Below are positions 1 to 64,000 of a stretch of DNA of 64,000 nt, one piece after another. The position numbers and the translations under genes were made by a program. The notes under the pieces were generated by a model that saw only the letters and a list, made by a program, of their open reading frames with translations, was not told where the DNA came from and did not search any database. How positions within the stretch are numbered: the stretch's first letter is position 1; every line of letters begins with the position of its first letter. Origin of the DNA: Alphaproteobacteria bacterium. GTDB lineage: Bacteria; Pseudomonadota; Alphaproteobacteria; Bin95. The DNA lies in NCBI GenBank assembly GCA_965660545.1, contig CBFIAF010000004.1:76655-140654 (forward strand), read 5' to 3'.

Positions 1-476
1 TCGAAACCGGCGGCGGCGTCCTGAAAGCTTTGCCCTTGCTGGGGGCAGAGCCGTTCTATGCCGTCAATGCAGATGTTTGGTGGGCGGGATCACTTCCATC
101 CGGCCTAAAAGCACTTGCATCCTATTGGCGGCCACAAGCGATGGACGTGCTTTTGCTGCTACAAGCAACAGCGAAGATCGATGGCTATGACGGGCGTGGA
201 GATTTCTACTTAGACGGCCTTGGCCAGCTCACCCGGAAGCAGGACAGCGAAACCGCACCCTTCGTGTTTACCGGCGCACAAATTCTAAGCCCATCAGCGT
301 TTGCAGGCGTCCAGTCCGGCGCATTCTCCTTGAATAGAATTTATGATCAGGCGGCAGCAAACGGGCGACTGTTTGGTCTTTCCCACAGTGGCGGATGGGC
401 TGACATTGGCACACCGCAACGGCTAACCCGGGCCAGAAACGCTGCAGAGACGGCACGCGCACGCCAACTCCTATGA
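1..476 (+). CDS. Nucleotidyltransferase family protein (MurU-like sugar-1-phosphate nucleotidyltransferase), 5'-partial at window edge
   Basis: The frame is open back to nt 1. The translation (ETGGGVLKALPLLGAEPFYAVNADVWW...) resembles MurNAc-1-P uridylyltransferase-type nucleotidyltransferases. Its stop overlaps the addB start (ATGA). The murU-addB-addA-trxA order is conserved in alphaproteobacteria. Confidence 0.6.
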   Translation, partial: ETGGGVLKALPLLGAEPFYAVNADVWWAGSLPSGLKALASYWRPQAMDVLLLLQATAKIDGYDGRGDFYLDGLGQLTRKQDSETAPFVFTGAQILSPSAFAGVQSGAFSLNRIYDQAAANGRLFGLSHSGGWADIGTPQRLTRARNAAETARARQLL

Positions 477-3400
477 CAGACGAAGATGCAGTAATTGGAC
501 TGTCCGGCATCTATACGATTCCACCGGGCGCGGATTTCCTGGGCACATTGGCGAAAGGCCTCGCGAGCCATATTCCTTCTGCAAGCCTTGGTCAGACCAA
601 GATATTTCTTCCAACGCGCCGCGCCTGTCGGGCGCTAACGGAAGCCTTCCTGGACGGCCAAGATGCTGCGAGATTGCTGCCCGCAGCCTATCCACTGGGT
701 GATGTTGACCTGGATGACCTGGCATTTCAAAGCGACATCCACGCTAGCGCTGCTGCCGAAAGGGCAATCGAACTTCAGCCAGCCCTCGCCTCAACCCGGC
801 GGACTCTAATGTTGGCCCGATTAGCGCAAGCTAAAGAACGCAGCGAACATGGTGCCGACATGCCACTTCCAGCAGCCCTAAGACTTGGCCGGGAGCTTGG
901 CCGATTTCTGGATGACCTAGCGATTGACCGGGTGAACCCAGACGCCGTCAGCCAGATTGATGCAGGTGAATATGCGGCCCATTGGCATCGCGTCGTCACG
1001 TTCTTGGAAATTGTGATCAAGCAATGGCCAGACATGCTGGCTGAGCTTGATCGCTTGGACCCCACCACCCGTCGCGAAGCATTGATTGATGCCCAGGCGG
1101 AAGCTTGGACGCGCCAACCGCCCACCCAGCCTACATTGATCGCAGGCTCGACCGGCGCGCAACTCGGCACGCGTGCACTAATGTCGGCACTTCTGGATGG
1201 CCCTAACGGAATTGTCGTTCTCCCCGGTTTCGAGAACGATGTCGACGATGATGGCTTTCGGCATATCCGAGAAAGCCCAGGCCACCCGCAGCACGCCATG
1301 GCAACAGCGCTTGCAGCACTAGACTTCAAACCGGCTGACGTGCAAACTTGGGCAGTGGATGCACCTGCTTCACCGCGCGCCAATCTTATTGTTGAGGCGC
1401 TTAGGCCAGCGCGGGATGCACAGAAGTGGCGGTCTATTCAGCCAAGACAATTCACCCAAGCGAACAAAAATCTTCAGCGCGTGGATGCTGCGAGCCAGGA
1501 TCAAGAAGCCCGCATTGCCGCGATTTTCCTTCGTGAACAACTGCAAATTCTGGCTTTGGAAAAACCCTACCCCAAGCTGGCGCTTGTAACACCGGATCGG
1601 GGCTTGGCGCGCAGGGTTCGGGCTGAACTGCGGCGTTGGGAGATTGAAGCAGATGACAGCGCCGGTGAGCCGCTTGGTCAAACACCCCTCGGTGCTTATC
1701 TCCGCCTTGCCGCCCGCGCTTGCCGCACCGGAGCGGACGCTGTCGATATTCTCTCACTGCTGAAGCATCCATTGAGCGCAGGCGGCATCAGCCGTGCAGA
1801 ATTTCGCACCAACGCCCGCGCGCTTGAACGCACCGTATGGCGGGATGACCGGCACCAACGCCAAGCCCGCACACTGGCTGATGCCGCCACACTTCTGCAT
1901 GAACTAGAAAAGCCAGAGCTGGCGGCATTTGCTGAACGCGCGCACGACTTGATAGCCCCATTAATCGAGCAGCTCACAGAGGGCGACGCACTCCGCCCAA
2001 TGCTGGAAGCGCACATCCGCATTGCCGAAGCGCTGGCCGCAAGCGATGAGAGCGAGGGCGCTGCAGCCCTCTGGCAGGGGGACGCAGGCGAAGCCGCTGC
2101 CGCCCTCCTCGCTGAAACTTTAGATGCGGCGGACGCTAGCCCATCGCTAAATGGCCGGGATTATCCCGAAAGCTTTGAGGCGCTCATCGAAGGTGCCGCT
2201 GTTCGCAATAACCAAGCAGCTGGCTCGCCGATCCAGATCATGGGCGTATTGGAAGCGCGTCTCGCGGGGTTCGATGCTGTCGTACTTGGCGGGCTAGATG
2301 AAGGTGTATGGCCGCGCCCGCCCGCCGCCGACCCGTGGTTCAGCCGCGCCATGCGCCGGGAGATCGGGCTGACGGACCCGGAAAAGCGCCTTGGCCTTTC
2401 TGCCCATGACTTCGCGCAACTTCTGCATTGCCCAAATGTCCTTCTAACCCGAAGCCTACTGCGCGACGATGCGCCGACCAAGCCATCGCGCTGGCTGGTC
2501 CGCCTGGATGCGGTTGTGGCGGCGGACGGTGCCTGCCCGAAACTAACGGATGGTCAGGAGCGCTATCGCTATCTGGCGGCAGCGCTCGATCCGATACAGG
2601 ACATTGCAGGCTCCGAACCGCCAAACTTCTGCCCGCCTATCAAGGCCCGTCCTCGCCGCCTTTCTGCAACGGAAATCGATACGCTGATCCTTGATCCCTA
2701 CGCGATCTATGCCAAACGCGTACTTGAGCTGTATCCGCTTGGCGACCTAGACCCAGCGCCAAGTCCCGCTGACAGGGGCCGTATTGTCCACGCTGCATTT
2801 GAATCCTTCCTGCAAAAATACCCTGACCACCTACCGGATGACGTTCTGGCCGCAATCCTAGAAGCGGGCGATGAAGCGTTCGCGGAGTTCGCCGATCACG
2901 CAGAAGCGCAAGCCTTTTGGCGGCCAGCGTTCGAGCGGTCCGCACGCTGGGCTGCAGAGCGGGAGATTGCACATCGCGAAGATATCGCACTTGCGAAAGC
3001 CCATGCGGAATTGAGAGGCGAGGTCGTATTCCAAGCTCCCGGCGGGCCGTTCAAGCTGACCGCCAGGGCAGATAGGATCGACGCCAGCGGCGACGGCACG
3101 CTCGCTATCGTCGATTATAAGACTGGCGCGCCGCCCACAAAAAAAGCCATAGCGAGCGCCGATGCGCCGCAATTGCCATTGGAAGCTGCAATCGCCCGTC
3201 ACGGTGCCTTCAAAGATGGTGATGGTGAAACCCTTGCCGCACTTGAAACATCGCTGCTCGCAATATGGCAGTTGGCGGGCCGTGAAGGCGGCAAAGTGAC
3301 GGCTATTGATGGTGAGGTCGCCGAATCCGCCATGGATATCGCGTGGGAAGGCTTCCAACGCCTGATTGCAGGCTTCGATGAGGCAGATACGCCTTATCTC

Positions 3401-3490
3401 AGCGAACCGCGCGCAGCCTTTAATGAGGCACCCCGATTTTCCAAATACCGAACGCTCGCCAGGCTCTCCAATGATGTGGAGGAGTCTTGA
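473..3490 (+). CDS. addB: Double-strand break repair protein AddB (alphaproteobacterial type, C-terminal PD-(D/E)XK nuclease)
   Basis: 1005 aa ORF with a C-terminal nuclease motif (GRADRIDASGDGTLAIVDYKTG). It lies directly upstream of the UvrD-like AddA gene and is translationally coupled to it (ATGA overlap at 3487-3490). Confidence 0.85.
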   Translation: MTDEDAVIGLSGIYTIPPGADFLGTLAKGLASHIPSASLGQTKIFLPTRRACRALTEAFLDGQDAARLLPAAYPLGDVDLDDLAFQSDIHASAAAERAIELQPALASTRRTLMLARLAQAKERSEHGADMPLPAALRLGRELGRFLDDLAIDRVNPDAVSQIDAGEYAAHWHRVVTFLEIVIKQWPDMLAELDRLDPTTRREALIDAQAEAWTRQPPTQPTLIAGSTGAQLGTRALMSALLDGPNGIVVLPGFENDVDDDGFRHIRESPGHPQHAMATALAALDFKPADVQTWAVDAPASPRANLIVEALRPARDAQKWRSIQPRQFTQANKNLQRVDAASQDQEARIAAIFLREQLQILALEKPYPKLALVTPDRGLARRVRAELRRWEIEADDSAGEPLGQTPLGAYLRLAARACRTGADAVDILSLLKHPLSAGGISRAEFRTNARALERTVWRDDRHQRQARTLADAATLLHELEKPELAAFAERAHDLIAPLIEQLTEGDALRPMLEAHIRIAEALAASDESEGAAALWQGDAGEAAAALLAETLDAADASPSLNGRDYPESFEALIEGAAVRNNQAAGSPIQIMGVLEARLAGFDAVVLGGLDEGVWPRPPAADPWFSRAMRREIGLTDPEKRLGLSAHDFAQLLHCPNVLLTRSLLRDDAPTKPSRWLVRLDAVVAADGACPKLTDGQERYRYLAAALDPIQDIAGSEPPNFCPPIKARPRRLSATEIDTLILDPYAIYAKRVLELYPLGDLDPAPSPADRGRIVHAAFESFLQKYPDHLPDDVLAAILEAGDEAFAEFADHAEAQAFWRPAFERSARWAAEREIAHREDIALAKAHAELRGEVVFQAPGGPFKLTARADRIDASGDGTLAIVDYKTGAPPTKKAIASADAPQLPLEAAIARHGAFKDGDGETLAALETSLLAIWQLAGREGGKVTAIDGEVAESAMDIAWEGFQRLIAGFDEADTPYLSEPRAAFNEAPRFSKYRTLARLSNDVEES

Positions 3491-6400
3491 TGGCTGATAA
3501 TCCCACAGAACGCGCCACCCGCAGCCAACGGATTGTCTCAACGCCCAACCTTTCGGCTTGGGTCAGCGCATCCGCCGGGTCCGGGAAAACCAAGGTGCTG
3601 ACGGACCGGGCTTTGCGGTTGATGCTGGCAGGTTCGCAGCCAGACCGCATCCTTTGCCTGACATTCACTAAGGCCGCCGCTGCTGAAATGGCGAACCGCA
3701 TCATCAATCGCTTGAGCCTATGGGCTGCTGCCAGCCAGGACGCTCTCCGCGAAGACTTGAGCGGCATGGGTGCCTTCAACCCGACGCCTGAGATGCTTGC
3801 CCGCGCTGCAAAGCTGTTCGCCACTGTCGTTGATGCGCCAGGCGGGTTGAAAGTGCAGACGGTGCATTCCTTCTGCCAATCCGCACTGGAACGCTTTCCC
3901 GTGGAGGCAGGCGTGCCGCCAGGGTTTGCTGCCCTAGACGAACGCGCCGCTGCAGACCTTCTCCGCGAAGCCCGAGATGGCATGCTTCAGGATATTCTTG
4001 CAGGCGAAGCTTCTGACCCACGTTTGACCCCTGCCTTGGAGCGTTTGGTGCAACGGGGCACTGCAGACGCATTCGACGAGCTACTAAAGGCGTTATTGGC
4101 CGAGCGTGCACGGATCGATCAACTCGGCGGGGCGGATGCTGCCACCCAAGCCGCCTGGCGCTTGCTTGAAGTAGATGCAGAAAGCGCAGCCCCTGAGTTC
4201 GCCATGCGCTCCATCGTGACGCTTGATCAAGGTATGGAAACCAAGCTCCGTCGGTTGATGACGGCGTGGCTGGATGGTGGGAAGACGGATAAAAGCAAAG
4301 GCGACACGTTAGATGCATGGCTAGCAAGCGATACGGATGGCCGCTGCGCGATGACGCCACCGTTGTTCAGTGCATTCTTTACGGGCGGCGGTGAAAGCAC
4401 ACCATTCGCAAGCGCCGCCACAAAGGGTGTCCTCAAAGCCAATACCTGGTTCGAAGAAGTGCACGCGGACTGCCTGGACTGGATTACCAATGCGCGCGAA
4501 CGCCTTTGGGCGGCCGAATGTGCGGCGGATACAGAAGCAGCCATCCGCCTCGCCAGCGCCATTGGCGAGCGTTATGCCCGGGCTAAACGGGTTGCGGCAA
4601 AGCTCGATTTCGACGACTTGATCCTAAAAACTCGCGACCTGCTGGAAGCCGATGGTGGCGCTGGATGGGCGCTTTATAAACTAGACGCAGGCATTGACCA
4701 CATCCTGGTCGATGAAGCCCAAGACACAAACTCAGAGCAGTGGGCGATTGTTCATGCTCTCGCTGAAGAATTCTATCGTGATGGCGCTGATATGGGCCGC
4801 ACGCTGTTTGCAGTTGGCGATCCGAAGCAATCGATCTTCAGCTTCCAACGGGCTGATCCCAAAGAGTTTGCGAAAAGCCGGGCGCGGTTCAAGACCCTGG
4901 TGACAGGCGCTGAGCAAGAGTTCGAAGATCGGTCCTTGGATGTATCATTTCGGTCCGTCCCGGCCGTCCTCTGCGCTGTGGACGCCACGTTTGCAGCACT
5001 GGCAGCCTACCAAGGCCTTGCACCGGAAGCAGAGCCGCCCGCCCATATCTCCGCCCGCCCGGGCCTGCCCGGACGCGTCGAGCTATGGCCAGTGCTCGAG
5101 AAGCCGGAAACGGCGGACATGCCGGACCGCTGGACGCCGTTGAAGGCCTATCCAGACGCCAACGTTAGCGTCGAGGCTGGGTTGGCCGCACTTGTCGCTA
5201 ATAAGATCGAAGAACTACTCAATGATCCAAATGAACGCCTGCCGCCGGGACCATCAGCGCCCGAAGGACGCCGCATTCGTGCCAGTGACATCATGGTTGT
5301 CCTCCAGACCCGGAGCACCTTCGGCGACCTGCTTACCCGCGCCCTGAAAACCAAAGATATCGCTACCGCTGGCGTCGACCGGATGCGGCTAACACGACAA
5401 CTCGCTATCCGTGACCTGATTGCGTTGGGCGCTATCGCTATTCTGCCAGAAGACGATCTGTCCCTCGCCGTACTGCTGAAATCACCGCTGATTGGGCTGT
5501 GCGAGAAGGAGCTGTTCGAATTGGCGCATAGCCGACGCGAGCAACCACTTTGGCGACGCCTGCAAGAGCGCGCGGCGGAACCAGGTTCAGCCTATGCAGA
5601 GGCTTGGGCCTTTGTCAGTGAAGCGCTAAGGCGCGCCGACTTCGAACCGCCATTCGATTTCTATCAATGGGCGCTCGGCGCAATGCGGGGCCGCGCCCGC
5701 ATGATCTCTGCCATGGGCGAAGCCATCCGTGACCCGCTTGATGCCTTTATGTCCCTGGCGTTGGCCTATAGCGATGACAATGCGCCAAGTATGCAAGGCT
5801 TCCTCGGCTGGGTTGAACGGGACCAAGTGGAGATCAAACGCCAGCTTGAAGAAGCTGCGTCGGGCGTGCGCATCATGACCACCCATGCTGCCAAAGGCCT
5901 GCAAGCGCCTGTGGTTTTCCTGCCTCAAACGACACGAGGGGAAGCAAACTACACACTGGGCTTATTCTGGACTGATACGGAGCAAGGCATTGCTCCGATA
6001 TTAGGGCCAACCCGTAAAGCGATTGATCCAACTGCAATCAATGCCCTCCGTGAAGCCCGCGCGCAGCGCCAGGAAGAAGAGCGTCGCCGCCTGCTCTATG
6101 TGGCTATGACCCGGGCAGAAGACAGGCTTTATGTCTGCGGCTGGGAGACCAACCTAAAAGCGGAAAAGATGGCGCTGACCTGGCATGGGCTTGTTGAAAC
6201 TGGCATACGCTCGCTCGAAGACCACGTTGAGGAAGGTGTGTATTTCTCAGAAGCACCTATGCTGGTCTTAGACGATCAAGGCGATGGTACGTCTGTCGAA
6301 GGCGTTCAGACGGATTTCAGCCCTGACATCCGGCACATATTGCCCGGCTGGTGGCAGCAACCCTTCGCAGCCCCGCCCCGCGCACCCGAAATCAAGGCAC

Positions 6401-6981
6401 CATCTAAGCTTGTGCCAGAAGCCGTGGCCGATCTATCGCCGGTACTCTCACCGTTGGAATGGGGCCAGAAATCAGAACGCGCAGCCACGCGCTTTGGGCG
6501 CGGATTGATGATCCACCGCTTGCTGGAACGCCTGCCTGCCCTGCCCCGTGAGGCCCGGTCAAAAGCCGCTACACGCTACCTGGCCCGCGCAGACGGCGTC
6601 ACGCTAGCTGAGCAACAAGATATCCTTAAAGCCGTAATGCGGGTTGTAGAGGACCCAGAATTCGCAAATATCTTCGACGAACACGCACTGGCCGAAACGC
6701 CAATAGGCGGCACCCTCGCTGGCCAACCCGTCGCTGGCATTATTGACAGATTACTCGTGACAGAAGACGAAGTGCTGATTGTTGATTACAAGAGTAACCG
6801 CCCGCCGCCGACAACAGCGGAAGCCACACCGATTCCCTATCTGGCGCAAATGGCAGTGTATCGGGATTTGGCGGCGCAAGCGTTTCCTGGCCGAACAATC
6901 AAGGCGGCACTTCTCTGGACGGAGGCCCCAAGGCTTGTCATTCTACCGGATAGTCTAATCGCGCCACACAGTTTAGCGTAG
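3487..6981 (+). CDS. addA: Double-strand break repair helicase AddA (UvrD/REP helicase with C-terminal nuclease)
   Basis: 1164 aa ORF with Walker A (GSGKTKVLTDR), UvrD-family helicase motifs (VDEAQDTN) and a C-terminal PD-(D/E)XK-like motif (DRLLVTEDEVLIVDYKSN). Confidence 0.9.
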   Translation: MMADNPTERATRSQRIVSTPNLSAWVSASAGSGKTKVLTDRALRLMLAGSQPDRILCLTFTKAAAAEMANRIINRLSLWAAASQDALREDLSGMGAFNPTPEMLARAAKLFATVVDAPGGLKVQTVHSFCQSALERFPVEAGVPPGFAALDERAAADLLREARDGMLQDILAGEASDPRLTPALERLVQRGTADAFDELLKALLAERARIDQLGGADAATQAAWRLLEVDAESAAPEFAMRSIVTLDQGMETKLRRLMTAWLDGGKTDKSKGDTLDAWLASDTDGRCAMTPPLFSAFFTGGGESTPFASAATKGVLKANTWFEEVHADCLDWITNARERLWAAECAADTEAAIRLASAIGERYARAKRVAAKLDFDDLILKTRDLLEADGGAGWALYKLDAGIDHILVDEAQDTNSEQWAIVHALAEEFYRDGADMGRTLFAVGDPKQSIFSFQRADPKEFAKSRARFKTLVTGAEQEFEDRSLDVSFRSVPAVLCAVDATFAALAAYQGLAPEAEPPAHISARPGLPGRVELWPVLEKPETADMPDRWTPLKAYPDANVSVEAGLAALVANKIEELLNDPNERLPPGPSAPEGRRIRASDIMVVLQTRSTFGDLLTRALKTKDIATAGVDRMRLTRQLAIRDLIALGAIAILPEDDLSLAVLLKSPLIGLCEKELFELAHSRREQPLWRRLQERAAEPGSAYAEAWAFVSEALRRADFEPPFDFYQWALGAMRGRARMISAMGEAIRDPLDAFMSLALAYSDDNAPSMQGFLGWVERDQVEIKRQLEEAASGVRIMTTHAAKGLQAPVVFLPQTTRGEANYTLGLFWTDTEQGIAPILGPTRKAIDPTAINALREARAQRQEEERRRLLYVAMTRAEDRLYVCGWETNLKAEKMALTWHGLVETGIRSLEDHVEEGVYFSEAPMLVLDDQGDGTSVEGVQTDFSPDIRHILPGWWQQPFAAPPRAPEIKAPSKLVPEAVADLSPVLSPLEWGQKSERAATRFGRGLMIHRLLERLPALPREARSKAATRYLARADGVTLAEQQDILKAVMRVVEDPEFANIFDEHALAETPIGGTLAGQPVAGIIDRLLVTEDEVLIVDYKSNRPPPTTAEATPIPYLAQMAVYRDLAAQAFPGRTIKAALLWTEAPRLVILPDSLIAPHSLA

Positions 6982-7075
6982 ATCGCACAAATGAAGCAGG
7001 CCTCATCCGTTGACGGATCAGGTGCCAGCCCCTAGCTAGAACTCAACGATCACATCAATTGAAGGAATTACAGCC

Positions 7076-7396
7076 ATGGCCACGCGCCCCGTCACCGACA
7101 TCAGCTTTGATCAAGACGTTCTGAAGAGCGACAAACCCGTTGTTGTCGATTTTTGGGCAGAATGGTGCGGCCCCTGCAAAGCGATTGGCCCGGCTCTGGA
7201 AGAAATTTCCGAAGAACTGGCTGGCAAAGTTGATATCGTTAAGCTGAACATTGATGATAACCCGGGCGTGCCAGGGTCCCACGGTATTCGTGGCATTCCC
7301 ACGCTGATGATGTTCAAGGATGGCCAGCTGGCCGCAACCAAAGTGGGTGCAGCAGCAAAACCAGCCATCAAAGCCTGGGTCGAAGAGAACATTTGA
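7076..7396 (+). CDS. trxA: Thioredoxin
   Basis: 106 aa with the canonical WAEWCGPCK active site. Sits downstream of addA as in many alphaproteobacteria. Confidence 0.95.
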
Positions 7397-7717
7397 AGCT
7401 GATAGGGGCCGATCTATAAGGTCTTTATCAAGCTTCTATTAAGCCTAGTTCCGCTAGCCTGAGAGTTGCAGCGCCGGATGTCCCCCAGCGTGAAAAAACA
7501 GGCAGCGGCGAAATGGAGGATTTGGCCTCCGAGTTCATAACCGAAACGGCGGAGGGCTTGAACGCCCTCGACGTAGAATTGGTAACTCTGGAGCAGAATC
7601 CGAACGATTCTGCCATCCTTGGCGAAATTTCCCGTGCGTTTAGACCGCGGTGGATGGCGCACGCGGTATGTATCACCAGGTCTCGCAGCAATCTGAAATA
7701 CAAGCCGCCCGATCTGC

Positions 7718-8587
7718 CTAAGCGGCCGCGTTCTGCTGGTGGACGGCGTCCCATTGCGCCGCTTCCCATCCGATCATGGCAAGCTTGCGGGGAATGCCCC
7801 ATTCGTAGTTCCGCACATAGCCGTTGCTGAGAATCGCCCGGTGGCACGGGATGAGCCAACTGATCGGATTCCTACCAATTGCTGCACCAACCGCCCGCGC
7901 CGCCTTCGGTTGACCAGCAAGCTTCGCAATAGCACCATAGGTCATTAGATAACCGTCTGGAATCTCCAGCAGCGCCCGCCAGACTTTGATCTGAAACGGC
8001 GTGCCAATCAGGCAAAGCGGCAGTGGGTCCTGGTTGGCCGCATCCTGGAAAATCCTTGCTGCCATGGCTTCGGCTGCAGCAACATCCTCAACAAATTCAG
8101 CCGCCGGCCAACGCCCCTGCATACTGGCGAGGACATCCGCCTGCTCACCCTTAGCGCCCGGCTCTGCAAACGCCAGACCGGCCAAGCCGCGGTCCGTCAT
8201 AAACAGCAGTGTCAGACCGAATGGCGATTCAGCCCAGCCCCAGCGCATCGGAAGCCCCTCACCCCGACGCTTGTAATCATCGGGAGTCATGGCTTCGTGG
8301 ACGACGAATAGATCATGCAAGCGTCCCGGGCCGGATAGGCCTGCATCCAACGCTGCATCGAGCAAGCTTTGGCTTTCTTCCAGCCGCGCTTTTGCATAAT
8401 CTAAAGTCAAGTGTTGCAGGAACTTCTTAGGGCTAAGCCCCACCCAACGTTTGAAAACTCTCTGGAAATGCGCAGGGGACATGCCCGCTTCAGCCGCGAC
8501 CCAGTCCAGGTCAGGCTGTTCTGCCCGCATATCGGCAATGGCGGCCATCGCGGATGCGATTTTCGGGTAGGCATCAACATCAGTCAT
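7718..8587 (-). CDS. AraC-family HTH fused to methylated-DNA-protein-cysteine methyltransferase (Ada-like, lacking the Zn methylphosphotriester domain)
   Basis: N-terminal AraC-type HTH (SPAHFQRVFKRWVGLSPKKFLQ). C-terminal MGMT domain with the PCHR active-site motif (IPCHRAI) and DNA-binding helix. Confidence 0.8.
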   Translation of the reverse strand: MTDVDAYPKIASAMAAIADMRAEQPDLDWVAAEAGMSPAHFQRVFKRWVGLSPKKFLQHLTLDYAKARLEESQSLLDAALDAGLSGPGRLHDLFVVHEAMTPDDYKRRGEGLPMRWGWAESPFGLTLLFMTDRGLAGLAFAEPGAKGEQADVLASMQGRWPAAEFVEDVAAAEAMAARIFQDAANQDPLPLCLIGTPFQIKVWRALLEIPDGYLMTYGAIAKLAGQPKAARAVGAAIGRNPISWLIPCHRAILSNGYVRNYEWGIPRKLAMIGWEAAQWDAVHQQNAAA

Positions 8588-8665
8588 CTGAATGCTCCTT
8601 CAGCGTGTTGGAGCTTAGAATGGGGATGCACCCGCGCCCAAACCACCCGCTTCTTGCGGGTGCTG

Positions 8666-9955
8666 CTAATTTTTACCGGCGTGGGCATATACGGCCCGCT
8701 CAAACCGATCCAGCAGCGCCAGCACGCCTGGGTCCGCGAATGGGAACTGTTGAGTAAAGATCGCGCCGGACAGGTCAGACTTTGGATCGATCCAGAAATA
8801 TGAATTGCGCAATCCGGCCCACGCGAGCGATCCAGCGCGCCTGGCACCAGGCATATCATCCTGATTAATCATGAATGTCAGACCCCATTTTTTGGCCATA
8901 CCCGGATAGAATTCCGCATCACAAGTTAAGTGCGGCATGCAGCTGTTGAGTTTCTCGACCAGCAAATCGCCAATATGGTTCTGGCCCATCAACGCTACCG
9001 TTTCAGGCTTCAATATCTGCGCGCCGTCCAAACTGCCGCCGTTCAGCATCATACGCATGAAGCGGGCGTAATCAGGTGCGGTTGAATACATGCCCCCGCC
9101 GCCGTTGAAATGCGCCGGGTTCTGCGGGGGATCAAAATCGACTGCATTAACAGCACCATCTTCGCCACGTTGATGTACCCCGGCCAAGCGCGCCCGTAAC
9201 GCGTCTGTCAGCAGATACCCAGTCGACGCCATGCCAAGCGGCTTACATATATTTTCTTGGACATAGTCACTCAGCGCCTTACCTGTGACCGCTTCAAGCA
9301 CCTTCCCCGCCCAATCTATACCGACGCCATATTGCCAGCGAGTGCCAGGGTCAAATGCTAGGGGTGGGCGGTCCGCCACTGGGCCAAAGAGGTCTTCGCG
9401 TTTCACGCCATGGGCTTTGATCCAAGCCCGCTGATCCGCATTCCACATGTCATAGACATAGCCGGATGTGTGGGTGAGCAGATTGCGCAAAGTGATCACG
9501 CCTTTTGCTGGACGGAGGATAGGCTTCCCCTGGTCATCGAAGCCTTCAAACACATCCGGCATATTCAGGGCGGGTACAAGCGCACCGCAATCATCATCTA
9601 GGCGGATATTGCCTTGCTCCACCAATTGCATGCACGCAGCACCAGTGACCGGTTTGGTCATCGAATGGATCCACAGCACTTGATCCGTGCGCATAGCCTC
9701 ACTTGATCCCAAGCGGCGTTCACCAGCCGCCCCCTCATAGATCACGCCGCTGCTGTCAGCCGCGATAGCGACAACGCCTGGAACGGAGGCCGCAGCATCA
9801 AGCGATCCATTGACTACTTCAGCTATAATATCATCAATCTTCATATACATATCAGTGACTTTCCAGGCCTTATTCATTTTCATATTGATCTGAATTGGTC
9901 TTCCAACCACGATCACGGTCCAACTTATTCTGGCGCAAACGACCCCATTGCGCAT
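8666..9955 (-). CDS. Serine hydrolase (beta-lactamase/esterase family)
   Basis: S-x-x-K catalytic motif (SMTKPVTGAACMQLVEQG) and typical class C beta-lactamase/esterase fold signatures. The start codon is uncertain (internal ATGs at about 9883/9847). Confidence 0.75.
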   Translation of the reverse strand: MRNGVVCARISWTVIVVGRPIQINMKMNKAWKVTDMYMKIDDIIAEVVNGSLDAAASVPGVVAIAADSSGVIYEGAAGERRLGSSEAMRTDQVLWIHSMTKPVTGAACMQLVEQGNIRLDDDCGALVPALNMPDVFEGFDDQGKPILRPAKGVITLRNLLTHTSGYVYDMWNADQRAWIKAHGVKREDLFGPVADRPPLAFDPGTRWQYGVGIDWAGKVLEAVTGKALSDYVQENICKPLGMASTGYLLTDALRARLAGVHQRGEDGAVNAVDFDPPQNPAHFNGGGGMYSTAPDYARFMRMMLNGGSLDGAQILKPETVALMGQNHIGDLLVEKLNSCMPHLTCDAEFYPGMAKKWGLTFMINQDDMPGARRAGSLAWAGLRNSYFWIDPKSDLSGAIFTQQFPFADPGVLALLDRFERAVYAHAGKN

Positions 9956-10014
9956 CCGTTTCTATCTTGGCACGGGCGGCGCGGTAATAGAATTCCAGGA
10001 ATGTTTGACTCCAG

Positions 10015-10062
10015 TATGTAAATAATAAATATATAATAAAATATTTATTAATTACATAAGGC
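10015..10062 (+). promoter_or_regulatory. AT-rich palindromic element in the divergent intergenic region upstream of the MMPL operon (candidate promoter/operator)
   Basis: A roughly 45-nt stretch of almost pure A/T (gtaaataataaatatataataaaatatttattaattaca) containing the palindrome AAATATTT, in an otherwise roughly 58% GC genome. A TetR regulator is encoded at the end of the operon. Confidence 0.4.
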
Positions 10063-10065
10063 GAT

Positions 10066-13000
10066 ATGATGGCTTTGAATGCAGGCAATGCCGCCGCTAT
10101 CGACAAGCACACATCCTTAACTGGCCGCGCCGCGCGACTTATCGTTGATGCCCGTTGGCTCTGGTTAGTGCTTACAGTCGCACTGGTGGCCTTATCGATC
10201 GCCCGGATTGACCAAATTTGGCCCCTAGACCCAAATGCCCGAGTCTTCTTCGCCCCGGAAAATCCAGACAGGCAGGCCCTCGACCGATTTGAAGAAACTT
10301 TCGCCAAAGATGACAATCTGATGATTGTGGTCGTACCCAAGGGCGGCGATATTTTTGACCCAAAGGTGCTTGGCGTCATCGGTGAGATCACGGAGAAGGC
10401 TTGGCGTCTGCCGTTCGTGCGCCGGGTCGATTCCATCACAAATTTCCAGCACACATATTCCGAAGCCGACGAGATGATCGTCCGAGATCTGGTTGAGAAC
10501 TCAGCAACCGTGACAGCAGAGCAAGCCGCAGAGGCCAAACGCTTAGCGTTAGAGCGGGTAGAAATCGTTGACCTGTTCGTGCCGAAAGCAGCGGATGTGA
10601 CCCAGGTTTCCGTCCGCTTCACCCTGCCCCAGAAGGATACTTTGACAGAGGTCCCGTCCATCGTGGCTGCGGCCATGGAATTACGGACAGAGCTTGAAGC
10701 GGCTTATCCGTTCATCGACATCCGCTTCAGCGGCGCTGTTATGATCAACAACCAGTTCTCAGTCTCTGGTCAGGCGGACAGTAAGAACCTGCTGGGGCCA
10801 ATGTTCATCGTGATCCTGCTGATTGTTGGCCTGGCGCTTCGTTCCATCTTTGGCACATTTAGCGTGCTGATCGTAATCACGCTTTCTGCCCTCGGCGGAC
10901 TTGGTGCCCTTGGCTGGATGGGCTTACCGCTGAACTCCGTCACGATCCTGGCACCGCTCTACATCCTGACGCTTGCAGTGGCGTCCGCAGTACACATCCT
11001 CTCATCTTGCCGACAAACCATGGTGGAAACAGCAGACCGCAAGCAATGGGCGATCCGCGCATTAGAAGACCATATGGGCGCCATCGTGATCGCCTGCGTA
11101 ACGACATCTATCGGCTTCTTCTGCCTGAACTTCTCGATCTCACCGCCATTCCGCCAACTGGGCAATGTCGTCGGCATCGGCGTATTGGCGGCGATGGTCT
11201 ACACCCTGACCCTCCTGCCAACACTAGTGACGCTGCTGCCGATCGGTCGCCGCACATCGCAAGCTGGCGCCAGCAAGCTCATGGACAAGTTGGCCGAGTT
11301 CGTCATCGCCGAGCGCAAATTACTGCTGCCAGGAACAGCGCTGCTGGTGGCAGGGCTCGCAGTGGGTGTCAGCCAACTACGCCTGGAAGACGATTTCTTG
11401 CGTTATTTCGATGAACGCTATGAGTTCCGCCAAGATGCTGATTTCATTGAGGAACGGCTAACCGGAGTAAGCGGTATCGAATTCCCCCTACCCTCCGGCG
11501 AGGCCCAAGGCGTCAATGATCCGGCGTTCCTGAAAGAAGTGACTGCATTCACGGATTGGCTACGCAATCAGCCGGAAGTGACTTATGTCAGCAGCCTGAC
11601 AGACACCATTAAACGCCTGAACATGAACATGCATGGAGATGACCCGACCTTCTTCAGAATCCCCGATAACCGTGAGGAAGCGAGCCAATATCTGTTCCTG
11701 TACGAATTGAGCATCGGCTACGGCATGGACCTGACGGACCGCATCGATGTGGACCGCCGCACCATGCGTGTCACAGTGCTAATGGCGAACGTGACAACCG
11801 CCGCCATGCGCGGCCTGACCCTGCGCGCCGGCGACTGGTTGAACGGCAATGCCCCCGTCATCCAATCCGGTTGGAAATCAGAAAACCCGTTAGTCAGGCT
11901 CGTCACGCCAACTGGCGTCGTTCACGTGTTTAACCTGATCTCATACCGTGATGTGCGGGCGATGCTGTCTGGCACGCTCATCGCGCTGATCCTGATATCT
12001 GGCATTATCACCATCGCGCTCTGGAATTTGAAAATTGGGCTGGTGAGCCTGATCCCAAATATTATCCCCGCCGTTATGGCGTTTGGCATATGGGGCTATG
12101 GGGTCGGCGCAGTAACGCTTGCAATTGCGGTTGTGTTAGCCGCGACGCTGGGGATTGTGGTGGACGACACAGTCCACTTCCTCTCCAAATATACCGAAGC
12201 CCGAAAGCGTGGGGCGAGCGCGGAGGATGGTGTGCGTTTCGCGTTCAAATCCGTCGGCATGGCGATGTTCGTGACAACGCTTGGCTTGGTTGGCGGGTTC
12301 GCAGTGCTGGCCCAATCGGGCTTCGCTGTGAACGGCGACATGGCGAAATTGACCGCGATTACGATAACTTTAGCGCTCGTCGCTGACTTCCTCCTCCTGC
12401 CTTCCTTGCTGATTTGGCTCGAAACCCGGAGAAAACCGATGATCAAACCTGTTGCTGCTGCAACATTGGCGAGCCTACTGGCCGGCGCTGCGTTCACACC
12501 ACGCCCCGCCAGCGCTGAAACACCTGAAGAAAAAGGCCTAGCCATCGCCCTCGAAGCAGACCAGCGCGACCTCGGCTTCGGCGATTTCACGGCAAATGGA
12601 GAAATGGTACTGCGCGACAAGCAAGGCCGCGAGAGCCGCCGTGTATTCGACAACATGACCCGTGAACGGCCCGAGACCAATGTCGGCGACTTCGGCGTCA
12701 TCGTCTTCCGTAAGCCAAGGGACATTCGAGGGACGACACTGCTGACCCACGCCAAAGTTGAACCGAATGACGACGACCAGTGGCTTTATCTCCCTGCCGT
12801 AAAGCGCGTGAAGCGAATTTCATCCTCCAACCGCACCGGAAAGTTCGTATCGTCAGAATTCTCCTACGAGGATCTCGGCAGCCAGGAAGTGGCAGACTAC
12901 GATTACAAATGGCTCCGCGATGAACCTTGCCCAACGGACCCAGCCATGACCTGTCATGTCTCGGAGAGTGTTCCGAAGAACAAGAAATCTGGATACTCCA

Positions 13001-13260
13001 AGCGCATCACTTGGACGGACACTGCTAAATTTCGCCTGCAGGCCATCCATTTTTTCAACCGGCGCGGCGACTTGGAAAAGCAGCTGACCTTCACGGGCTA
13101 CCAGCAGTATCTCGGTAAATACTGGCGCGCTGGAACGATGCGAATGGAGAACAAGCAGACCGGCAAATCGACCGACCTCTTGTGGACAAACTACAAGTTC
13201 GGCAATGGCTTAAGTGAGGCTGACTTTGACGCCAATCGCCTGAAACGCCTGGCGCGGTAA
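10066..13260 (+). CDS. MMPL/RND-superfamily membrane transporter fused in-frame to a C-terminal LolA-like (outer-membrane lipoprotein-sorting-protein/DUF1329-like) periplasmic domain
   Basis: 1064 aa. The first roughly 785 residues carry two 6-TM bundles typical of MMPL/RND (SSD-like) transporters. Residues about 786-1064 begin with a signal-peptide-like segment (MIKPVAAATLASLLAGAAFTPRPASA) preceded by GGAGAAAA, and resemble LolA-like periplasmic proteins usually encoded as a separate gene next to MMPL transporters. Confidence 0.7.
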   Translation: MMALNAGNAAAIDKHTSLTGRAARLIVDARWLWLVLTVALVALSIARIDQIWPLDPNARVFFAPENPDRQALDRFEETFAKDDNLMIVVVPKGGDIFDPKVLGVIGEITEKAWRLPFVRRVDSITNFQHTYSEADEMIVRDLVENSATVTAEQAAEAKRLALERVEIVDLFVPKAADVTQVSVRFTLPQKDTLTEVPSIVAAAMELRTELEAAYPFIDIRFSGAVMINNQFSVSGQADSKNLLGPMFIVILLIVGLALRSIFGTFSVLIVITLSALGGLGALGWMGLPLNSVTILAPLYILTLAVASAVHILSSCRQTMVETADRKQWAIRALEDHMGAIVIACVTTSIGFFCLNFSISPPFRQLGNVVGIGVLAAMVYTLTLLPTLVTLLPIGRRTSQAGASKLMDKLAEFVIAERKLLLPGTALLVAGLAVGVSQLRLEDDFLRYFDERYEFRQDADFIEERLTGVSGIEFPLPSGEAQGVNDPAFLKEVTAFTDWLRNQPEVTYVSSLTDTIKRLNMNMHGDDPTFFRIPDNREEASQYLFLYELSIGYGMDLTDRIDVDRRTMRVTVLMANVTTAAMRGLTLRAGDWLNGNAPVIQSGWKSENPLVRLVTPTGVVHVFNLISYRDVRAMLSGTLIALILISGIITIALWNLKIGLVSLIPNIIPAVMAFGIWGYGVGAVTLAIAVVLAATLGIVVDDTVHFLSKYTEARKRGASAEDGVRFAFKSVGMAMFVTTLGLVGGFAVLAQSGFAVNGDMAKLTAITITLALVADFLLLPSLLIWLETRRKPMIKPVAAATLASLLAGAAFTPRPASAETPEEKGLAIALEADQRDLGFGDFTANGEMVLRDKQGRESRRVFDNMTRERPETNVGDFGVIVFRKPRDIRGTTLLTHAKVEPNDDDQWLYLPAVKRVKRISSSNRTGKFVSSEFSYEDLGSQEVADYDYKWLRDEPCPTDPAMTCHVSESVPKNKKSGYSKRITWTDTAKFRLQAIHFFNRRGDLEKQLTFTGYQQYLGKYWRAGTMRMENKQTGKSTDLLWTNYKFGNGLSEADFDANRLKRLAR

Positions 13261-14486
13261 TGGACGCGGTCCGCACATCCGCACTGGCGACGCTGGCCCT
13301 CACTTTAGCCGGGCCACCTGCGCTCGCGGCACCGCCGGAGCATCAGGAGATATTTGGCAAGATTGACTTTGACGCGACAGGATTTGCCGGAGCACCACAA
13401 TTTGCCGGCCAGGACCGCCATGCCGCCTCCATCGCTGGCACAGCGACGCTACTGTTGGAATGGAATGATGGCGACATCGCCTTCAAGTTCACCCCATTCG
13501 CCCACTTCGACGAGGCGGATGATGAGCGCACGCACGCCGATATCCGTGAATTGAAGGTTGACTATATCAGCGGCCCATGGTCCGCCACATTTGGCGTCGA
13601 CACGGTGTTTTGGGGAAAAACGGAAGCGGTCCATCTGGTCGATATCATCAATCAAACAGATCAGGTCGAGGATTTGAACGATGAGGACCGGCTGGGCCAA
13701 CCGCTCGTCCGCGTGGCTTACCTGGCGGAAGCTGGTGAATTCTCCGCATTCTTCTTGCCCTATTTCCGCGAGCGCACCTTCCCAGGCGAAGATGGACGCC
13801 TCCGCACCAGCCTGCCGATAGATACCGACCGAGCGATCTATGATACGAGCGCCGAAGAATGGACGACTGCCACCGCCATGCGCTTTGCAGGCGTGTTTGG
13901 GGACGTGGATTTTGGCGTGTCCGGTTTCTATGGCCTAGGACGCGATCCCGCATTCGTGTTTCAGGGCGGTGCGCTGCGCCCGTTCTATGAACTAGTCGGC
14001 CAAATCGGGTTTGATGCGCAATACACATCTGGTGCTACGCTTTGGAAATTTGAAGGCATAGGCAGGATCAACCAGAAAAACCGTGATTTCGTGAACGAGG
14101 ATTTCGCTGCCGCTACTGGCGGATTGGAACACACCCTATTCGCCGTAGACGGCGACAACATGGACCTTGGCCTGATCGCGGAAAATGCACTCGATAGCCG
14201 CTTCGATGACGCCACTACCGTCTTCCAGAATGACTTGATTTTGGGGGTCCGGTTGGCGTTCAACGACCCCGCCAGTTCAAGCCTACTTTTCACCAGCGCG
14301 ATCGACGTCAAGAGCGCTGAAACCAATCTCCGCCTAGAAGCCAAAACCCGTGTTTGTGAAGATATAGCGCTCGGGCTCGAAGGCCAGGCCTTTCTCAATA
14401 CGGACAATCAAGGCCTTGCATCCTCGCTCAAACGGGATTCCTATTTGCGTGTGAAATTAACCTACTTCTTCGGCGGCGGCGCTTGA
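13260..14486 (+). CDS. Secreted protein, probable outer-membrane beta-barrel partner of the MMPL system
   Basis: Signal peptide (MDAVRTSALATLALTLAGPPALAAPP). The C-terminus ends in aromatic-rich LTYFFGGGA. Its start overlaps the upstream stop (TAATG), so it is co-operonic with the MMPL/LolA-like gene. Confidence 0.5.
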   Translation: MDAVRTSALATLALTLAGPPALAAPPEHQEIFGKIDFDATGFAGAPQFAGQDRHAASIAGTATLLLEWNDGDIAFKFTPFAHFDEADDERTHADIRELKVDYISGPWSATFGVDTVFWGKTEAVHLVDIINQTDQVEDLNDEDRLGQPLVRVAYLAEAGEFSAFFLPYFRERTFPGEDGRLRTSLPIDTDRAIYDTSAEEWTTATAMRFAGVFGDVDFGVSGFYGLGRDPAFVFQGGALRPFYELVGQIGFDAQYTSGATLWKFEGIGRINQKNRDFVNEDFAAATGGLEHTLFAVDGDNMDLGLIAENALDSRFDDATTVFQNDLILGVRLAFNDPASSSLLFTSAIDVKSAETNLRLEAKTRVCEDIALGLEGQAFLNTDNQGLASSLKRDSYLRVKLTYFFGGGA

Positions 14487-14490
14487 TCTG

Positions 14491-15114
14491 ATGAATGAAA
14501 TGTCCCCACACGTGCAGGCCGCAGCAACCAGAGCCGAAATCTGTCGCCACGCGCTCGACCTATTTTCCCACTACGGCTTTCAGAAAACCAATATCGGCGA
14601 TATTGCGAAGCGCTGTGAGATGTCTCCGGGCAATCTTTATCGGTTCTTCAAGAACAAGCAGGCTATCGGCATCGCCGTTGTGCACGGGTATTTCGATCTG
14701 ATGGAAGCCGCTATGGATATGGCGCTGGCGCAGGCGGGTGACGCCCCTGAAACACGCATCCGCATATTCATCGAAACCGGCGTCGCTCACTTAGTAGATG
14801 AATTGGAGCGGACGCCAAAAATCGTCGAGCTAGCGGAATTTCTCTGTGAAGATGCAGACGGCCTCGCCATGTTGGAGGAACACATCAGCTGGAAACGTGA
14901 GCGCGTTGCCCGTGAGATCAGACGAGGTATCGAATCCGGTCACCTCAACGGGCTTGATCCGGAACCAACCGCTGCCGCTGTCCTAAACGCGCTGAAGGCA
15001 TTCTGGATGCCAATAACGTTGGTAAACTGGATTGATCGGACAACCATAATGCCCGAACTTCGCGCCATTCTCGACGTCATGTTCGCTGGTCTGGCCGTGC
15101 AGAAAACTGACTAG
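14491..15114 (+). CDS. TetR/AcrR family transcriptional regulator
   Basis: N-terminal TetR HTH (TNIGDIAKRCEMSPGNLYRFFKNKQA). 207 aa, at the end of the transporter operon. Confidence 0.85.
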   Translation: MNEMSPHVQAAATRAEICRHALDLFSHYGFQKTNIGDIAKRCEMSPGNLYRFFKNKQAIGIAVVHGYFDLMEAAMDMALAQAGDAPETRIRIFIETGVAHLVDELERTPKIVELAEFLCEDADGLAMLEEHISWKRERVAREIRRGIESGHLNGLDPEPTAAAVLNALKAFWMPITLVNWIDRTTIMPELRAILDVMFAGLAVQKTD

Positions 15115-16844
15115 GCTGTTTTAGCCGCCGTGATACCAAGTTCTTCCATCATCAGATCGCGCATGACGAACTTCTGCGGCTTGCCTGTTACCGTCATCGG
15201 AATTTCATCAACGAAACGGACGAGTGCTGGAACTTTGTAATGGGCAATTTTGCCCTTACAGAAGCCGATGATTTCAGCTTCCGTTGGCTCTGTTCCAGGC
15301 CTTTTGATAATCCATACAGCGCTGATCTCACCAAATCGCTCATCCGGAAGGCCGAACACTTGCACCTGGCTTACGGCCGGGTGGTTATAAAGAAATTCTT
15401 CAATCTCGCGCGGATAGATGTTCTCACCACCGCGCACGATCATGTCTTTGACGCGGCCTGTGATGTTACAGAAGCCTTCTGCATCAATCGTCGCGAGATC
15501 ACCGGTTTTCATCCAGCCCCCATCATCGATGGCAGCATCCGTCTGCTCCTCGTCGCCCCAATAGCGCTGCATGACGCTATAACCGCGCGTCCAAAGCTCG
15601 CCCTGCTCGCCAATCGGCACAGCAGCACCTTCCCCATCAACGACTTTGACTTCCACATGAGGATGCACGCGGCCAACGGATGTAACGCGCTTTTCCAATG
15701 GATCATCGACATTGCTCTGGAAGGAGACCGGGCTCGTCTCCGTCATGCCATAAGCGATGGTGACGTCGCTCATATTCATCACGCCTTGCACTTGGCGCAT
15801 CACCTCAATAGGACAGGGCGCTCCGGCCATAATGCCTGTGCGCAGAGCCGAGAGGTCATAGGATTTAAGGTCCGGTAATTCTAGTTCAGCAACGAACATT
15901 GTCGGCACGCCATAGAGCGCGGTGCACTTGGCGTCCGATACGGCCTGCATGGTCGCGGCAGGCTCAAAACCTTCGCCCGGAACGACCATGGCCGCCCCCT
16001 TTGTGACACAGCCAAGCGTGCCCATAACCATGCCGAAGCAATGATAAAATGGGACTGGAATGCACAGCCTGTCTGCTTCCGTAAACTCCATCGCAGCCGT
16101 TGTGAAATGGGCGTTATTAACGATATTCCGGTGGGTCAGCGTCGCCCCTTTAGGCTGTCCTGTGGTGCCGGAGGTGAACTGGATGTTGATCGGCTCATTC
16201 CGGTCCAGCGTGGCCGTGATCGCATCCAGGTCCGCCACATCAACGGCATCGCCCATAGCAACAACAGCGTCGAAGCCCAGCATGCCTGCGGGTGCATCAT
16301 TGCCCATACAGATCACGCGTTTCAGCTGCAGTAGGCGAACGGCGTTGAGTTCATTGGACGCGTTGTGGTTGCTCAGTTCAGGCACCAGTTCTAGAATCAT
16401 CTCGGCATAGTCCGAAGACTTGAATGACCGCGCCGCTATCAGCCCCTTACAGCCAACTTTGTTCAGCACATATTCAAGCTCATAAACCCGATAAGCAGGA
16501 TTGATATTGACCAGAATAATGCCAACCCGCGCGGTTGCGAACTGGGCGAGCAGCCATTCAACGCGGTTTGGCGCCCATATACCGACCCTGTCGCCTTTAC
16601 GAAAACCGAGCGCGTGTAAACCGCCTGCCAGCCGGTCGACCTGATGGTCGAACTCAGCATAGGTCCAATGGATGTTTTGGGTGGGTAAGATTGCAGCATC
16701 CCGGTCCCCAAATCGCGCCGCTGTATCTTTCAGGACGACAGGGATCGTGTCCTCGATTAATGGCGATGTGACACCGCCGATTACGTGGGAAACGCCAGCT
16801 TGGGGTTCCCGGCCATCAAGGATCACAGCTGCTGAATCCATCAT
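15111..16844 (-). CDS. AMP-dependent acyl-CoA synthetase/ligase (fatty-acid-CoA ligase family)
   Basis: AMP-binding motif TSGTTGQPKG plus the downstream adenylate-forming signature. 577 aa. Confidence 0.85.
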   Translation of the reverse strand: MMDSAAVILDGREPQAGVSHVIGGVTSPLIEDTIPVVLKDTAARFGDRDAAILPTQNIHWTYAEFDHQVDRLAGGLHALGFRKGDRVGIWAPNRVEWLLAQFATARVGIILVNINPAYRVYELEYVLNKVGCKGLIAARSFKSSDYAEMILELVPELSNHNASNELNAVRLLQLKRVICMGNDAPAGMLGFDAVVAMGDAVDVADLDAITATLDRNEPINIQFTSGTTGQPKGATLTHRNIVNNAHFTTAAMEFTEADRLCIPVPFYHCFGMVMGTLGCVTKGAAMVVPGEGFEPAATMQAVSDAKCTALYGVPTMFVAELELPDLKSYDLSALRTGIMAGAPCPIEVMRQVQGVMNMSDVTIAYGMTETSPVSFQSNVDDPLEKRVTSVGRVHPHVEVKVVDGEGAAVPIGEQGELWTRGYSVMQRYWGDEEQTDAAIDDGGWMKTGDLATIDAEGFCNITGRVKDMIVRGGENIYPREIEEFLYNHPAVSQVQVFGLPDERFGEISAVWIIKRPGTEPTEAEIIGFCKGKIAHYKVPALVRFVDEIPMTVTGKPQKFVMRDLMMEELGITAAKTA

Positions 16845-16884
16845 TCTATCTCCTTAGCCCCAATCATACCGGCGTCCTTACGGC

Positions 16885-17799
16885 TCAAATCGGGTCCCAA
16901 TCAAAATATTCACCTGTTCCGTCGAGGCCCGTCATTTCGCGGCGGATAGATGGTTCCAGCATGGCTGCCAGGCTATCATGGGTCCATCCAGCACCGTTAT
17001 GCACCGTCTTTGCGGGGCGCGGCTGGGTGAACAGATAGATTTCGTTACCGCGCACGCCAAACACTTGGCCATTCACGCCGCTTGCAGCATCACTGGAAAG
17101 ATAGCTAACGACTGGTGCGACATGTTCCGCCGTAGCGCCGGTGCGGAAAGCTTCAAATGAACGGGCCTGCTCCTCGCTCTTGATCGGGATGCTTTCAATC
17201 ATCCGCGTCCAAGCAAAAGGGGCAACGCAGTTGGACCGGACACCCTTATGGGCACCCTCCATGGCAATCACACGGCTCATGCCTACAATGCCCATTTTTG
17301 CTGCTGCATAATTCGCTTGCCCAATTTGGCCGACGAGGCCGGAGGTCGAGGTGAAATGCACGAACGCGCCATTGCCCTTCTCGCGCATATGCTCAATCGC
17401 AGCGCGGGAGGTGTTGAAGCAGCCGTTTAAGTGCACATCCAACACGGCCTTCCAATCGCCTTCTTCCATTTTGTGGAACATGCCATCCCGCAAGATGCCC
17501 GCCACGTTGACGACGCAATCAATGCCACCGAAAACATCCATCGCTGCTTCAACCATGCGCTTGGCGCCGGACATTTCGGCCACGCTATCAGTGTTGTAGG
17601 TGGCTTCACCGCCAGCAGCACGGATATCTGCTGCGGTTTCTTCTGCTGGGCCGGCATTGCCTTCCCCGCCATCAAGCCCTGCGCCCAAGTCGTTCACGAC
17701 GACCTTTGCGCCGCCTTTCGCCATATCCATCGCGATCGCGCGGCCAATGCCCCGCCCGCTGCCTGTGATAAGCGCTACCTTGCGATCAAGAATTCCCAT
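16885..17799 (-). CDS. SDR family oxidoreductase (3-hydroxyacyl-CoA dehydrogenase-like)
   Basis: Gly-rich NAD(P) motif ITGSGRGIGRAIA and a YxxxK catalytic region. 304 aa with a C-terminal extension. Confidence 0.8.
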   Translation of the reverse strand: MGILDRKVALITGSGRGIGRAIAMDMAKGGAKVVVNDLGAGLDGGEGNAGPAEETAADIRAAGGEATYNTDSVAEMSGAKRMVEAAMDVFGGIDCVVNVAGILRDGMFHKMEEGDWKAVLDVHLNGCFNTSRAAIEHMREKGNGAFVHFTSTSGLVGQIGQANYAAAKMGIVGMSRVIAMEGAHKGVRSNCVAPFAWTRMIESIPIKSEEQARSFEAFRTGATAEHVAPVVSYLSSDAASGVNGQVFGVRGNEIYLFTQPRPAKTVHNGAGWTHDSLAAMLEPSIRREMTGLDGTGEYFDWDPI

Positions 17800-17950
17800 G
17801 TTTCTTTGTCCTTGCTCTTAAGCGTAATTCGATTGGCGCATCCTGCTTTGGGCAAGCGATTAGAGCAAGACCGCATCCAACACATTTCGTGATTGCTGGC
17901 GCCGGCTCTGCGGCCTAACAATACAGGACGAAAAAAAATTGAGAGGGCCG

Positions 17951-19852
17951 ATGATGACCGAAACCTTTGATCAGATGCAGCAACGCGCGCTGACCGACCC
18001 GGAAAGCTTCTGGGCCGAAGCGGCAAAGGCTATCGATTGGTTCAAACCAGCAGATCAGGTTTTGGCGCCCGAGGGCTACTTCCCCCGGCGTTGGTTCGTC
18101 GGTGCAGAGACAAACACTTGCTACAACGCGCTTGACCGACATGTCGCCAACGGACGCGGTGATCAGGCGGCAGTCATTTATGACAGCCCAATCACGGGTG
18201 CTAAAGCCACATACACATACGCAGAAATGTTGGACCAGACAGCACGATTTGCTGGCGTTCTGGCCGGACTTGGCGTCGGCAAAGGCGACCGGATCGTCAT
18301 CTACATGCCGATGATCCCAGAAACCGCCGTCGCCATGCTGGCCTGCGCGCGGTTGGGTGCCATTCATTCGGTTGTGTTTGGTGGGTTTGCAGCCAATGAA
18401 CTTGCCGTCCGCATTGATGACAGTGCGGCCAAAATTATTGTGACGGCCTCGTGCGGGATCGAGCCGGGTCGGATCATTCCTTACAAGCCACTGCTAGACG
18501 GCGCCATCGACCTCGCCAGCCACACGCCGGACCATTGCGTGGTCTTCCAGCGTGAACAGGCAACGGCAGACATGCAACCAGGCCGGGATGTGGATTGGGA
18601 GGGCGCTATGGCCACAGCGGAACCCGCCCCCTGCACCCCCGTTGCGGCGACGGACCCGCTCTATGTGCTCTATACCTCCGGCACGACCGGGGAGCCGAAA
18701 GGCGTAGTGCGCGACAATGGCGGGCATATGGTGGCGCTCGCTTGGTCGATGAAGCACATCTACGGCATGGAGCCCGGTGAGACCTATTGGGCCGCATCCG
18801 ATGTCGGCTGGGTCGTTGGCCACAGCTATATCGTCTATGCACCACTGCTTTACGGCTGCACGACGGTTCTGTTTGAAGGCAAGCCTATCGGCACGCCAGA
18901 TGCGGGTGTGTTCTGGCGCGTCATCGCGGAACATGATGTGAAGCTGCTTTTCACCGCACCAACGGCCTTCCGCGCGATCCGCCGAGATGATCCAGAAGGC
19001 AAGCTCATCAAGCAATATGATTTATCCAGCCTCCGCGCGCTTTTCCTAGCGGGTGAACGCTCTGATCCTGCAACGCTGGAATGGGCAGAAGCACAGCTTG
19101 GCGTTCCGGTGATTGACCATTGGTGGCAAACGGAAACCGGTTGGCCGATCTGCTCCAACTGCATGGGCTATGACCTGCTGGAGATCAAACACGGCTCACC
19201 CGCGCGGCCTGTCGCCGGATATGACATTCGTGTTCTGGATGAAGGCGGAAACGAAGTGCCTACTGGCGAAATCGGCGCGTTGGTCATCAAAACGCCCTTG
19301 CCGCCCGGCACATTCCCAACGCTCTGGAATGCCCATGACCGCTATATGTCCTCCTATTTCAACAACTTCCCTGGATACTATGAGACGGCGGACGCAGGAT
19401 ATATTGACGAAACCGGCTATATCTTCGTCATGGCCCGCACGGATGACATCATCAATGTTGCCGGTCATAGGCTCTCAACTGGCGGCATGGAGGAAGTACT
19501 GTCCGCGCACAAAGATATAGCGGAATGCGCAGTCGTTGGCGTCGCGGATCAATTGAAAGGGCAAACGCCCGTAGGCTTCTTGGTGCTGTCCAGCGGCGTG
19601 AACCGGCCAAACGAGGACATCCAAAGCGAATGCGTCGCCATGATCCGCGATAAGATTGGCCCGGTCGCAGCATTCAAAAGCGCCATCGTTGTTGACCGGT
19701 TGCCGAAAACGCGATCGGGCAAGGTCTTGCGCGGCACGATGCAGAAGATTGCTGACAGCCAGACGTTCAAAATGCCCGCCACCATCGACGACCCCAAAAT
19801 CCTGGCGGAAATCAAGGACGCCTTAAAGCTGGCAGGCTACGCGAAGGCTTAG
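17951..19852 (+). CDS. prpE: Propionate-CoA ligase (acetyl/propionyl-CoA synthetase family)
   Basis: The N-terminus (TETFDQMQQRALTDPESFWAEAAKAIDWFKP ... NTCYNALDRHV) and the roughly 630 aa length match PrpE better than Acs. AMP-binding motif YTSGTTGEPKG. The annotated ORF begins at a TTG at 17939; the ATG at 17951 follows GAGAGGG. Confidence 0.65.
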   Translation: MMTETFDQMQQRALTDPESFWAEAAKAIDWFKPADQVLAPEGYFPRRWFVGAETNTCYNALDRHVANGRGDQAAVIYDSPITGAKATYTYAEMLDQTARFAGVLAGLGVGKGDRIVIYMPMIPETAVAMLACARLGAIHSVVFGGFAANELAVRIDDSAAKIIVTASCGIEPGRIIPYKPLLDGAIDLASHTPDHCVVFQREQATADMQPGRDVDWEGAMATAEPAPCTPVAATDPLYVLYTSGTTGEPKGVVRDNGGHMVALAWSMKHIYGMEPGETYWAASDVGWVVGHSYIVYAPLLYGCTTVLFEGKPIGTPDAGVFWRVIAEHDVKLLFTAPTAFRAIRRDDPEGKLIKQYDLSSLRALFLAGERSDPATLEWAEAQLGVPVIDHWWQTETGWPICSNCMGYDLLEIKHGSPARPVAGYDIRVLDEGGNEVPTGEIGALVIKTPLPPGTFPTLWNAHDRYMSSYFNNFPGYYETADAGYIDETGYIFVMARTDDIINVAGHRLSTGGMEEVLSAHKDIAECAVVGVADQLKGQTPVGFLVLSSGVNRPNEDIQSECVAMIRDKIGPVAAFKSAIVVDRLPKTRSGKVLRGTMQKIADSQTFKMPATIDDPKILAEIKDALKLAGYAKA

Positions 19853-19858
19853 ATTTTC

Positions 19859-20353
19859 TTAGGCGACGAGGTTACGGCGCTTCAGCAGCGTCTTAATCTC
19901 GCCATCCATGCAAAGCTCATCCCGCTGATTGTGCACGGTTGAGCGCAACACGACGACGCCAGTCGTGCGCCCAGATTCTAGCCCAACGACTTCCAACATC
20001 GGATATGTGGTGTCACCAGAAAACACTGGCGCCTTGAATTTGGCGGATACTTCGATGACTGCCTTCAAGGAATCCTGCACCACAAACGGGAAGTCGCCAG
20101 CGCCCGGCGCAGCTTGGATCAGCACCTGCAGGCCGTGGGCGAGAAGGCCTGGGAACCCCAGGCTGCGGCAATATTCAACGTCATAGTGGATCGGATGATT
20201 GTCGCCGCTAGCAAGTTGGAAGGCGGCAAACAGCGCATCGGTTTGGGTGCGCGATGGGTTTAGAAAGCGCTCACCAATGTCGAAATCCTCAAAATAGCGC
20301 TGTTCGGGGACTTTGTTGCCGCGCCAGGGGCGGGCTTCCGCTTCGCTCATCAA
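19859..20353 (-). CDS. MaoC-like (R)-specific enoyl-CoA hydratase/dehydratase
   Basis: Hot-dog fold signature (FAAFQLASGDNHPIHYD). 164 aa. Confidence 0.8.
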   Translation of the reverse strand: MMSEAEARPWRGNKVPEQRYFEDFDIGERFLNPSRTQTDALFAAFQLASGDNHPIHYDVEYCRSLGFPGLLAHGLQVLIQAAPGAGDFPFVVQDSLKAVIEVSAKFKAPVFSGDTTYPMLEVVGLESGRTTGVVVLRSTVHNQRDELCMDGEIKTLLKRRNLVA

Positions 20354-20979
20354 TACAGGTCTTCTTTATAGGCGGTTTCAATGCTGGCTTGCTGCGATTC
20401 ACCATCCATACCACCAGCTTGGTCAGCAATCATCTGGCCAAGGGTGGGGAAGGACTTCCGCTCAATTTGAACCGCTGGGTCCCAAAGTTTTGAGCGGATC
20501 AAGGCTTTGGCGCAGTGCAGATAAATCTCCCGCGCATGGATTACGAGGCCGGATTTAGGCGCCCGTCCTTTGATCGCTGCATCGCCGAGTGCGGGGTGGT
20601 CTTCAACAACTTCCGCCGTGCCATTCACTCTAAGCGTCTCATTCACGCCCGGCAGGAAGAAGATCAGCGCCACTTCCGGGTTGGCGACGAGGTTGCTCAA
20701 CGTATCCAGTCGGTTATTACCGGGCCGGTCCGGCAGTAACAGCATCGTGTCGTCCAACACCTGCACAAAGCCCGGTGGGTCGCCCCTTGGCGAGCAATCC
20801 AGATGCCCATCAGGTGAGGATGAAGAAATCACCAGAAATGGAGAAAGCGAAATGAAGTGACGGCAATGCATATCAAACCTGTTGATCACCTTCTTCAGCG
20901 CACGCTCCGAAGGCTCTTTCCCGTAAAATTCACGAAGATCAATCTCGTCATCAATCCGTTTCATAGCCGATAATTCCAT
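20350..20979 (-). CDS. Pyridoxamine 5'-phosphate oxidase family (FMN-binding split-barrel) protein
   Basis: PNPOx-like motifs (LSNLVANPEVALIFFLPGVNETLRVNGTAEVVED). The start is uncertain: the ORF extends to 21024, and internal ATGs at 20979/20964 give the typical roughly 200 aa size. Confidence 0.65.
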   Translation of the reverse strand: MELSAMKRIDDEIDLREFYGKEPSERALKKVINRFDMHCRHFISLSPFLVISSSSPDGHLDCSPRGDPPGFVQVLDDTMLLLPDRPGNNRLDTLSNLVANPEVALIFFLPGVNETLRVNGTAEVVEDHPALGDAAIKGRAPKSGLVIHAREIYLHCAKALIRSKLWDPAVQIERKSFPTLGQMIADQAGGMDGESQQASIETAYKEDLY

Positions 20980-21109
20980 GCTGGCTGTTTTGCCGATGAT
21001 GCCGTCCGACAAGCCGACACACAAGCCGCGTCAGAAGCAGCGCTTGCCTTGTCGCTAGCGTGACCTTCATGAAACAATGACCGCCCGCCTGAACCAGGAG
21101 CCCAAGTAT

Positions 21110-22111
21110 ATGTCTCAGCCGAAATTAATCGCCGTCGCTGGTGCCAGCGGACTCGTCGGGTCACACATCACGCGAGAAGCTTTGGCGCGGGGATATCGGG
21201 TGAACGGCACACTGCGAGACGCAACTGTGCCAACGAAAGCACCTTATTTGATGGGCTTGCCCGGGGCTGCAGATCGCCTGCAATTGTTTAGTGGAGACAT
21301 GAGCGACGAAGCCGCGTTTGATGCCCCACTAAAGAATGCGGATTGCGTCTATATCGCCTGCCTGATCCCTATCTACGCCGGGCCAGCAGGCAAGCGGGCG
21401 GTGGATATGGATGATGCAGAGGGCGAGCGGGACATTATCATGCCCACCGTCAATGGTTGCATGAATATCATGCGCGCCGCGATCCGCCAGGGCATCAAAA
21501 CAATCGTGATCTGCAGCAGCACTAGCAGCACGAACCCGATCCCATCCGTGCCAGTAAAGAATGAAGTCGATCACTGGTCAGATGCAGCCGAACAATGCCG
21601 CGCCAAGAAATACACATCCGCCACCAAAACCGTCATGGAAAAGGCTGCAATGGCGTTAGCGGCTGCGCGTGATGTCCGCCTGTCCATCCTTCTGCCAACA
21701 GGCATGTACGGCCCTGTCATTCTGCCAGAGCACATGCAGGGCAATCCGCAGGTATGGCTGAAGCGATTGATTGAGGGTGGCGAAGGTCGGCATCAGCAGA
21801 TCCCAAACAATTCTAGCTCTATGATCCACCTGAATGATCTGGCGGCACTTTTCCTTGCAGCTTATGAAAACCCTGCAGCGTCAGGCCGCTACTTCGGCGT
21901 CTACGACAGCTGGCATTGGCAAGATATCTACGGTGAGCTGCAAAAGCTGCTGCCCACGATGCAAATGCCCGCTCCAATAGACGGAGCGCCCGTCACGCCA
22001 ACTGGCTTCGATACCACACGGCGCGACAGTCTGGGCGTGGCGGTTCGGGATATCCCAACGCTGCTGAGAGATACGGTGGATTGGCTAAAGACCCGGCCGT
22101 TTGAAGCCTAA
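21110..22111 (+). CDS. NAD-dependent epimerase/dehydratase family oxidoreductase (extended SDR)
   Basis: Rossmann motif AGASGLVGSHI at the N-terminus. The AGGAG upstream of the ATG at 21110 is preferred over the ORF-track start at 21077. Confidence 0.7.
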   Translation: MSQPKLIAVAGASGLVGSHITREALARGYRVNGTLRDATVPTKAPYLMGLPGAADRLQLFSGDMSDEAAFDAPLKNADCVYIACLIPIYAGPAGKRAVDMDDAEGERDIIMPTVNGCMNIMRAAIRQGIKTIVICSSTSSTNPIPSVPVKNEVDHWSDAAEQCRAKKYTSATKTVMEKAAMALAAARDVRLSILLPTGMYGPVILPEHMQGNPQVWLKRLIEGGEGRHQQIPNNSSSMIHLNDLAALFLAAYENPAASGRYFGVYDSWHWQDIYGELQKLLPTMQMPAPIDGAPVTPTGFDTTRRDSLGVAVRDIPTLLRDTVDWLKTRPFEA

Positions 22112-22644
22112 AACAACCACACAGCTCTAGATTGATCCCGCACCTTGAATACAGCAAGTGGCAGGGCAAGGTCGTGCTTGCAGGCGCAGAGGTTTTCCTG
22201 GCCGTTTTCTTGTCGGTGAACAGAATTGATTCGCCTGCCGCCATGGATTTCGCCGCTGTAAAGTCACTCAGGACAGCGTCGTACCAGCCAAGCCGCGCAT
22301 AGGCGACGTCACGGTTATTATGAGCGATGGATTGATCCCCAGCCCCAAGCATACCTTTAGAGAGCGCTGCTGAAAATGGTACGCAGCCGTCTCGTGACGA
22401 CTTTCATTCGCCGCTGCAAGTGCGCGATCAAGCGGATTGCCGCCATCGCCACTGAATGCTGCAAGCAGCGCCGAGCAACAAAATCATCTGCATAGACCTT
22501 GCCTTCTTGGCTATTCCGCAAACGTAACGTCATTGCGCCCACTTAGGGTTCAATTATTTTAGCGGATGAACCAGATCGCAAGTGTGCTGCTAAATGGCTT
22601 AAGTCTGTGGTTATTTCTTGCCCGAACTTGGCTGATGCCGCAAC

Positions 22645-24372
22645 TCACGGCAAGGCTCGAAACATGGTTTTCGCTTTTGCGGTCAAGGCCTCACCGTATG
22701 TTTCTACGGCCATAGCATAGTTAATGCGGCCATCAGCAAGGTCCGCTGCGAGCGCCAATATCGGCCGATCTGCTGGCAAGCCATAGCCCCCTCCGCCTGG
22801 AGTTTCGAGGCGGACGCGAGCACCGGCGTCAAGTGCGATCCGCCGCTGCTTGGTATCCATGATCTGCGCGTCAGGTGTGTCTGGGTGCAGGATAACCCTA
22901 GCCCTGCCGCCTTCCCCACCACCATGCGCGCCCGACGGTGCCGTTTTGAAGTTATCGCCCCGACTGGAAAAGCTTGCAGGCACGCCGACGGCTTCAAGCT
23001 CCCGCGCGATTCCCATGCCGCCGCGCATGGCACCTGCCCCGCCAGAGCCTTCGACCAACGCATATTCCACGACGCGAAGCGGGTAGGAATTCTCTACCGC
23101 TTCAGCAGGCGTGTTCAATGAGTTGGTGATATGGCAGTGGGCACCATCCATGCCGTCAGCATCCGTTAGCGCGCCATTACCACCACCAATCGTCTCCAAG
23201 TAGACATAGGGTCGACCATCGGCAGCGTCGCCACCAAATACCATGGAAGCCAGGATATCATGGCTCGCCGCCATAGCCCGAGAGGCTGGCAAGGCAGGCT
23301 GTAGCGCACCGAAGATTGCACTCGCCAATTTCTGGCACGTGGTGGTGCGCGCGCCGACAGCCGCCGGAAAATGCGGATTTAGGATTGTGCCTTCGGGAAT
23401 GCTCAACTGAATAGCATCAAACAGGCCGCTATTCGGTGGCAAGTCTGGATCAAGCAAGGCCTTCACGGCATACCCGACCGTCGCCATTACGCCAGACGGC
23501 AGTAGGTTAAACCCACCCCTAGACTGCGGCCCGGACCCCGTGAAATCCAGCGACAATGCATCCCCCACCACATGCAGCGTGGCACGGATTGGCAAGGGGT
23601 CACCGCCCAGCCCATCATCATCCATCCATACGGTGTGGCTGTATTCACCATCTGGCAGCACGTGGATCGCGGCACCTAATCTGCGGCGGGCATAGGACAA
23701 TAACGCATCTGCGAGCGCAGCCGTTGCGGCCCCGCCTTCCTTGGCTGCCAGATCAGCCATGCGCTTGGCACCAAAGGCAGAGACAGCAATCTGCACATCA
23801 AGGTCCAGAATACGGATTTCGGGCTCCCGCGTGTTATGGGCGATTAACTCGATCAGCCCTCGGTCTGTCTCCCCAGCGCGGACAACCTGGGTCGCTGGAA
23901 TACGGATGCCTTCCTCGAAGATCGACGCTGCATCAGGTGCTATAGAACCTGGCGTTGGCCCGCCAACATCCGTGTGATGGCCAATACAAGCAGCGAAATA
24001 TTGAACATGCCCCTCTACAAATACGGGCTGGACGATGGAGATATCGTTCAGGTGTGTGCCTGCGCACAGGTAGGCGTCATTAGCTATAAAGGCATCCCCC
24101 GGCTGCATGCGCTCAAACGGGAATTTTTCGACGATGGCTGCGACAGCACCGAACAGGGAGCCCAGATGAATAGGAATATGAGCGGCTTGCGCGATCAATC
24201 GCCCGTCAGCCGCAAATAAAGCCGCCGAACAGTCCCTTCGTTCCTTAATATTCGGCGAAAATGAAGACCGCACCAACCGCCGCCCCATCTCCTCCGCAAT
24301 CGCCAACAGGCGGTTTGAGAAAACTTCCAATTGGATCGCGTCGGCGCCGGGCAGCGGATTAGCAGTGTTCAT
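22645..24372 (-). CDS. hyuB: Hydantoinase B/oxoprolinase family protein
   Basis: 575 aa. N-terminal region matches HyuB (IQLEVFSNRLLAIAEEMGRRLVRSSFSPNIKERRDCSAALF...IPIHLGSL). Confidence 0.8.
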   Translation of the reverse strand: MNTANPLPGADAIQLEVFSNRLLAIAEEMGRRLVRSSFSPNIKERRDCSAALFAADGRLIAQAAHIPIHLGSLFGAVAAIVEKFPFERMQPGDAFIANDAYLCAGTHLNDISIVQPVFVEGHVQYFAACIGHHTDVGGPTPGSIAPDAASIFEEGIRIPATQVVRAGETDRGLIELIAHNTREPEIRILDLDVQIAVSAFGAKRMADLAAKEGGAATAALADALLSYARRRLGAAIHVLPDGEYSHTVWMDDDGLGGDPLPIRATLHVVGDALSLDFTGSGPQSRGGFNLLPSGVMATVGYAVKALLDPDLPPNSGLFDAIQLSIPEGTILNPHFPAAVGARTTTCQKLASAIFGALQPALPASRAMAASHDILASMVFGGDAADGRPYVYLETIGGGNGALTDADGMDGAHCHITNSLNTPAEAVENSYPLRVVEYALVEGSGGAGAMRGGMGIARELEAVGVPASFSSRGDNFKTAPSGAHGGGEGGRARVILHPDTPDAQIMDTKQRRIALDAGARVRLETPGGGGYGLPADRPILALAADLADGRINYAMAVETYGEALTAKAKTMFRALP

Positions 24373-24432
24373 TCTGAGCGCTTCTTGCTTTCAGGCTGGA
24401 GCGGGAATTTGGAAAGCTTGAGAGGCTTTCCC

Positions 24433-26148
24433 TTATCCGGCCCGCACCAATTTACCCGGTAGCGCCCCTGTCGCCTCACCATTCTCAAAAATAGGCGTGC
24501 CGGAAACGATGGTTGTCACATAACCGTCCGCTCGTTGTACTAGACGGCGACCGCCTGCCGGCAGGTCAAAAATGACCTCAGGTCGACGGATTTGGAGGGC
24601 ATCATAGTCAATGATGTTCACGTCCGCTTTGAGGCCCTCCTTAAGGCGCCCACGGTCCTTGAACCCGAAGAAATCTGCGGTTTCACTGGTTAGCCGACGA
24701 ACCGCCCATTCCACAGAAAATTTACCGCCGCGCGTCCGATCTCGCGTCCAGTGGGTCAGCATGAACGTGGGCATAGAGGCATCGCAGATCTGGCCACAAT
24801 GGGCGCCGCCATCGCCAAGGCCAATGATCGTCGCTTCATCTTGCATCATCTCGTGGACAGGCTCTAGGTCGCCCGTGACGAAGTTCGTGACTGGGAATAG
24901 CAGCATGCCGCCGCCATCGCCTTCGGCCATGAAGTCGTACACGAATTCTTGCGGGGTTTTATTCGTAAGGCGTGCGGCCTCTTCAACTGCCGCTTCGGGT
25001 TTTGGCTCATACTCAGGCGGATCATTCAGCACATACATCCGGTCCCACCGGCTCGCGATCGCGCGTTGGAGCGGCGGGAGCTTGTTCAGAAGGACGTCCG
25101 AATTTTCTTCGCCCAGAATCTGCGCCCGGATTTCCGGGTCTTTCAGCTTAGCTAGGCGCTCAGCCTGGGGCATGCCTTCAAGGCTTGCGAAGGTTGGGCG
25201 GCCACTGAATGGAGTCAGCGAGGTTGAGAAGCCCAGGATGATCCCAACGGCGCGGCCCGCAATCTGTGCGGTGACATCAGTGCCTGCATCCCGGGCCTCA
25301 TGCACATTGCCCATTAACCGTTTCCAGCGGTCCGGATCGGAATACCGGTCCGTCATCAAGAACCAAAGCGGACGGCCTGATTCCTGGCCAACCTGTTTCA
25401 TCCAGCCAAATTCCGCCGCTTCATCTTCGAAGTCATTCAGCATGCCGTAGGCACCATGGTCGACGGTGCTAAAGGCTTTGCCGATGCCGATCAGCTCGTC
25501 AAACGCTGCATAGCGGCCCGGTACGCGCTCACCCTTGGTGGTACGATGACTTTCCGTTCGCGATGTAGTAAAGCCAAACGCACCCGCCTTCAGCGCTTCT
25601 TCCGTTAGCCGCTGCATTTCAGCGATGTCTGCTTCCGTCGCATCTTCGAAGTCGATCGCGCGCTGGCCCATTACATAAACGCGGAGGGGATGATGCGGCA
25701 TCTGAGCACCAATATCGATGGCGCGAGGCTGGCGCTCCAACGCATCAAGGAATTCCGGAAAACTTTCCCAATCCCACTTCAAACCTTCAGACAGCACAAT
25801 GCCGGGGATATCCTCAACACCTTCCATCAAGTCGATCAGCGCATTGTGGTCTTGCGGCTTACAGGGCGCGAACCCGACACCGCAATTACCGAACAGCACG
25901 GTTGTCACACCATGCCAGGAGGATGGTGCCAGCATCGGGTCCCAAGTAGCTTGGCCATCATAATGGGTATGAACATCAACCCAGCCTGGCGTAACAAGCA
26001 GGCCTTTGGCATCAATCTCACGCTTGCCAGGGCCGACATCGCCGCCAACCTGCGCCAACGTCTCTCCGTCAATAGCCACATCGCCGATGAAGCCTTCAGC
26101 ACCCGTTCCGTCAATAATCGTGCCGCCGCGAATGACGATATCATGCAT
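24433..26148 (-). CDS. N-acyl-D-amino-acid deacylase (D-aminoacylase) family amidohydrolase
   Basis: N-terminal MHDIVIRGGTIIDGTGA ... VDVHTHYDGQ metal-binding motif of the D-aminoacylase/amidohydrolase superfamily. GGAGGT RBS. 571 aa. Confidence 0.8.
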   Translation of the reverse strand: MHDIVIRGGTIIDGTGAEGFIGDVAIDGETLAQVGGDVGPGKREIDAKGLLVTPGWVDVHTHYDGQATWDPMLAPSSWHGVTTVLFGNCGVGFAPCKPQDHNALIDLMEGVEDIPGIVLSEGLKWDWESFPEFLDALERQPRAIDIGAQMPHHPLRVYVMGQRAIDFEDATEADIAEMQRLTEEALKAGAFGFTTSRTESHRTTKGERVPGRYAAFDELIGIGKAFSTVDHGAYGMLNDFEDEAAEFGWMKQVGQESGRPLWFLMTDRYSDPDRWKRLMGNVHEARDAGTDVTAQIAGRAVGIILGFSTSLTPFSGRPTFASLEGMPQAERLAKLKDPEIRAQILGEENSDVLLNKLPPLQRAIASRWDRMYVLNDPPEYEPKPEAAVEEAARLTNKTPQEFVYDFMAEGDGGGMLLFPVTNFVTGDLEPVHEMMQDEATIIGLGDGGAHCGQICDASMPTFMLTHWTRDRTRGGKFSVEWAVRRLTSETADFFGFKDRGRLKEGLKADVNIIDYDALQIRRPEVIFDLPAGGRRLVQRADGYVTTIVSGTPIFENGEATGALPGKLVRAG

Positions 26149-27153
26149 GTTCTTACCTCCAGCCCTGTGTTGCAGACTTACAGGCTAGGACCGAAACACT
26201 AATCGTTGCAAGCGTAGAACCCTAGGAACCTGGAGTGAGACGGCATGGACAAAAGCCGATAATCAATCCCGCAATTCAAGTGCCCCGCTCTGTGCATTCC
26301 ATATCCACATTGGTGCGCTAGACCGGATATGAACGCCACCAAGATGCATATCTTGTTGTAAAAGACCGAATGCGCTTTCAGTTCCTGCAAGCAGGGCTTT
26401 GCCTGTGGGCAACACGCTGAGGCGCTGATCTAGAAATATCTCTTGGTCAATCTTGTCTCTCTTGAGCGTTTGAAACTTCGGTCATGGCTCGCAACTGAGC
26501 AGCGGCATCTCGCCATTTGTGAGATTGGCGACTTGTTGGACGAACCTTAAATCGCCGCCGAACAGAGATCGCTCCCTATCCATCACCTGCCGGAATGCAG
26601 CCCCTGGTCGCGTTTCGCTAGCAGCAAAAACATCCAACACATGTTTCTCGGACCGCATCTGGCCTGTGACGCTATCGGGGAATTCTTGCAAATGGCGATG
26701 CAATGATGGCCGCATGAATGGCGTGACAGTATTTGCCTCAGCCAGATCCCGTTCAACCGCGCGCGGGCCCTCAGACCTAAATGCCCCCATCCCCTGCGGG
26801 CACTGGAGAGCGCTGGCGCAGAAATAGGCAAGCGATCCGGCCAAAGTGCTACGACCTGTTGCAGCGCCGTTTACCGAGGCCGCGGAACCTGGGCATGCCT
26901 TCAAATGTACTAATACAGATTAAGTGCAGGCCAGGATGCGCCTCCTCAGGTGACGCGCGCCAATCCAAAATTTGCAAAATCTGGAGCTGGTCGAGCAAAT
27001 TATGCTCGAACCACAGCATGTCGGTCTCGAGCATCTTGCGATTATTATAAAACCGCATCACGCGCCAGGGCAACACATCACCAGCGATCCTGCTGGCCTG
27101 TATCAATCCACCAGCGCTATCGCCATTTGTAACCTTAAGGACGCGGCCTTGCA

Positions 27154-28353
27154 TCAGTCCAGTTGCAGTAAGGCGCTGCTTAGATATGCGCTTTCAGGCA
27201 GGAAAGGTTGAACAGGATGGTCTGGCCCAGCGCCTGCTTCACACAGTAAGCGTCCGTTCCTGCAACCATCGCCAAGGCCATGGCGCACCTGCTCCATGAA
27301 CTGCACAGGGCCCACATTGTGCGAGCAGGACGCCGCGAAAAGGAACCCGCCTGGGCTAACTAAGCGACAAGCCAAACGAACCATTTTCCGATAAGCGCGG
27401 AGGCCAGTCGAAAGGTTTTTCCGGCTTTTCACGAATGCGGGCGGATCAACAATAACGATATCCCATCGCATGCCAGCCTGCACCGCTTCGTCCAGGAATG
27501 CGAATGCTTCGGACCGAACGGTCGTGACCTTATCCGCGACGCCGTTGCGCTTTGCCGACTCGCCCGCAAGCCCCAACGCCTGGGCTGAACGATCAACCAG
27601 CGTGACATCGTCCGCACCTGCCATTGCCGCGTTCAAGCCAAATCCGCCGAGATAGCAGTACACATCAAGCACACGCGCACCTGAGGCCAAGTTGGCGACT
27701 GCGGCGCGATTGATGCGTTGGTCGAAAAACCAGCCGGTCTTCTGGCCTTCACTCAAGTCCGCCAGGAAAACAATGCCGTTCTCCAGCAGTTCAATCGGCC
27801 TATTCAGATCACCGAGAATGATATCGTCTTCATCCTTGAGGCCTTCCATCAACCGGGCAGCAGAAGCAAGGCGGATAATGATCGTGCGAGGCCCCAGGAC
27901 AGCCTGAATAGCAGCGATAACCATATCCCTGCGTAAATCGAACGCAGCCGTATTTATTTGTACCGCAATCACATCGCCATATCGGTCGATGATCACGCCG
28001 GGCAGGCCGTCCGCCTCCGCGTGGATCAGCCGATAGAACGGCTCCTGGAATAGTCGCTCCCGCAGAGCCAGCGCCGCCTGCAGGCGGTTTTCTACATATG
28101 CCTGATCCAGTGCGATATCCGGCTTGGCGGCGATCATCCGGCAGACCACCAGTGGCTTCGGATTAAATATTGCTGTGCCGACTGGTTCGCCTGCAGCATT
28201 TTCAACGTTCACGAGCCTGCCAGCATCCAGCGCCTTCAGCGCCGGATTTGGCTGCATCTCGTTTGAATAGACCCAAGGATGGCCGAGTTTCAGACGGCGG
28301 TGGCGCTTTGGCAGCAGCCGGAGCCGAGGATAAGGCTGTAATGTGTCTTGCAT
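27154..28353 (-). CDS. rlmI: 23S rRNA (cytosine1962-C5)-methyltransferase RlmI-like class I SAM-dependent methyltransferase
   Basis: PUA-like N-terminus (RLKLGHPWVYSNEM) and SAM-MTase motifs (LDVYCYLGGFGLNAA). The start is set at the internal ATG (28353), which gives a typical RlmI N-terminus. Confidence 0.7.
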   Translation of the reverse strand: MQDTLQPYPRLRLLPKRHRRLKLGHPWVYSNEMQPNPALKALDAGRLVNVENAAGEPVGTAIFNPKPLVVCRMIAAKPDIALDQAYVENRLQAALALRERLFQEPFYRLIHAEADGLPGVIIDRYGDVIAVQINTAAFDLRRDMVIAAIQAVLGPRTIIIRLASAARLMEGLKDEDDIILGDLNRPIELLENGIVFLADLSEGQKTGWFFDQRINRAAVANLASGARVLDVYCYLGGFGLNAAMAGADDVTLVDRSAQALGLAGESAKRNGVADKVTTVRSEAFAFLDEAVQAGMRWDIVIVDPPAFVKSRKNLSTGLRAYRKMVRLACRLVSPGGFLFAASCSHNVGPVQFMEQVRHGLGDGCRNGRLLCEAGAGPDHPVQPFLPESAYLSSALLQLD

Positions 28354-28469
28354 AACGCCGTTCGATAGAGGGTTCAGCCCGCAACAGCAAGCACGGGTTT
28401 CAGCATACGGCAGCGTAGGATATAAAGCTGCCAGCACTTTTATTCTGCCACGCGGGAGTTTTTCAGGTC

Positions 28470-29432
28470 ATGGCATCCAGCTTTCAAGGGCGCAACGTTA
28501 CAGTTTTTGGCGGGTCCGGGTTTATCGGTCGATATGTGGTCAAGCGGCTAGCTAACGAAGGTGCGCGCGTGCGTGTCGCGGTGCGGGACGCCGAAAAAGC
28601 GAAATTCCTAAAGCCCATGGGCACCGTGGGCCAGGTTGCACCCTTAGCCGTGAATGTCACCAATGAGCGCCTGGTGCGTCAGGCCGTTGATGGCAGGGAC
28701 GACGTGGTCAATCTGGTTGGCATCTTGGCGGAAGGCGGTAGCCAATCTTTTGACCGCATCCAAGCCGAAGCGCCCGGCATTATCGCAGAAGCTGCGAAAG
28801 CCGCAGGCGTGGGGCGGTTTGTTCAGATGTCTGCCATTGGCGCGGATTCTGAAAGCGATAGCAAGTACGCACAGTCCAAAGCGGCAGGCGAATCTGCGGT
28901 TAAAGCCGCCATGCCGAACGCGACGATCCTGCGGCCAAGCGTTGTCTTTGGACCAGAGGATGACTTCTTCAATCGCTTTGCTGCCATGGCCAGACTAGCG
29001 CCTGCCCTGCCGCTGATTGATGGCGGCCGCACCAAATTCCAGCCCGTATATGTGGGTAACGTCGCGGACGCTGTTATGGCCGCACTTAAGTCTAAAGATG
29101 CAGCCGGCAAGACTTATGAGCTTGGCGGCCCGCACGTGATGTCCTTCAAGGAATTGCTGGAATATGTGATGGCGGAAACGGGCCGTAAGCGCCTGCTTCT
29201 GCCAGTGCCATCCGCCTTACTGCGTCCTATCGCCGGACTAATGGAATGCATTCCAGGCACGCCAATCACACGTGATCAACTCACCCTGCTGGAAAGCGAC
29301 AACGTTGTTTCTGAGGGCGCTCAGGGTCTTGATGCGCTTGGCACCAAGCCTACGAGTATCTCTGCAGTCGCGCCCACATATTTGGTGCGGTTCCGCGATG
29401 GCGGCCAGTTTGCCCGCGATGTCGGCGCATAG
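28470..29432 (+). CDS. Complex I NDUFA9-subunit-like NAD(P)H-binding protein (atypical SDR)
   Basis: MASSFQGRNVTVFGGSGFIGRYVVKRLANEGARVRVAVRD is typical of the alphaproteobacterial NDUFA9-like family. Confidence 0.8.
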   Translation: MASSFQGRNVTVFGGSGFIGRYVVKRLANEGARVRVAVRDAEKAKFLKPMGTVGQVAPLAVNVTNERLVRQAVDGRDDVVNLVGILAEGGSQSFDRIQAEAPGIIAEAAKAAGVGRFVQMSAIGADSESDSKYAQSKAAGESAVKAAMPNATILRPSVVFGPEDDFFNRFAAMARLAPALPLIDGGRTKFQPVYVGNVADAVMAALKSKDAAGKTYELGGPHVMSFKELLEYVMAETGRKRLLLPVPSALLRPIAGLMECIPGTPITRDQLTLLESDNVVSEGAQGLDALGTKPTSISAVAPTYLVRFRDGGQFARDVGA

Positions 29433-29441
29433 GAGAAAACC

Positions 29442-30053
29442 ATGGCGAAAACACTGGGTGCACTTATTTTCCCTGGCTATGAGCTGCTGGACATGTTCGG
29501 CCCGCTCGAAATGTTTGGCATGATGGGGGAGGAAGTCGAGATACGAATGGTCGCCCAATCCAACGCTCCGGTCGCTAGCCGCCAAGGCCCGCAGACAGTC
29601 GTTGATGATGCGTTCGGTGACCACGACAGCTATGATATGCTGCTGATCCCAGGTGGTCCTGGCACCCGGCCTGAAGTCGATAATCCAGTACTGATTGACT
29701 GGATCAAAACCATGACGCCAAAGGCTGAACTCACCATGACCGTCTGCACTGGCAGCGCCCTTCTGGCACGCACCGGGTTGATCGACGGCAAACACGCCAC
29801 CAGCAATAAGGCCGCGTTCAAATGGGTGATGGAACAAGGCCCAAAAGTGGATTGGGTCAAGCAGGCCCGCTGGTGCGAGGACGGCGATATCATGACGTCG
29901 TCCGGTGTGTCAGCCGGCATGGACATGGCGCTCGCCGCCATCGCCCAGGAATATTCGGCTGAGGATGCTGAGCGCGTCATGAATAGAACGGAATATGATT
30001 GGAAGCGGGACCCAGACTGGGACCCGTTCGCCAAAATCCACGGCCTCGTTTAA
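29442..30053 (+). CDS. DJ-1/PfpI family protein
   Basis: 203 aa with class I glutamine amidotransferase-like fold signatures (DMLLIPGGPG ... CTGSALLA). GGAGAAAA RBS. Confidence 0.8.
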   Translation: MAKTLGALIFPGYELLDMFGPLEMFGMMGEEVEIRMVAQSNAPVASRQGPQTVVDDAFGDHDSYDMLLIPGGPGTRPEVDNPVLIDWIKTMTPKAELTMTVCTGSALLARTGLIDGKHATSNKAAFKWVMEQGPKVDWVKQARWCEDGDIMTSSGVSAGMDMALAAIAQEYSAEDAERVMNRTEYDWKRDPDWDPFAKIHGLV

Positions 30054-30059
30054 CGACGC

Positions 30060-30533
30060 TTAGTCATCGCTAGCCTCACGGCAAAGATACATGCTGGTTG
30101 ATTTCATCGTGTGCACCGCCTCGCCGCGCTGATTGCGCACTTCCCGTGCGAATTCGACAATGCCTTTGGACCCGCTGCTGGTGCGCTTTTTAGTGAGCAC
30201 TTTCGCAGCAACCTCTAAAGTATCGCCATGCTTCACAGGCAAGTTGACCCGCCACTCATCGGTGCCAAGCATCGCGACGATGGTGCCGTCATTCATACCG
30301 CTTTGGCACAGCAGCCCACCCATGATTGCCAGGACCAACGGGCCATGGGCGATAGGCTCCTGGTATGGCTGCTCTTTACAGAATTCCCAATCGACATGGG
30401 GCGCATTAAAATCACCGGACAGACAAGCAAAGTTGACGATATCGGTGTTCGTGATCGTCCGCCTGGGCGTCGTGTAGGTTTCATCAATCACGAAATCTTC
30501 GAAATACATGCCCGTAGGCTTGCGCGGCTCCAT
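30060..30533 (-). CDS. MaoC family dehydratase
   Basis: Hot-dog fold (FACLSGDFNAPHVDWEF). The start is chosen at the internal ATG (30533) preceded by GGAGAG. Confidence 0.75.
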   Translation of the reverse strand: MEPRKPTGMYFEDFVIDETYTTPRRTITNTDIVNFACLSGDFNAPHVDWEFCKEQPYQEPIAHGPLVLAIMGGLLCQSGMNDGTIVAMLGTDEWRVNLPVKHGDTLEVAAKVLTKKRTSSGSKGIVEFAREVRNQRGEAVHTMKSTSMYLCREASDD

Positions 30534-31080
30534 AAAATGCTCTCCAGCTGTTTGCAACGTTGAAATACTATCGTTGCAGACGTTTGAGCGCCTCTGCAAC
30601 GCCGCCAACCTCCGTAACAAGCAGAGAGCAGAATGTGTTGGTGCAGGCGAATGCGGCTGCTTCCGGGTAATCGGGGTAAGTCACGTCGTCATATGGCAGC
30701 TTACCTTCTCGCTTATCCCCCCATTGCACGCGCTTATATTCTGTCGGATCGGCCAACGCCGCCAGATGCAGCGCCGCCGCCTGAGCATCATCCTTACCGC
30801 CAACAATTGGCACCTTGACCGGTTCATGCGTCAGTTCTTGTTCCGACAGAAGCACGCCCAGCAGTAAGAAATTAGGCGTCTGTGACTGCGGGAGATGTGA
30901 GATAGCACATTCCTGCCTCCGCAATAGCACTCTGTCAGTCCTCGCCCTTGTAATATTTCAATAGGTTGAAGAAACGGACGGCAGCGACATTGTCATCCTT
31001 CTGCCGCCCCGGTTTGGCCAACATCGGATCAGGCGCTGACGCTCGAAATGCACCTATTTCAGGGTCAATGAAACTGCCGC

Positions 31081-31343
31081 CATAGAGTCTGCCGCGCGAC
31101 CGGATTTTCGCCAAAAACCTCGAAGATATCTTGTTCGGCCAAGATTGGGATGACGTCATCCTAGGGGGTGACGGAAATGACATGATCACCGGCGGCGCTG
31201 GCCTAGACCGCATACGGGGCGACGAAGGAACTGATACCTTCATCTTCGAACGTGATTTCGAGATAGATATAATCTATGACTTCGAAAACAGCACAGACAA
31301 ACAAGATGTATCGGACTTCGGTTTCCGCGACTTCGTCGTTTAA
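31081..31343 (+). pseudogene. Orphan C-terminal fragment of an RTX (hemolysin-type calcium-binding repeat) protein
   Basis: The open frame reads ...ILGGDGNDMITGGAGLDRIRGDEGTDTFIF..., classic GGxGxDxUx nonapeptide repeats. There is no upstream start, signal or remaining protein; it is flanked by other decayed ORFs. Confidence 0.6.
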
Positions 31344-31361
31344 GCGACGCTAACGTTGCTT

Positions 31362-32468
31362 TTAGCTAAACCGATCAATTCGCAATGCCTCAATAGGGTA
31401 TTTTGTCGCCTGATGGGTCACCAAATCAGCAACAATCTCGCCAACCGCTGGGCCAAGTTGAAAGCCGTGGGCTGAGTAGCCGAATGAATGCACCACGCCG
31501 GGTGCAGCACCGGGGCTAATCACCGGAATATTATCTGGCATATAGCCTTCGATCCCGGCCCAACGGCGCTCGACTTTAGCGCTCTCCAGAATCGGGAACA
31601 GTCGGCGCGCGGTCGCGAGGCTTCGGGCGAGGCCATCTTCTTCCAACGCCAGATCGTTTTGGTCTAGCAGGACACGCCCCAAGCGCCCACCACCAATCAT
31701 AACGGCGCCATCCTCCATCTGCTTGAGGGATAAGGCATCACCAAGTGCGCCGAAAACAGCGTTTGCAAAGGCTGGCAACGGCTTCGTCAATTGCATCATG
31801 GGCGCGCGTGGGTCCACAGGGGCTTTTTCCCCTAGCATGTTAGCAACTTTACCGCCCCAGGCACCTGCGGCATTGACTAGCGCGCCGCCAGTGAAGGCAC
31901 CGGCGTTGGTCAGAACGCGCCAGCTCTCACCTTCTCGCCTGATTGATATGGCAGCCGCACCTTCGACAACCAACGTGCCAAGCGCTTCCGCCCGCCGCCT
32001 AAATGCCTGTGTGGTGCGCCTCGGGTCCGCAGCGCCGTCTCCATCCACATGCAGGGCGCCGATGCATTGTGATGCAACATTAGTTTCGAAGCTGCGGAGA
32101 GTGGGTTCATCAATCACCTCTTCATGGGTAAAACCATTGGCTTGCATCTGGGCGACGCGAGCTTCGGCGCGTGCCATATCTGCGTCGTTTTCAGCAAGCT
32201 GGAGATACCGGCTTTCACGATAGCCGCAATCATCATCCACCAACGCTTTGATATCATGCCAATATTCAGCCGCACGGATCGCAATAGGAACTTCCGCCAA
32301 GTCACGACCAAGCCGCCTGACGCCGCCCGCACTCATGCCCGAGGCATGGCGTGCGACGTGGTCTTTCTCCAGCACTGTGACCGAAAGCCCACGCATCGCC
32401 ATATGTAGCGCCGCAGAGCAGCCATGTAGACCGCCACCGATAATCACAACGTCAGAAGTCTTGCTCAT
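31362..32468 (-). CDS. FAD-dependent oxidoreductase (DAO/glycine-oxidase family)
   Basis: N-terminal dinucleotide motif VVIIGGGLHGCSAALHMAMRGLSVTVLEKD. 368 aa. Confidence 0.8.
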   Translation of the reverse strand: MSKTSDVVIIGGGLHGCSAALHMAMRGLSVTVLEKDHVARHASGMSAGGVRRLGRDLAEVPIAIRAAEYWHDIKALVDDDCGYRESRYLQLAENDADMARAEARVAQMQANGFTHEEVIDEPTLRSFETNVASQCIGALHVDGDGAADPRRTTQAFRRRAEALGTLVVEGAAAISIRREGESWRVLTNAGAFTGGALVNAAGAWGGKVANMLGEKAPVDPRAPMMQLTKPLPAFANAVFGALGDALSLKQMEDGAVMIGGGRLGRVLLDQNDLALEEDGLARSLATARRLFPILESAKVERRWAGIEGYMPDNIPVISPGAAPGVVHSFGYSAHGFQLGPAVGEIVADLVTHQATKYPIEALRIDRFS

Positions 32469-32539
32469 TGGAATCCCGCAATATTATAGGGAGCAAAGTC
32501 GGAGAAAGGTGGGAGAAATGTCTTTTGCTGCGGATCGCG

Positions 32540-33610
32540 TCAGGCGACAGCGAACGCAGGCAGGACATCGGTTCCGAACCGTTCCATCGCCGAAACTGTC
32601 TGACCCTGCGCCATATCACCGAATGTGGTTTGCAGAACCACATGGCCAACACCTGCATCCCGCAATTCCTCGATCTGCCCCTTCACGCGCTGTGGCCCTC
32701 CGCAAATAGAGCCGGACTGCACAGCATCTGTGATGGCACTTTCTTCATCCGCACTGGGATCAACCCACGGCGAAAGCATGGCAGGATCAACCACGAAGTC
32801 AGACGGGTTCAGTTCCTGGCGAATGTGGATCATATGACGACGCCCGTGGCGAAGCGCATCTGCTAATTCATCCTCTGCCTGGGCATCGCTTTCCGCGACA
32901 TAAAGGTTGCGCCAAATGCCCGACTGCTGCATCAATGCAGACTGCTTTTCAGCGCCAATGCCGCCCGCATCCATACCTTCCCGATACAAATCCCACCGTT
33001 CCCGGATACGGGAGACGGGCAGGCGTGCGGTTAGGATAGGCAGGCCCAGGCGTCCGGCGTCACTAAATGAAGGCGGGGAAATTACGCTCCGCCAAATTGG
33101 CGGGCCGGGAATCTGCACGGGCTTTGGGCGAAGCGCTGGGACGGACAGATCATAATAGTCGCCCTTAAAGCTGAATGGCTTACCAGCAAAACAGCGCTCA
33201 AGGATCGTCTGCACTTCCACCGCCCGCTCCCGGCTGTCATCACTGCGCAGGCCGTGGCCGACAAATTCGTACTCGTTGAATACGGTGCCTTTTCCAACAC
33301 CGACATCAATCCGCCCGTTGCTCAAGTTATCCAAAAGGGCCAACTGCGTCGCCAAGCGCACGGGATGGTGAAACGGTAATTGCACCACGGCGAACCCAAT
33401 CCGCAGTTTGGATGTTTGCATGGCGACAGCGGCAGCAAAGGTCAATGCATCATTGTAGACGCTCTCACCGGTGAAATAATGCTCTGTCAGCCAAACGCCA
33501 TCGAACCCAAGTTGTTCAGCCAGCCGCGCCAGTTCCAGCTGATCTTGGATCGCCTGCCAATCCGATTCCGGCCCAGGCGACGCCGCGAGAGTCAAATAAC
33601 TGAACCGCAT
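32540..33610 (-). CDS. LLM class flavin-dependent oxidoreductase (luciferase-like monooxygenase)
   Basis: MRFSYLTLA...GFDGVWLTEHYF is the LLM TIM-barrel signature. AGGGAG RBS before the ATG at 33610. Confidence 0.8.
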   Translation of the reverse strand: MRFSYLTLAASPGPESDWQAIQDQLELARLAEQLGFDGVWLTEHYFTGESVYNDALTFAAAVAMQTSKLRIGFAVVQLPFHHPVRLATQLALLDNLSNGRIDVGVGKGTVFNEYEFVGHGLRSDDSRERAVEVQTILERCFAGKPFSFKGDYYDLSVPALRPKPVQIPGPPIWRSVISPPSFSDAGRLGLPILTARLPVSRIRERWDLYREGMDAGGIGAEKQSALMQQSGIWRNLYVAESDAQAEDELADALRHGRRHMIHIRQELNPSDFVVDPAMLSPWVDPSADEESAITDAVQSGSICGGPQRVKGQIEELRDAGVGHVVLQTTFGDMAQGQTVSAMERFGTDVLPAFAVA

Positions 33611-33720
33611 TCCTATCTCCCTTATAGAATCGCACCACCTTGGAATAGCAGCGGGCGACAGTCGATGATAACCCACACTAAACCACTTTCCACATTTGCC
33701 CTACGAACTCTATGGCAGCA

Positions 33721-35286
33721 TCAACCGAAGCCTAGAACCTCGCGTCTGTTTTTGACGAAAATCAGCGGAATAAACGGAATAAGCGCTGTCAACCCGATGA
33801 ACAAAAAGCCATCCTGAAACCCTAAAGCATTTGCTTGCGCGATAATCATCGTTTTTAAGTGGTATATCGCCATTGCGTCGCGCTCAAATACGGAAGCGCC
33901 CGCTTCCGACAACATACTGCCGACGCCACGAAGAAGTTCTACTGCGGCCTCATTCGCGAAATTCTGGGTGGCACCAAGATTGCTCGCATGGAACTGGATG
34001 CGCTGTTCCAACAGCACAACATAGCAGCCAATACCATTGGCACCGCCGAATACAGCCGCAAAATTCGTGAGGCCTGCGCCGTGCGGCATTTGCAATGGCT
34101 GCAGCCCCAGAAGCGGCGTCGTCATCATTGGCGGGGTCACGATCGCGGAGCCAATGCGGCTGATGACCAGCATGAATGCGATGTACCAGAAGATCGTATT
34201 TGTATCAGCAGAAGCTAAAGCAAAGCTGCTGATCGCCGTTACGAGAAGCCCAACAGTCAACAACGTCCTGGCAGGCAGAATATCGCTCAATCGACCCGTA
34301 TATGGCATGAGAGCGCCTGCGATAATGCTACCCGGTAGCAAGAGCGCGCCAGCATTGATCGGGGGGAGGTTCTGAACCACTTGGCCAAAAACCGGGAACG
34401 CATAAATGAGCGCAAGTGTGGCAAAGCCATAGAAGAATATGAAGACAAAGCCTGCTGCATAGGTGCGGTTTTTAAACAGGCTAAGGTCAATCAGTGTCGC
34501 GCCAGCCCGACGTTGCGACCAGACAAATAGCGCAAGTGCCGTGAGCACACCCACAAGCAACATCAGGATCCGACCCGAAGACCACCCCCAGCGCTGACCA
34601 TTCCCCAATATCGTAAACCAGCAGAATACGATTGCGACAACCAACGCGAAGCCAAGCCAATCAAACCGGGGCGGACTAACTTGGCGCGTCAATACCGGCA
34701 AAAAGAAAAACCCCAACCCAGCCGCCAGCATCGTGAACGGGATGGGTGCGAGGAAGATCAGCCGCCATTGGAACGTCTCAATGATGAGCCCGCCGACGGC
34801 GGGCCCTATCCCCACAGCCGCTGTAACGCCCATAGAAAACATCCCCATAGCCAATCCGCGCTTTTGTGGCGGAAACACCTGCACGAGGACCATCATGACC
34901 AGCGGCTGTAGCAGCCCCGCCGCCATGCCTTGAACAACCCGGCCAAGTACTAAGAATTCGAAGGTAGGGGCAATAAAGCAGAATAAGCCGGCACAGCCGA
35001 AGGTCGCCAATGCGCCCAGAAACACTTCCCGCTGGCCAAAGCGGGCAACCATCCAGGAGCTTGCCAACAAGCCCGTGCTGTTCATCGCCAAGAAAGCAGA
35101 CAACAAAAGCTGCGCCTGGCTCTGCCCAACCCCAAACGACCCCATCACAGATGGCACAGCGACATTCACCATGCTGGCGGTGAAAAGCCCTGTGAAGAAA
35201 GCCGTAAGACCAGCCAACGTCGCCAGCCATGTTTCCAGCGGCGTGAAAGTTCGTGGTGCTTGATATGCGGATGCAGCGGCGTTCAT
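33721..35286 (-). CDS. MFS transporter, DHA2 (EmrB/QacA, 14-TMS) family
   Basis: Roughly 520 aa with 14 predicted hydrophobic helices and MFS motifs. The start is set at the ATG at 35286 (AAGGG RBS) rather than the ORF start at 35328. Confidence 0.8.
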   Translation of the reverse strand: MNAAASAYQAPRTFTPLETWLATLAGLTAFFTGLFTASMVNVAVPSVMGSFGVGQSQAQLLLSAFLAMNSTGLLASSWMVARFGQREVFLGALATFGCAGLFCFIAPTFEFLVLGRVVQGMAAGLLQPLVMMVLVQVFPPQKRGLAMGMFSMGVTAAVGIGPAVGGLIIETFQWRLIFLAPIPFTMLAAGLGFFFLPVLTRQVSPPRFDWLGFALVVAIVFCWFTILGNGQRWGWSSGRILMLLVGVLTALALFVWSQRRAGATLIDLSLFKNRTYAAGFVFIFFYGFATLALIYAFPVFGQVVQNLPPINAGALLLPGSIIAGALMPYTGRLSDILPARTLLTVGLLVTAISSFALASADTNTIFWYIAFMLVISRIGSAIVTPPMMTTPLLGLQPLQMPHGAGLTNFAAVFGGANGIGCYVVLLEQRIQFHASNLGATQNFANEAAVELLRGVGSMLSEAGASVFERDAMAIYHLKTMIIAQANALGFQDGFLFIGLTALIPFIPLIFVKNRREVLGFG

Positions 35287-35390
35287 AAATGCCCTTAGGA
35301 GACTAAAAATATCCGGAAGGTGCCCCATCGAGGCTCGATGATGGTGCGTGAACCTAGCGCCTGGACCAATGTTCGTCGATGCAGGCGCGC

Positions 35391-36730
35391 TTACCCAATC
35401 TGCCGCCGTTCTTTGCGATCTAAAAGGCGGTAGTAGTTGCCAATGATCGGCAAGAACCAGGGATTACCTGAGTAAAAAGGTACCAGGGCTTTGGGGAATT
35501 CCACACCGACATAAGCACTGTCAGATTGGCCATCCTGCAGAATTCGCTGTGCCACCTGATTGCCGAGATAGGTCATCATTGCAACACCGCTGCCATTAGA
35601 TCCCGTGCAGAAATGCAGCCCGTCTTCCTGGCCCATATACGGAATGGAATCCGTCGTCATCGGAACCAGGCCAGACCAGGAATGGGTAATGCGGACACCC
35701 TTCAGCTGTGGCCAACGGTCAATCATCTTGCGGTGGAGAATAGCGGCGCTGACATCTGCCGGGACAGATTCAAAACGGGCCCGGCAGATGTCAGCGCCGG
35801 TCACCTGGCAGAAGCCGGTAATAATTGGTGATCCGGGCACTTTCAGAAATCGTGCGGCCATTGGGGATCAGTTCTAATGCCAAGTCTTCAGGTAATTCTT
35901 CCGTGGTGATGATCTGGCTGGAGATCGGCACGATCTGCTTTCGCAGATTGGGCGATAAGGCACGGGTATAGCCACTGGTCGCGACAATCACCTGTTCCGC
36001 CTGGCAATCACCCTTTGTTGTCTTCATAACGAAATTACCCAGCGCCCCATCAATTTTCTCGACCTTAGTGCGTGCGCATAGCGTGACGCCGATCCGATGA
36101 CAGGCATCCAGCAAGCCTTTGTGGAACAGCGATGGGTGCAGCTTGGCGGCATGCTCAATCACAATACCGCCGTGGTAATAATCACTGCCGATTTCGCTGC
36201 GTTGCTCATCCTTCGCTAGCAGTCGGGCACCGATCTGAAGGACGCGGTTCAGGTCATCGACCTTTTTTCCGAAACCCAGCAAAATGCGCAGGCGTGTTTG
36301 CGCTAATGAAGCGACCGCGACGTTCGAAATGGCACTCAAGGTCTTCCCGTTCGACCAGCGAGTGGACGAATTCGTATGCCGCGAGGCTTTCGCTCATCAA
36401 ACGTTCAATTAGCTGCTTGTGCGCGCCGGAATGCTTGGCTTGCCCCGGACCACCTGCAATGCCCTTGCCGATGTTCACCCCAGCACTGACACCGCCGCCG
36501 CTGCGCGTGCTGGCCCCTTCCCCGAACGCAAGCGCATCAACGACCGTGACGGAGCGTCCGCCCCGCGCCAGTTCCAGTGCGGCGGATAATCCTGAATATC
36601 CGCTGCCGACGATGAAGACCTCGGTCTTGTTTGGCAGATCGCTGGAATATTCTGTAACGGGGCGTGCTGCTTCCCACCAGACGGGCTCAGCCTTGTAGTC
36701 CGGATGGAATAGCGCACGATCGATCTTCAT
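35391..36730 (-). pseudogene. FAD-dependent oxidoreductase (PuuB/DadA-like) disrupted by two frameshifts
   Basis: Three consecutive minus-strand ORFs in different frames (36254-36730 N-terminal with GSGYSGLSAALELA FAD motif; 35791-36339 middle; 35391-35861 C-terminal). Together they reconstruct a roughly 430 aa FAD oxidoreductase. Confidence 0.7.
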
Positions 36731-36893
36731 TGGATCTCTGCCCCCTATTCTTTTTAATGCGACATCTTAGAGGAGACTATCGCAAGGTGGGAAGGCTGGA
36801 CTTCCCCAGCATTCTAAGATGCGCTTGCTCCCAGGAAAGGCAGCCAAACGTCTTCCCGGCGATAATGCTGTGATAGAGCAACGGCCAAATCCA

Positions 36894-38218
36894 TCAAATC
36901 CTGCTCCCGCCCCAGTGCGCGACAGCGTGAATGCCAACGGGAAGGCCCTCTTCCGTTAACCCAAGGGGTATTGAAATCGCCGGGTGGCCCGTGAGGTTAA
37001 ACGGTGTGGGATAGGTGAACCACCCAGATCGCAGGTCGCCCACAGGCTGGCCATCAACATGACTTTCACCGATAGGGTTTGCATTCGTCTTCGGCGGCAG
37101 TCCGCTAAGGGTTGGGCTGATCAGCAAGTAATGCTGCGTCAGCAGGTCTTCGACTTGGCGGAAAAGTTGGCTGCGCAGAATATGTGCCGTTTTCATTGCC
37201 TCCGCCGCCATCTTCTCCCCTTCAATGATGGACGCCTGCATTGAAGGCCCCATGCGCTTGCAGCCCGCAGCACTAAATCGCGCCATACGAGCCGACAACA
37301 GGCCTCGCATAATCGTTCTGGAGGCATCCATCCCCCAATCTACATTACCCGTATGCGCATCAACGCCAAGGGCCAAGGCTTCCAGGAGTATTGAGCGCAC
37401 GGTCGCAAAATTCTGCCGTTTGGCGCGCTAGATGCGGGTTCCCAATGCGGTCAACGTACGGCGCGCGCTCAGGCTTCAGATCAACGTCCTGAGTATTCGG
37501 AACCGTCACTGCGAGCCAGCCCCGGCCAACGGACCAGGGGTCGCCGGAATGCGGACCAGACATCGCATTTAACATCAGCACTAGATCGCCAATAGTGCGG
37601 GTCATCGCCCCCATATGGGTGAAGTTTCCGAACAGGTCAGGCGCTAATCCATCGGGAATGCGGCCCAGTGTGGGCTTCAGGCCAAACAAGCCGCAGCAAC
37701 TGGCTAGAATACGCGCGGACCCAGCGCCATCGGTCGCCAAGCTCAACGGCTCAAAGCCAGAAGCCACCGCCGGACCAGCCAGATGAATATTCCGCATCTC
37801 GGGGGTTACGCGTAACGCCGTAACGAATACTCTCCGTCAATACAGACCCAGCAAATTTAGGCGTCGTTGTCTTGCCAAGAAGGATCGCACCCACATCCCG
37901 TGACGGCACATTCTACTGCATCAGTTAAGACCCAAACGCTGTCTCAACCCTTGCCGTGTCGATCAGGTCTTTGACGGTGAATGGCACACCATGCAGAGGG
38001 CCAATTTCGCCCCCAGACCGCAACAGCCGGTCCGCAGCATCAGCCGCAGCCAGCGCGCCATCAAGATCAACCAATGCGAACGCGTTCAGCGGCTCATTAA
38101 ACAGATCAATCTGCCCAAGCGTGGCCTCAAAGACCTCCCGGCAAGAAACCTGGCGCCCCCGAATAAGGCGCAACAATGCCTTGGCGCTCAAAAGCGTTAG
38201 TTCAGTTCGAGCCAGCAT
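36894..38218 (-). pseudogene. Amidase (amidase-signature family, GatA-like) disrupted by frameshifts/deletion
   Basis: N-terminal piece 37925-38218, AS-signature piece 37360-37797 (GSARILASCCGLFGLKPTLGRIP) and C-terminal piece 36894-37400 lie in different frames, with an unexplained gap at 37798-37924. Confidence 0.7.
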
Positions 38219-38531
38219 CCCTGTGCGCCCGCTAAGAGGGTCAATCTCAACCCTCTTAGCGGGCGCTAGCGAATAGTACCAAATAGAGAAAATCTAATGA
38301 TGCACCCCAAGAATTTAAGTGCGGTGCGAAGGGCCTGCCCTAGAACTGGTTAGCACCATCATCCAGACGTGTTGCTCTTGCAATTTTTGCTAAGACTCCC
38401 GATATCCAAGTTACAATCGATCACTCATGGAATTCGCTGTCCGTCTCTCGAGGCTGTCGGTCTTTCTGATCTGACCGAGACGTTACGGCCGCAGCATTCC
38501 GCATGCGGCATCGAATGAAGGATAAACGGAC

Positions 38532-38738
38532 ATGGCCACAGGCACCGTGAAATGGTTTAACGCAACAAAAGGCTACGGCTTCATTGAGCCAGAAAATGGC
38601 GACAAGGATGTGTTCTTACACATCTCCGCTATTGAGCGCGCTGGTCTGAACAGCCCGACTGAGGGCCAGAAGCTCCAGTATGAACTAGAAACTGGCCGCG
38701 ACGGCAAAACTTCTGCCGGCGACGTCAGCTACCTCTAA
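38532..38738 (+). CDS. cspA: Cold-shock protein (CspA family)
   Basis: 68 aa with RNP1/RNP2 motifs (KWFNATKGYGFI ... VFLHISAI). Long 5' UTR with a CCGCATGCGG palindrome. Confidence 0.9.
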   Translation: MATGTVKWFNATKGYGFIEPENGDKDVFLHISAIERAGLNSPTEGQKLQYELETGRDGKTSAGDVSYL

Positions 38739-38766
38739 GCAACTGACAATCGAGCCGGAAGACTTG

Positions 38767-38785
38767 AACCCCGCGGGGTTTTGCT
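38767..38785 (+). terminator. Rho-independent terminator of cspA
   Basis: Perfect GC palindrome CCCCGCGGGG followed by TTTTG, 30 nt after the cspA stop. Confidence 0.6.
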
Positions 38786-38981
38786 TTGTCCATGCAATTA
38801 AGTGCGCAGTCAGCCGATCGTTGCTGATGGCTAGCCAGCCAACTGAAATCTTTAGTGGCCATTACCGTTGACTGCAGAGGCATCGCGTCTTCAAACACTC
38901 TCTCGGCGTTTCCTTACGCGACGGCCTGCGGATCAAATGATATATTGAGCTTCTTTCCGCCTTCTCCTTTGGAAAAGACGT

Positions 38982-39056
38982 TGGTGGCGGGGGAGGGATT
39001 TGAACCCCCGACCAAGAGATTATGATTCTCCTGCTCTACCGCTGAGCTACCCCGCC
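38982..39056 (-). tRNA. tRNA-Met (anticodon CAT), elongator-type or tRNA-Ile2 precursor
   Basis: Reverse complement GGCGGGGTAGCTCAGCGGTAGAGCAGGAGAATCATAATCTCTTGGTCGGGGGTTCAAATCCCTCCCCCGCCACCA folds as a cloverleaf with a G1-C72 pair, anticodon loop AUCAUAA and encoded CCA. Confidence 0.85.
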
Positions 39057-39098
39057 TTTCCTTCGGCGGCATCATTCGCAACAACCGAAGAAAGGCCG

Positions 39099-40325
39099 CT
39101 ATATGGCGGGCGTAGTTTCTGCTGTCAAGATGGTATTGTTGCCTGCATCATCAAGCGGATGCGCTGCAGTGGGTGCAGCCTTAATCCATCCGCCACCTAA
39201 AACACGCGAGCCATCATAAAAAACACAAGCCTGGCCAGGGGATACACCGAATTGCGGCGTATATAAGCGGACTGTGACGGCAGTCTCTAAGCCTGAATCG
39301 TCCACCTGCAATACTGCCGGAACAAGCTTAGCCGCCGAGCGCAATTTCACTTGGACCCGAGCACCATCCAGCGACCACTCACCCAGCCAGTTCACTTCAC
39401 GCAGATGCGCCTCCGCGCAGGCGAGCGCGTCGCGGGGACCGACAATGACGCGCTTGGCCGCAGGATCTAGCCGCAGCACGTAATATGGGTCGGCATGGCC
39501 ACCGATATTCAGGCCCTTGCGCTGCCCAACCGTGAAACCAATTACACCATCATGCTGACCCAGCACTTGACCACTTAGATCAACAATCTCACCAGGCTCA
39601 ATCGCGCCGGGGCGGAGCTTGGCGACGACATCCTGGTAGCGACCGTTTGGTACAAAACAGATGTCCTGGCTGTCAGGCTTCTCCGCGATGGCAAGGCCGA
39701 ACCGGTGGGCGTGTGCCCGCGTTTCATGCTTGCTCATTCCGCCAAGCGGAAAGCGCAGAAAATCGAGCTGCTGGCGGTTGGTTGAAAACAGAAAGTAGCT
39801 TTGATCCTTATCCGGATCCACCCCGCAGAGCAGTTCAGGGCCTTCTGGACCACCCTGCCGCTGCACATAGTGACCGGTCGCCAATGCTGCAGCGCCCAAA
39901 TCCTTGGCTGTATCCAGCAGGTCCCGGAATTTTACGCGCTCATTACAGCGAACGCAGGGGATCGGCGTTTCGCCCTGCAAATAGCTATCCACGAACTCAT
40001 CCATAACTGACTGGCGGAACTTACTTTCGTAATCCAGGACGTAGTGGGGGAAGCCGATCCGGTCCGCCACTGTGCGGGCATCATAAATATCCTGGCCAGC
40101 GCAGCAGGTGCGCCCCGTGGGCACAGCATCACCATGATCATAGAGCTGTAAGGTAACGCCCACCACGTCATACCCGGCCTCATGCAGTAGTGCCGCAACG
40201 ACGGAGCTATCCACGCCGCCAGACATAGCAACAACAACCCTTGTCGACGCTGTTGGCCCTGGCAGGCCAAGGTCGATGTTAGGTGGGGCGATTTGAGGCT
40301 CAGTCACTGATGCTTCTTCACTCAT
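39099..40325 (-). CDS. mnmA: tRNA 2-thiouridine(34) synthase MnmA
   Basis: PP-loop motif [13 protein letters not shown] and MnmA-wide similarity. The start is set at the ATG at 40325 (alphaproteobacterial-type N-terminal extension), which avoids overlap with the downstream gene; the ORF itself extends to 40427. Confidence 0.8.
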
Positions 40326-40374
40326 GCAGCGGGAGATAAGCCCCCCTGGCGGCTTGTGCAAGCACCATTTGGTA

Positions 40375-41040
40375 TTAGAGCTTAAACCCTGGCCCATCAA
40401 AACGCCCGACAGTGGCGATTTGATCAACCGGATTGCGACGAAGCTTGGTTAGCATTTTTACCGGCTTGCCCATCGGCACGACAGCGGCGACAGCATAATT
40501 ACTCGGCGCGCCGAGCAGCTTCTGCACCTCTGGCTCCATAGCCGCAGCGAGCGTTGTGATCGTGCCGCCAAAGCCCGCCTGCCGCGCGCAAAGCAGTACA
40601 TTCCAAACGAACGGATAAATCGACCCACCGCTAATTACGCCAACCCGGTCAAGGAACTGGTCCATTGAGGCAACAACAGAAAGGTCCACCATAAACACCA
40701 GCACAACATCCGCCTTACGGAATGAATCCGTCAAATGGGTTGCTGGCTCTGTCGCTGCGATCTTAGCATCGGAAACTTTTGTTGGGTTAATGGTATTCCA
40801 GGGGCTTTCGCCATTCTTGACCTGGGCCGTGTAGCGTTTCGCCGCTGGGGCAGCCAGTTGGGCGAGTGCCTCACGAGTTTCAGCATCCCGCACGATGACG
40901 ACACGATTTCCTTGACGATTGCCGCCGGACGGCGCGAACCGGGCGTTATCCAGAATATCGAACAGCACAACATCGGGGAGCGATTCGCCCGTGAATTCGC
41001 GCGCCGAAAAGGTCATGCGCATTACATCATTCAGTTCCAT
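40375..41040 (-). CDS. Nitroreductase family protein
   Basis: NAD(P)H nitroreductase fold motifs ([19 protein letters not shown]). AAGGGG RBS before the ATG at 41040. Confidence 0.7.
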
Positions 41041-41053
41041 GGCGATTGCCCCC

Positions 41054-41782
41054 TTAAGGATATTTGCAGCGGTCCGCCGACACGACAATAAAACCGCGCC
41101 GACCTGTTACGATATTAAAGCGGAATTCCGTTGCTCCCATGACAACCCCATGTGACAATGGCAGCAGACCTTTGGCTTCACTGGTCTTACCGCCGACACG
41201 TGTGAACTTGATTGTGACTGGTTTTGCCGGATCAAACCAACCTTGTGGCCGACCGTCGCCGCCCAGCGCGGCCTTGCCTGTCCCGGTGACGACGATTGCG
41301 GACTTCGCGAACCCAATCCAGTTGTTCTTGCCCCGCTTGCCCTGCGTGCGGAGAATGAAGCGCTTGGTGATGGGGCGATTCTGACACTCATTCGCTGCCT
41401 TCGCCTCACGGATAACGAATGAGAGGCGTTTCGGCGGGACGCCGTTGTCCAGTTGCGATTGCAGCTGGCGAAACAATTCCTTCGCGTCCCCCGTCGGCAC
41501 ATCCTGCTCGTAACGGGCATTCCATTCAGCAACCTGAGTCTTAGAGCCACGAAGTTGGACGTTCAGGTTCTGATTCTCTGCGTCCAGGCTATTGAATTGG
41601 CCCTGTATCTCAGCCAGCTGCTCGCGCAGACTGCGCACTTCACGTTGTGCAAACGCAGTTCCTGTTTCATAGGCAAAGAAGCCTAGCAGCACCAGCGCGG
41701 TCAACGCGGCCGCAAACTTAACTAGCATCATCCGCCGTTTGCGCGTTTGGCGGCGGCGGCCTTCTCTTAATCCAACGGCCAT
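41054..41782 (-). CDS. Hypothetical membrane-anchored coiled-coil protein
   Basis: Basic N-terminus, one TM helix (LVKFAAALTALVLLGFFAY), then a long predicted coiled coil (REVRSLREQLAEIQGQFNSLDAENQNLNVQLRG...) and a C-terminal beta-rich domain. No recognisable family. Divergent from the cytochrome operon. Confidence 0.45.
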   Translation of the reverse strand: MAVGLREGRRRQTRKRRMMLVKFAAALTALVLLGFFAYETGTAFAQREVRSLREQLAEIQGQFNSLDAENQNLNVQLRGSKTQVAEWNARYEQDVPTGDAKELFRQLQSQLDNGVPPKRLSFVIREAKAANECQNRPITKRFILRTQGKRGKNNWIGFAKSAIVVTGTGKAALGGDGRPQGWFDPAKPVTIKFTRVGGKTSEAKGLLPLSHGVVMGATEFRFNIVTGRRGFIVVSADRCKYP

Positions 41783-41862
41783 ACAGTAATTGCTTTCTCA
41801 GCTAAGTTTTTGCGTCCAGCCATCGAACGACCGCCAGATCGCAACGCTTTTCCTGAAGTTCT

Positions 41863-42105
41863 ATGCCGCATCTTTCCTCCACGCAAGAAATTGGGAGATC
41901 ATCCATGCAGCAAGCCGGTGAAGCCCTTTCGGGAAGTGACCAACGCCGATGTGAGCGTTATCCTTGCCCCGATTATGCCGAAGCGTTCTTCGCCAGCCAT
42001 TGGCGTACTTGTGGTGTCGCCGATATTTCAGCAGGCGGTACCTTGCTCGAAACCACGAACCGCCTGATGTGGGTTATATTATCACGCTTTTCGTCTAATA
42101 TGTGA
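41863..42105 (+). CDS. PilZ-signature small ORF (possibly truncated/frameshifted c-di-GMP receptor)
   Basis: Contains RxxxR (RRCER) and, 23 residues later, an exact DxSxxG (DISAGG), the diagnostic c-di-GMP-binding motifs of PilZ domains. The ORF ends only 21 residues later; a +1 frame continues to about 42288 with plausible PilZ C-terminal strands. Confidence 0.45.
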   Translation: MPHLSSTQEIGRSSMQQAGEALSGSDQRRCERYPCPDYAEAFFASHWRTCGVADISAGGTLLETTNRLMWVILSRFSSNM

Positions 42106-42413
42106 CAGAAATGCTTGGTGTTTTCATTCGGCACACGGGCGATTGATTCCTGCTTCCTTCGATCTGTTGCCGCTCACCGAGCACCACAAGGTTCTCAGTG
42201 TCAGCCTGTGGCAAGACGCCCGCTATCTGCTTAGCGCCCGCCTTTGGAGCCCGCTAAGGGTCACCGATAGCGGTTTTTTTGCATAGGCGGAAACTATCAT
42301 CGTCGCCGATGGGAACAAAAAATTCCTCATGTATTTCTCCTATCAAGCTTCCCCATGTAATACTCCGATGCTAAAGTAGCGCTTCGTCAAACCCACACTC
42401 AGGGAAACGCCCA

Positions 42414-43334
42414 ATGGTAAAGTCTATAATACAATTTATATTTGCAGCCGCCCTCGCGCTGACCGCGGTTATCGCGCAGCCCGCTACTGCGGCAAATCTT
42501 GGCCCCAAAACCTGCCAAGAATGCCATCGTGCTGAGTACGAGGTGTGGAAAGGCTCCGCGCACTTCAAGGCCTATCGTGGCGCGCACAAGCACAAAAATG
42601 CAAAAGCGATTGCGGCGGCTTCCGGCACTGGCAAATCCATGCGGAAAAACAAAACCTGCATGACTTGTCATTACACGGTAATTGGCAGCAAGGCGAGAGC
42701 GAAAGCTGGCCCGTCCTGCGAGAGCTGCCACGGCGGCGCTTCCAAGTGGGTAAAAATCCATAATGACCTTGGCGCTGGCGTGAAATCATCTGCGGATGAG
42801 TCTGCTGCCCACAAAAAGTCACGCCTGGCTGCAGCACAAAAAGCCGGCATGATCCATTCATCAATGGTTTACGACATCGCTGAGAACTGTAATTCCTGCC
42901 ACACCATGCAGAAGATTGACCCTGCAATGGCCGGTAAGCTGATCGATGCAGGCCATCCAATCAATGGTAGTTATGAGCTGGTGAAGTATAGCCAGGGTCA
43001 AGTTCGCCATCGCTTCTATCCGCCGAACATCACCGAGAACCAGAAAATGAACAAGGCGGAACTATCCCGCATGTTCTTGACCGGCCACGCTGCTGGTCTC
43101 GTCTATGCGACGAAGGTTCTGGAAAGTGCTGATAATGCCAAGTACAAAGCAGCTATGGAACAACGCGTCGTTGATGCAAAGAAAGCAATCGGCGCTGCTA
43201 AGGGTTCTATACCGGCTGCGGGCGCACTTTTGTCCTCACCGACGGAAGCAAACGCCAGGAAGTTCGTCGCGGCGTTGCAGGGCAAGGACCTGTCCGGTGC
43301 TGTCGGCGGCATGTTGCCCTCTGAGTACAAATAG
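42414..43334 (+). CDS. Periplasmic tetraheme cytochrome c (cytochrome c554-like CxxCH...W..S.H type)
   Basis: Signal peptide (MVKSIIQFIFAAALALTAVIAQPATAA). Four CxxCH motifs (CQECH, CMTCH, CESCH, CNSCH). First gene of the 7-gene operon. Confidence 0.85.
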   Translation: MVKSIIQFIFAAALALTAVIAQPATAANLGPKTCQECHRAEYEVWKGSAHFKAYRGAHKHKNAKAIAAASGTGKSMRKNKTCMTCHYTVIGSKARAKAGPSCESCHGGASKWVKIHNDLGAGVKSSADESAAHKKSRLAAAQKAGMIHSSMVYDIAENCNSCHTMQKIDPAMAGKLIDAGHPINGSYELVKYSQGQVRHRFYPPNITENQKMNKAELSRMFLTGHAAGLVYATKVLESADNAKYKAAMEQRVVDAKKAIGAAKGSIPAAGALLSSPTEANARKFVAALQGKDLSGAVGGMLPSEYK

Positions 43335-43458
43335 GGCGATACTATTCGCGAATCCTGAGGCGGTAATTAATGGATGTGTGCTGGGGTGGGCATGCCTTCA
43401 TTGATACTAGCCAAAGGCCCGCGGTTTTCCGCATCACGCGCTCCAGGGGGATGGCGCT

Positions 43459-45081
43459 TTGGCCTTAGCGACAAGATTAGCGCGTCCGCAACGTTGGGAC
43501 CGTCCGTTCGATCCAGGTATGACTGCGGCAGATTTGCAACACCTAAAACTTGATCCGGTTGTCGCCGCAATTGATGCAGACGCGTTCCCAGGGACTATTC
43601 CACTTGACGGCATTCTAGCTAACGATTCGCGGGTCATTCGTTACAAAGCCGGTGAAATCGTCGTTCGCGAAGGCGATTACGGTAATTCCGCATTTCTTAT
43701 TATGTCCGGCGCTTGCGACGTTGTCGTAAATCCGCCGCTGACTGATGCTCAGCTTGGCCGTCAAACTGAAGCGCCAGCTAGCATTGCGCGCGCGATTTCA
43801 CAACTCTGGAAGCGCACTGTCGTGCCGGAAGTTCGTGACGTCAGCCGCTATGGCGATATCGCCGTCACAGAGACAGATCATCAGGCCGTTTTTCTGCAAG
43901 ATTATGGCATTGTGCTTGGCGGGCGCAGCTTGCCGCGCCTTGGCGCGCAGCAAATGTTTGGTGAGTTGGCCGCTCTGGGCCGTACCCCCCGCGCGGCAAG
44001 CGTCGTTTGTGTCGAAGACGCAGAGGTGCTTGAGATTCGCTGGCAGGGCCTGCGGGAGCTTCGTCGGTTTGATGCCGGCTGGCGCCGCCAGATCGACACC
44101 AACTACCGCGCCAATGCGCTGATCTCGCACCTGCAGGACACGCTGCTGTTCGATGGTCTGTCCGACGACGCGCTCCAATCCATCGCAGACGCGACATTGT
44201 TTGAAACTTATGGCTCCTTTGACTGGAGTTCTTCGTTCCAGCGCGCCGAAAGCGATGCGCGCCTGGATACAGAACCCGTCATTGCGCGTGAAGGCGAATA
44301 TCCAGATGGCCTCTTGCTTATCCGTGCAGGATTTGGCCGCGTTTCTGTGCGCCAAGGGGCAGCAGAACGCACACTGACTTACTTATCTGCTGGCGATCAT
44401 TTCGGCTTGAGCGAGCTTTATGCTGGCTGCAAGGGCGGTGGATCACCGATGGAAGCAACACTCCGCGCGGTCGGTTACGTGGACGCCCTACGTGTGCCAA
44501 CTAAGGTACTCGAAGAGCATGTCTTCCCGCGCATGAACACAGCGCCGGATAGCTTCCTACAGTTTGCAGCCCGCCCCCTTGCAGATGATTCACTGCAGGA
44601 ATGGGCAATCGAAGAGCGTTTCATCAACGGCACCATGGCGATGCTGATTGATTTGGATAGATGCGTGCGCTGTGACGATTGCGTGCGGGCCTGTGCGTCC
44701 ACCCACGGCGGCAACCCTCGTTTTGTCCGCCACGGCAAGATCAATGACCATTGGATGGTCGCCAATGCCTGTATGCATTGCTCTGACCCTGTCTGTATGA
44801 TCGGCTGCCCAACGGGCGCTATTCACCGGACGCAGGCGGGCGGCTCTGTTGTCATCAATGACGACAGCTGCATCGGGTGCGGTACATGCGCCAATTCCTG
44901 CCCTTATAATAATATCCGCCTCGTCGAAATTCGGGACCTGTCTGGAGCCCCGGTTCAGGACGAAGCAACCGGGCAGCCCATTCGTAAGGCGACAAAATGT
45001 GATCTTTGCGCAGGTATTCCTGGTGGCCCCGCCTGTGAGCGCGCCTGCCCGCACGGCGCTCTCCAGCGCGTTGATTTTTAG
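43459..45081 (+). CDS. Cytoplasmic protein with two cyclic-nucleotide-binding (CAP-effector-like) domains fused to a four-cluster [4Fe-4S] ferredoxin module (HybA/NrfC/PsrB-like)
   Basis: N-terminal two-thirds carry two cNMP-binding-like domains (FLIMSGACDVV; GELAALGRTPRAASVVCVEDAEVLEI). C-terminal 150 aa has four Cys clusters: CVRCDDCVRAC, CMHCSDPVCMIGCP, CIGCGTCANSCP, CDLCAGIPGGPACERACP. No signal/TAT peptide and no HTH. Confidence 0.75.
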   Translation: MALATRLARPQRWDRPFDPGMTAADLQHLKLDPVVAAIDADAFPGTIPLDGILANDSRVIRYKAGEIVVREGDYGNSAFLIMSGACDVVVNPPLTDAQLGRQTEAPASIARAISQLWKRTVVPEVRDVSRYGDIAVTETDHQAVFLQDYGIVLGGRSLPRLGAQQMFGELAALGRTPRAASVVCVEDAEVLEIRWQGLRELRRFDAGWRRQIDTNYRANALISHLQDTLLFDGLSDDALQSIADATLFETYGSFDWSSSFQRAESDARLDTEPVIAREGEYPDGLLLIRAGFGRVSVRQGAAERTLTYLSAGDHFGLSELYAGCKGGGSPMEATLRAVGYVDALRVPTKVLEEHVFPRMNTAPDSFLQFAARPLADDSLQEWAIEERFINGTMAMLIDLDRCVRCDDCVRACASTHGGNPRFVRHGKINDHWMVANACMHCSDPVCMIGCPTGAIHRTQAGGSVVINDDSCIGCGTCANSCPYNNIRLVEIRDLSGAPVQDEATGQPIRKATKCDLCAGIPGGPACERACPHGALQRVDF

Positions 45082-45092
45082 GGGCACCAAGA

Positions 45093-45923
45093 ATGATCGT
45101 CCGAACAGTCAACAGCGTCCGGCCCTTCGGCTACACCCTGGCCGCCATCGGTGCCGCTGTGATCGCCAGTCTCGCTTATTATTCGCATCAGGAACACCTG
45201 AAGCTCAGTGACGCCACCTTCGTCACGGGTTGGGTATTGCTGACAGCCATGGTCTCCCTAGCGCTTTTCAACATCCGCAAGCGTCTTTCCATGATGTCAA
45301 TGGGTAGGGCAGCTTATTGGCTTGCGCTGCACGTTGTCGTTGGCCTATTCGCTGTCGGAATGTTCATTGTCCACACAGGTGGCATGTGGGCCACAGGCTT
45401 CTATGAGCAAGTGATGGCTGGATTGTTTTGGGCGACGGCCCTGTCAGGCGTCTTCGGCTGGCTATATCAGCGCGCGATGCCAAGGCGCCTTACACGCATT
45501 GGCTATGAAGTCGTTTATGAACGAATCCCGGCTGAAATTGCCGCCCTTCGCGAGGAAGCTGAAGAAGCCACCCTTGAAGGCGTAGGTGCTAGCGGCGAAC
45601 CAACCCTCGGCCGCTTCTATTCAGAAACCATGCAGGACTTCTTCCGTCGGCCGCGCTTTATGTTAAGCCACCTCTTTGGTGCAGGTGCAGCCCAACAGTG
45701 GGTTGACCTCCGGTTCCGCACGGTGCGCGGGCTAGTTGGCTCACAAGAAGAACCCGCCCTTGCCCGACTTGAAGCTGCCGCAAGACGCAAACTCTCTATA
45801 GACGCTCATTACGCCATTCAACGCTCCTTGAAGCTTTGGGTGGCGGTCCACGTCGTGCTATCTGCAGCGATGTTAACGCTTGCAGTATGGCACCTCATCC
45901 TGGTGCATGTGTACGCCCGATGA
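45093..45923 (+). CDS. Polytopic inner-membrane protein with conserved intramembrane histidines (candidate b-type heme/quinone-interacting subunit)
   Basis: 276 aa with about 5 predicted TM helices. His pairs sit inside helices (HVVVGLFAVGMFIVH; VHVVLSAAMLTLAVWHLILVH), with a roughly 120 aa soluble loop. The gene is 11 nt after the FeS gene and its stop overlaps the next start (ATGA). Confidence 0.55.
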   Translation: MIVRTVNSVRPFGYTLAAIGAAVIASLAYYSHQEHLKLSDATFVTGWVLLTAMVSLALFNIRKRLSMMSMGRAAYWLALHVVVGLFAVGMFIVHTGGMWATGFYEQVMAGLFWATALSGVFGWLYQRAMPRRLTRIGYEVVYERIPAEIAALREEAEEATLEGVGASGEPTLGRFYSETMQDFFRRPRFMLSHLFGAGAAQQWVDLRFRTVRGLVGSQEEPALARLEAAARRKLSIDAHYAIQRSLKLWVAVHVVLSAAMLTLAVWHLILVHVYAR

Positions 45924-48028
45924 CTGAAGACAAAAATCGCTTCGCCCACGATCGATCACCCTATGAGCGCCCGAATTTTCCTTTCCGGTGCGGCAGGGAG
46001 GCAGCCTTTGGCAAACCGTGCCCACGCGGCCCGAGCGCTGGCGGTAATTGCCAGGGGATCTCGGACTGCACGCCATTCCGGACACGCAAGATCGTAACAA
46101 ACACTGAAACCGGTGAAGAAACAGAGACCCAGCGTTGGGAATGCCGCCGCCCGCAACATGCTGGCGGCCCCTGTGCTGAAGGTCCACGGCCAGACGGCAC
46201 ATGCTCTTGCATCCATCCGCCATGTGCACCTAAGCTGACTATCCGGCGTCAGCGCGGCCGCTGGGCAATGCTTGCAGTTGCCGCAATGGTAGCCATGGTA
46301 TTGGCTTTTGTCGGCGCTGCTGGCGGTATCATTGGCCCTAAACCAGATGCAAACGGCATTCTTAGTCATGTTGGCTGGCCGAGTTCAGTCAACCCTGGTC
46401 CGCTTTCCGGCAAGCATGAACAATTCACGGCCAAAGACGGCTGTATTTCATGCCATGTCGGCCATTCAGACACATTAACAGGCTGGGCTGGTGCAATATT
46501 CGAGCGCACCACTATTTCTGAGTCCTGCGTCTCGTGCCACAGCTTCGGAGAGAAACAAGCTAATTCCGACCCTAAAGCCCAATCGCCAATGGCATTCGCC
46601 GCCCATAACACGAAATTCCCGAACCGCACGAATGCCCCAACAGCATCGTGCACGGGCTGCCACACGGAACATAAAGGTGTGGGTGCATCGATCACGCCGA
46701 TGGATGATGGCCAGTGCTCTGCATGCCACACCACCAAGTTCGACAGTTTCTCCAAATCCCATCCGGCGTTTGGGACAAATTTCCCGCATGAAAGTGCACG
46801 AACCATCAAGTTTCAGCATGGCAAGCACCTAGAAACGCATTTTGTAGACCAGCGCTATATCGATAGAGCGCCAAAGAATGGCTGCATCTCCTGCCATACA
46901 GACCAAGTTGATGGGCGTTTGCTACCGGGCAGTTTTGAGAATGGCTGTGCCGCATGTCATGAACTTGCGATTAAAGAACAGGGAATGGTCGTCTTCGGCC
47001 TTCCTGAATTGAGTGACCCTGAATTGACTGCAGAAGCCCGTGACTCATGCGGCTTTCCTGTGCCACAGCGTGAGCCGGCCCGTGCGACCCTTGAAGCCCT
47101 GGCTGAGGCACTTCCGACAATGCAGGCGCTTGGTGAAAACGCCGAGTCTGGCAACCTGAATGGCGTCATGACTGCAGTTGAGGCCTTAAGTGAGGCCCAG
47201 ACCGCGATTGCCGAAGCGCGGGATGAGCTTGCAGAGGCTGTCGACATGTCAGAAGCCGTTTCCCTTGATTCGCTCTCCCCGATCGCAGCATTCCTTCTGG
47301 CTGTTCCGGCTGATGATGCAGATGAATATAGCGAAGCAGCAGCAGCCTTCCTGATTGCCGCTGCCGCCGACGGGCAGGTCCCGCTTGCCGAAGCAATCGA
47401 CGCTAAGGGTGGTGATGCAACCGCGCTGCTGGCAGGCCTTTCACCCGAGTTAGTGACGGAAGTTACTTGCGCTTGGGCCGCAAACACGGAATATGAACCT
47501 AAGCAAGACCCTGAACCGGGCGCTGGCTGGGCTGCGCAAGAGCTGCAAGTGTCTTATCTGCCAACAGGCCATGCGGATGCTGTGACCAAGGGATGGATTG
47601 CACTTGGTCTAGCAAATCGTGGCAGTCAAGATGAAGGTGTCGAAGCTTTTGCTGACCTCGTGCTCAGTGCGGGCGACGGGCCGGGTCGTTGCTTTAAGTG
47701 TCACGTCGCACCAGCGGCAGATGCTGAAAAACAAGTCGTACAATGGGCTATTCCACGCGCAGATGTTCGCCCATTCACAACTTTCAATCATGATCCGCAC
47801 TTAAATGTACTAGATCAGGGAGCCGGATGTGCGACATGCCATAGTCAGTTGGAGCCGGGCGCAACCTTGGCTGATGGGCAATCTCGCCCAGGGCCGCATG
47901 CAAACGACTTCAAGCCGATCGATCAAGCAACTTGCAAAGATTGTCACCGCCCGGGCGCGGTTCGGCAGGATTGCGCACTTTGCCACCGCTACCATAGCAA
48001 TCCATCCATCCGGAAACGGACGTTGTGA
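45920..48028 (+). CDS. Membrane-anchored multiheme cytochrome c (10 CxxCH) with Cys-rich N-terminal region
   Basis: Ten CxxCH motifs arranged 6+4, split by a roughly 200 aa Ala/Glu-rich low-complexity linker. One hydrophobic helix (WAMLAVAAMVAMVLAFVGAAGG) sits after a roughly 110 aa N-terminal region containing 9 Cys (C-x10-C-x8-C-x5-C ... C-x9-C-x7-C-x-C-x4-C). The start at 45920 is inferred from the ATGA overlap. Confidence 0.75.
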   Translation: MTEDKNRFAHDRSPYERPNFPFRCGREAAFGKPCPRGPSAGGNCQGISDCTPFRTRKIVTNTETGEETETQRWECRRPQHAGGPCAEGPRPDGTCSCIHPPCAPKLTIRRQRGRWAMLAVAAMVAMVLAFVGAAGGIIGPKPDANGILSHVGWPSSVNPGPLSGKHEQFTAKDGCISCHVGHSDTLTGWAGAIFERTTISESCVSCHSFGEKQANSDPKAQSPMAFAAHNTKFPNRTNAPTASCTGCHTEHKGVGASITPMDDGQCSACHTTKFDSFSKSHPAFGTNFPHESARTIKFQHGKHLETHFVDQRYIDRAPKNGCISCHTDQVDGRLLPGSFENGCAACHELAIKEQGMVVFGLPELSDPELTAEARDSCGFPVPQREPARATLEALAEALPTMQALGENAESGNLNGVMTAVEALSEAQTAIAEARDELAEAVDMSEAVSLDSLSPIAAFLLAVPADDADEYSEAAAAFLIAAAADGQVPLAEAIDAKGGDATALLAGLSPELVTEVTCAWAANTEYEPKQDPEPGAGWAAQELQVSYLPTGHADAVTKGWIALGLANRGSQDEGVEAFADLVLSAGDGPGRCFKCHVAPAADAEKQVVQWAIPRADVRPFTTFNHDPHLNVLDQGAGCATCHSQLEPGATLADGQSRPGPHANDFKPIDQATCKDCHRPGAVRQDCALCHRYHSNPSIRKRTL

Positions 48029-48036
48029 GGATTAAG

Positions 48037-49809
48037 ATGATGGAAGAGAGAAAGATGGAATTTGGAATCCGCCCCTTGGGGCGCCGCCTTCTAATTGCTG
48101 GCGCTTTCGCCGCTGCGGTATTTGGCATGCCAATTACAGCAGTAGCAGCCGAAAAAGAAGATCCGCATGCGGATCTTATGGCCGAGGAAAGCTACCCAAC
48201 AGCCGCCCAATGTGGTGCCTGTCACACCCAGGTCTATCGCGAATGGGCGTCGTCTAACCACGCATACGCATCGATTTCGCCGATGTTCCACAAGTTCGAG
48301 CAGAAGATTAATGATCTCTCGAGCGGCACCATCCGAGGCTTCTGCGTACGGTGCCATCAACAGATCGGCACGCAGCTCAATGAACGCCGCGACCTCCCGC
48401 TTTGGGAACGCAATCAGATTTCACGCGAAGGCATTTCCTGCGTGACGTGCCACCGCGTCCGTGAAGAATTCGGCAAGGTCAACGGCGAACGCCGGATCAT
48501 CCCAGGCCAGGTCTACACGCCTGTCAGCGGTGTTGGCGATGGCAAAAAGCTAAAGGAAATCATTGAGAACCGTAGCGAATATCGTGTTGCGGTTAGCGAA
48601 AAGGAACGCGGGGCCCAGATTCACACGGGCGTTTACAAGTTCCCACAGATTTCTAAGTCAGAATTCTGTGTGTCTTGTCACCAGGTCGCTGTGAACCCAG
48701 GCATCAAGCTTGAAGTTGTTTGGGAGCAGTATAGAAACTCCCCAGCAGCCGCTAATGGCGTCACGTGTCAGGATTGCCATATGGGCAAAGTGCCAGGCCG
48801 GGCTGACGGTTATGCAACCGGGCCCGTCGCAATCGTTAATGGTGAAGAAATCAATCCGGACCGCAGGCACTCCAACCATGCCTTCTACGGCCCTGGCTAC
48901 CCAATTGCTCATCCTGGCATCTTCCCACACAACCCAGATGCAGCTGAAATTCCCATCGAAGACTGGCTGGAATTCGACTACCGCTCTAAGTGGGGCTCGG
49001 AAGAATTTGAAGAGAAAGTCGCCAACGGCGAGATTGATGAAGACAGCCTGCCAGACGCATGGTCCGATTCAGTTGACCGTGAGGAAGCTTGGGAAATCAT
49101 CCAGGAGAACGTCGGACTTCTGGAAGAAAAACGCGACCTTCGCCGTCAAGTGATGGAAAATGGTTCTCGTCTTGATGGCCCGTTCTTCGCTAGCGCGCCA
49201 AAACAAGGGTCCTCCCTCAGCTTTGACATCAAACTGACCAACACAGATGACGGCCATAACCTGCCGTCTGGTTCTCTCGGTGCCCAGCCTGAAATCTGGC
49301 TGAATGTTGCTGTCGTATCGCCCAGCGGCAAGACAGTATGGGAATCTGGTTACGTTGATGGGAATGGCGATATGGCCGACATTCACTCCCTAGAGGTAAG
49401 AGCGGGCAAAATCGAATATGATGACCAGCTTTTCAACTTGCAAACCAAGTTTCTATTCACGAACGTTAAGGGGACTGAACGCGAATGGTATCTGCCAATA
49501 AATATCGATATCGATCAGCTTCCATTCATCCGCCCAGCAAACGTGCCGACGACTATCCTAAACCATGCGCCATTTATCCGCATGGAAGGTCGTTCGATTC
49601 CACCACTTGGGTTTCGCAACGCTAGCTACACCGTGCCGGCAGATGCGTTGACGGAAAAAGGTACTTACAAAATGGCCGTCCGACTGCGGAGCCGCGCCGA
49701 ACCGATCTACTTCATGCGGTTCGTCGATTCGACGCCGGAAATGGAAGAAGCCATGAACAGCTGGATGCTTGATTTCCATTCCTACACCGTGGAATTTGAA
49801 GTCAACTGA
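48037..49809 (+). CDS. Secreted pentaheme cytochrome c with large heme-free C-terminal domain
   Basis: Signal peptide. Five CxxCH (CGACH, CVRCH, CVTCH, CVSCH, CQDCH), all in the first roughly 280 aa. A roughly 300 aa C-terminal domain has no heme motif. GAGGA RBS before the ATG at 48037; the ORF track starts at a GTG at 48025 that overlaps the upstream stop. Confidence 0.8.
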   Translation: MMEERKMEFGIRPLGRRLLIAGAFAAAVFGMPITAVAAEKEDPHADLMAEESYPTAAQCGACHTQVYREWASSNHAYASISPMFHKFEQKINDLSSGTIRGFCVRCHQQIGTQLNERRDLPLWERNQISREGISCVTCHRVREEFGKVNGERRIIPGQVYTPVSGVGDGKKLKEIIENRSEYRVAVSEKERGAQIHTGVYKFPQISKSEFCVSCHQVAVNPGIKLEVVWEQYRNSPAAANGVTCQDCHMGKVPGRADGYATGPVAIVNGEEINPDRRHSNHAFYGPGYPIAHPGIFPHNPDAAEIPIEDWLEFDYRSKWGSEEFEEKVANGEIDEDSLPDAWSDSVDREEAWEIIQENVGLLEEKRDLRRQVMENGSRLDGPFFASAPKQGSSLSFDIKLTNTDDGHNLPSGSLGAQPEIWLNVAVVSPSGKTVWESGYVDGNGDMADIHSLEVRAGKIEYDDQLFNLQTKFLFTNVKGTEREWYLPINIDIDQLPFIRPANVPTTILNHAPFIRMEGRSIPPLGFRNASYTVPADALTEKGTYKMAVRLRSRAEPIYFMRFVDSTPEMEEAMNSWMLDFHSYTVEFEVN

Positions 49810-49888
49810 TTGGGGATCGCCTGCGGCGCGCCAAGCTGCCAAAGAGAACAGTTAAGGCGCGCCGCAGGCGAACGAGGAGAATAGAGGC

Positions 49889-51415
49889 GTGACACCAAGT
49901 TTTCTAAAGATGACCGGGCGCATTGCAATGGCGACAGCGGCTTCCGCACTGGCGATGATGGTCGCCACTGGCGGCCCTGCATATGCGGCGAGTGCCCATG
50001 ACGACAGTCCGCGCAAGATGGATCCTAATGTCAAACCGTCAGAGCATGACTCTGATGTCTTCAAGGCGGATCCAACATACGAAGAGAAAGTGTATGACGC
50101 TGAGCGCCAACTCGAAATCTATGGCGGCAAGCGCAACATTGAGGAGCCACGCCCGATCCTAGAAGTTGGTCGTCCGCAATATGTCGAAGGTCCTTTCGAC
50201 GAAGGCATTAATGTAATTGGCGAAAAGAACCTTTTGTTCCCATCGTTTTCAGTTTTTGGTGACGTCCGTACAGCGGTAGCCGCGAATGACGTTGGCGGTG
50301 ATGTTGTGTACGAGTTTGCCAACCGCCTGAACCTGGACCTCGACCTTAAGCTAACCGCCACAGAACGTGTTCACGGCTTCTTCCGCCCGATCGACGAGAA
50401 CGGTAAGTTCATAGGATATCGGACCGGCGATAAGAGGGGCAATAATGGCCGTGACGGTAAGCTCGATGCAAACCCAGAAACATTATTCTTTGAAGGTGAT
50501 ATTGGTGCCATATATGGCGGGTTAGCAGACGAATACACAACCTTTGACCTGCCAATCGCATTTGGTTTGACACCCTTCGTCATGCAGAATGGGCTTTGGG
50601 TTGATGAGGCCTTTGTTGGGGGCGGCATATCACTCGCTGCAATGAACAGTCGTACACTTGATATCACAAACATGGACATCACCTTCTTTGGTGGTTTCGA
50701 TGAAATCGATTCACCGGCATTCGTTGGCCAGGACGGTGTCCTAGATACAGACGACGTATCAATTTATGCCGTAGCCGCTTTCGTCGATTGGTTCGAAGGC
50801 TATTCTGAGTTCGGTATCGGCTATGTCGACGGAAGAGAGCAACTCAACGATATTGACTATTTCAACTTTACCGGTGCCTATACGTCACGGTATGGCGGCT
50901 GGCTCTCCAACTCCGTCAGGCTATTTGGCGCTGTGGGTCAAGATACAAACGGCCGTGCTAAAACGGCCGATGGCTTTGCCTTACTCATAGAAAACTCTTT
51001 GATCACGTCCAAGCCAGATGTCTTTGTTCCCTATTTCAATGGCTGGGTTGGTATCGATAAGCCGCAATCCCTCGCACGCAACAACGGCGGGCTATTGAAG
51101 AACACCGGCATCACGTTCGAGAACGACGGCATGACCTCTTTTCCGACGCTGGATGATACCGCACAAGACACATTCGGTGGTGCCATCGGCGTCAACTATC
51201 TGTTCAGTCTAGACCAGCAGCTCGTGGTTGAAGCGTCTACGGTTCAAAGACTTGATACTGCCTCACCTGCTCAGGGTGGTCAGTATGCTGTTGGCTTCCG
51301 CTATCAGATCCCAGTCACGAACCGGGTTATCCTGCGTACAGACGGTATCTACGGCATTCGGGAAAGCCAGGAAGACATTGGCGGCGTTCGCTTCGAGCTG
51401 CGCGTTAAATTCTAA
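49889..51415 (+). CDS. Outer-membrane beta-barrel protein (porin-like; candidate cytochrome conduit)
   Basis: Signal peptide (MTGRIAMATAASALAMMVATGGPAYAASA), alternating amphipathic beta-strand pattern, Gly/aromatic-rich, and a C-terminal ...RFELRVKF ending in Phe, the OMP sorting signature. Confidence 0.65.
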   Translation: MTPSFLKMTGRIAMATAASALAMMVATGGPAYAASAHDDSPRKMDPNVKPSEHDSDVFKADPTYEEKVYDAERQLEIYGGKRNIEEPRPILEVGRPQYVEGPFDEGINVIGEKNLLFPSFSVFGDVRTAVAANDVGGDVVYEFANRLNLDLDLKLTATERVHGFFRPIDENGKFIGYRTGDKRGNNGRDGKLDANPETLFFEGDIGAIYGGLADEYTTFDLPIAFGLTPFVMQNGLWVDEAFVGGGISLAAMNSRTLDITNMDITFFGGFDEIDSPAFVGQDGVLDTDDVSIYAVAAFVDWFEGYSEFGIGYVDGREQLNDIDYFNFTGAYTSRYGGWLSNSVRLFGAVGQDTNGRAKTADGFALLIENSLITSKPDVFVPYFNGWVGIDKPQSLARNNGGLLKNTGITFENDGMTSFPTLDDTAQDTFGGAIGVNYLFSLDQQLVVEASTVQRLDTASPAQGGQYAVGFRYQIPVTNRVILRTDGIYGIRESQEDIGGVRFELRVKF

Positions 51416-51463
51416 TCACGATCGTATTGCTAGCCAAAATGGCACCGAGATTGGGGAAGAACG

Positions 51464-52729
51464 ATGGATAATTTGGCGAACTATGTCGCCATAGGTGCAG
51501 CCGGGCTGCTGGGCCTTTACATTTTGTCTCTGCTGATGGGCTCGCTCCGTCAGCAGAGCCAAATGGCGCGGCATTATGAGGAACAATCACAGCTATTCCG
51601 CGCACGTGCGGAAGGCTTGCAGAGGATCCGTGCTGAAGAGATCGAGAAAACCCAAAACACCTGGGCAGGCCTTCGGAAATTCAAAGTTGCCCGTAAGATC
51701 AATGAGATCACAGATTGCCACTCCATCTACCTTGAACCTCATGACGGTCGGCCCCTACCGCCGTTTGAGCCAGGCCAGTTTCTAACGTTCAAGTTTGCTG
51801 TGCCCGATCAGCCTAGCGACGTAATACGTTGCTACTCCCTGTCAGACGCACCTGGCCGTGACTACTACAGGATTACCGTCAAGAAGGTGCCACCGCCCCG
51901 TGGCAAGCCTGAAATAGCACCTGGTGTGTCCTCCACCTTCGTAAATGAAGTCTTGAATGAAGGCGATATAATTGATGTACGTGCGCCCAATGGCGGCTTC
52001 TATCTGAAGCGTGAACATAAACGTCCAGTCGTCCTAATCGGTGGCGGCGTTGGCATCACACCAGTGCTCAGCATGCTGAACTACATTGTGGAGCATGAGC
52101 CGCAGCGGGAAACATGGTTCTTCTTTGGGGCGCCCAATAAAGCCGGCCATATTATGAAGGATCACCTAGCCCAAATTGCTGCGGAAAATCCTAATATCCG
52201 CATGAACATTTGCTACAGCGACCCATCAGATGACGATGTGTTTGGGGAAGATTACGACCATCACGCCCGCGTTTCCGTAGAGCTGTTCAAGAAAGTCCTG
52301 CCTTCTAACAATTTCGAATATTACTTCTGCGGCCCACCGCCAATGATGAATGCGCTTGATGCGGACCTCAAAGCTTGGGGCGTACCAGAAGCCGATATTC
52401 ACTCTGAAGGCTTTGGCCCTGCTTCAGTTAAGAAGCCCAAACCACCTGCTGTAGAAGGTGCTGCAGAATTAGCATCTGTATCGGTAACGTTTGCTAAATC
52501 TGGCAAGACATTGGATTGGACGCCTGCTGCTGGAACAATTCTTGATTTGGCGGAAGCAAACGGTGTTGATGTTGCTTCGGGTTGCCGGGCCGGCAGCTGT
52601 GGTACTTGCCTCACCGCCGTTATAGAAGGCGATGTGGATTACGCAACGCCGCCAGACGCTCCGATCGAAAATGGCTCTTGCCTCGCGTGTGTCGGCACCC
52701 CGAAAGGGCCAATCAAGATAAACGCCTAA
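51464..52729 (+). CDS. Membrane-anchored FNR-family flavoprotein reductase with C-terminal plant-type [2Fe-2S] ferredoxin domain
   Basis: N-terminal TM helix (VAIGAAGLLGLYILSLLMGS), FAD motif RCYSLSD, NAD(P) motif GGGVGITP, C-terminal CRAGSCGTCL...CLACV 2Fe-2S motif. Last gene of the operon. Confidence 0.75.
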   Translation: MDNLANYVAIGAAGLLGLYILSLLMGSLRQQSQMARHYEEQSQLFRARAEGLQRIRAEEIEKTQNTWAGLRKFKVARKINEITDCHSIYLEPHDGRPLPPFEPGQFLTFKFAVPDQPSDVIRCYSLSDAPGRDYYRITVKKVPPPRGKPEIAPGVSSTFVNEVLNEGDIIDVRAPNGGFYLKREHKRPVVLIGGGVGITPVLSMLNYIVEHEPQRETWFFFGAPNKAGHIMKDHLAQIAAENPNIRMNICYSDPSDDDVFGEDYDHHARVSVELFKKVLPSNNFEYYFCGPPPMMNALDADLKAWGVPEADIHSEGFGPASVKKPKPPAVEGAAELASVSVTFAKSGKTLDWTPAAGTILDLAEANGVDVASGCRAGSCGTCLTAVIEGDVDYATPPDAPIENGSCLACVGTPKGPIKINA

Positions 52730-52752
52730 ACCAAGTTCGATCTGAAAAGATT

Positions 52753-52790
52753 ACGGTCCGCAACCAACTGGTTTCGGGCCGTATTTTTTT
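52753..52790 (+). terminator. Rho-independent terminator closing the cytochrome operon (possibly bidirectional)
   Basis: Stem ACGGTCCG...CGGGCCGT followed by ATTTTTTT, 24 nt after the reductase stop. The convergent CoA-transferase gene ends at 52822. Confidence 0.6.
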
Positions 52791-52821
52791 GAATGCCAAT
52801 CTAGTCAGGCAAGGGCAGAGG

Positions 52822-54024
52822 CTAAACGATCCCACTTGCCTTCAGTGATGCAATATCCTCACTGGAAAGGTTGAGGACTTCACAAAGGATTTCATCCGTG
52901 TGATGCCCAATAGGCGGACCGGCATGGGCAATCCGCCCAGGCGTGCCCGTTAGATTAGGAGAAACCCCAGGCATTGGTATGTCGCCCAATTCCTCATCCG
53001 GAACGGTCACAATGTTCTTGCGGGCCTCAAAATGGGGATCTTCAGCGATATCAGCGGCGGTATAGATCCCGCCGAAGGGTACATTGCCGCCAACAAGCCG
53101 CGCTTCGATCTCCGCGAAGGCGTGCGCGCTAATCCAATCTCCCAGCAGCGCTTCAAGTTCATCAGCCCGCTCAATTCTGGCAGCGCTTTGGGCGTAGCGG
53201 GGATCTGTCGCAAGTTCTGGCATGCCAATGGCGTCTGCCAATCTTTTAAACACGCCATCACCACCAGCCGCAATCTGGACGTAGCGCCCATCTTTGGTTT
53301 CGAATGTCCCGGCGGGAGAGAATGTAGGATTGCGGTTGCCAATTCGCTCCCGGACCTCCCCATTCATCATATACTTGGAGATTAGGTCTGCTGTAATGCG
53401 GAATGGCGCTTCGTAGAGGCCAAGGTCAATCATCTGCCCCACTCCCCCCTGCGCATCACGCTGATAGAGCGCTAACATCGCTGAAAGCGCACCAAAAGTG
53501 CCGGTATTATAGTCTGCCGTCGGAAAAGCAGGGCGAACGGGGAAGCGATCTGGGAACCCGGTTGGGTACATATAGCCCGAGAAACCAAGCGCAATCCGAT
53601 CATAGCCCGATCGCTTGGAGTATGGCCCCGTTTGCCCATAACCAGACACGCGAACCATAATCAGACGTGGATTAACGGCCTTTAGGTCTTCCCAGCCTAT
53701 ATTCCATCGCTCCAACGTGCCCGGCGTGAAGTTCTCCATCACGATGTCTGCAGTCGCGGCCAGGTCCCTTAGAATCTTCTGGCCTTCAGGAACCCGCAGA
53801 TTGAGCGTGATCGATTTCTTGTTGCGGCCCTCGATTAGCCAGTTTGGTGGTCGACCAGCTGCACCATCAACAGGCGTGCCACGCAACGCATCGCCGCGAC
53901 CAGGCTGCTCGACTTTAATGACCTCAGCGCCAAAATCGCCAAGCAACGTGGCACCGAACGGTCCAGCAATCAGCGTGCCGATGTCCAGCACACGCACACC
54001 GGCAAGTGGCAAGGGCGTCGTCAT
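52822..54024 (-). CDS. CaiB/BaiF family III CoA-transferase
   Basis: N-terminus MTTPLPLAGVRVLDIGTLIAGPFGATLLGDFGAEVIKVEQP is the family signature. 400 aa. Confidence 0.85.
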   Translation of the reverse strand: MTTPLPLAGVRVLDIGTLIAGPFGATLLGDFGAEVIKVEQPGRGDALRGTPVDGAAGRPPNWLIEGRNKKSITLNLRVPEGQKILRDLAATADIVMENFTPGTLERWNIGWEDLKAVNPRLIMVRVSGYGQTGPYSKRSGYDRIALGFSGYMYPTGFPDRFPVRPAFPTADYNTGTFGALSAMLALYQRDAQGGVGQMIDLGLYEAPFRITADLISKYMMNGEVRERIGNRNPTFSPAGTFETKDGRYVQIAAGGDGVFKRLADAIGMPELATDPRYAQSAARIERADELEALLGDWISAHAFAEIEARLVGGNVPFGGIYTAADIAEDPHFEARKNIVTVPDEELGDIPMPGVSPNLTGTPGRIAHAGPPIGHHTDEILCEVLNLSSEDIASLKASGIV

Positions 54025-54065
54025 GGTGATTGGCCTTTATCTTTGGATTAACTACAGGCAGTGCG

Positions 54066-54377
54066 TTATGCGTCAGACATCACGTGGATGACCCGGTCGG
54101 CTAGCATTTCTTTCGTGCTGGCACCGTAGGCCTTCATATGGAGGGATCCAGCGTGCGCGCCAAGCGCGGACATGCTGGCCCACTTTTCTACAACGACGAA
54201 AGTATCGTCGCCATATTTAGCTGCGAATCCGGCGTCAGCGCAGTCAATGGTGGCCCCATATTCGATGCAGCCGTCTTCTTCTAACACTGCAGGCACATTT
54301 GCCCTGAATAGCTTAAGCACTTCGTCGCGCTTACCAGGCTTAGTGGTGATAACGGCGAGGACGTGGACACGGGACAT
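54066..54377 (-). CDS. Antibiotic-biosynthesis-monooxygenase (ABM) domain protein / putative quinol monooxygenase
   Basis: 103 aa ferredoxin-like ABM fold (VHVLAVITTKPGKRDEVLKLF...VVVEKWASMSALGAH). Confidence 0.65.
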   Translation of the reverse strand: MSRVHVLAVITTKPGKRDEVLKLFRANVPAVLEEDGCIEYGATIDCADAGFAAKYGDDTFVVVEKWASMSALGAHAGSLHMKAYGASTKEMLADRVIHVMSDA

Positions 54378-54512
54378 GGGGGTTCCTTCCAGTTTGAATT
54401 AATGGAGAAGCCTAGGCGCCCAGCCAATGCTGTCAACGGCACCTGCATGGCGAAGCTTTGCCCGCCATGACTAACAAGAAAAGGGAAAGGTGCCTAAAGC
54501 CGCAGAATAAAA

Positions 54513-54587
54513 TGGTGACCCCAACGGGGATCGAACCCGTGTTTCCGGCGTGAAAGGCCAGCGTCCTAACCGCTAGACGATAGGGCC
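54513..54587 (-). tRNA. tRNA-Glu (anticodon TTC)
   Basis: Reverse complement GGCCCTATCGTCTAGCGGTTAGGACGCTGGCCTTTCACGCCGGAAACACGGGTTCGATCCCCGTTGGGGTCACCA. Anticodon loop CUUUCAC, T-loop GGTTCGATCC, encoded CCA. Confidence 0.85.
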
Positions 54588-55045
54588 AAGGCGGCGTTTA
54601 GGCTAAAGGGATGTAGCGCTGTTATGCATGGAAAGCAAGCACCGAAAGCTGCAAAAATTCAGACCTGAGACATGGAGCCACAGTCTGCCCTAGTTCTACT
54701 GCCCGGCCTATATTATCAAGCGGCAGGAAAATAAGGGATCTGTCCGTCACGTAGACCCTATTGCGCCGAACCGGATGAAGCTGCACATCGCTCAAACCCA
54801 TCACTGCAATATGGATCGCGACACTTCTCATATTGATAGGCTTTGGGCAGATATCGCTCGCGCAAACCCCAATTGGCGATGCTTCTGCTCCATCCATTCG
54901 AGCTGCTAATGTTGCAGCTAATTCATCCGTCCCGAATACAGACTTGGCAGTTCCGGATAACCGCTAGGAACAGCTACTGCTCTCAGCTAGAGACTACATC
55001 GCCAGCGGTAAGTCGATCCAATCACAAACCGCACTCTAGAAGGAA

Positions 55046-55499
55046 TTGCTGGACGACGTTCATACTTCCGCCAAATCGTTACGCCAGGCTTCACTAGCTG
55101 TTATGAGTGACGTCGAAGCTCTTCTGGAGGCGCATGACCTACAAGTGCTGCTCATCCTGACAGACCGGGCACGTAATACTGCGGGCCTGTGGAGAAGCAG
55201 ATTTTGCACTGGCCGGCAGGCGTTTGCCTTCAAAAGCCAATAGGCAGCTCTTGCTGGCGATCAACGATATCGATCACCCCAAAACCAATGTGGAGTCGCC
55301 GCAAACCAACGGTATTTGCGAGCAATTCCACAAAACCATTCTGCAGGAGTTCTCTTAGACCGCCTTTCGCAAAAAGCTCTACGAAACCATCGAGGCGCTG
55401 CAGGCCGGTCTCGATGAATGGCTGAACCAATACAACACTGAACGCACCCATCGAGGCAAAATGAGTTGCGACGGAACCCCGTTCCAGACCATGAATTAG
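55046..55499 (+). mobile_element. Decayed IS transposase remnant (rve/DDE integrase-core C-terminal part with frameshift and in-frame stop)
   Basis: 55269-55499 translates to ...SPQTNGICEQFHKTILQEFS*TAFRKKLYETIEALQAGLDEWLNQYNTERTHRGKMSCDGTPFQTMN, matching the conserved C-terminus of IS3/IS481-type transposases but with an in-frame TAG. An upstream piece (LILTDRARNTAG) lies in another frame. It sits about 460 bp from tRNA-Glu. Confidence 0.55.
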
Positions 55500-55628
55500 G
55501 GCAAAGACATCCTGAAGGAAAAGTTCATAGCCTGAACACCACCTGGCAGACGTCGCCTCAAATACGGCCAACTGTCAGATCATGTCTGCACTAATACATC
55601 TTAGCATTCTGCAACCAAGCAAGCGCCA

Positions 55629-56135
55629 CTATTGCTGCAGAGACTGTAATCCGGCGGTCAAGCCGCGCAAGGAAAATGGCAGCTGAATCGCCTCACGCCG
55701 TAAGTCATAAAACATTAACCAACCATTGGCGCCGGCCTGCATCGCGGCCAAAAGCTGCGGCTCAACATCAAGCTCGACATGACACCCTCGCTTGTCGCAG
55801 AACTTAAATGCCCCCCAGCCATCTACGCCTTGGTCCGTGCGCACACGCAAACCATCCGGCAGGTGAACAGCGCCAAGCGGCATGTTAATCACCACAACCG
55901 GCCCACTTTTCCCAGACTTGAAGCCGAGTGTGATGTTCGCCACCTGCTTGCCTTGGTATGAGACCCGCTGGAACACAAAACAGACCTCCTGCCGTTGCCC
56001 CCCAGCTTCACAGGCTTCCGTCCAATCCCGGAATGTCCGCCCGGTTTGGCGCACTGACTGCGCCTCAGCAACACTGCTCAAAACGACAAGCATCGCCAAT
56101 GCCATTACCGTGACGGTTTGAACTGCTCGAATCAT
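55629..56135 (-). CDS. Invasion-associated locus B (IalB) family protein
   Basis: Signal peptide and IalB-like sequence (WTEACEAGGQRQEVCFVFQRV...). 168 aa. Confidence 0.75.
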   Translation of the reverse strand: MIRAVQTVTVMALAMLVVLSSVAEAQSVRQTGRTFRDWTEACEAGGQRQEVCFVFQRVSYQGKQVANITLGFKSGKSGPVVVINMPLGAVHLPDGLRVRTDQGVDGWGAFKFCDKRGCHVELDVEPQLLAAMQAGANGWLMFYDLRREAIQLPFSLRGLTAGLQSLQQ

Positions 56136-56206
56136 GAATTGGCCTCACTCGTATATTGCAGGGGCGCTCATTCTCCATCGCCCGAGAATCGTGTATTTAT
56201 CACGCG

Positions 56207-56665
56207 ATGCGCCCCCTGTCCCCCGATAATCAAGCCTTGGATGCAGCATTCGCCGCTGCCCGTGAAGCCGCCGTCCAGGGTGAGGCACCGATCGGCGCGG
56301 CTATCGTGCACCGGGGTAAAGTGATTGTGCAGACGCATAATCTAGTAGAAACCACACCGGACCCGACGGCCCACGCTGAAATTCTTGCCCTTCGCCAAGC
56401 CGCCGTTCTTCTCGGCGACGCACGCCTGCCAGAATGCGATTTGTTCGTGACATTGGAGCCTTGCGCCATGTGTGCAGGCGCAATTGAGCATGCCCGCATT
56501 CGGCGTTTGGTTTTTGCAGCCTATGACCCAAAAGGTGGGGCAGTCGATCATGGTCCCCGCGTGTTTCAGCGGCCCACGTGCCGACACGCACCAGATGTTA
56601 TTGGCGGTATTCGAGAAGCAGAGTCCCGTAAAATGCTGCAAGCTTTCTTTAAAACCCTTAGATAG
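56207..56665 (+). CDS. tadA: tRNA-specific adenosine(34) deaminase TadA
   Basis: CDA zinc motifs HAEILALRQA and TLEPCAMCAGAI. The start is set at the ATG at 56207 (the ORF starts at 56156). Confidence 0.85.
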   Translation: MRPLSPDNQALDAAFAAAREAAVQGEAPIGAAIVHRGKVIVQTHNLVETTPDPTAHAEILALRQAAVLLGDARLPECDLFVTLEPCAMCAGAIEHARIRRLVFAAYDPKGGAVDHGPRVFQRPTCRHAPDVIGGIREAESRKMLQAFFKTLR

Positions 56666-57427
56666 TTAGCGGGGAATTAATTGGTTCCCGCCATGCTGAT
56701 CCATCCCCCGCATCAAATATACGGGGCGCATGGAATGATCTACAATATTGCGCGCCTTTGCATCTGCCGCTGCAATCTCACGATCAAACAGGCTCGTTGT
56801 TGGCATGAACCGCATCGTCAATCCTCGACGCGGATTAGGGGACGTGTTCGCTTCAGACCCATGCAGCAGAAACACATCATGCAAGGATATCTGGCCAGCT
56901 TTTAACACGAGATCAACGGCATTTGCCTCGTCATATGTAGAAGGATCAAGCTCCTCAAACAAGGTAACGTCGGCGTCTTCATTGAGCGCATTATGGGCCT
57001 TGATGGCCCGGTCTTTGTGGGAGCCGCGAATAATACGCAGGCAGCCGTTTTCTATGGTCGCATCATCAACGGCAAGCCATGCAGTGCAAGTTGCAAGCGG
57101 GCGGATCGGCCAGAACTTACCGTCCTGATGCCAAGGCGTACGCTGACCATTCGACGCAGGCTTTGCAAAGAAGCTTGAATTCCAAAGCGCGAGATCCTGC
57201 CCAATCAGCTGCGCGACCATATCCAAGATCGCAGCATTGTCACAAATCTCAACAAACGCCTCATCTTGATCCAGCAGAGCCGGGCAGTAGTTCCGAAAAT
57301 CTGGGCGACGCTCCACCAAGGCTGCATGCCGTTCTTTCACGCGGTCTAGAATGGATTCCGGCATTTGGAAATCTGGAATCACGTAACCATGCTCGTGATA
57401 ATGCTCTATCTGCATGTCGTTAAGCAT
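56666..57427 (-). CDS. Phytanoyl-CoA dioxygenase (PhyH) family Fe(II)/2OG oxygenase
   Basis: MLNDMQIEHYHEHGYVIPDF N-terminus and HxD...H facial-triad region (WHQDGKFW ... LHGSEANTS). AGGAGG RBS before the ATG at 57427. Confidence 0.75.
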   Translation of the reverse strand: MLNDMQIEHYHEHGYVIPDFQMPESILDRVKERHAALVERRPDFRNYCPALLDQDEAFVEICDNAAILDMVAQLIGQDLALWNSSFFAKPASNGQRTPWHQDGKFWPIRPLATCTAWLAVDDATIENGCLRIIRGSHKDRAIKAHNALNEDADVTLFEELDPSTYDEANAVDLVLKAGQISLHDVFLLHGSEANTSPNPRRGLTMRFMPTTSLFDREIAAADAKARNIVDHSMRPVYLMRGMDQHGGNQLIPR

Positions 57428-57715
57428 ATCTGCACCTCCTGCCCATCTTCGGCCCATCTTACGTGATTAGGCGAGCCGTTTTGATTGGACATAAGTCTAG
57501 CAGTGTCCATACCGCTTTTGACACGACAAAAAAGAAATGGCCTCAAGCACGCATTATTGAGCTCGAAGCCATTTCAATATCAGGCAGCTTAGGCTGTGCC
57601 AGCCCGTTCCAAAGGTCGCGCTAGCCTAGAACTTTATGCGGTAACCAGCGCCAACAAGGAACGTATCGTCGATTTCGATGCCGTTTGATTCAACTTCAAT
57701 CCACGAATACTAAGC

Positions 57716-58216
57716 TCACAAACGGATGAAATTGTATACGTTCAGCGGAATATCGATACCCAGAAGAGTCCCATAGGTAAGCGCGTCTTCATCGAAGTTG
57801 GTCCCGCGGGAATCCGCATCAAAATAAACATAGCCGCCTTGCACACCAGCGTAGGGAACCATGTGATCAAGGCTATCGAAGAAATAGCTGACGCGTGGTT
57901 CAAGCCCAAACGAGGTTGCGCTTGTTTGACCAAAGTCAAAAAGTGATACGTCGGCACCAATGCTGACTGCGACATTGTCCGTAACAAAATAACAAATTTC
58001 GAACGACAAAGCCCCTACAGCAGCCGTGTGGTCGTCGCCGTTGGTTTCAACATAAATAGGCAGACGCACCGACGGCGCCTTGCACTGTCCAATCGCCTGC
58101 GGTGAAAATTAATCATAAGAAACCTTTGGGCCCTTCGCCCGCGCGCTCGTCGCGCTCAAGGAAAATGCGGCAAACACCGCAGCGACACTGGCAGTCAAAG
58201 GAGCAATTTTCGGCAT
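57716..58216 (-). pseudogene. Small outer-membrane beta-barrel protein (OmpW/OmpA-barrel-like) interrupted by an in-frame TAA
   Basis: The ATG at 58216 encodes a Sec signal peptide (MPKIAPLTASVAAVFAAFSLSATSA) in the same frame as the annotated 117 aa ORF (57716-58069, beta-barrel-like). The two are separated only by a TAA at 58109-58111. Confidence 0.55.
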
Positions 58217-58550
58217 CGGGACTTACTCTCGGTTAGATGCAGTTCTTTTGCATCAAAGTTCGAAAATGCCATAAAGTCCCAACTGAAAGCAGGCGGCGTA
58301 ATAATTGTCTGTGGTAGGATTTACTGACTCATACCATCGGTCCTTGACACTATAGCCTCAATCTTCAATCAACGCAGCGCATCCACTGATAGCCCGACGC
58401 ACACCCAGCGCGATCCAAGGCTTCTCGCCGCGCCGATGCTGCTGGGCCAGGTGCGGTGAAGAATGTGCAGTAGCCAGTGAACAGGTGCGTGAAGCCAATC
58501 CAGCAGGCCTTAAGGGCAATATGCGATGTCCGAAGGGTCTCTCGCCTTGA

Positions 58551-58862
58551 TCAAATGCTGTCGGCACTGTCAGCGGCTGGCGGGTTCCATTGGCCTTTAT
58601 TCAGTCGCCGGAGACGAACAGACTGGAACACACCTGCTTTCACGAATGGTTCAGCAGCAACAATCGCTTCCGCAGATGGCAGATCTGGCAGGTTAATGAT
58701 CCACACACTGCCGTCCTTCGCGTCGTCGGCACTGAAGGTCACGCCGCCGAGCACAACAATATCCGCATGGGCGGCAAGATATTCCAGGTGCGTTTGGCGT
58801 ATTGATGCGCGCACTTCCGACATGCCCGGCTTATCAACGCAGGTCACGACATAGAGCGGCAT
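58551..58862 (-). CDS. YciI family protein
   Basis: 103 aa, MPLYVVTCVDKPG...HLEYL pattern of the YCII-related domain. Confidence 0.7.
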   Translation of the reverse strand: MPLYVVTCVDKPGMSEVRASIRQTHLEYLAAHADIVVLGGVTFSADDAKDGSVWIINLPDLPSAEAIVAAEPFVKAGVFQSVRLRRLNKGQWNPPAADSADSI

Positions 58863-58875
58863 CGCTAGATATCCG

Positions 58876-59094
58876 CTATTTGTGGCGGAACGTGATCCGA
58901 CCCTTGGTCAGATCATAGGGCGTCATCTCTACGGAGACTTTGTCTCCTGGCATCACGCGGATACGGAACTTTCGCATTTTCCCAGCGAGCCTTGCGATTA
59001 CTTCATGTTCGTTCTCAAGCTTAACTCGGAACATTGCGTTCGGCAGTTTTTCAACGACCTCGCCTTCAAACTCGATTAAATCTTCTTTCGGCAT
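58876..59094 (-). CDS. infA: Translation initiation factor IF-1
   Basis: 72 aa S1-like OB fold with near-canonical IF-1 sequence ([32 protein letters not shown]...MPGDKV). Confidence 0.95.
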
Positions 59095-59220
59095 ACGTCT
59101 TCCAAGCGTGTTTCCTCCAAAAATGCTGAGAGTGTTCTACATAGCTTAGGCGCAAGAGAGAAGCCATCATCGATTGCTATAAAAATTTGATTTACGGCTG
59201 GCACCCCTAAAGTGCTGGCA

Positions 59221-59568
59221 TCAGTCTCCATCTGGGTAGAAAATAGCATCAATGCTGAGCGCTGCCAGCCGGTCATAATCAACAAATACGGCGGCTAGAG
59301 ATTTTTCTTCTGCATTCAGTCGAACAACGAACACCGCTGTTTCAAATGACCTTCCAGTGCCATTGAGGCTGCAGTGAACCGTGTAGCGCAGCTTTTCGCC
59401 TCGCTCGCGAGGCTCGGCATAATCGTAGATTAAAAGTCCCCGCGCGCTCCAGGCGCGCAGAGAATATTCTCGCCCACCAATTTTAGCGGCTGCGTCTGGC
59501 GCTTCGAGCCTGTCTTCGAGACTACGGGGAATTCTTCGTGCGTTGGCGTCCATGTCAGAAGCCTTCAC
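59221..59568 (-). CDS. Probable PilZ-domain protein (degenerate motif)
   Basis: RxxxR (RRIPR) followed 23 residues later by AWSARG in place of the D/NxSxxG position. 115 aa, a typical PilZ size. Confidence 0.4.
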   Translation of the reverse strand: MKASDMDANARRIPRSLEDRLEAPDAAAKIGGREYSLRAWSARGLLIYDYAEPRERGEKLRYTVHCSLNGTGRSFETAVFVVRLNAEEKSLAAVFVDYDRLAALSIDAIFYPDGD

Positions 59569-59618
59569 TCACTCTAGTTTCCCCAACTTTATGCGGCCGG
59601 ACATAACGCGCCTCAGAT

Positions 59619-60107
59619 TTGGCACCACGTGCTAATATCTCTAGGTCGAATCGCCAAGCCGAAAGACGAGGGCTTAAGTTGTCGCAACTACCTAACATCT
59701 TGGCCGAGCTTCTAGGCGGCGAATGGGCGGACCATCGCCGCGGGCAATCCTTGGCGGAAGCCAGCATGGCCGCCGCCGTTCTCGTGGCGACCGCTGAAGG
59801 TGACGTGAGTTTTACTGAGCGCGCATTGATCGATCAAGCCATTAATGCGCTTTCAGACCTTGGTGCGATTTCCACCCAAGACGCAGCGGCACTGTTCAAT
59901 AAATTCGTTGACGGCACTCGTGCGAATAGCAGCCAGGGTCGCCGCCAAGCGCTGGATGCTCTGGCCAGAATTGAAGGCATTGCTGAGGCTGCAACCATCG
60001 TGCTGCGCATTGCAGATGCCGTTGCAAGTGCTGATGGCTCAGCCTCTGCCGCTAAAATCACTGTAGTACAAGATATCGCAGCGGCACTAAACACAGCGGC
60101 TTCTTAG
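59619..60107 (+). CDS. TerB-like (tellurite-resistance TerB family) protein
   Basis: All-alpha TerB-like sequence (AEASMAAAVLVATAEGDVSFTERALIDQAINAL...). The start codon is uncertain. Confidence 0.55.
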   Translation: MAPRANISRSNRQAERRGLKLSQLPNILAELLGGEWADHRRGQSLAEASMAAAVLVATAEGDVSFTERALIDQAINALSDLGAISTQDAAALFNKFVDGTRANSSQGRRQALDALARIEGIAEAATIVLRIADAVASADGSASAAKITVVQDIAAALNTAAS

Positions 60108-61339
60108 GAGTACTTACGCCGGTCAACCAAAGCCACGCCATCATTGATCAGCTTTTCAATCTCATCAGCGCTGATACCAGCTTCCTCCAGAACCGCCCGC
60201 GTGGCAGAGCCAAACTTCGGCGGGGCAGAGCGCGCGCCACCCGGTGTACGAGATAGCTTCGCCTGAACGCCAAGCGCACCATATCCATCATCAGCACCAA
60301 CGCGCATCTGTCGGGAGATTGTGTGCGGGTGCTCCATTACATCGGGGATCGTATTGACAGGCCCCGCCGGAACGCCCTTTTGCAGAAGCCCCAATGCCAG
60401 CGGCTCGCATTCATATTGCGCCAGTTTATCTGCCAGCAACGCTTTTAGTACGTCACGGTTTGATGACCGGTCGGCATTGTTCTTAAAGCGCAGGTCATCT
60501 GCCAGTTCAGGCGCATCAATCGCATCAGCCAGCCGTTTGAACTGACCATTGTTGCCAATGGCCAAGAACAGGTCTTTGTCCTTCGTTGGGAACACGTCAT
60601 AGGGATAGACGTTCGGATGGGCGTTGCCGGTAATGACGGGCGGCTTACCGCTCATCAGGTAGTTATTCCCTTGCGGATGTAGCAGTGCCACGGCGCTGTC
60701 ATATAGGGTGATATCCAGGAACTGCCCCTTGCCTGATTTACCACGCTCCAAAAGCGCCATCAGGATCGCGATGGCGGCATTCAGGCCCGTACCCATGTCC
60801 ACCATTGGCGTGCCGACGCGGACTGGGCCAGATTCTGGCGAACCGTTGACGCTCATCATGCCCGACATTGCTTGAATCACGGCGTCATAGCCTGGAAAGC
60901 CACCGAGCGGCCCATCTGAACCGAAACCGGTTACGCGACAATGGACGAGCAGCGGATAGCGCTCCGCCAGAAAGTCTTTGTAGCCGAGACCCCATCTCTC
61001 CAGCGTGCCTGGCTTGAAGTTCTCAATCAGAACATCCGCGTCCTCGAGCAGCTTACCAAGCACAGCTTTTCCGGCCTCGCTGGAGAGATCAAGGCCGATA
61101 GAGCGCTTATTGCGGTTGACGCCCTGGTAATACGCACTCTCGCCATCATCGTTGAATGGAGGGCCCCAATCCCGTGTTTCATCGCCCTGAGGTGGCTCGA
61201 CCTTGATCACTTCCGCGCCATGGTCGGCAAGGATCATCGTGCAATACGGCCCACCCAGAACGCGGGTGAGGTCAATAACCTTATACCCGGCAAGGGCGCC
61301 ACCGCTCATGGTTGCGAATGGGGAACTATCAGGAGACAT
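60104..61339 (-). CDS. CaiB/BaiF family III CoA-transferase
   Basis: LAGYKVIDLTRVLGGPYCTMILADHGAEVIKVEPP family signature. The start is set at the ATG at 61339 rather than the ORF start at 61447. Confidence 0.8.
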   Translation of the reverse strand: MSPDSSPFATMSGGALAGYKVIDLTRVLGGPYCTMILADHGAEVIKVEPPQGDETRDWGPPFNDDGESAYYQGVNRNKRSIGLDLSSEAGKAVLGKLLEDADVLIENFKPGTLERWGLGYKDFLAERYPLLVHCRVTGFGSDGPLGGFPGYDAVIQAMSGMMSVNGSPESGPVRVGTPMVDMGTGLNAAIAILMALLERGKSGKGQFLDITLYDSAVALLHPQGNNYLMSGKPPVITGNAHPNVYPYDVFPTKDKDLFLAIGNNGQFKRLADAIDAPELADDLRFKNNADRSSNRDVLKALLADKLAQYECEPLALGLLQKGVPAGPVNTIPDVMEHPHTISRQMRVGADDGYGALGVQAKLSRTPGGARSAPPKFGSATRAVLEEAGISADEIEKLINDGVALVDRRKYS

Positions 61340-61358
61340 TTTATAACTTTCTCGGACC

Positions 61359-61793
61359 TTAATCGGTTGGACGACCCACGACCCAAAGATAGCCATCGGG
61401 ATCAAACATATAGGCCTCACGCAAGCCATGGCCCTTATCGAGCGCACCGGCGAAGATCACATCGCCCCGCGCCCGAGCGCGCGCTTCAGCAGCATCGGGG
61501 TCCATATTGTGCAGGCGCAATTCTACGCCTACGCCCCGATGCGCGCCCTCAGCTAAGCTGCCGTGAATTGGATGGCTGTCATATGTGTGATCTGCATGCA
61601 GAGTCCACTCCGCCCCCTGGGCACGCATGAACGCAAAGTCCGGGTCGGCATAGAAGGCTTCAGCTTCCAGTACCTCTGTCGCAAACGCAACGGCTACTGG
61701 TACATCCTGCACCAAAAGGTTCACGCCAAACCCTTTCAGGGACTTGCTATAAGCATCCGCTGGCATCCAGGGGTCGCCTTCGTGCTTCTTCAT
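61359..61793 (-). CDS. VOC (glyoxalase/bleomycin-resistance/dioxygenase) family protein
   Basis: 144 aa with a paired beta-alpha-beta-beta-beta module signature. Overlaps the upstream gene stop by 4 nt. Confidence 0.65.
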   Translation of the reverse strand: MKKHEGDPWMPADAYSKSLKGFGVNLLVQDVPVAVAFATEVLEAEAFYADPDFAFMRAQGAEWTLHADHTYDSHPIHGSLAEGAHRGVGVELRLHNMDPDAAEARARARGDVIFAGALDKGHGLREAYMFDPDGYLWVVGRPTD

Positions 61794-62467
61794 TTCGGCA
61801 CATGCCTTCCGTCTTTAGTTGGTGTGCCAGTGATGCGGATGCCAGCACCGTCAATGCCATAGCGGCGGTTCACCTGAATGATCAGCGACGTCATCGCCTC
61901 CGCCGCTGCAGAATTCGCAAGGGGGCCAACATGCCATCCTCGCAGGCCTGCGTCTGCAACCAGATCAATCACTGTCTGGCGCGCCGCAACTTTATCGCCA
62001 GCAACCAGTACATCGCATTCCAGATCTGCGGACGACTTGAGCTTATCAGCCGCAACATTCTGGAAAGCCGAAACAACGGTCACGCCTTCGCCAAGCACCT
62101 TCTGCGCATTAACAGCGGCAGACCCACCTTCTGGTAGCTGCACAGTGCCAACTTTGGGCGGCATGAGCGGGACAGTTGCGTCGATCAGAATCTTGCCCTC
62201 AAGCCCAGCACGGGAGGCTTCCAATGTGCCGAGCTGATTGGCATAGGGAACGGTGATCGCAACGATATCTGCAGCCGCCGCCGCAGCCAGATTCTCTAAG
62301 CCTTTAACGTCAAAGTCTGCCAGGTCAGCCGCGGCTGCTTCCGCTTTCTCAGTGGTGCGGGAGCCGATGATGACTGTGTGGCCAGCTTTCGCCCAGCGTC
62401 GGGCAAGGCCTGTGCCAAGATCGCCAGTGCCGCCAAGGATCGCGATAATTTGGGGGGTCGATGTCAT
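61790..62467 (-). CDS. NADPH-dependent F420 reductase-like / NADP oxidoreductase (Rossmann, ProC-like)
   Basis: N-terminal IAILGGTGDLGTGLARRWAKAGHTVIIGSR dinucleotide-binding motif typical of the npdG/F420-dependent NADP oxidoreductase family. Confidence 0.65.
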   Translation of the reverse strand: MTSTPQIIAILGGTGDLGTGLARRWAKAGHTVIIGSRTTEKAEAAAADLADFDVKGLENLAAAAAADIVAITVPYANQLGTLEASRAGLEGKILIDATVPLMPPKVGTVQLPEGGSAAVNAQKVLGEGVTVVSAFQNVAADKLKSSADLECDVLVAGDKVAARQTVIDLVADAGLRGWHVGPLANSAAAEAMTSLIIQVNRRYGIDGAGIRITGTPTKDGRHVPK

Positions 62468-62473
62468 GCTGTG

Positions 62474-63997
62474 CTAACTTTCCATTCCGAAATCAAAAAT
62501 ACCGGCACCCGTCGGCGCGCTCGGCGTGATGGCACCGGAGACTGCCGCGGGATTTAGAGCCAGGATACCCCCCGCGTCCAGTCCGCCAAGGGATAATATT
62601 TGTGTCACGACCCGCTCTGTCTCATCTTTGCCAAGCAGGGGTTCGGCAAATCGTGTGAATTTGTTGACATAGTCAGCTTCTTGCCATGGTGCTGCGCCAT
62701 TCGGGTGCGCATCAGCAGCTGCCTTCGCAAAGTTCAGGACTTCGCCAGATTTAAGCGTCAATTCCAACCGGCCGCCATAAGCACGTTTGCTCGGGTCATC
62801 AGCGTGATATCGGCGCGTCCATTCATCGTCGAGGCTTGTGTCAATGCGGTTCCATAAAGCCACTGTACTCTCACGGCCCGCCCGTTCCGGCGAGTAACTC
62901 GCTTCATGGTCCCAAGCACCGTCTTCCAGCGCTACTGCGAGGATATACATGATGGAGTGATCCAAGGTTTCCCTGCTGGCCTTGGGATCCATTTTTTGCG
63001 GATCATTCGCGCCCGTGCCAATCACGAAATGCGTGTGGTCAGACGTATGCAAGACAGCCCGGTCGATTGATGAGGGGTTAACGGCAACGCGGGCTTCAAA
63101 TGCCAGGTCTATGATAGCTTGCGCCTGATATTCCGCCGAGTGGGCTTTCGGGAAGGTCTCCAAAATTCCAGCGGGTGGCGCGCCACGGATTGGGAGTCGT
63201 ACGGTGTATTGCGCATCCTTTCCGGCAAGCATCCAAGGGATGATTGAATCTTCGCCTTCGTAGACCGGATTCGGTGCACCCTCCCCCCGCATAGCCCGAT
63301 CAAGCGCTTCAATAGCGATCTTTCCCGCCTGCGCTGGAGCATACGCTTTCCAGGAGCTGATATCGCCCTTACGCGATTGCCGCGTGGCAAAACTCAGGTG
63401 GACCGCCTGATTAATAGCCTCATAGATCACACGGGGTGCTACCCCCATGAGCGCCCCCCCACCCGCTGCGATCGCCGGCGCTAAGTGAGCGACGTGGTCT
63501 TTCTTGAAAGAATGCAGATCAATCGCACGAACCAGCGCCACGTGGATTTCATAGGCAATGGCAATTGCCCGCGTGAGTGCGGCGCCGCTCCGACCGGTTT
63601 GCTGGGCCAAGGCCAATAGGGGCGCTATGCAATCACTTGGGTGGGCAAAGTCAGCGGCAAGATAGGTGTCGTTGTAATCCAGTTCCCGGACAGCAACGCC
63701 ATTGGCGAAACCTGCCCATTCGCAATCGACATAAATATTCTGGCTCAGCCCGAGCAATGCTGCACCACCGGCCCGCGGGTGCGCCAACGCCATTGCCCGG
63801 GCTGATGCGACGGGTCCGCGATTGATCGCTGCCAAACCCACGGCAAAACTGTCGAGCACCCGCAGCCGCACCATCTGGCTAATGTCTGGTGGAATATCTG
63901 GCGTGGATGCGGCCCAAGCGGCCATGCGTCCAGCCAACTGTTCTTCCCAATGGGGGTTTTCGCTCGAAGAAAGTGCGCGGATTGTGTAATCTGGCAT
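62474..63997 (-). CDS. MmgE/PrpD family protein (2-methylcitrate dehydratase-like)
   Basis: 507 aa with MmgE/PrpD N- and C-domain similarity throughout. Confidence 0.75.
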   Translation of the reverse strand: MPDYTIRALSSSENPHWEEQLAGRMAAWAASTPDIPPDISQMVRLRVLDSFAVGLAAINRGPVASARAMALAHPRAGGAALLGLSQNIYVDCEWAGFANGVAVRELDYNDTYLAADFAHPSDCIAPLLALAQQTGRSGAALTRAIAIAYEIHVALVRAIDLHSFKKDHVAHLAPAIAAGGGALMGVAPRVIYEAINQAVHLSFATRQSRKGDISSWKAYAPAQAGKIAIEALDRAMRGEGAPNPVYEGEDSIIPWMLAGKDAQYTVRLPIRGAPPAGILETFPKAHSAEYQAQAIIDLAFEARVAVNPSSIDRAVLHTSDHTHFVIGTGANDPQKMDPKASRETLDHSIMYILAVALEDGAWDHEASYSPERAGRESTVALWNRIDTSLDDEWTRRYHADDPSKRAYGGRLELTLKSGEVLNFAKAAADAHPNGAAPWQEADYVNKFTRFAEPLLGKDETERVVTQILSLGGLDAGGILALNPAAVSGAITPSAPTGAGIFDFGMES

Positions 63998-64000
63998 CAG

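Follow-up and report, generated by a model that had tools for sequence, protein, structure and literature searches.

The closest described counterpart of the genes analysed here is the ptdABCDEFG operon, which was named in a 2024 preprint for Alphaproteobacteria of the UBA11136 group and others (bioRxiv 10.1101/2023.11.21.568154). According to this preprint the operon encodes a pentahaem protein (PtdA), a porin (PtdB), an FAD/NAD(P) oxidoreductase (PtdC), a tetrahaem protein (PtdD), a cNMP-binding Fe-S protein (PtdE), a transmembrane protein (PtdF) and a decahaem protein (PtdG). Two 4Fe-4S clusters were ascribed to PtdE and the operon was reported from saline habitats only; its function was called "completely unknown" and no mechanism was offered. 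A literature search for other cNMP-binding proteins with 4Fe-4S clusters that are encoded among multihaem genes yielded the ptd preprint alone.

Parts of this gene set resemble other redox systems. The MtrCAB/CymA and Geobacter porin-cytochrome conduits combine periplasmic and outer-membrane multihaem cytochromes with a porin, as the ptd system does, but they obtain their electrons from the quinol pool via CymA, ImcH or CbcL. In contrast, the ptd genes suggest a cytoplasmic entry that involves NAD(P)H, Fe-S clusters and haem b as well as a sensor made of cyclic nucleotide-binding (CNB) domains, and at the domain level the similarity is weak. In the porin-multihaem cytochrome cluster of Verrucomicrobia the porin has at least 20 strands and the cytochrome is an octahaem protein, and neither a ferredoxin nor a CNB protein is mentioned (He et al. 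2017, PMC5615132). Because of its different gene content we ruled out that it represents the same system.

In formate dehydrogenase-N a four-cluster Fe-S subunit (FdnH) is combined with a membrane subunit carrying two haems b (FdnI), and we propose the same combination for PtdE and PtdF. However, FdnH is a periplasmic, Tat-dependent protein and its chain runs in the direction opposite to the flow proposed for PtdE/PtdF. NOX/FRE enzymes deliver electrons from cytoplasmic NAD(P)H to an acceptor outside the cytoplasm by means of FAD and a stack of two bis-His haems (Hx13H on two helices), which is similar to our ptd model, but in NOX the flavin and haem domains form one fused protein and an Fe-S relay is lacking. 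HycB3/HycB4 of the hydrogen-dependent CO2 reductase (HDCR) filament (7qv7), HycB of formate hydrogenlyase (FHL; 7z0s), HydN and the N-terminus of AegA are cytoplasmic and carry 16 Cys like PtdE. Modules of the HycB3/HycB type use four [4Fe-4S] clusters to wire catalytic partners, but HycB/HydN/AegA-type proteins have neither CNB domains nor a di-haem membrane partner with multihaem cytochromes. PKA-R and PKG share with PtdE two consecutive CNB folds (CNB-A, CNB-B). The output of PKA-R is kinase inhibition, whereas PtdE ends in an Fe-S module and its CNB-B is degenerate. We know of no electron-transfer chain that is under allosteric control by a cyclic nucleotide bound to its own redox subunit.

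The ptd cluster and its distribution

The window, which is the whole stretch of 64,000 nucleotides analysed here, carries seven contiguous ptd genes in the order D-E-F-G-A-B-C (42414-52729; Table 1), and this synteny is conserved across 83 loci. Judged by its domain composition and by the content of the seven-gene cluster, the gene studied here is ptdE. It starts with a TTG codon 124 nt behind the ptdD stop (43334) and an SD-like AGGGGGA is located 7 nt upstream. The conserved N-terminal RPQRWDxPF motif supports a start at or near 43459. The gap to the ptdF start (45093) amounts to 11 nt, and the ATG of ptdG overlaps the ptdF stop (ATGA). When the operon was scanned for promoters and terminators, sites were no commoner than in shuffled controls. 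Ten large ORFs elsewhere in the window encode ordinary functions.

Table 1. Positions of the ptd genes and of the PtdE sequence features in the window
Feature	Position	Strand	Description or basis
ptdD	42414..43334	+	periplasmic tetrahaem cytochrome c, c554-like, signal peptide, 4 CxxCH; Cytochrome_C554 E 2.9e-13
ptdE CDS	43459..45081	+	single intact ORF, 540 aa, CNB-CNB-4x[4Fe-4S], cytoplasmic
N-terminal motif RPQRWDxPF, residues 9-17	43483..43509	+	conserved across homologue alignment
CNB-A, ~residues 45-205	43591..44073	+	carries insertion; phmmer vs PDB, Foldseek
Family-specific insertion in CNB-A, ~55-60 aa, ~residues 93-155	43735..43923	+	homologue alignment
CNB-A phosphate-binding cassette FGELAALGRTPRAAS, residues 167-181	43957..44001	+	conservation; PKA/PKG cassette alignment
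CNB-B, ~residues 228-365	44140..44553	+	degenerate/elongated cassette; best Pfam stretch 274-353
Four-cluster [4Fe-4S] ferredoxin module, residues 392-540	44632..45078	+	16 Cys align to HycB3/HycB
Cys groups of the Fe-S module	44662-44694, 44770-44811, 44869-44904, 44998-45051	+	
ptdF	45093..45923	+	276 aa, 5-helix membrane protein, putative di-haem-b transmembrane wire
ptdG	45920..48028	+	cytoplasmic 8-Cys N-terminal domain (1-115), one TM helix, periplasmic decahaem domain
ptdA	48025..49809	+	pentahaem cytochrome c, 5 CxxCH, Pfam matches
ptdB	49889..51415	+	putative outer-membrane porin: signal peptide, C-terminal Phe, no Pfam match
ptdC	51464..52729	+	N-terminal TM anchor, FAD/NAD(P)-binding FNR-like module, C-terminal plant-type [2Fe-2S] ferredoxin

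In PtdC the TM helix spans residues 8-26 and Pfam matches were obtained for NAD_binding_1 (E 1.3e-20), Fer2 (E 3.9e-12) and FAD_binding_6 (E 1.1e-3). The TM helix of PtdG spans residues 116-134, the protein contains 10 CxxCH motifs, and the eight Cys of its N-terminal domain are near-invariant across 71 sequences. When the 43 fully flanked loci were compared, ptdG and ptdC were each present in all of them, ptdD in 41, and ptdA and ptdB each in 24. The core of the system is PtdC-E-F-G, which is usually accompanied by PtdD and often by the PtdA/PtdB cytochrome-porin pair. In one lineage the cluster adjoins the pntAB transhydrogenase genes.

The PtdE architecture is represented by 544 clusters at 50% identity, and at least 552 species genomes encode it. 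The first-pass annotation had called the gene an unusual fusion, a description that does not fit this distribution or the fact that the protein has already been described as PtdE (bioRxiv 10.1101/2023.11.21.568154). The 83 loci belong to Proteobacteria, Verrucomicrobiota, Planctomycetota, Elusimicrobia and SAR324, and their PtdE sequences share 44-97% identity; homologues from marine Rhodospirillaceae MAGs are 54-58% identical. In contrast to the saline habitats given in the preprint, our loci also come from freshwater, groundwater and soil (Verrucomicrobiota, Planctomycetota, Elusimicrobia). Cultured hosts are Hwanghaeella grinnelliae Gri0909 and Ca. Uabimicrobium amorphum.

The Fe-S module of PtdE and its membrane partner

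The 16 Cys of the C-terminal module form the groups C402/405/408/412 (CxxCxxCxxxC), C438/441/446/450-P, C471/474/477/481-P and C514/517/526/530-P. They are invariant in the homologue alignment and in all 83 species loci, and at least 99% of those 150 representatives at 50% identity that cover the positions have kept them. Thus, the complete four-cluster ferredoxin reported at first pass was confirmed, and PtdE of the window has ligands for four [4Fe-4S] clusters and not for the two given in the preprint. Pfam Fer4 families match the C-terminus (Fer4_11 at residues 432-535, among others), and the 16 Cys align one-to-one with those of HycB3 of HDCR (7qv7_A, E 4.6e-17) and also with HycB of FHL (7z0s_B). 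All four Cys groups are covered by these alignments.

The top NCBIfam matches were AegA, HydN and HybA, but the best scores (39-60 bits) were far below the cutoffs (200-1003); for the HydN equivalog 53 bits were obtained with a cutoff of 260. None of the curated equivalog cutoffs (HydN, AegA, HybA, NrfC, DmsB, DsrO and others) was reached, and by these scores PtdE is only a superfamily relative of the HycB/HydN-type polyferredoxins. A hydrophobic segment, a TM segment, a signal peptide or a twin-arginine motif was detected neither at the N-terminus nor in the full 540 aa, which agrees with the lack of a signal peptide noted before. PtdE therefore lacks the traits of periplasmic HybA/NrfC-type proteins (Tat signal, RR motif, hydrophobic N-terminus). 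The earlier label HybA/NrfC-like should be replaced, since among proteins of known structure the cytoplasmic HycB3 and HycB are the best relatives; in sequence terms the module is closest to the cytoplasmic HycB3/HycB/HydN/AegA type and not to the Tat-exported one.

The gene ptdF immediately follows ptdE in 79 of 79 loci, and the placement of ptdE in a cytochrome conduit beside a membrane subunit, as proposed at first pass, was borne out. In two family members (P0192, P0201) PtdE and PtdF form a single chain (BLASTP to PtdF of the window: E 1e-27 and 2e-31). These natural fusions carry an Arg-rich linker ahead of TM1, which places PtdE on the cytoplasmic side. PtdF contains H80/H94 and H253/H267, i.e. 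two Hx13H pairs, which are invariant in 80 of 80 loci. Four His arranged as two Hx12-14H pairs on two TM helices are a trait of FRD/NOX proteins and di-haem cytochromes b. A cytoplasmic position is predicted for the 110-aa loop formed by residues 130-240. The AF2 model of PtdF is confident (pLDDT 89.6) and similar to helical bundles that bind two haems and to b-type cytochromes (CybB, HyaC, STEAP4, b561). No Pfam profile match to Ferric_reduct, Ni_hydr_CYTB, Cytochrom_B561 or related families was obtained.

The two CNB domains of PtdE

PtdE matched the Pfam family cNMP_binding (PF00027) in three stretches (E 2.1e-24, 85.7 bits with a cutoff of 27.5). The best of them is located in CNB-B, and the match to CNB-A is broken up by the insertion. 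In phmmer searches of the PDB, strands beta2-3 (residues 53-92) and the cassette region (157-190) of CNB-A aligned to the CNB domains of PKG and PKA-R, and the top Foldseek matches of the N-terminal half were tandem-CNB structures of PKA-R and PKG (E 1e-16 to 1e-12). These data confirm the two CNB domains that had been assigned before. Sequence identity to PKA-R and PKG is 13-18%, and the domain arrangement and the insertion keep the TM-scores low. The AF2 model of PtdE has a mean pLDDT of 58.7 with values below 50 in the Fe-S module and in the CNB-A insertion, so that contacts between CNB domains and Fe-S module cannot be read from it; it served only for the tandem-CNB fold match and not for pocket geometry. 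Extra FHA domains occur in some family members (two in P0191, E 7e-33; one in P0311), in keeping with a regulatory character of the family.

The insertion carries conserved GRQ, QLW, PEVRD..RY and FLQD motifs and lengthens the distance between beta3 and the cassette, which in canonical CNB domains amounts to some 10-15 residues. The CNB-A cassette follows the pattern G-E…R…P-R-x-A-T/S. It aligns to FGELALMYNSPRAATV of Bcy1 and to FGERALLYDEPRSATI of PKG, and FGELAALGRTPRAAS matches FGELALxxxxPRAAT of PKA-R/PKG. Residues G168, E169, R175, R178 and T/S181 are present in 83 of 83 loci, and among the representatives at 50% identity the conservation is about 85-99% (G in 128/129, E in 111/129, R in 112/131). 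Most family members have R-T/S-A-T like PKG, but PtdE of the window has R-A-A-S like PKA; the functional meaning of this position is established for PKA and PKG.

CNB-B does not follow the intact pattern (G-E-x-A-L…R-x-A-T/S) that is found in CNB-A. Its cassette reads FGLSEL-x14-LRAVGY, which means that the loop is elongated and that Gly occupies the canonical Thr/Ser position. R336 is variable (R in 59, T in 16 and S in 5 of the 83 loci; R in 100 of 145 representatives at 50% identity). As to whether both cNMP pockets are intact, a question raised at first pass, the cassette is canonical in CNB-A but non-canonical in CNB-B. Compared with the preprint, the present analysis adds, at the level of sequence, the four clusters of the HycB3/HycB type, the invariance of the CNB-A cassette and the degeneracy of CNB-B. 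The constant pairing of PtdE with PtdF including the fusions, the two Hx13H pairs of PtdF and the presence of PtdC and PtdG in all 43 fully flanked loci are also new.

Putative electron path and its control

Our preferred reading is that PtdE constitutes the cytoplasmic Fe-S subunit of an envelope-spanning conduit, in which the drain of NAD(P)H responds to cyclic nucleotides via CNB-A. For this model as a whole we estimate a probability of roughly 55%. The wiring of the system is well supported, and the ptd proteins probably carry electrons from NAD(P)H outward across the cell envelope. If the cofactor sites are occupied and the proteins dock in the order suggested here, NAD(P)H would reduce the FAD of membrane-anchored PtdC, from where the electrons would move to the [2Fe-2S] cluster of the same protein. 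PtdE would then relay them through its four [4Fe-4S] clusters to the cytoplasmic-side haem b of PtdF and the two bis-His haems of PtdF would carry them across the inner membrane. The next carriers would be the c-haems of PtdG and PtdD, followed by PtdA/PtdB at the outer membrane. Thermodynamic reasoning is the sole basis of this outward direction, and PtdF might exchange electrons with quinones instead of acting as a direct wire.

With two CNB domains arranged as in PKA-R and PKG, a cyclic nucleotide at CNB-A of PtdE would modulate the NAD(P)H drain, and CNB-B, a degenerate partner domain, would probably convey or stabilise the conformational change. Electron transfer gated by cyclic nucleotides, one of the options considered at first pass, appears to be the most attractive reading of the sequence and gains strength from the CNB-A cassette in 83 of 83 loci. 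The gated chain would comprise FAD, 2Fe-2S, four 4Fe-4S clusters, two haems b and up to 19 haems c. That binding of cAMP or cGMP to CNB-A directly switches such a quinone-independent conduit from NAD(P)H to the extracellular space on or off is a more specific proposal, to which we would give somewhat less than an even chance.

The same conduit and the same Fe-S wire could also operate without gating by nucleotides if the CNB domains were pseudo-receptors that serve as scaffold or docking sites or bind a ligand other than a cNMP. PtdC, PtdF or the N-terminal domain of PtdG would be the docking partners in this case. The degenerate CNB-B and the large conserved insertion in CNB-A would fit such a role, and many bacterial domains with a CNB fold (CooA, CprK, FNR) do not bind cNMP. 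Moreover, a linkage to a nucleotide cyclase is missing at 82 of 83 loci: the class-III motif G[DE]xVNxA[SA]R was found near one locus and nowhere in the window. The only cyclase found is a CHASE2-guanylate-cyclase gene that adjoins the ptd cluster at that locus (L081). However, CNB folds that do not bind cNMP normally lose the G-E…R-x-A-T/S cassette, and in PtdE it has been kept at every one of the 83 loci. Its retention in such diverse loci indicates selection on the contacts to the phosphate and ribose of a nucleotide, and we regard the pseudo-receptor explanation as unlikely, albeit one to be taken seriously.

A quinone-linked module appears clearly less probable. Here, PtdE, PtdF and PtdC would form an NAD(P)H:quinone or quinol:cytochrome c oxidoreductase, in which PtdF reacts with quinones like FdnI, HyaC or CybB and PtdE is retained as a (regulated) Fe-S relay. 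PtdF did not match Ni_hydr_CYTB or related families, and its two helices with two His each follow the pattern of NOX/FRD proteins and cytochrome b and not that of FdnI/HyaC. Co-inheritance with membrane-anchored periplasmic multihaem proteins, such as PtdG in each fully flanked locus, fits a direct hand-over of electrons.

CNB domains are typical of regulators and Fe-S clusters serve as sensors in FNR, NsrR and similar proteins. PtdE might on these grounds be regarded as a redox- or cNMP-sensing regulator whose clusters do not carry electrons, as the first-pass annotation had considered for redox sensing. We judge this to be very improbable, since PtdE has no HTH, kinase, GGDEF or other output domain, since a HycB-type arrangement of four clusters, all tightly conserved, is typical of a wire and not of a sensor, and since PtdF is an obligate neighbour that is sometimes part of the same chain. 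A Crp/Fnr-type regulator was ruled out, because there was no HTH family among the Pfam and NCBIfam matches and the C-terminus is a ferredoxin module. A Pycsar/CBASS defence effector was rejected, as the similarity does not extend beyond the CNB region (PADLOC PycTIR, E 1.3e-8, spanning only beta2-3 at residues 53-91); PtdE has no effector domain of this kind and there is no cyclase within the window. Finally, a frameshift or mis-assembly that joined a CNB gene to a ferredoxin gene, which had been named as a check at first pass, is excluded: a public protein of 540 aa is 98% identical to PtdE of the window, the identical single-ORF layout recurs in the species genomes and 50%-identity representatives counted above and in more than 4,800 protein clusters, and the linker between both parts is conserved (R387, N390 and M395 invariant).

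If the preferred model of a cNMP-responsive conduit is correct, the ptd system would be a widespread bacterial counterpart of NOX/ferric reductases that exports electrons from NAD(P)H and bypasses the quinones. Electrons leaving the cell would drain reducing power and membrane potential, and post-translational control by a second messenger would therefore make physiological sense. Control of an Fe-S redox relay by cyclic nucleotides would have its first test case in PtdE, and residues E169 and R178, PtdF as partner and the natural E-F fusions, which are apt for structural work, provide handles. A gated conduit of this kind would be spread over hundreds of aquatic and soil species of the Proteobacteria, Verrucomicrobiota and Planctomycetota. 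The hosts include abundant but poorly understood aquatic groups, such as Alphaproteobacteria of oxygen-deficient zones, Verrucomicrobiota and Planctomycetota, and biogeochemical models could be affected by the role that the ptd system has in these organisms, be it in the reduction of iron or humics or in N-oxide chemistry.

The ptdE gene and its iron-sulfur module

The TTG start of ptdE lies 124 nt past the tetrahaem gene (ptdD) and is preceded at a distance of 7 nt by the Shine-Dalgarno-like sequence AGGGGGA. The end of the gene is located 11 nt ahead of the membrane-protein gene (ptdF). Pfam searches assigned three stretches to PF00027 (cNMP_binding; E 2.1e-24, 85.7 bits vs. a gathering threshold of 27.5) and matched a whole series of 4Fe-4S families, among them Fer4_11 at residues 432-535. 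These matches confirm the fusion of cyclic-nucleotide-binding (CNB) domains and a 16-Cys ferredoxin in one ORF, which the first-pass annotation had described. When the sequence was inspected for a hydrophobic segment, a signal peptide and a twin-arginine motif, none was found. A conserved motif upstream of the CNB domains may, speculatively and by analogy with PKA-R, serve as docking or auto-inhibitory peptide.

Features of ptdE and of other genes in the window
Feature	Window position	Strand	Residues	Description
ptdE	43459-45081	+	540 aa	single ORF, TTG start
RPQRWDxPF motif	43483-43509		9-17	conserved
CNB-A			~45-205	split by family-specific insertion
CNB-A insertion	43735-43923		~93-155	55-60 aa; conserved GRQ, QLW, PEVRD..RY, FLQD; low model confidence
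CNB-B			~228-365	CNB fold kept; cassette elongated, Arg variable, no Thr/Ser
Cys group 1			C402/405/408/412
Cys group 2			C438/441/446/450-P
Cys group 3			C471/474/477/481-P
Cys group 4			C514/517/526/530-P
PtdG N-terminal domain	45920-46264		1-115	predicted cytoplasmic, eight near-invariant Cys
ORF	10066-13260		1064 aa	MMPL/Patched-SSD transporter domains, C-terminal LolA_like/DUF1329; unrelated to ptdE
Large gene pair	473-6981			PD-(D/E)XK nuclease and UvrD-helicase domains, resembling AddAB/RecBCD-type helicase-nuclease; ordinary chromosomal context

The C-terminal 150 residues of PtdE carry 16 Cys in four groups. In phmmer searches of the PDB, this module was best matched by HycB3 (7qv7_A, E 4.6e-17), from the HDCR filament, and by the formate hydrogenlyase subunit HycB (7z0s_B), and 16/16 Cys pair with Cys of these cytoplasmic four-cluster wires. 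The periplasmic proteins NrfC, PsrB and FdnH scored lower, and the NCBIfam equivalogs AegA, DmsB, HydN, HybA, NrfC and others all remained far under their cutoffs for PtdE. The module is thus better described as HycB/HydN-like and cytoplasmic than as HybA/NrfC-like. None of the 16 Cys varies in 83/83 species loci, and at least 99% of the 50%-identity representatives covering those positions have them. On this evidence the first-pass annotation counted the clusters correctly as four, and the two 4Fe-4S clusters assigned to PtdE in a preprint (bioRxiv 10.1101/2023.11.21.568154) look, from the sequence, like an under-count.

The cyclic-nucleotide-binding domains

The AF2 model of PtdE is of moderate overall confidence (pLDDT 58.7), with values of 70-90 for the CNB domains and below 50 for the Fe-S module and the insertion. 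Most Foldseek matches were structures with CNB-A and CNB-B in tandem, from PKG and from the regulatory subunits of PKA (E 1e-16 to 1e-12). The phosphate-binding cassette of CNB-A, FGELAALGRTPRAAS, aligns with FGELALMYNSPRAATV of Bcy1 and FGERALLYDEPRSATI of PKG. Its residues G168, E169, R175, R178 and T/S181 are conserved in 83/83 loci, and among divergent 50%-identity representatives we counted G in 128/129, E in 111/129 and R in 112/131. According to the classical PKA/PKG rule, the residue that follows the cassette Arg bears on cGMP/cAMP preference. At this position (179), 72/83 loci have Thr or Ser (PKG-like R-T-A-T), but the window and sequences closely related to it have Ala (PKA-like R-A-A-S), and by this analogy the difference hints at differing cGMP vs. 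cAMP preference within the family. CNB-B probably lacks a canonical cNMP site, as judged from its cassette.

Some relatives carry extra regulatory parts: two N-terminal FHA domains (P0191), an FHA domain between CNB-A and CNB-B (P0311), or an N-terminal extension of ~350 aa without annotation (P0235, P0239, P0247, P0273, P0279); P0290 is another such variant. The FHA additions emphasise how signalling-like the N-terminal half is.

Partner proteins of PtdE

The seven window proteins were compared by tblastn with the 83 loci. Wherever a locus had sufficient sequence (79/79), PtdF follows PtdE directly and on its strand. Full 10-kb flanks were available for 43 loci; PtdC, PtdF and PtdG were each found in 43 of these, PtdD in 41, and PtdA as well as PtdB in 24. 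PtdF matched no Pfam family; AF2 models it with confidence (pLDDT 89.6, pTM 0.80). Two helices carry H80-x13-H94 and H253-x13-H267, and these four His are invariant in 80/80 loci. Single-chain PtdE-PtdF fusions occur in several independent clusters, namely P0192 (843 aa), P0201 (856 aa) and the truncated P0189 (757 aa). P0192 and P0201, both full-length, match the window PtdF in BLASTP (E 1e-27 and 2e-31) and keep the four haem-ligand His; P0189 ends before the last helix. This Rosetta-stone arrangement argues for a physical association of both proteins and places PtdE on the cytoplasmic face.

PtdC has a TM anchor at its N-terminus and carries an FNR-like module for FAD and NAD(P) as well as a ferredoxin domain of the [2Fe-2S] type. 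One MAG with the label Omnitrophota (L082, 7121-15671) has ptdE-F-G-C directly downstream of the NAD(P) transhydrogenase genes pntAA/pntAB/pntB, an adjacency that hints at an NADPH link. The N-terminal domain of PtdG, which has no Pfam name, contains two Cx9Cx9Cx5-6C repeats (C24/34/44/50 and C75/85/95/102) and is followed by an Arg-rich stretch, a single TM helix and the decahaem part. This domain may be a binding site for metal or Fe-S, or a docking site for PtdE.

Proposed electron path and its control

Cofactor-ligand motifs, synteny, fusion and predicted topology are the observed basis for a mechanism. Electrons would pass from NAD(P)H to FAD and [2Fe-2S], both in PtdC, then to the four [4Fe-4S] clusters of PtdE, the two haems b of PtdF, the c-haems of PtdG and PtdD, and PtdA/PtdB. 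At CNB-A, binding of a cyclic nucleotide would modulate docking or electron transfer. We assign direct gating of this wire by cNMP a probability of roughly 0.4. The idea is weakened by the degenerate CNB-B, the unexplained CNB-A insertion and the rarity of cyclase linkage: no recurrently linked cyclase was found (1/83 loci, none within the window). The only cyclase gene near any locus encodes a CHASE2 plus class-III adenylate/guanylate cyclase, two genes beyond ptdC on an alphaproteobacterial contig (L081, 21225-21659).

The same points could be read as signs that the CNB domains are pseudo-receptors, which we consider unlikely given the CNB-A cassette. A coupling of PtdF to quinone is more doubtful still. 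That PtdE is a sensor-regulator, an option of the first-pass annotation next to gated transfer, appears very improbable for a protein with the Cys pattern of a four-cluster wire. Overall, the interpretation given in the first-pass annotation is supported in part, and its underlying observation is confirmed.

An artefact is practically negligible. The inter-domain linker is conserved across the homologue alignment, and therefore the suspected frameshift joining of two ORFs is excluded. Nor is the architecture rare, as the term "unusual" had implied. A word-indexed search gave more than 4,800 homologues; all of the best 120 combine PF00027 and Fer4, and 118 of these 120 are 500-570 aa long. Exhaustive HMMER searching of 1.84 billion 50%-identity representatives yielded 544 clusters at E <= 1e-30, and when a single genome was scanned for each species, PtdE was found in at least 552 species. 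The matches listed include Alpha- and Gammaproteobacteria, Verrucomicrobiota, Planctomycetota, Elusimicrobia, SAR324 and Zetaproteobacteria, with two cultured hosts (Hwanghaeella grinnelliae, Ca. Uabimicrobium amorphum). A marine alphaproteobacterial MAG (L001) is ~97% identical to the window.

The ptdABCDEFG operon was defined in oxygen-deficient-zone Alphaproteobacteria, and its function "remains completely unknown" (bioRxiv 10.1101/2023.11.21.568154). Beyond this preprint, our literature searches gave no further description of a PtdE-type protein. The family is already named but biochemically uncharacterised, and the window gene is a further member; all seven genes are present, tightly packed in the order D-E-F-G-A-B-C with two 4-nt overlaps. 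To the preprint we add the predicted four-cluster assignment and invariant canonical cNMP cassette, an obligate, sometimes fused, putative di-haem partner (PtdF), a universal NAD(P)H-flavoprotein partner (PtdC) and a much wider taxonomic and habitat range.

Functionally, the system can be compared to a NOX/ferric reductase that is split and has an Fe-S relay placed in between, or to an inverted FdnH/FdnI pair; by sequence it belongs to neither. Thermodynamic reasoning favours the outward direction, since NAD(P)H lies at about -320 mV and the membrane potential aids outward electron movement; inward flow would run against both. Such a pathway would bypass energy conservation and drain reductant, and this would be a reason to control it tightly at the post-translational level.

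Follow-up and report, generated by a model that had tools for sequence, protein, structure and literature searches.

Within the 64,000-nucleotide window of alphaproteobacterial DNA analyzed here, the open reading frame at 45920–48028 (+) encodes a 702-residue product that its sequence and its neighbors identify as PtdG, the decaheme cytochrome c found in subgroup II of the PCC4/Ptd porin-cytochrome cluster. We infer that PtdG is a bitopic inner-membrane protein rather than a soluble periplasmic one, with a Cys-rich head in the cytoplasm, a single membrane crossing, and its hemes in the periplasm. Our preferred reading, to which we give a probability of about 60%, is that the head is a metal-binding docking or relay domain that couples the Fe-S protein PtdE to the membrane protein PtdF and to the periplasmic hemes. 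The PCC4 and ptd papers regard the decaheme as soluble and periplasmic, a free shuttle in their models; an inner-membrane subunit whose head tracks an Fe-S/cNMP-binding protein would change those models. PtdE, PtdF and PtdG would then make up a single complex across the membrane that draws on the cytoplasm and not on the quinone pool.

The window carries a subgroup II PCC4/Ptd cluster

The cluster has already been named PCC4 (He et al., 2017; PMC5566968) and the ptdABCDEFG operon, with the decaheme as PtdG (2024; bioRxiv 10.1101/2023.11.21.568154); the latter work describes ptdAB as highly transcribed in oxygen-deficient-zone bacteria and the function of the cluster as 'completely unknown'. 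Text searches of the two papers turned up no mention of the Cys-rich head. New with respect to both papers are the duplication within the head, its predicted cytoplasmic site, the signal anchor, and the co-occurrence with PtdE. Subgroup II is defined by an Fe-S (pfam13247) gene directly upstream of the membrane-protein gene (PMC5566968), and in the window the PtdE gene indeed lies directly upstream of ptdF.

The neighbors were assigned from ORFs, domain matches, and synteny. PtdD (42414..43334, +; ORF, Pfam, synteny) is a c554-like tetraheme cytochrome with a signal peptide. PtdE (43459..45081, +) is a cytoplasmic protein by its domain matches; it lacks TM helices, contains cNMP-binding domains as well as four Cys motifs of the [4Fe-4S] type, and matches PF13247 (Fer4_11) with E = 8.8e-9 (35.9 bits, cut-off 26.2). 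Its family has a mean charge of −8.6, the Fe-S domain itself being about neutral. PtdF (45093..45923, +), encoded directly upstream of ptdG with a 4-bp overlap, is a 5-TM ferric-reductase-like protein and a predicted di-heme-b transmembrane wire: all 31 aligned sequences share two pairs of His spaced 14 apart, H80/H94 on TM3 and H253/H267 on TM5. It does not reach the Pfam Ferric_reduct threshold and has just a weak DUF4405 match; a doubled HX13H motif has been described for PCC4 inner-membrane proteins (PMC5566968). Downstream of ptdG lie the pentaheme cytochrome PtdA (48025..49809, +; ORF, Pfam), which probably starts at the ATG at 48037, behind GAGGA; PtdB (49889..51415, +), a putative outer-membrane porin according to both papers and by synteny, with no Pfam match; and PtdC (51464..52729, +), an NAD-binding and 2Fe-2S oxidoreductase with an N-terminal TM helix, identified from domain matches.

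The seven-gene set (tetraheme, PtdE, PtdF, decaheme, pentaheme, porin, and FNR-like 2Fe-2S reductase) was found across loci L001–L033, and wherever a locus is complete enough D-E-F-G lie side by side, from Alpha- and Gammaproteobacteria to Nitrospinota, Verrucomicrobiota, and Planctomycetota. The cluster is widespread among marine members of these groups.

PtdG itself is built in the order Cys-rich head (residues 1–106), basic stretch, TM helix (116–134), six CxxCH motifs, an Ala/Glu-rich region of 243 residues, and four more CxxCH, giving the ten motifs of a PCC4/Ptd decaheme. Every feature that an initial annotation of this DNA had described is present where it was placed. Nine Cys (C24, C34, C44, C50, C75, C85, C95, C97, and C102) precede the hydrophobic helix within the first 116 residues, KLTIRRQRGRW comes just before residues 116–134, and all ten CxxCH motifs were located around the Ala/Glu-rich region. 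The metal-binding-like Cys pattern also stands, with spacings that had been off by one in four places and now read C-x9-C-x9-C-x5-C ... C-x9-C-x9-C-x-C-x4-C; as aligned, this pattern is far beyond chance.

Other multiheme families gave little. PtdG had no match to TIGR03508 (the MtrA/DmsE/PioA/MtoA decaheme family) at E ≤ 0.1 or to PF03264 (the membrane-anchored NapC/NirT/CymA quinol dehydrogenases, with an N-terminal helix and an NrfH-like fold of 4–5 hemes), and the NrfH model reached only E = 0.046 (13.8 bits, cut-off 134). The sole match in a PDB sequence search was the ActA-like c7 domain of ACIII (E = 0.044), and the structural neighbors of the whole PtdG model were generic helical bundles, none at E ≤ 1e-3. 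MtrA, DmsE, PioA, and MtoA are soluble periplasmic decahemes within an MtrB-type porin, whereas PtdG is predicted to be signal-anchored, with no cleaved signal peptide.

Conservation places the PtdG start at the ptdF stop codon

The start codon of ptdG lies over the stop codon of ptdF in the sequence ATGA (45920..45923, +), as in translational coupling. This junction is identical in L003–L005 and differs by one upstream base in L006; in L001 the called ptdF and ptdG genes share 4 bp, and in distant phyla ptdG begins straight after the PtdF stop. All of the ~45 full-length homologues compared (30–93% identity) start with the head, and codon differences in the head relative to four close loci are mostly synonymous (synonymous:nonsynonymous = 22:5, 33:7, 23:5, and 46:12, or ~4:1). 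The overlapping start that the initial annotation had favored is therefore borne out by head conservation, the excess of synonymous differences, and recurrence of the junction, and on this comparative evidence PtdG translation begins there. Homologues starting at the signal-peptide Met, with a non-conserved segment upstream, had been named as the refuting case; the opposite was found, the head being the best-conserved segment.

The other start that had been considered, the ATG inside WAMLAVAAM (M117), would leave the head untranslated or functionless and yield a product with an ordinary signal peptide. JGI gene calls for the same protein (586, 580, and 577 aa) do start at M117, M123, and M126 and omit the head, and PSORTb in the ptd preprint assigned PtdG to the periplasm. 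Against this, no other part of PtdG is as well conserved as the head, in homologues from several phyla and with as little as 30% identity, synonymous changes in it outnumber nonsynonymous ones, the stop/start overlap is kept in relatives, and the gene of distant homologues starts immediately past the PtdF stop. We rule out the M117 start on these grounds and count it as a gene-calling artefact, a headless product being extremely improbable. The error recurs, stripping the head from PtdG calls, and is now flagged.

PtdG is predicted to be anchored by a single helix with the head in the cytoplasm

The basic juxtamembrane stretch KLTIRRQRGRW (46232..46264, +), identified from the alignment and the positive-inside rule, contains a near-invariant R109 and an invariant R112. 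It leads into a single TM signal-anchor helix (residues 116–134; 46265..46321, +) with a Kyte-Doolittle hydropathy of 2.47, modeled by AlphaFold2 as a helix over residues 108–134. Among 145 family members, Lys and Arg together average 4.66 on the N-terminal side of the helix and 0.84 on the other side, and the bias has this sign in 99.3%. Because the CxxCH domain must be periplasmic, this positive-inside bias puts the head in the cytoplasm, in agreement with the initial proposal of a cytoplasmic Cys-rich segment on one signal-anchor helix. Signal-peptidase cleavage after the helix may occur; the hemes would then come loose, and the head would remain in the membrane as a peptide of its own. A twin-arginine signal was rejected, since the RR is not conserved; what is conserved reads R-x2-R-G-R.

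The head is a tandem duplication of a four-Cys module

The head (45920..46237, +), delimited by alignments and a profile search, contains eight Cys that are 99–100% conserved in 194 aligned proteins, mostly representatives of 50%-identity clusters; the conserved set is eight rather than nine because C97 is not conserved. It is a tandem duplication of a ~35-residue four-Cys module, the two copies aligning in hhalign at 97% probability (E = 3.8e-11). Module 1 (residues 15–53; 45962..46078, +) has the pattern YERPN..F.CGR..G.PC..GP...G.C.G...C.P with C24, C34, C44, and C50, and module 2 (residues 72–104; 46133..46231, +) has RW.C.RP..GGPC..GP.PDG.C....PPC.P with C75, C85, C95, and C102. In each, an aromatic residue stands ahead of the first Cys and x-Pro follows the last. 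Between them lies a clade-specific insert (residues 54–71; 46079..46132, +), restricted to relatives of 54–93% identity and missing in more distant homologues; in the AlphaFold2 model it falls within a β-hairpin whose strands (53–60 and 67–74) flank and partly cover it. The model of the head is of moderate quality (pLDDT 72) and mostly coil. The net charge of the head averages +7.4 across the family.

A search with the head profile returned 617 protein clusters, 549 of them at E ≤ 1e-10. Apart from two, the matches listed all have the head starting no later than about residue 25, and nearly all full-length matches have the head, one TM helix at ~95–100, and then ten CxxCH. We considered PtdF-PtdG fusions and other architectures containing the head, and rejected them: the two exceptions, P0080 and P0167, which have a Pro/Arg-rich leader ahead of the normal start motif, look like upstream mis-called starts. 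With no match of the head in Pfam, NCBIfam, or the PDB, the module is a new, unannotated one found in over 600 clusters at 50% identity.

The eight invariant Cys in a reducing compartment suggest a metal-binding head. No known zinc-finger or Fe-S signature occurs in the modules. One possibility, less likely than not, is that the head is a redox-active Fe-S domain of new fold, with one cluster per module, forming the last relay from the PtdE cluster chain to the PtdF heme b nearer the cytoplasm. Such a relay would sharpen our preferred explanation and would give PtdG redox centers on both sides of the membrane. The eight Cys lie in a predicted cytoplasmic domain that is Gly/Pro-rich and coil-like, the duplicated four-Cys unit recalls the origin of 2x[4Fe-4S] ferredoxins by duplication, and the x-Pro and aromatic positions of each module would fit such a domain. 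A single module can also exist alone, as in the Planctomycetia homologue L033, where PtdE is still present. However, the head lacks any known Fe-S motif: CxxCxxCxxxCP is absent from residues 1–116, CxxC is absent from the modules, and the head alone against Fer4 gave nothing even at E ≤ 10.

Structural Zn sites typically consist of four Cys in a small, basic domain rich in coil, and the head resembles such domains. It is thus also possible, though again short of probable, that the head is a structural zinc domain with two Zn, one per module, its one role being to fasten PtdE, and perhaps PtdC, to the PtdF-PtdG membrane core, with no part in electron transfer. The head does not, however, have the features of a zinc ribbon or a zinc-binding anti-sigma domain (paired CxxC knuckles or HxxxCxxC, with the matching fold).

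Head and PtdE occur together and are absent together

Head and PtdE are both present at 29 loci and both absent at four, with no mixed case. This strict co-occurrence with an Fe-S protein in an electron-transfer operon speaks for an Fe-S head, and co-occurrence with PtdE would equally suit a zinc tether. The head-less proteins form a sister family: among its best 120 of 895 matches, none has a head or any Cys before the TM helix, and PtdE is missing at all four loci examined. The split agrees with that between PCC4 subgroups I and II (PMC5566968). Because the four head-less loci belong to one clade, the co-occurrence amounts to about one evolutionary event, and it may stem from a single ancient gain or loss.

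Like PtdG, its homologues in subgroup I (Hyphomicrobium/Methyloceanibacter type, e.g. P0049 and P0291) have ten hemes and a signal anchor at the N-terminus, and their genes directly follow one for a di-heme-b membrane protein of the kind seen here. In contrast to PtdG, they have just a ~25-residue basic tail, without Cys, before the helix; their loci contain no PtdE gene, and the FNR-like gene there has an N-terminal Fer2 domain. PtdF also diverges strongly between the two subgroups. Subgroup I works without head or PtdE, and the head is therefore not required for the PtdF-PtdG core. That the core works without it is consistent with a zinc tether and counts against an Fe-S relay, since subgroup I transfers electrons with no head.

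A predicted path from PtdE through PtdF to the periplasmic hemes

Since the head is found only where PtdE is present, PtdG probably anchors an electron path across the membrane. In our preferred reading, each module would hold one metal center through its four Cys, and the basic head (about +7) would dock the acidic, four-cluster, cNMP-binding PtdE at the cytoplasmic face of PtdF. The opposite charges (+7.4 and −8.6) are a weak sign of such docking, and would serve a zinc tether as well. The head may additionally pass on electrons from PtdE; by analogy with NarH-NarI, PtdE might instead reach the PtdF heme directly, which would make an Fe-S relay superfluous. The lone PtdG helix, having no cofactors, cannot carry electrons across the membrane, so transfer is most likely the task of PtdF, whose two bis-His b-hemes would move them to the adjacent PtdG hemes. 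The full path, in either direction, would run from NAD(P)H through PtdC (FAD, 2Fe-2S), PtdE (a 4Fe-4S chain gated by cyclic nucleotide), and perhaps the head, across the inner and outer b-hemes of PtdF, to the PtdG c-hemes, PtdD/PtdA, and the PtdB porin. In its boldest form, which is possible but on balance doubtful, the modules bind Fe-S in a fold unlike any ferredoxin, PtdG combines cytoplasmic Fe-S with ten periplasmic c-hemes, and PtdE, PtdF, and PtdC join it in a conduit, widespread among marine bacteria, that is gated by a cyclic nucleotide, does without quinones, and links NAD(P)H to the cell exterior in one direction or the other.

The cNMP-binding cassette of PtdE (FGELAAL..PRAAS) is intact, so the Ptd system is clearly regulated. 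These regulatory domains raise the idea that the head is itself a sensing or signaling module, anti-sigma-like, or a thiol switch reporting the cytoplasmic redox state, and the topology of PtdG does match that of membrane-spanning anti-sigma factors, in which a cytoplasmic Cys/Zn domain at the N-terminus is joined through one TM helix to a sensor in the periplasm. We consider this improbable: the 33 loci with sufficient upstream sequence share no sigma factor or transcription regulator, the HxxxCxxC motif and helical fold of zinc-binding anti-sigma factors are absent, and eight invariant Cys in two homologous four-Cys units point more to metal sites than to a thiol switch.

Likeness to known transmembrane redox systems

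In TmcABCD, HmcABCDEF, and DsrMKJOP, one path connects a periplasmic multiheme c, through a membrane subunit with heme b, to an Fe-S protein in the cytoplasm, and the signal anchor of DsrJ stays uncleaved. Ptd shares this transmembrane electron logic with the complexes of sulfate reducers. Their cytoplasmic subunits have CCG domains, and none of Tmc, Hmc, and Dsr is known to join a Cys-rich head in the cytoplasm to its cytochrome c. Scores of PtdG against the HmcA and TmcA models were far below their cut-offs, indicating no relation beyond c3-like heme motifs.

In NOX/FRE, in MsrQ with its flavin reductase, and in NarH-NarI, a membrane protein with two bis-His b-hemes takes up electrons on the cytoplasmic side, from an NAD(P)H/flavin or Fe-S module, and moves them across the membrane. 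PtdF resembles ferric-reductase-domain systems and NarI in its His pairs on TM3 and TM5 and its two predicted b-hemes, but has five TM helices rather than the six of ferric-reductase-domain systems. The Ptd system differs from these also in its acceptor, a tethered decaheme c with its own head, and in a donor side split between PtdC and PtdE. NosR combines a periplasmic flavin domain with cytoplasmic [4Fe-4S] clusters, several TM helices, and canonical ferredoxin motifs. PtdG would be like NosR or NapH-type proteins, with cofactors on both faces of one polypeptide, only if the head binds Fe-S; it has instead one helix, c-hemes, and the non-canonical C-x9-C-x9-C-x5/6-C module, and no homology was detected.

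Two heme domains flank a folded helical domain

Heme domain I (46397..46960, +) has six CxxCH motifs, at 46442, 46526, 46649, 46715, 46883, and 46946 (first Cys C175, C203, C244, C266, C322, and C343), and matches Paired_CXXCH_1 and Cytochrom_c3_2 in Pfam. The region behind it (residues 348–590; 46961..47689, +) had been taken for a 200-residue low-complexity Ala/Glu-rich linker. Its composition is as described (243 residues; 21% A, 11% E, 11% L), but the low complexity does not hold. AlphaFold2 models it with pLDDT 85–97, and L507, W537, Y546, D553, C377, C517, and H551 are invariant or nearly so, which rules out a disordered linker; we confidently assign it, on the model and the alignment, as a folded periplasmic helical domain. 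Its length differs among homologues (proteins of 600–1134 aa). Heme domain II (47690..47995, +) follows, with four CxxCH at 47690, 47828, 47933, and 47972 (first Cys C591, C637, C672, and C685); this C-terminal four-heme domain alone is cytochrome c7/c3-like, matching PF14522 over residues 621–690 with 42.4 bits against a cut-off of 24.8.

Conservation places the PtdG start at the upstream ATG

On the plus strand of the window, the ORF from the ATG at 45920 to the stop codon at 48026–48028 encodes the 702 residues of PtdG, and its start shares bases (ATGA) with the TGA of the preceding ORF (45093–45923). Nine cysteines lie within residues 1–116 (C24, C34, C44, C50, C75, C85, C95, C97 and C102). 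A basic stretch (KLTIRRQRGRW) then leads into a single strongly hydrophobic helix (residues 116–134; Kyte-Doolittle 2.47), six CxxCH motifs (first Cys at C175, C203, C244, C266, C322 and C343), an Ala/Glu/Leu-rich region of 243 residues (348–590) and four further CxxCH motifs (C591, C637, C672 and C685). The initial annotation of 45920–48028 had all of these parts right, but its cysteine spacings were off by one; the actual head spacing is C-x9-C-x9-C-x5-C ... C-x9-C-x9-C-x-C-x4-C.

Sequence conservation puts the start of translation at the upstream ATG (45920), so that a conserved, duplicated 4-Cys head precedes the helix and the ten heme motifs. The initial annotation had also considered the ATG inside WAMLAVAAM, in which case homologues would all begin at the signal-peptide Met. 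The opposite was found: in a search of 5.8 billion proteins, about 45 full-length relatives (630–715 aa, 30–93% identity) all cover the N-terminus. This segment is the best-conserved part of PtdG in a 30-sequence alignment, with C24, C34, C44, C50, C75, C85, C95 and C102 invariant, as are R17, P18, G25, G37, G42, G46, P52, R77, G82, G83, G88, P89, G93, P104 and R112. Against four close loci, synonymous and nonsynonymous codon differences in residues 1–116 stood at 22:5, 33:7, 23:5 and 46:12, a bias at least as strong as that in the remaining ptdG gene. The ATGA junction recurs in these four loci, the called upstream gene overlaps ptdG by 4 bp in the homologous locus L001, and in distant relatives (Nitrospinota, Planctomycetia, Oceanococcus) ptdG begins right behind the stop codon of its upstream neighbour.

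Most pipelines call the exact 702-aa product. Some JGI/IMG calls in the same 90%-identity cluster (P0319, P0318 and P0315) begin at M117, M123 and M126, giving products of 586, 580 and 577 aa; these calls remove the Cys-rich head (window 45920–46270) and leave what resembles an ordinary secreted cytochrome. The shortened calls are a gene-calling artefact that probably helped conceal the head.

The head is a widespread tandem of 4-Cys modules

A profile of residues 1–116, run against 1.84 billion representative proteins, matched 617 clusters at E ≤ 1e-3, of which 549 reach E ≤ 1e-10. Of the best 150 of the 617, all but two (P0080 and P0167) have a match that begins no later than residue ~25; the starts of these two look like upstream mis-calls. 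Nearly all full-length matches, 600 to 1134 aa in total length, have one hydrophobic helix at ~95–100 and ten CxxCH motifs; P0091 and P0159 have 14. Across 194 aligned sequences, eight head cysteines are 99–100% conserved and C97 is present in only 35%.

The program hhalign aligns the two halves of the head as homologues (97% probability, E = 3.8e-11); they share the repeat unit W/F-x-C-[GR]-R-x5-G-x-P-C-x2-G-P-x2-D-G-x-C-x5/6-C-x-P. Residues 54–71, between the modules, are an insert limited to the clade of the window and are modelled within a β-hairpin. In a Planctomycetia MAG (locus L033, 9902–11938), the PtdG homologue has one 4-Cys module only (YLRPDRPYVCGRKGDPCFRGPSSSGVCPHGEAACVPE), immediately ahead of the helix; the locus encodes PtdE despite this single-module head. 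The module is therefore an autonomous 4-Cys unit.

The region between the heme groups is predicted to be folded

In the AlphaFold2 model of full-length PtdG, residues ~345–590 reach pLDDT values of 85–97 and form long helices (381–410 and 413–441) plus several shorter ones; low scores in the heme regions are to be expected, since the model lacks cofactors. Within these residues, L507, W537, Y546, D553, C377, C517, W519, N522, E524 and H551 are invariant or nearly so. Residues 348–590 had initially been described as an acidic low-complexity linker, but the pLDDT values and invariant residues argue for a folded domain rather than a tether. Judged from model and alignment, the region is predicted to be a helical domain in the periplasm that contains a variable acidic insertion; a structure search returned no significant neighbour for it. 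The near-invariant C377, C517 and H551 (window 46961–47689) may supply a disulfide and a distal heme ligand, tying the helical domain to the heme chain. The longer family members P0026 and P0032 have a ~300-aa insertion in this domain, with a PF14326 match and long Ala/Glu repeats.

The head is predicted to be cytoplasmic

Heme c attachment takes place in the periplasm, so the CxxCH domains of PtdG must be outside. Among 145 family members, the 15 residues before the helix hold a mean of 4.66 K+R, versus 0.84 after it, and this bias has the same sign in 99.3% of the proteins; on average, the N-terminal segment carries a net charge of +7.4. From the external CxxCH domains and the K+R bias, we infer a cytoplasmic head with the helix as signal anchor, in line with the initial description of a cytoplasmic-like Cys-rich segment and a single TM anchor. 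Cleavage after the helix may occur, a possibility the sequence leaves because the region past the helix is variable.

In the loci examined, the head is found only with PtdE

The gene cluster and the family of its decaheme protein are already known from two bioinformatic papers, so this is not a new system. The cluster was named ptdABCDEFG in a preprint in which PtdG, assigned to the periplasm by PSORTb, is 'a periplasmic deca-heme protein' and the function of the cluster 'remains completely unknown' (bioRxiv 10.1101/2023.11.21.568154). He et al. 2017 describe the same cluster as PCC4, with a porin, multiheme cytochromes of 4, 5 and 10 hemes, all three labelled 'periplasmic', and a 5-TM membrane protein bearing WX3HX13H on TM3 and TM5; subgroup II has, and subgroup I lacks, an Fe-S (pfam13247) gene upstream of the membrane-protein gene (PMC5566968). 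The closest relatives of the window are uncultured marine Alphaproteobacteria MAGs (95% identity), and the PtdG family extends to Rhodospirillales, Geminicoccaceae, Nitrospinota, Verrucomicrobiales, Oceanococcus, Planctomycetia and Phycisphaerales. Among the hosts named in the ptd preprint are the cultured species Roseibium aggregatum, Tistlia consotensis and Ferruginivarius sediminum.

In the window, the cluster runs from a c554-like tetraheme (PtdD, 42414–43334) through a 540-aa protein that combines cNMP-binding domains with 4Fe-4S motifs (PtdE, 43459–45081) and a 276-aa membrane protein (PtdF, 45093–45923) to PtdG, followed by a pentaheme (PtdA, 48025–49809), a 508-aa protein without a Pfam match (PtdB, 49889–51415) and an NAD-binding, 2Fe-2S oxidoreductase (PtdC, 51464–52729). 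D-E-F-G are contiguous in every sufficiently complete locus, with A-B(-C) after G or before D. The listed PtdA start, GTG 48025, overlaps the PtdG stop; ATG 48037, after GAGGA (48027–48031), is likelier.

PtdF has four invariant histidines, H80 and H94 on TM3 and H253 and H267 on TM5, 14 apart within each pair. This pattern is that of bis-His, di-heme-b proteins in the ferric-reductase-domain superfamily, as noted by He et al. (PMC5566968). By the positive-inside rule, PtdF is predicted to be N-in with five TM helices, an orientation in which H80/H253 would lie close to the cytoplasm and H94/H267 close to the periplasm. PtdE has no hydrophobic helix and a negative net charge (family mean −8.6). 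Its four Cys motifs (at residues 402, 438, 471 and 514) are typical of four-cluster proteins like DmsB/HybA, although two clusters are counted in the ptd preprint (bioRxiv 10.1101/2023.11.21.568154). The phosphate-binding cassette of the first cNMP-binding domain of PtdE (FGELAAL..PRAAS) is intact, which suggests cyclic-nucleotide gating of the electron path. The TTG listed as the start of PtdE may lie too far upstream. PtdC begins with a hydrophobic TM helix (MDNLANYVAIGAAGLLGLYILSLLMG; Kyte-Doolittle 2.08) and is probably membrane-anchored rather than soluble.

In two weak head-profile matches, the homologous decahemes P0048 and P0049, just a basic tail of ~25 residues leads into the helix. 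With P0049 as query, 895 matches were obtained; the best 120 all lack both a match to the head profile and any Cys ahead of the helix, 117 of the 120 have ten CxxCH motifs, and one is named Methyloceanibacter. Four such head-less loci (L035–L038) have the order C'-D-F-G, without PtdE; their FNR-like gene, the counterpart of ptdC, carries Fer2 at the N-terminus and lacks the hydrophobic N-terminal helix. These loci are subgroup I of He et al. Among all loci with enough upstream sequence, 29 have both the head and PtdE, four have neither and none is mixed; the head therefore tracks PtdE, and in the loci examined it is found only with PtdE. All four head-less loci belong to a single clade, so this tracking may reflect just one evolutionary event.

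A possible electron path, and what had gone undescribed

In the arrangement we propose, PtdC (NAD(P)H, FAD, 2Fe-2S) would feed PtdE, and the cytoplasmic PtdG head, with one metal centre bound per module, would serve as the dock for the acidic PtdE on the cytoplasmic side of PtdF and might also relay electrons from PtdE. Transfer across the bilayer would fall to the two b-hemes of PtdF. The PtdG helix, being single and free of cofactor ligands, cannot carry the electron and would instead hold the c-heme chain beside the outer PtdF heme. PtdD, PtdA and PtdB would extend the path to the outer membrane. On its inner side, such a design would be similar to NarH–NarI or NOX-type enzymes; in overall logic it would be similar to the Tmc/Hmc/Dsr complexes. 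On the evidence at hand, Zn and Fe-S are about equally likely in the head. That the head is a new Fe-S fold is a real possibility, though less likely than not, and if true it would be of considerably greater interest.

When the two papers (bioRxiv 10.1101/2023.11.21.568154; PMC5566968) were searched as text, neither turned up a Cys-rich head on the decaheme. The head appears undescribed; it is a domain family that lacks annotation and spans more than 600 clusters (50% identity). Its build from tandem modules, the decaheme's membrane-anchored, two-sided topology and the co-occurrence of the head with the Fe-S-cNMP subunit appear undescribed as well. The head and anchor correct the published picture of the complex.

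Downstream of the cluster lie two CoA-transferase family III genes (52822–54024 and 60104–61447; minus strand), with an IalB-like gene (55629–56135) and a phytanoyl-CoA dioxygenase-like gene (56666–57457) between them; all appear unrelated to the Ptd cluster.

Follow-up and report, generated by a model that had tools for sequence, protein, structure and literature searches.

PtdF, the polytopic membrane subunit of the ptd porin-cytochrome cluster, as a predicted diheme b-type cytochrome between a cytoplasmic iron-sulfur protein and a decaheme cytochrome c

The stretch of 64,000 nucleotides analysed here (the window) contains, between positions 42414 and 52729, a block of seven genes in the order ptdD-ptdE-ptdF-ptdG-ptdA-ptdB-ptdC, with unrelated metabolic genes on its flanks (Table 1). 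An operon ptdABCDEFG was named in a 2024 preprint, in Alphaproteobacteria UBA11136 of marine oxygen-deficient zones (ODZ), and comprises a pentaheme cytochrome, a porin, an FAD/NAD(P) oxidoreductase, a tetraheme cytochrome, a protein with cNMP-binding and 4Fe-4S domains, a transmembrane protein and a decaheme cytochrome, with E, F and G adjacent (bioRxiv 10.1101/2023.11.21.568154). Because this seven-part description matches the genes of the window, the gene considered here is ptdF, and its product is the sole polytopic protein of the inner membrane among the seven subunits of the ptd porin-cytochrome cluster. The same preprint labels PtdF 'ferric reductase-like', calls the function of ptd 'completely unknown', and reports that the Alphaproteobacteria in the largest oxygen-deficient zone of the ocean transcribe ptdAB at a high level (bioRxiv 10.1101/2023.11.21.568154). 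The window differs from the published operon in its gene order, which is a circular permutation, and the accounts differ in the number of FeS clusters in PtdE, of which the preprint counts two, whereas four invariant motifs are found here. An analysis of the ligands or topology of PtdF is not part of the preprint. I found no sequences, accessions or details of PtdF in its supplements, and a literature search for other names of the ptd cluster gave nothing beyond this one preprint.

Table 1. Position of the ptd genes, their junctions and the segments of PtdF and PtdG within the window
Feature	Position	Strand	Basis
ptdD, periplasmic tetraheme c554-like cytochrome	42414..43334	+	4 CXXCH; Cytochrome_C554 3e-13
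ptdE, cytoplasmic cNMP-binding domains and four 4-Cys ferredoxin motifs	43459..45081	+	Pfam cNMP_binding 2e-24, Fer4_11
Spacer between ptdE stop and ptdF start, 11 nt	45082..45092	+	
ptdF, 276-aa five-TM protein, predicted diheme b-type cytochrome	45093..45923	+	ORF, ATG start, TGA stop
PtdF TM1, residues 10-36, poorly conserved extra helix	45120..45200	+	AF2, alignment
PtdF TM2, residues 42-64, near-invariant G46, cytoplasmic-end R62 and K63	45216..45284	+	AF2, alignment
PtdF TM3, residues 73-95, motif W76-L-x-x-H80-x13-H94	45309..45377	+	alignment
PtdF TM4, membrane part, residues 103-125, periplasmic-end E105, invariant G119 and G122	45399..45467	+	AF2, alignment
PtdF cytoplasmic all-helical domain of ~120 aa between TM4 and TM5, proposed docking platform	45468..45827	+	AF2
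PtdF TM5, residues 246-275, motif W249-x3-H253-x13-H267	45828..45917	+	alignment
ATGA overlap of ptdF stop and ptdG start	45920..45923	+	
ptdG, decaheme c, one TM anchor (~residues 115-140)	45920..48028	+	10 CXXCH
ptdG, cytoplasmic N-terminal 2x(C-x9-C-x9-C-x5/6-C) segment, residues 1-104	45920..46231	+	
ptdA, pentaheme cytochrome c	48025..49809	+	5 CXXCH; Pfam and NCBIfam multiheme matches; fits preprint
ptdB, putative outer-membrane porin, 508 aa	49889..51415	+	no Pfam match, C-terminal Phe; preprint assigns porin
ptdC, FNR-type FAD/NAD(P)-binding reductase	51464..52729	+	NAD_binding_1 1e-20, Fer2 4e-12

A preliminary description of this locus had noted an 11-nt spacing upstream of ptdF and an ATGA overlap downstream of it, and both are present. 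The TAG of ptdE occupies positions 45079-45081 with the ATG of ptdF 11 nt further on, and the ATG of ptdG, at 45920, overlaps the TGA of ptdF at 45921-45923. Similar junctions recur elsewhere, as the E/F and F/G borders in other loci are overlaps or gaps of at most 23 nt. A scan for promoters and terminators across the ptd cluster returned counts at chance level.

Related loci were collected by a search built on a 16-sequence PtdF alignment. The same seven genes surround every PtdF homologue examined, to the extent that its contig covers them, with the exception of one locus (L013), which reads D-E-F-G-C and lacks adjacent ptdA and ptdB. The overall gene order is permuted among loci; E, F and G are always adjacent and usually overlapping. 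In all loci examined, ptdF lies between ptdE, the gene for the cNMP-binding four-[4Fe-4S] protein, and ptdG, the gene for the membrane-anchored decaheme cytochrome, so that its placing between the FeS and multiheme genes, first remarked upon for the window, is a property of every locus examined. Relatives at 94-97% identity come from metagenome-assembled genomes of uncultured Alphaproteobacteria. Across the whole set, ptd loci were found in Alphaproteobacteria, Verrucomicrobiota, Planctomycetota (Phycisphaerales) and Burkholderiales, and a distant verrucomicrobial branch, represented by Luteolibacter algae (assembly GCA_042683045.1), keeps the synteny. The habitats given in the preprint are saline only, whereas the present set also includes sequences from Lake Baikal and soil, as well as Verrucomicrobiota.

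PtdE has no signal peptide, and all 16 of the 16 cysteines in its four four-Cys motifs, which lie in the C-terminal part, are invariant, as is the phosphate-binding cassette FGE.AALGR.PR.A of its first cNMP domain; its motifs make it a four-cluster wire of the DmsB/NrfC type. The N-terminal ~105 residues of PtdG carry eight invariant cysteines, followed by a basic stretch ahead of the TM helix, and the position of this basic stretch after the Cys segment places the segment on the cytoplasmic side. In a word-index search the N-terminal 145 residues of PtdG gave 2 matches, and an AF2 model of this part, built from a shallow alignment, has a pLDDT of 49.8 and is usable for the TM helix only. The C-terminus of PtdG weakly matches TmcA and HmcA. 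Further along the cluster, PtdC combines an N-terminal hydrophobic anchor with a C-terminal 2Fe-2S ferredoxin domain and matches the reductase part of flavohemoprotein at 8e-74.

The AF2 model of PtdF, computed with 33 homologues, has a mean pLDDT of 90.4 and a pTM of 0.80, and places helices at residues 10-36, 42-64, 73-95, 103-136 and 220-275. Hydropathy across 151 homologues likewise gives five hydrophobic segments, in agreement with the about five TM helices reported before. Between the fourth and fifth of these, roughly at residues 126-245, the model has a helical domain (helices 142-167, 171-185, 190-195 and 199-212) with an average charge of 18 K+R and 17 D+E and no Pfam match. The mean number of K+R in the 151 homologues is 3.1 for the N-terminus, 3.3 for loop 2 and 18.3 for the 120-aa domain, against 0.5 for loop 1, 0.8 for loop 3 and 0.3 for the C-terminus, and this distribution, together with the hydropathy, indicates an N-in/C-out orientation in which the large domain is cytoplasmic. 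The two periplasmic loops have a mean length of 6 and 9 residues, and the protein ends 4 residues past TM5.

A word-indexed search with PtdF returned 67 close, unnamed homologues, and an exhaustive profile search returned 3150 cluster representatives (50% identity) at E<=0.001, 497 of them at E<=1e-30. The lengths range from 227 to 341 aa and are mostly around 270 aa among the 150 representatives listed of the 3150; the longer members have start-site extensions or small insertions only, and no informative fusions. H80, H94, H253 and H267 (codons at 45330-45332, 45372-45374, 45849-45851 and 45891-45893) are invariant in a 33-sequence alignment that reaches down to 30% identity, and again in 151 of 151 sequences among the matches listed, where the invariance persists down to roughly 23% identity and in members from several phyla. 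The spacing from H80 to H94 and from H253 to H267 is exactly 14 in all 151. This pattern is far beyond chance, because at a mean column identity of 27% in the 150 representatives listed the only invariant columns are the four histidines, G119, G122 and W249. Near-invariant in the same representatives are G46, R62, K63, W76 (148 of 150), G84 (142), P100 (145), G102, E143, P146, Y176, K233, D237, L246, L250 and P255, of which E143, P146, Y176, K233 and D237 belong to the cytoplasmic domain. E105, R127 and K247 are kept in about 80% of the members listed, the first as Glu in 121 of 150 and as Asp in 13. I found no conserved polar cluster within the membrane part of the 150 besides the histidines, nor conserved basic residues on its periplasmic side that could serve the propionates of an outer heme.

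Each pair has one histidine towards the cytoplasmic face and the other towards the periplasmic face, with H80 and H253 at one depth and H94 and H267 at the other. A profile comparison aligns TM3 and TM5 in register on the motif W-L-x-x-H-x13-H, which suggests that the two helices are related half-units; the family consensus in TM5 reads W-L-F-x-H, and the window protein has V250. The pair H80/H94, described earlier as lying 14 residues apart within TM3, is thus exact and unvarying across homologues. The cluster of histidines described for TM5 fared less uniformly, as H253 and H267 proved equally constant, whereas the third residue, given as H273, is in fact H272 (position 273 is Val) and is kept in 28% of the representatives listed. 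Among the remaining histidines, H193 is kept in 75%, and H32, H35 and H239 vary. A content of 9 His among 276 residues is not notable, and the characterization of the protein as His-rich should be dropped.

Family assignment is less clear-cut, as the window protein reaches no family threshold in Pfam or NCBIfam. Its highest score, 15.6 bits, goes to DUF4405, whose cut-off is 26.7 and which, with cytochrome b561-like families, had been suggested as a target for an HMM search. DUF4405 is weakly matched (E<=0.1) by 50 of the 150 members listed, followed by Ni_hydr_CYTB and Ferric_reduct, with 15 each, and Cytochrom_C_asm, with 10; the sub-threshold matches of the family are almost all to heme-b membrane families. 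One member (P0056) rises above the DUF4405 threshold with 28.5 bits, its matches falling on TM2-3 and TM5, and a precomputed PF14358 assignment exists for several relatives. The Ferric_reduct matches among the 150 all stay below threshold (best E 5e-5, 23.8 bits against 28), and in one of these members (P0063) TM2-3 align to the start of that family; the window protein itself has no match to Ferric_reduct (PF01794). Searches of the PDB by sequence, with the single sequence and with the profile, gave nothing meaningful, and Foldseek against the PDB gave nothing below E 0.4, the whole fold being unmatched. Comparison of the PtdF profile by hhalign with E. coli MsrQ, HyaC and CybB gave nothing significant, single-sequence templates being insensitive to remote homology. 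To judge from these profile matches, PtdF appears to belong to the broad world of diheme cytochrome b-like proteins, outside its curated families.

Several more specific assignments were considered and set aside. A subunit of the NrfD/PsrC type, with 8-10 TM helices, had been doubted before, and PtdF, with five, indeed has no NrfD match in Pfam or NCBIfam. A cytochrome b of the NarI/HdrE/DsrM type (PF02665) is rejected by the lack of any NarI-family match and by the N-in/C-out topology, and a heme handler of the CcsA/CcmF type (PF01578), weakly matched in 10 of the 150 listed, by periplasmic loops of 6 and 9 residues that hold no WWD domain. Nor does PtdF match prokaryotic cytochrome b561 (PF01292) above threshold, with weak matches in 15 of the 150 listed and negative hhalign comparisons with HyaC and CybB, and it has five TM helices, not four. 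The preliminary description had also named two outcomes that would speak against its reading, unconserved histidines and membership of a non-heme transporter family. Neither is seen, as the four candidate ligands are invariant and the recurrent weak Pfam similarity of the family is solely to heme-binding membrane families.

It is very probable that the four invariant histidines are the ligands of two b-type hemes. In the arrangement I propose, TM2 to TM5 would form a four-helix bundle in which H80 of TM3 and H253 of TM5 ligate one heme close to the cytoplasmic face, and H94 and H267 a second one close to the periplasmic face, at a heme-heme distance that would be about 21 Å (calculated as 14 residues x 1.5 Å). 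G46, G119 and G122 on the other two helices, and G84 on TM3, would leave room for the porphyrins, and the heme propionates would be taken by R62, K63, R127 and K247, where the bundle meets the cytoplasm. The cytoplasmic helical domain of about 120 aa would dock the four-[4Fe-4S] module of PtdE, the two hemes would serve as a transmembrane electron wire, and the periplasmic heme would hand its electrons to PtdG, which probably packs against PtdF and PtdE with its single TM helix and its Cys-rich N-terminus in the cytoplasm. The step at PtdE may be gated or tuned by a cyclic nucleotide. The complete route would run from NAD(P)H to PtdC (FAD, 2Fe-2S), PtdE (4 x FeS), PtdF (2 hemes b) and PtdG (10 hemes c), and from there to PtdD/PtdA and the PtdB porin.

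It is in my judgement probable that PtdF is the diheme b-type subunit that wires NAD(P)H, PtdC and PtdE to PtdG. The original suggestion, that bis-His b-hemes could pass electrons between the cytoplasmic FeS protein and the periplasmic c-hemes, gains support as an inference from the invariance of the histidines, the topology and the synteny. The contacts with the partner proteins and the direction of flow I infer, and the direction is the least certain step. An outward direction is the most likely one because PtdC is a reductase by nature and outward flow runs with the membrane potential; FNR-type reductases normally work from NAD(P)H outward.

The main rival to a direct wire is a quinone site. 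PtdF could be a quinone-coupled cytochrome b like FdnI, HyaC, CybB, NarI or CbcB of Geobacter, linking the quinone pool to the Ptd multihemes, with a quinol oxidised or a quinone reduced beside one of the hemes and PtdE/PtdC as a second input or output. The weak matches to Ni_hydr_CYTB among the members listed agree with this, as do P100 and E105, both conserved where the membrane meets the periplasm; the glutamate could mark a quinol site. Moreover, the ptd cluster has no other quinone candidate (NapC/NirT, NrfD) in Pfam or NCBIfam, and MsrQ is reported, in the title of a recent paper, to have an unexpected ubiquinone cofactor (PMC12525009). However, two plus two histidines on two helices form the pattern of FRD proteins and cytochrome b, not the three-helix ligation of FdnI and HyaC. 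Proteins of the FdnI type have four TM helices and a quinone site, and the heme ligands of FdnI and HyaC come from three helices (PDB 1KQF, 4GD3). The lack, in the 150 listed, of a conserved intramembrane polar cluster besides the histidines also argues against a quinone site, and with a quinol as donor neither the dedicated reductase of the NAD(P)H type nor the wire of four FeS clusters would be needed. I therefore regard quinone coupling as unlikely.

Alternatively, the same wire could run in reverse, from an external or periplasmic donor through PtdB, PtdA, PtdD and PtdG to PtdF and on to PtdE/PtdC, with reduction of NAD(P)+ or another cytoplasmic acceptor. Porin-cytochrome systems run both ways in metal oxidisers and reducers, and ptd is reported from nitrite oxidisers and from sulfide- or formate-using ODZ bacteria (bioRxiv 10.1101/2023.11.21.568154). 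Inward flow would, however, go against the membrane potential, and reduction of NAD(P)+ would need a donor of very low potential. Oxidation of NAD(P)H is also the normal reaction of reductases that combine FNR and 2Fe-2S domains, among them BenC, MmoC and the Hmp reductase, to which PtdC has family matches. On these grounds the reversed wire seems quite improbable.

It is very unlikely that PtdF is a hemeless scaffold or anchor for PtdE and PtdG, with histidines that are structural or bind Fe, Cu or Zn. No family threshold or solved homologue ties the protein to heme, which would agree with such a role, but two His pairs of spacing 14 at matched depths, glycines on the neighbouring helices and weak matches to heme families make up the signature of a bis-His heme bundle, and with no cofactors in PtdF there would be no electron path between PtdE and PtdG. 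The probability is next to nil that PtdF serves the 19 c-hemes of the cluster as an accessory in heme handling or cytochrome c maturation, as the weak Cytochrom_C_asm matches and the ResB/CcsA genes that adjoin the cluster in two loci (L003 and L022) stand against periplasmic loops too short for a WWD domain (6-9 residues) and against a gene whose constant partner is the FeS gene and not a gene for maturation.

Most known routes from the cytoplasm to extracellular or periplasmic multiheme cytochromes go via the quinone pool, as with CymA, ImcH, CbcL and NrfH. The Ptd cluster instead looks wired for a direct crossing, in which electrons from an NAD(P)H-type reductase pass the inner membrane at a step for which PtdF is the sole candidate. 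Its family, with 3150 cluster representatives in the profile search, has no Pfam model and no solved structure. The gene in the window is an orthologue of a subunit that has already been named and bioinformatically described, and the idea of a diheme type is no novelty, the preprint having already given the label 'ferric reductase-like'. In this study I add the ligand set and topology of PtdF, the W-L-x-x-H-x13-H repeat and the five-helix architecture with its cytoplasmic insert. Further additions are the recognition of four clusters in PtdE and of a Cys module on the cytoplasmic side of PtdG, a much wider range of both taxa and habitats, and a named carrier species in Luteolibacter algae. A more far-reaching reading, which is possible and which I hold tentatively, is that PtdC, PtdE, PtdF and PtdG form a hitherto uncharacterised type of respiratory or redox module, found in at least four bacterial phyla and transcribed in oceanic ODZ. 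It would be a quinone-independent, cyclic-nucleotide-gated, multi-subunit counterpart of NADPH oxidases and ferric reductases that exports electrons from cytoplasmic NAD(P)H, by way of four FeS clusters and a five-helix diheme cytochrome b, directly into a decaheme/porin conduit, with PtdF founding a new diheme family and the 2x4-Cys module of PtdG being a new anchor or redox site.

Compared with the cytochrome b of the bc1 and b6f complexes, PtdF shows no detectable sequence relationship and no Q-cycle sites, and it is much smaller. The Tmc, Hmc and DsrMKJOP complexes of sulfate reducers are wired by the same logic, since they too combine a cytoplasmic FeS protein with a cytochrome b in the membrane and a multiheme cytochrome c in the periplasm. 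In them the b subunit resembles NarI/HdrE, the cytoplasmic one resembles HdrD and has CCG motifs, and the topology of NarI is opposite to the N-in/C-out topology of PtdF. These complexes have no cNMP domain, FNR-type reductase or porin, and PtdF for its part has no NarI-family match.

Within the group of DUF4405 and cytochrome b561 (PF14358, PF01292), DUF4405 gives the commonest weak match, and its profile fits TM2-3 and TM5 of PtdF. DUF4405 is described as a half of cytochrome b with two TM helices and two histidines (PMC5898192), and PtdF would fit as two such halves, although the score of the window protein stays below the cut-off of the family. The FRD superfamily (NOX, FRE, STEAP, MsrQ/YedZ; PF01794) is defined by six TM helices, of which the third and the fifth bear bis-His motifs, and it is established that its reductase can be encoded by a separate gene, as in MsrQ-Fre (PMC5676040). 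PtdF differs in having five TM helices, not six, a helical insert of 120 aa between TM4 and TM5 and, among the 150 listed, no member that reaches the Pfam threshold, and in that its donor would be a four-cluster FeS protein instead of a flavin and its acceptor a decaheme cytochrome c. It shares with the superfamily the placing of its bis-His motifs on TM3 (H80/H94) and TM5 (H253/H267), and the ptd route as a whole may be seen as a multi-subunit analogue of NOX and ferric reductases, or of MsrQ-Fre, that would bypass the quinone pool.

The distribution of the ptd gene cluster, which encodes a porin-cytochrome system, is wider than the marine or saline Alpha- and Gammaproteobacteria, Nitrospirales and Planctomycetes from which it was described (bioRxiv 10.1101/2023.11.21.568154). 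At loci of PtdF homologues in other genomes and metagenomes (L017, L022, L024 and L023), I found that a Xanthobacteraceae MAG from Lake Baikal carries a ptd cluster, as do Luteolibacter algae, many further Verrucomicrobiota and a Burkholderiales MAG, and a ptd protein is also present in a soil metagenome. In one Pseudomonadota MAG (L013, 5413-12449) the gene order is D-E-F-G-C, without the pentaheme ptdA and the porin gene ptdB between G and C, and the inner-membrane module may therefore occur without an adjacent outer-membrane part. System II cytochrome c maturation genes adjoin the cluster at two distant loci (see table).

Features at ptd loci (window coordinates unless a locus is named)
Feature	Coordinates	Remark
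ResB and CcsA	L003 1-2894	adjoining ptd cluster
ResB	L022 20198-20834	adjoining ptd cluster
PtdE residues 402-540	44662-45081	ferredoxin-motif region
Small GC-rich hairpin, then ATTTTT	45054-45073	extreme 3' end of ptdE
PtdF S69, A100, V255	45297-45299, 45390-45392, 45855-45857	non-proline at family proline positions
PtdG residues 1-140	45920-46339	Cys-rich segment and, behind it, sole TM helix
PtdC N-terminus	51464-51560	hydrophobic stretch, residues ~8-26

Within the cluster, the decaheme protein PtdG carries ahead of its single transmembrane helix a segment of ~105 residues, predicted to be cytoplasmic, in which eight invariant cysteines form two repeats, C24-x9-C34-x9-C44-x5-C50 and C75-x9-C85-x9-C95-x6-C102. 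This pattern is kept across 16 loci and is still recognisable in Luteolibacter. The segment has no Pfam match, and the AF2 model of this N-terminal region was unusable; it may be a zinc or FeS module in contact with PtdE and PtdF. As PtdC, the FNR-type reductase, has a hydrophobic N-terminal stretch, its sequence implies that it would be tethered at the membrane beside the same two proteins. Three prolines shared by nearly the whole family of the membrane subunit PtdF (P69 in 125/150, P100 in 145/150 and P255 in 135/150) are missing from the PtdF of the window and from its close relatives.

The hairpin immediately precedes the ptdF ribosome-binding region, but its significance is doubtful, because the promoter and terminator scan of the cluster gave overall counts at chance level.

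Two CHASE2-guanylate/adenylate cyclase genes lie directly 5' of ptdE at L003 (3661-8133), and an FHA domain is inserted within PtdE at L006 (5481-7634) and L007 (3031-5184); these are signalling links of the ptd cluster. PtdE itself has the phosphate-binding cassette FGE.AALGR.PR.A, which is invariant, in its first cNMP domain. The preprint assigns two 4Fe-4S clusters to PtdE (bioRxiv 10.1101/2023.11.21.568154); its 16 cysteines, all invariant, make up four four-Cys ferredoxin motifs, a layout resembling that of the four-cluster proteins DmsB and NrfC.

Follow-up and report, generated by a model that had tools for sequence, protein, structure and literature searches.

What is a gene for an outer-membrane barrel doing inside an operon of multiheme cytochromes, and does the barrel wrap a cytochrome in the way that MtrB does? 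This question is raised by the gene at 49889-51415 in the stretch of alphaproteobacterial DNA analysed here, 64,000 nucleotides that are referred to as the window. The initial annotation had proposed the gene product as a candidate porin sheath for a cytochrome. One part of that proposal stands, as the gene does encode an outer-membrane barrel within a cytochrome operon and a pentaheme gene adjoins it. The sheath itself is unlikely, as the barrel has 18 strands and about half the area of a 26-strand barrel. The 18 strands suggest instead a channel for small molecules that serves the pentaheme cytochrome PtdA.

The ptd cluster

Seven genes form a cluster that spans 42414-52729, in the order D-E-F-G-A-B-C.

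42414-43334, + strand: PtdD, a secreted tetraheme c554-like cytochrome of 306 aa with four CXXCH motifs and a Sec signal (Pfam Cytochrome_C554, E 2.9e-13)
43459-45081, + strand: PtdE, a cytoplasmic protein of 540 aa with cNMP-binding domains and a 4Fe-4S dicluster ferredoxin module (Pfam)
45093-45923, + strand: PtdF, a polytopic inner-membrane protein of 276 aa (His pairs, transmembrane profile)
45920-48028, + strand: PtdG, an inner-membrane-anchored decaheme (10 CXXCH, transmembrane helix)
48025-49809, + strand: PtdA, a secreted pentaheme cytochrome of the c552/ExtKL 'PHC' family (5 CXXCH)
49889-51415, + strand: PtdB precursor, 508 aa, an outer-membrane 18-strand beta-barrel
51464-52729, + strand: PtdC, 421 aa, a transmembrane anchor followed by an FNR-type FAD/NAD(P)-binding reductase and a C-terminal 2Fe-2S ferredoxin domain (Pfam, NCBIfam)

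A ptdABCDEFG operon was named by Elbon, Stewart and Glass in the marine oxygen-deficient zone (ODZ) Alphaproteobacteria UBA11136 (bioRxiv 10.1101/2023.11.21.568154). The cluster in the window is this operon and PtdB is its 'porin', an assignment made by gene content and not by alignment to the reference sequences of that paper. The gene content corresponds one-to-one, taxa and habitats agree (marine Alpha/Gammaproteobacteria), and the order in the window is the published naming order rotated so as to begin with ptdD. PtdB has an adjacent pentaheme PtdA, is clustered with PtdC, PtdD, PtdE, PtdF and PtdG, and is a predicted outer-membrane porin. The presence of a porin in this cytochrome operon is not new, since it has been published as a hypothesis by Elbon et al. 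Their paper gives neither a strand count, a partner analysis nor a mechanism for PtdB (bioRxiv 10.1101/2023.11.21.568154); what is added here is the argument that PtdB is not Mtr-like.

PtdE matches cNMP_binding (E 2.1e-24) and several Fer4 families in Pfam, and inspection of its sequence revealed neither a transmembrane segment nor a signal peptide. PtdC matches NAD_binding_1 (E 1.3e-20) and Fer2 (E 3.9e-12) in Pfam, aligns with a flavohemoprotein reductase domain in NCBIfam, and has its transmembrane segment at residues 8-26. It is the predicted entry point of electrons from NAD(P)H. PtdF has no Pfam match above cutoff. It was termed 'ferric reductase-like' by Elbon et al. (bioRxiv 2023.11.21.568154), and two His pairs spaced 13 residues apart, H80/H94 and H253/H267, are conserved among 57 aligned homologues. 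From these motifs PtdF is predicted to be a di-heme b, ferric-reductase/NOX-like transmembrane electron carrier.

The initial annotation had described the two genes upstream of ptdB as encoding secreted multiheme cytochromes. Their heme counts, ten and five CXXCH motifs, are as it had given them. Pentaheme PtdA is secreted and soluble, but decaheme PtdG is anchored in the inner membrane, because its N-terminal domain is followed by one transmembrane helix with a positive-inside flank, RRQRGR. The helix corresponds to residues 144-162 of the long ORF. PtdG consists of a Cys-rich cytoplasmic N-domain (~115 aa), this helix, hemes 1-6, a heme-free spacer of ~240 aa and hemes 7-10, and it has 14 non-heme Cys residues. 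Its ATG at 45920 overlaps the ptdF stop codon (ATGA). Homologues of 667-689 aa are found in loci L001-L004, and PtdG matched neither a PDB sequence nor TIGR03508. The PtdG homologue of another locus, L085, carries an OmpA domain as well.

To survey the neighbourhood, 1048 ORFs taken from 86 loci were clustered all against all. The only recurrent families are the seven ptd families, at 48-76 loci each (48 for PtdC, 51 for PtdE and 56 for PtdD), and the next cluster occurs in 11 loci. No other conserved neighbours, such as type II secretion, lipoprotein cytochromes, TonB receptors or iron regulators, were found among the 86 loci. A promoter and terminator scan of 41700-53000 did not rise above shuffled expectation, and an Rfam search of 41000-53500 returned no RNA family.

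Architecture and conservation of PtdB

The ptdB gene call is sound: the ORF starts with GTG, has GAGGAG/AGAGG just 5' of the start, and encodes the 508-aa precursor, the parts of which are as follows.

49889-49987, + strand: signal peptide, aa 1-33, cut after AYA (read from sequence)
49988-50233, + strand: periplasmic N-terminal extension, aa 34-115 (conservation; pLDDT 46-66)
50234-51412, + strand: barrel domain, aa 116-508, 18 antiparallel strands (DSSP of the AF2 model; topology; conservation)
50576-50608, + strand: loop L3, aa 230-240, FVMQNGLWVDE (conservation)
51062-51169, + strand: loop L7, aa 392-427, 36 residues (conservation; pLDDT 77-91)

Several features that had been claimed for this protein were borne out. 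The N-terminus, MTPSFLKMTGRIAMATAASALAMMVATGGPAYA|AS, is a Sec-type signal peptide. The mature protein has 475 aa, close to the ~480 first given. The amphipathic periodicity corresponds to 18 predicted strands with one hydrophobic and one polar face, and the C-terminal LRVKF is the end of a BAM-type beta-signal, ...GVRFELRVKF, that is near-invariant in 43 homologues. This signal has the form G-x-R-x-E-x-R-x-K-F. Residues G499, E503, R505, K507 and F508 are invariant in 43/43 aligned homologues and R501 is present in 42/43. Nowhere does the alignment vary more than in the signal peptide (entropy 2.94). Sequence inspection showed no lipobox in PtdB, and the protein contains 0 Cys and 3 His residues.

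In the AF2 model PtdB forms a closed barrel with short periplasmic turns, and pLDDT is 80-94 for residues 116-508. DSSP of the model counts 18 strands, fewer than the 26 of MtrB. The C-alpha diameter is ~33 Å, the area is about half that of a 26-strand barrel, and the lumen is at most ~23 Å before loops are counted. This size rules out a pore for the export of PtdA as a filament or protein.

The lumen is the conserved side of the barrel. Strand residues that face it have an entropy of 0.69 vs 1.30 for those that face lipid (p = 8e-9), and 19 charged residues in its lining are near-invariant. The barrel is strongly acidic, with a median net charge of -28. The lining mixes invariant Arg with Asp/Glu, and neither lining nor net charge identifies the substrate. 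Among the long segments of PtdB, L7 is the best conserved (entropy 0.68, 42% near-invariant) and is a candidate constriction or binding loop; its peptide FE[TN]D[GA][LMI]TxFP is diagnostic enough to seed a genome scan for PtdB relatives. In L3 (entropy 1.07), Q233, N234, G235 and W237 are invariant and the loop is a candidate for folding into the barrel. Loops L2, L4, L5, L8 and L9 are variable, and L1 (3 aa), L5 (7 aa) and L9 (5 aa) are short. In OprD-type channels L3 and L7 are folded in and form the constriction, and the conservation of PtdB, high in L7, the lumen and L3 and varied in the other loops, follows the pattern of these channels. The in-folding of L3 and L7 in PtdB and the true width of its pore are thus judged from conservation, pLDDT and analogy.

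The N-terminal extension has an entropy of 1.25 and 27% near-invariant columns, with residues 61-115 conserved as DPxYE..YD...IYGGK...PRP..E.GRP.Y.EGPF. It was modelled at low confidence (pLDDT 46-66) and is a candidate docking or plug segment. In other lineages further modules lie ahead of it. Among 29 homologues with N-terminal extensions of 116-783 aa, a Rosetta-stone test for fusion of cytochrome and barrel found 0 CXXCH motifs. These extensions are low-complexity or contain OmpA, FimV_N+LysM, Cds6_C NTF2-like or weak, sub-threshold AMIN-like modules. Peptidoglycan-binding modules are the kind of N-terminal fusion found in the family; Pfam detected no such domain in the PtdB of the window.

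PtdB belongs to a large family with no name in the databases searched: neither Pfam nor NCBIfam gave a match at E <= 0.1, and phmmer and a 43-sequence PtdB profile returned only noise from PDB sequences. The family comprises 846 clusters at 50% identity and occurs in 302 GTDB species (representatives). The substrate-specific 18-strand channels OprD/Occ, Campylobacter MOMP, AlgE, E. coli ChiP and LamB share 8-13% identity with PtdB and no HMM-level similarity, and no Pfam or NCBIfam match places PtdB in OprD/Occ (PF03573). None of these channels shares the conserved N-terminal extension of 80 aa or the obligate synteny with a cytochrome that mark PtdB.

The pairing of PtdA and PtdB

Directly upstream of ptdB lies ptdA, in 76/76 loci. 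This adjacency and the more than 1287 close homologues of PtdB rule out chance as an explanation of the barrel gene. The pair persists where the other five genes give way to an alternative input module (a FAD-oxidoreductase/cNMP/Fer4 fusion and an FHA-multiheme), and PtdA is also found upstream of a PtdB member of 45% identity with a 400-aa extension. The invariant partner of PtdB is therefore pentaheme PtdA and not decaheme PtdG. Gene adjacency suggests that the two proteins are in physical contact.

PtdA, a two-domain protein of 560 aa, contains a long helix and, at the C-terminus, an Ig-like beta-sandwich. It matches NCBIfam ExtKL weakly, and 5ZE8. In the MtrA/DmsE-family test it scored 35.9 bits vs a cutoff of 192. 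The heme domain was modelled poorly (pLDDT ~30-65), so what can be used is limited to the C-terminal half and the match to 5ZE8. Neither PtdA nor PtdD has a lipobox. The PHC family was defined in PMC11976967.

Possible roles of PtdB

Three kinds of known system are instructive. MtrB, PioB and MtoB are, like PtdB, outer-membrane barrels encoded beside multiheme cytochromes, with proposed trans-envelope electron transfer. The 26 strands of MtrB sheathe the soluble decaheme MtrA, and MtrC is a surface lipoprotein. PtdB differs in that it has no PF11854 match (E <= 0.1), no partner of the MtrA/DmsE family and no surface lipoprotein of the MtrC/OmcA type. Cyc2 of iron oxidisers has a small barrel that, as is probable for PtdB, cannot sheathe a multiheme wire. 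It has been proposed that the substrate must enter the Cyc2 pore and that the cytochrome plugs the periplasmic mouth. In Cyc2 a single polypeptide joins a monoheme domain to an OprP-like barrel of 16 strands, whereas the 18-strand PtdB contains neither Cys nor a heme motif and its pentaheme is a separate protein. In Geobacter, the extHIJKLMNOPQS genes resemble ptd in combining a small porin with a PHC pentaheme and 10/12-heme, 4-heme and b-type membrane cytochromes. Deletion mutants of ExtI, the small porin near ExtKL, no longer reduce selenite or tellurite, yet they still reduce Fe(III) citrate (PMC5877670). ExtI and PtdB are both encoded beside a PHC-family (ExtKL-like) pentaheme, but ExtI belongs to the phosphate-selective porin O/P family, PF07396 (PMC5877670), where PtdB has no match.

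The reading that we favour, with about even confidence, is that PtdB acts as a channel of the Cyc2/ExtI kind. Through it a small, soluble redox substrate would reach PtdA, which would stand at the outer end of a NOX-like chain fed by NAD(P)H. Cytoplasmic NAD(P)H would reduce PtdC (FAD, then 2Fe-2S) and the electrons would pass to PtdE, a cNMP-regulated 4Fe-4S protein. [quoted passage not shown] The outward direction is assumed from the NAD(P)H-reductase type of the input. PtdB would receive PtdA at its periplasmic mouth, probably via its conserved N-terminal extension, and a solute that enters or crosses the conserved, charge-lined constriction would be reduced. The solute may be a metal ion or a chelate, such as an Fe(III)-ligand, or an oxyanion. 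It counts against a channel that a conserved polar lumen is equally expected if a partner polypeptide is threaded through it.

More tentatively, and on balance doubtfully, the Ptd proteins may form a split NOX/ferric-reductase-like machine. It would export electrons from NAD(P)H, bypassing the quinone pool under cyclic-nucleotide gating, to a 'reaction chamber' of PtdA and PtdB in which soluble seawater species are reduced. These species might be organic complexes of Fe(III) (for the reductive acquisition of iron), O2 (yielding extracellular superoxide), or iodate or another oxyanion. If this is true, it would be a third trans-outer-membrane redox architecture beside the Mtr sheath and the Cyc2 fusion, and one widespread in pelagic marine bacteria.

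Could PtdB nevertheless be an insulated wire of the Mtr/Pio type? A heme-bearing part of PtdA (less likely PtdD or PtdG) would then be threaded through PtdB, and a surface heme would serve insoluble or macromolecular acceptors. The strict adjacency of barrel and cytochrome genes and the known porin-cytochrome precedent agree with such an arrangement, and the conserved polar lining of the barrel could serve as an interface between proteins. With most extracellular loops short, a heme in the lumen could sit near the surface. PHC-family relatives are reported to be akin to archaeal extracellular cytochrome nanowires (PMC11976967). The wire is nevertheless unlikely. With 18 strands and not 26, PtdB has about half the cross-section of MtrB, which MtrA already fills, and L3 and L7 probably take up part of the lumen. 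PtdA, with its two domains, is no slim heme wire, and PtdG is held at the inner membrane. Membership of the MtrB_PioB, DmsE/MtrA or OmcA/MtrC families was not found, nor was a lipoprotein cytochrome or another recurrent neighbour such as a secretion system.

A tether is somewhat less probable still. Here the main task of PtdB would be to fasten the cytochromes to outer membrane and peptidoglycan and to keep PtdA and PtdG in place across the periplasm, with the redox chemistry purely periplasmic and any pore incidental. This idea draws on the peptidoglycan-associated modules (OmpA, FimV_N+LysM, or weak sub-threshold AMIN-like) at the N-terminus of PtdB in other lineages and on the OmpA domain of the PtdG homologue in L085, and an anchoring role was also weighed for ExtI by the authors of that study (PMC5877670). 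An anchor, however, needs neither a conserved lumen with its near-invariant charges nor an invariant loop of 36 residues, and the PtdB of the window carries no peptidoglycan-binding domain.

The reverse direction, in which PtdB admits a soluble reduced donor (Fe2+, reduced sulfur species or Mn2+) that PtdA oxidises with inward electron flow, is improbable. It would follow the small-barrel logic of Cyc2, the acidic barrel is compatible with cation selectivity, and the family occurs in Ferruginivarius and a MAG assigned to Ferrovibrio. A role in sulfur metabolism has been suggested for T. tepidum c552 (PMC11976967). Against uptake, the operon supplies an NAD(P)H/FNR-type reductase and a NOX-like di-heme b but lacks a module for quinones or energy coupling, flow from Fe2+ to NAD(P)+ would be uphill, judging from standard potentials, and most hosts are pelagic heterotroph-like MAGs. 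That an ordinary nutrient porin sits in the operon by accident is effectively refuted by synteny: the fold does match nutrient-specific channels (OprD/Occ, ChiP, LamB), but PtdA is adjacent in every locus across very divergent genomes and two operon architectures, and PtdB belongs at sequence level to no porin family.

A small channel-cytochrome pair that passes NAD(P)H electrons to a soluble acceptor, be it extracellular or periplasmic, could bear on the identity of the Fe(III) reducers at the secondary nitrite maximum. The question of Fe(III) reduction there was raised by Elbon et al., who also reported that ptdAB are highly transcribed in the oxygen-deficient zone (bioRxiv 2023.11.21.568154). 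More speculatively, the same export reading could bear on extracellular superoxide production and iodate reduction in the sea. Among marine Alpha- and Gammaproteobacteria that have not been cultured the ptd cluster is common, and homologues with identical synteny are present in MarineAlpha/Rhodospirillales MAGs. Ferrovibrio sp. EaCA-1, which also carries the family, is labelled a MAG. The PtdA-PtdB pair, as the minimal invariant module, makes the ptd system directly testable, as does its one cultured host, Ferruginivarius sediminum WD2A32.

The ptd cluster and the PtdA–PtdB pair

The gene cluster at 42414-52729 of the window matches, gene for gene, ptdABCDEFG of Elbon et al. (bioRxiv 10.1101/2023.11.21.568154), and a literature search found the ptd name used in no other paper. 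The genes, all on the forward strand, are as follows.

PtdD, 42414-43334 (+): secreted tetraheme protein, c554-like
PtdE, 43459-45081 (+): cytoplasmic protein with cNMP-binding and 4Fe-4S domains
PtdF, 45093-45923 (+): polytopic membrane protein
PtdG, 45920-48028 (+): decaheme protein; its start overlaps ptdF (ATGA)
PtdA, 48025-49809 (+): secreted pentaheme protein
PtdB, 49889-51415 (+): barrel
PtdC, 51464-52729 (+): TM-anchored FNR-type FAD/NAD(P) reductase with a 2Fe-2S domain

Elbon et al. found high transcription of ptdAB in ODZ Alphaproteobacteria and stated that the function "remains completely unknown". Because the window genes match this cluster, the initial annotation, in which PtdB was a candidate porin sheath for a cytochrome, coincides with an existing hypothesis: a porin within a cytochrome operon as a candidate porin–cytochrome complex is already published for the ptd operon itself. 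Four points extend what is published and open the system to testing: an Occ/MOMP/AlgE-like architecture of PtdB with 18 strands, a strictly invariant PtdA–PtdB module with interchangeable input modules, the conserved lumen and L7 loop of PtdB, and the absence of Mtr features. The ptd system occurs widely and is transcribed in ODZs; the present evidence is computational.

Synteny was analyzed by tblastn searches of 86 related loci with the seven Ptd proteins of the window. In 76/76 loci with more than 2 kb of upstream DNA, PtdB is immediately preceded by the PtdA gene in the same orientation. The alignable parts of the two are less than 800 nt apart in 73 of these, and the other 3 are explained by N-terminal extensions of PtdB. 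Even a distant PtdB with 45% identity and a 400-aa N-terminal extension (locus L086) has PtdA upstream. When the 1048 ORFs of all loci were clustered without bias, the seven ptd families alone were recurrent (76, 76, 65, 56, 56, 51 and 48 loci), the next most frequent family occurring in 11 loci; neither a secretion system nor a lipoprotein cytochrome nor a TonB receptor accompanied ptd in this set. Two secreted multiheme cytochromes had been placed directly upstream of ptdB by the initial annotation. Their CXXCH counts of 10 and 5 are right, but the decaheme protein, PtdG, has a TM helix.

The full set of seven genes is present in 36 of the 53 fully flanked loci. Loci that lack the full set keep PtdA–PtdB and have a swapped input module. 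In the Ferrovibrio locus L079 this second architecture (11504-16258, -) consists of three genes on the strand opposite to PtdA–PtdB, encoding the following proteins.

L079 protein 1: FAD pyridine-nucleotide oxidoreductase fused to two cNMP domains and Fer4, 697 aa
L079 protein 2: 328 aa, no Pfam match
L079 protein 3, 11504-13165 (-): multiheme protein with an N-terminal FHA domain, 553 aa

The same arrangement was seen in L014, L023, L025, L029, L047, L059 and L063. Since the input module is replaced while PtdA–PtdB is retained, the logic is conserved in two architectures. PtdA and PtdB are the minimal invariant module.

The PtdB family and its predicted barrel

PtdB is a 508-aa protein with a GTG start preceded by Shine-Dalgarno-like GAGGAG/AGAGG. 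A Sec-type signal peptide (…GGPAYA|AS) is present, as had been proposed, and the mature protein has 475 aa, close to the predicted length of about 480. It is acidic (D+E 73 vs K+R 40) and, with no Cys and only 3 His, it has neither a lipobox nor a heme motif. No match to PtdB was found in Pfam or NCBIfam at E ≤ 0.1 or among PDB chains by sequence, either with the single sequence or with a profile. By Pfam search it is not a sequence member of the Porin_O_P (the family of ExtI), MtrB_PioB, OprD or AlgE families.

More than 1287 clusters at 90% identity have E ≤ 1e-3, every one labelled "hypothetical". A search of 1.84 billion proteins gave 846 representatives at 50% identity with E ≤ 1e-3 and 311 with E ≤ 1e-30, and relatives occur in 302 GTDB species-representative genomes. 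The hosts are mainly marine Alphaproteobacteria/Rhodospirillales MAGs, together with MAGs labelled Gamma- and Betaproteobacteria. One host, Ferruginivarius sediminum WD2A32, is cultured; Ferrovibrio sp. EaCA-1 is labelled a MAG. The closest genome match, L005, is an Alphaproteobacteria MAG (95% identity).

An AlphaFold2 model was built from 43 homologues (mean pLDDT 78.5, pTM 0.73). In the model residues 116-508 close into a barrel, most block pLDDT values being 80-94. The strand count, proposed as a check by the initial annotation, gave 18 antiparallel strands when made backwards from the C-terminal Phe of the model. Each strand has the anticipated alternation of hydrophobic and polar residues. 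Periplasmic turns have 2-6 residues with a single exception of 17, and extracellular loops have 3-36. The C-terminal LRVKF that had been pointed out belongs to a motif, G-x-R-x-E-x-R-x-K-F, conserved across the 43 aligned sequences; G499, E503, R505, K507 and F508 never vary among them, and 42/43 have R501. OprP scored 14.6 against the model and MtrB was absent from the best 60 matches; Foldseek gave the same set of matches.

Conservation was measured as per-position entropy across the 43 homologues. The most conserved long segment is the 36-residue loop L7 (aa 392-427, entropy 0.68), and loop L3 (aa 230-240) is also conserved, with Q233, N234, G235 and W237 invariant. Loops L2, L4, L5, L8 and L9 are variable (1.75-2.2). 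Strand residues facing the lumen are more conserved than those facing lipid (0.69 vs 1.30, p = 8e-9). Among the lumen-facing positions 19 charged residues are near-invariant, including R127, R160, R344, R471, R483, R501, R505 and K507 and the acidic D125, D152, E202, D204, D263, E307, E368, D485 and E503. In OprD/Occ channels L3 and L7 are conserved and form the constriction, while the surface loops are variable. The conservation pattern of PtdB resembles theirs.

The role of PtdB

PtdB is very probably an outer-membrane barrel functionally coupled to PtdA, and the chances that it acts as a solute channel are about even. In the proposed mechanism electrons would pass from NAD(P)H through PtdC, PtdE, PtdF, PtdG and PtdD to PtdA. 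PtdA would be retained at the periplasmic opening of the PtdB barrel, and the conserved constriction would admit a small soluble acceptor. We infer both the electron direction and the identity of the substrate. Cyc2 and the Geobacter ExtI/ExtKL pair offer the closest working analogies for PtdA–PtdB. The small porin ExtI adjoins a PHC pentaheme; without ExtI, selenite and tellurite are no longer reduced but Fe(III)-citrate still is (PMC5877670). The PHC family unites c552, Geobacter ExtKL/Gsu2801 and cable-bacteria cytochromes (PMC11976967; 2025), and PtdA is a weak match to the NCBIfam ExtKL model.

An Mtr-type sheath, in which PtdB encases the cytochrome, is unlikely. The standard barrel formula puts the C-alpha diameter for 18 strands at ~33 Å and, once side chains are subtracted, the lumen at ~23 Å before any in-folded loop; in cross-section such a barrel is estimated at about half the size of one with 26 strands. 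The crystal structure of MtrCAB shows the 26-strand MtrB filled by MtrA, with only a solvent channel of ~5 Å left (PMC7198977). The sheath is disfavoured by the standard that the initial annotation itself had set, a lumen with too little room for a heme domain. The study of Cyc2, a 16-strand barrel, concluded that the cytochrome can do no more than plug the mouth on the periplasmic side, and that Fe2+ has to come into the pore (PMC8406198). The cytochrome of Cyc2 is fused to the barrel. For PtdB a Cyc2-type fusion drops out, since no heme domain precedes the N-terminal extension (0 CXXCH across 29 extensions).

The N-terminal extension (aa 61-115) is conserved and modelled with low confidence. 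In other lineages it is preceded by OmpA, FimV_N+LysM, a weak sub-threshold AMIN-like domain, Cds6_C NTF2-like or low-complexity sequence. A heme domain never precedes it. This places the N-terminus in the periplasm and fits a docking or tethering role. Many homologues have 600-1255 aa (P0243, P0249, P0242/P0244, P0099, P0273-P0345), and their low-complexity additions are Pro/Ser/Thr/Gln-rich and 300-780 aa long; none of the additions has a heme motif. It is rather improbable that PtdB serves as a tether and very improbable that it is a pore for donor uptake.

Input proteins and neighbouring genes

PtdG begins with a ~115-aa Cys-rich domain with 14 non-heme Cys. One TM helix follows, its N-flank strongly positive, and then the hemes in groups of six and four, with a heme-free spacer of ~240 aa separating heme 6 from heme 7. 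It did not match the DmsE/MtrA family and is not MtrA-like. An N-in topology is supported, since the L079 equivalent has an N-terminal FHA domain. In L085 the homologue (3749-6079) has a peptidoglycan-binding OmpA domain, suggesting that PtdG extends across the periplasm and contacts the cell wall. Among the PtdA homologues a large subgroup (P0149, P0161, P0163 and others) has 660-760 aa compared with 594 aa in the window; BLASTP query coverage is split at ~50% in these, implying a mid-protein insertion or extra domain.

In 57 sequences PtdF has four conserved His residues in two pairs, 13 residues apart, on two TM helices (H80/H94, H253/H267), which we take to be the bis-heme-b signature of ferric-reductase/NOX-type domains. 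This reading agrees with the PtdF annotation of Elbon et al. PtdF, the FNR-type PtdC and the Fe-S protein PtdE together resemble a split NOX-like electron exporter in which quinones are bypassed. Cyclic nucleotides would regulate it (cNMP domains; nearby guanylate cyclases in L002 and L086), and phosphorylation possibly does so too (FHA domains in L001 and L079). The guanylate/adenylate cyclase genes (L002 17812-20097 and L086 9582-11423) lie within ~6 kb of ptd, one with a CHASE2 sensor. They occur in two unrelated loci, are not recurrent overall, and are a possible ligand source for the PtdE cNMP domains. FHA, a phospho-threonine-binding domain, is fused to a PtdC homologue in L001 (629-2641) and to the PtdG-like multiheme protein of L079, which hints at Ser/Thr-kinase control besides that by cyclic nucleotides.

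The cluster is flanked by unrelated housekeeping and metabolic genes (MnmA, nitroreductase, CoA-transferases, PhyH, IalB). Downstream are two paralogous family III CoA-transferase genes (52822-54024, - and 60104-61447, -) together with genes for MmgE/PrpD, a PhyH dioxygenase and an ABM monooxygenase, and this region looks like an organic-acid catabolic neighbourhood unrelated to ptd. An IalB-family gene is found 4 kb downstream of the cluster (55629-56135, -) and, in L001, directly after ptdB (11748-12299). In the 630-nt gap upstream of ptdD an 80-aa ORF (41863-42105, +) contains the motifs RxxxR and D-x-S-x-x-G and matches PilZ below threshold (E 9e-4; 20 bits, cutoff 22.5). Beside this cNMP-regulated operon it is possibly a mini-protein that binds c-di-GMP, or else a remnant of PilZ.
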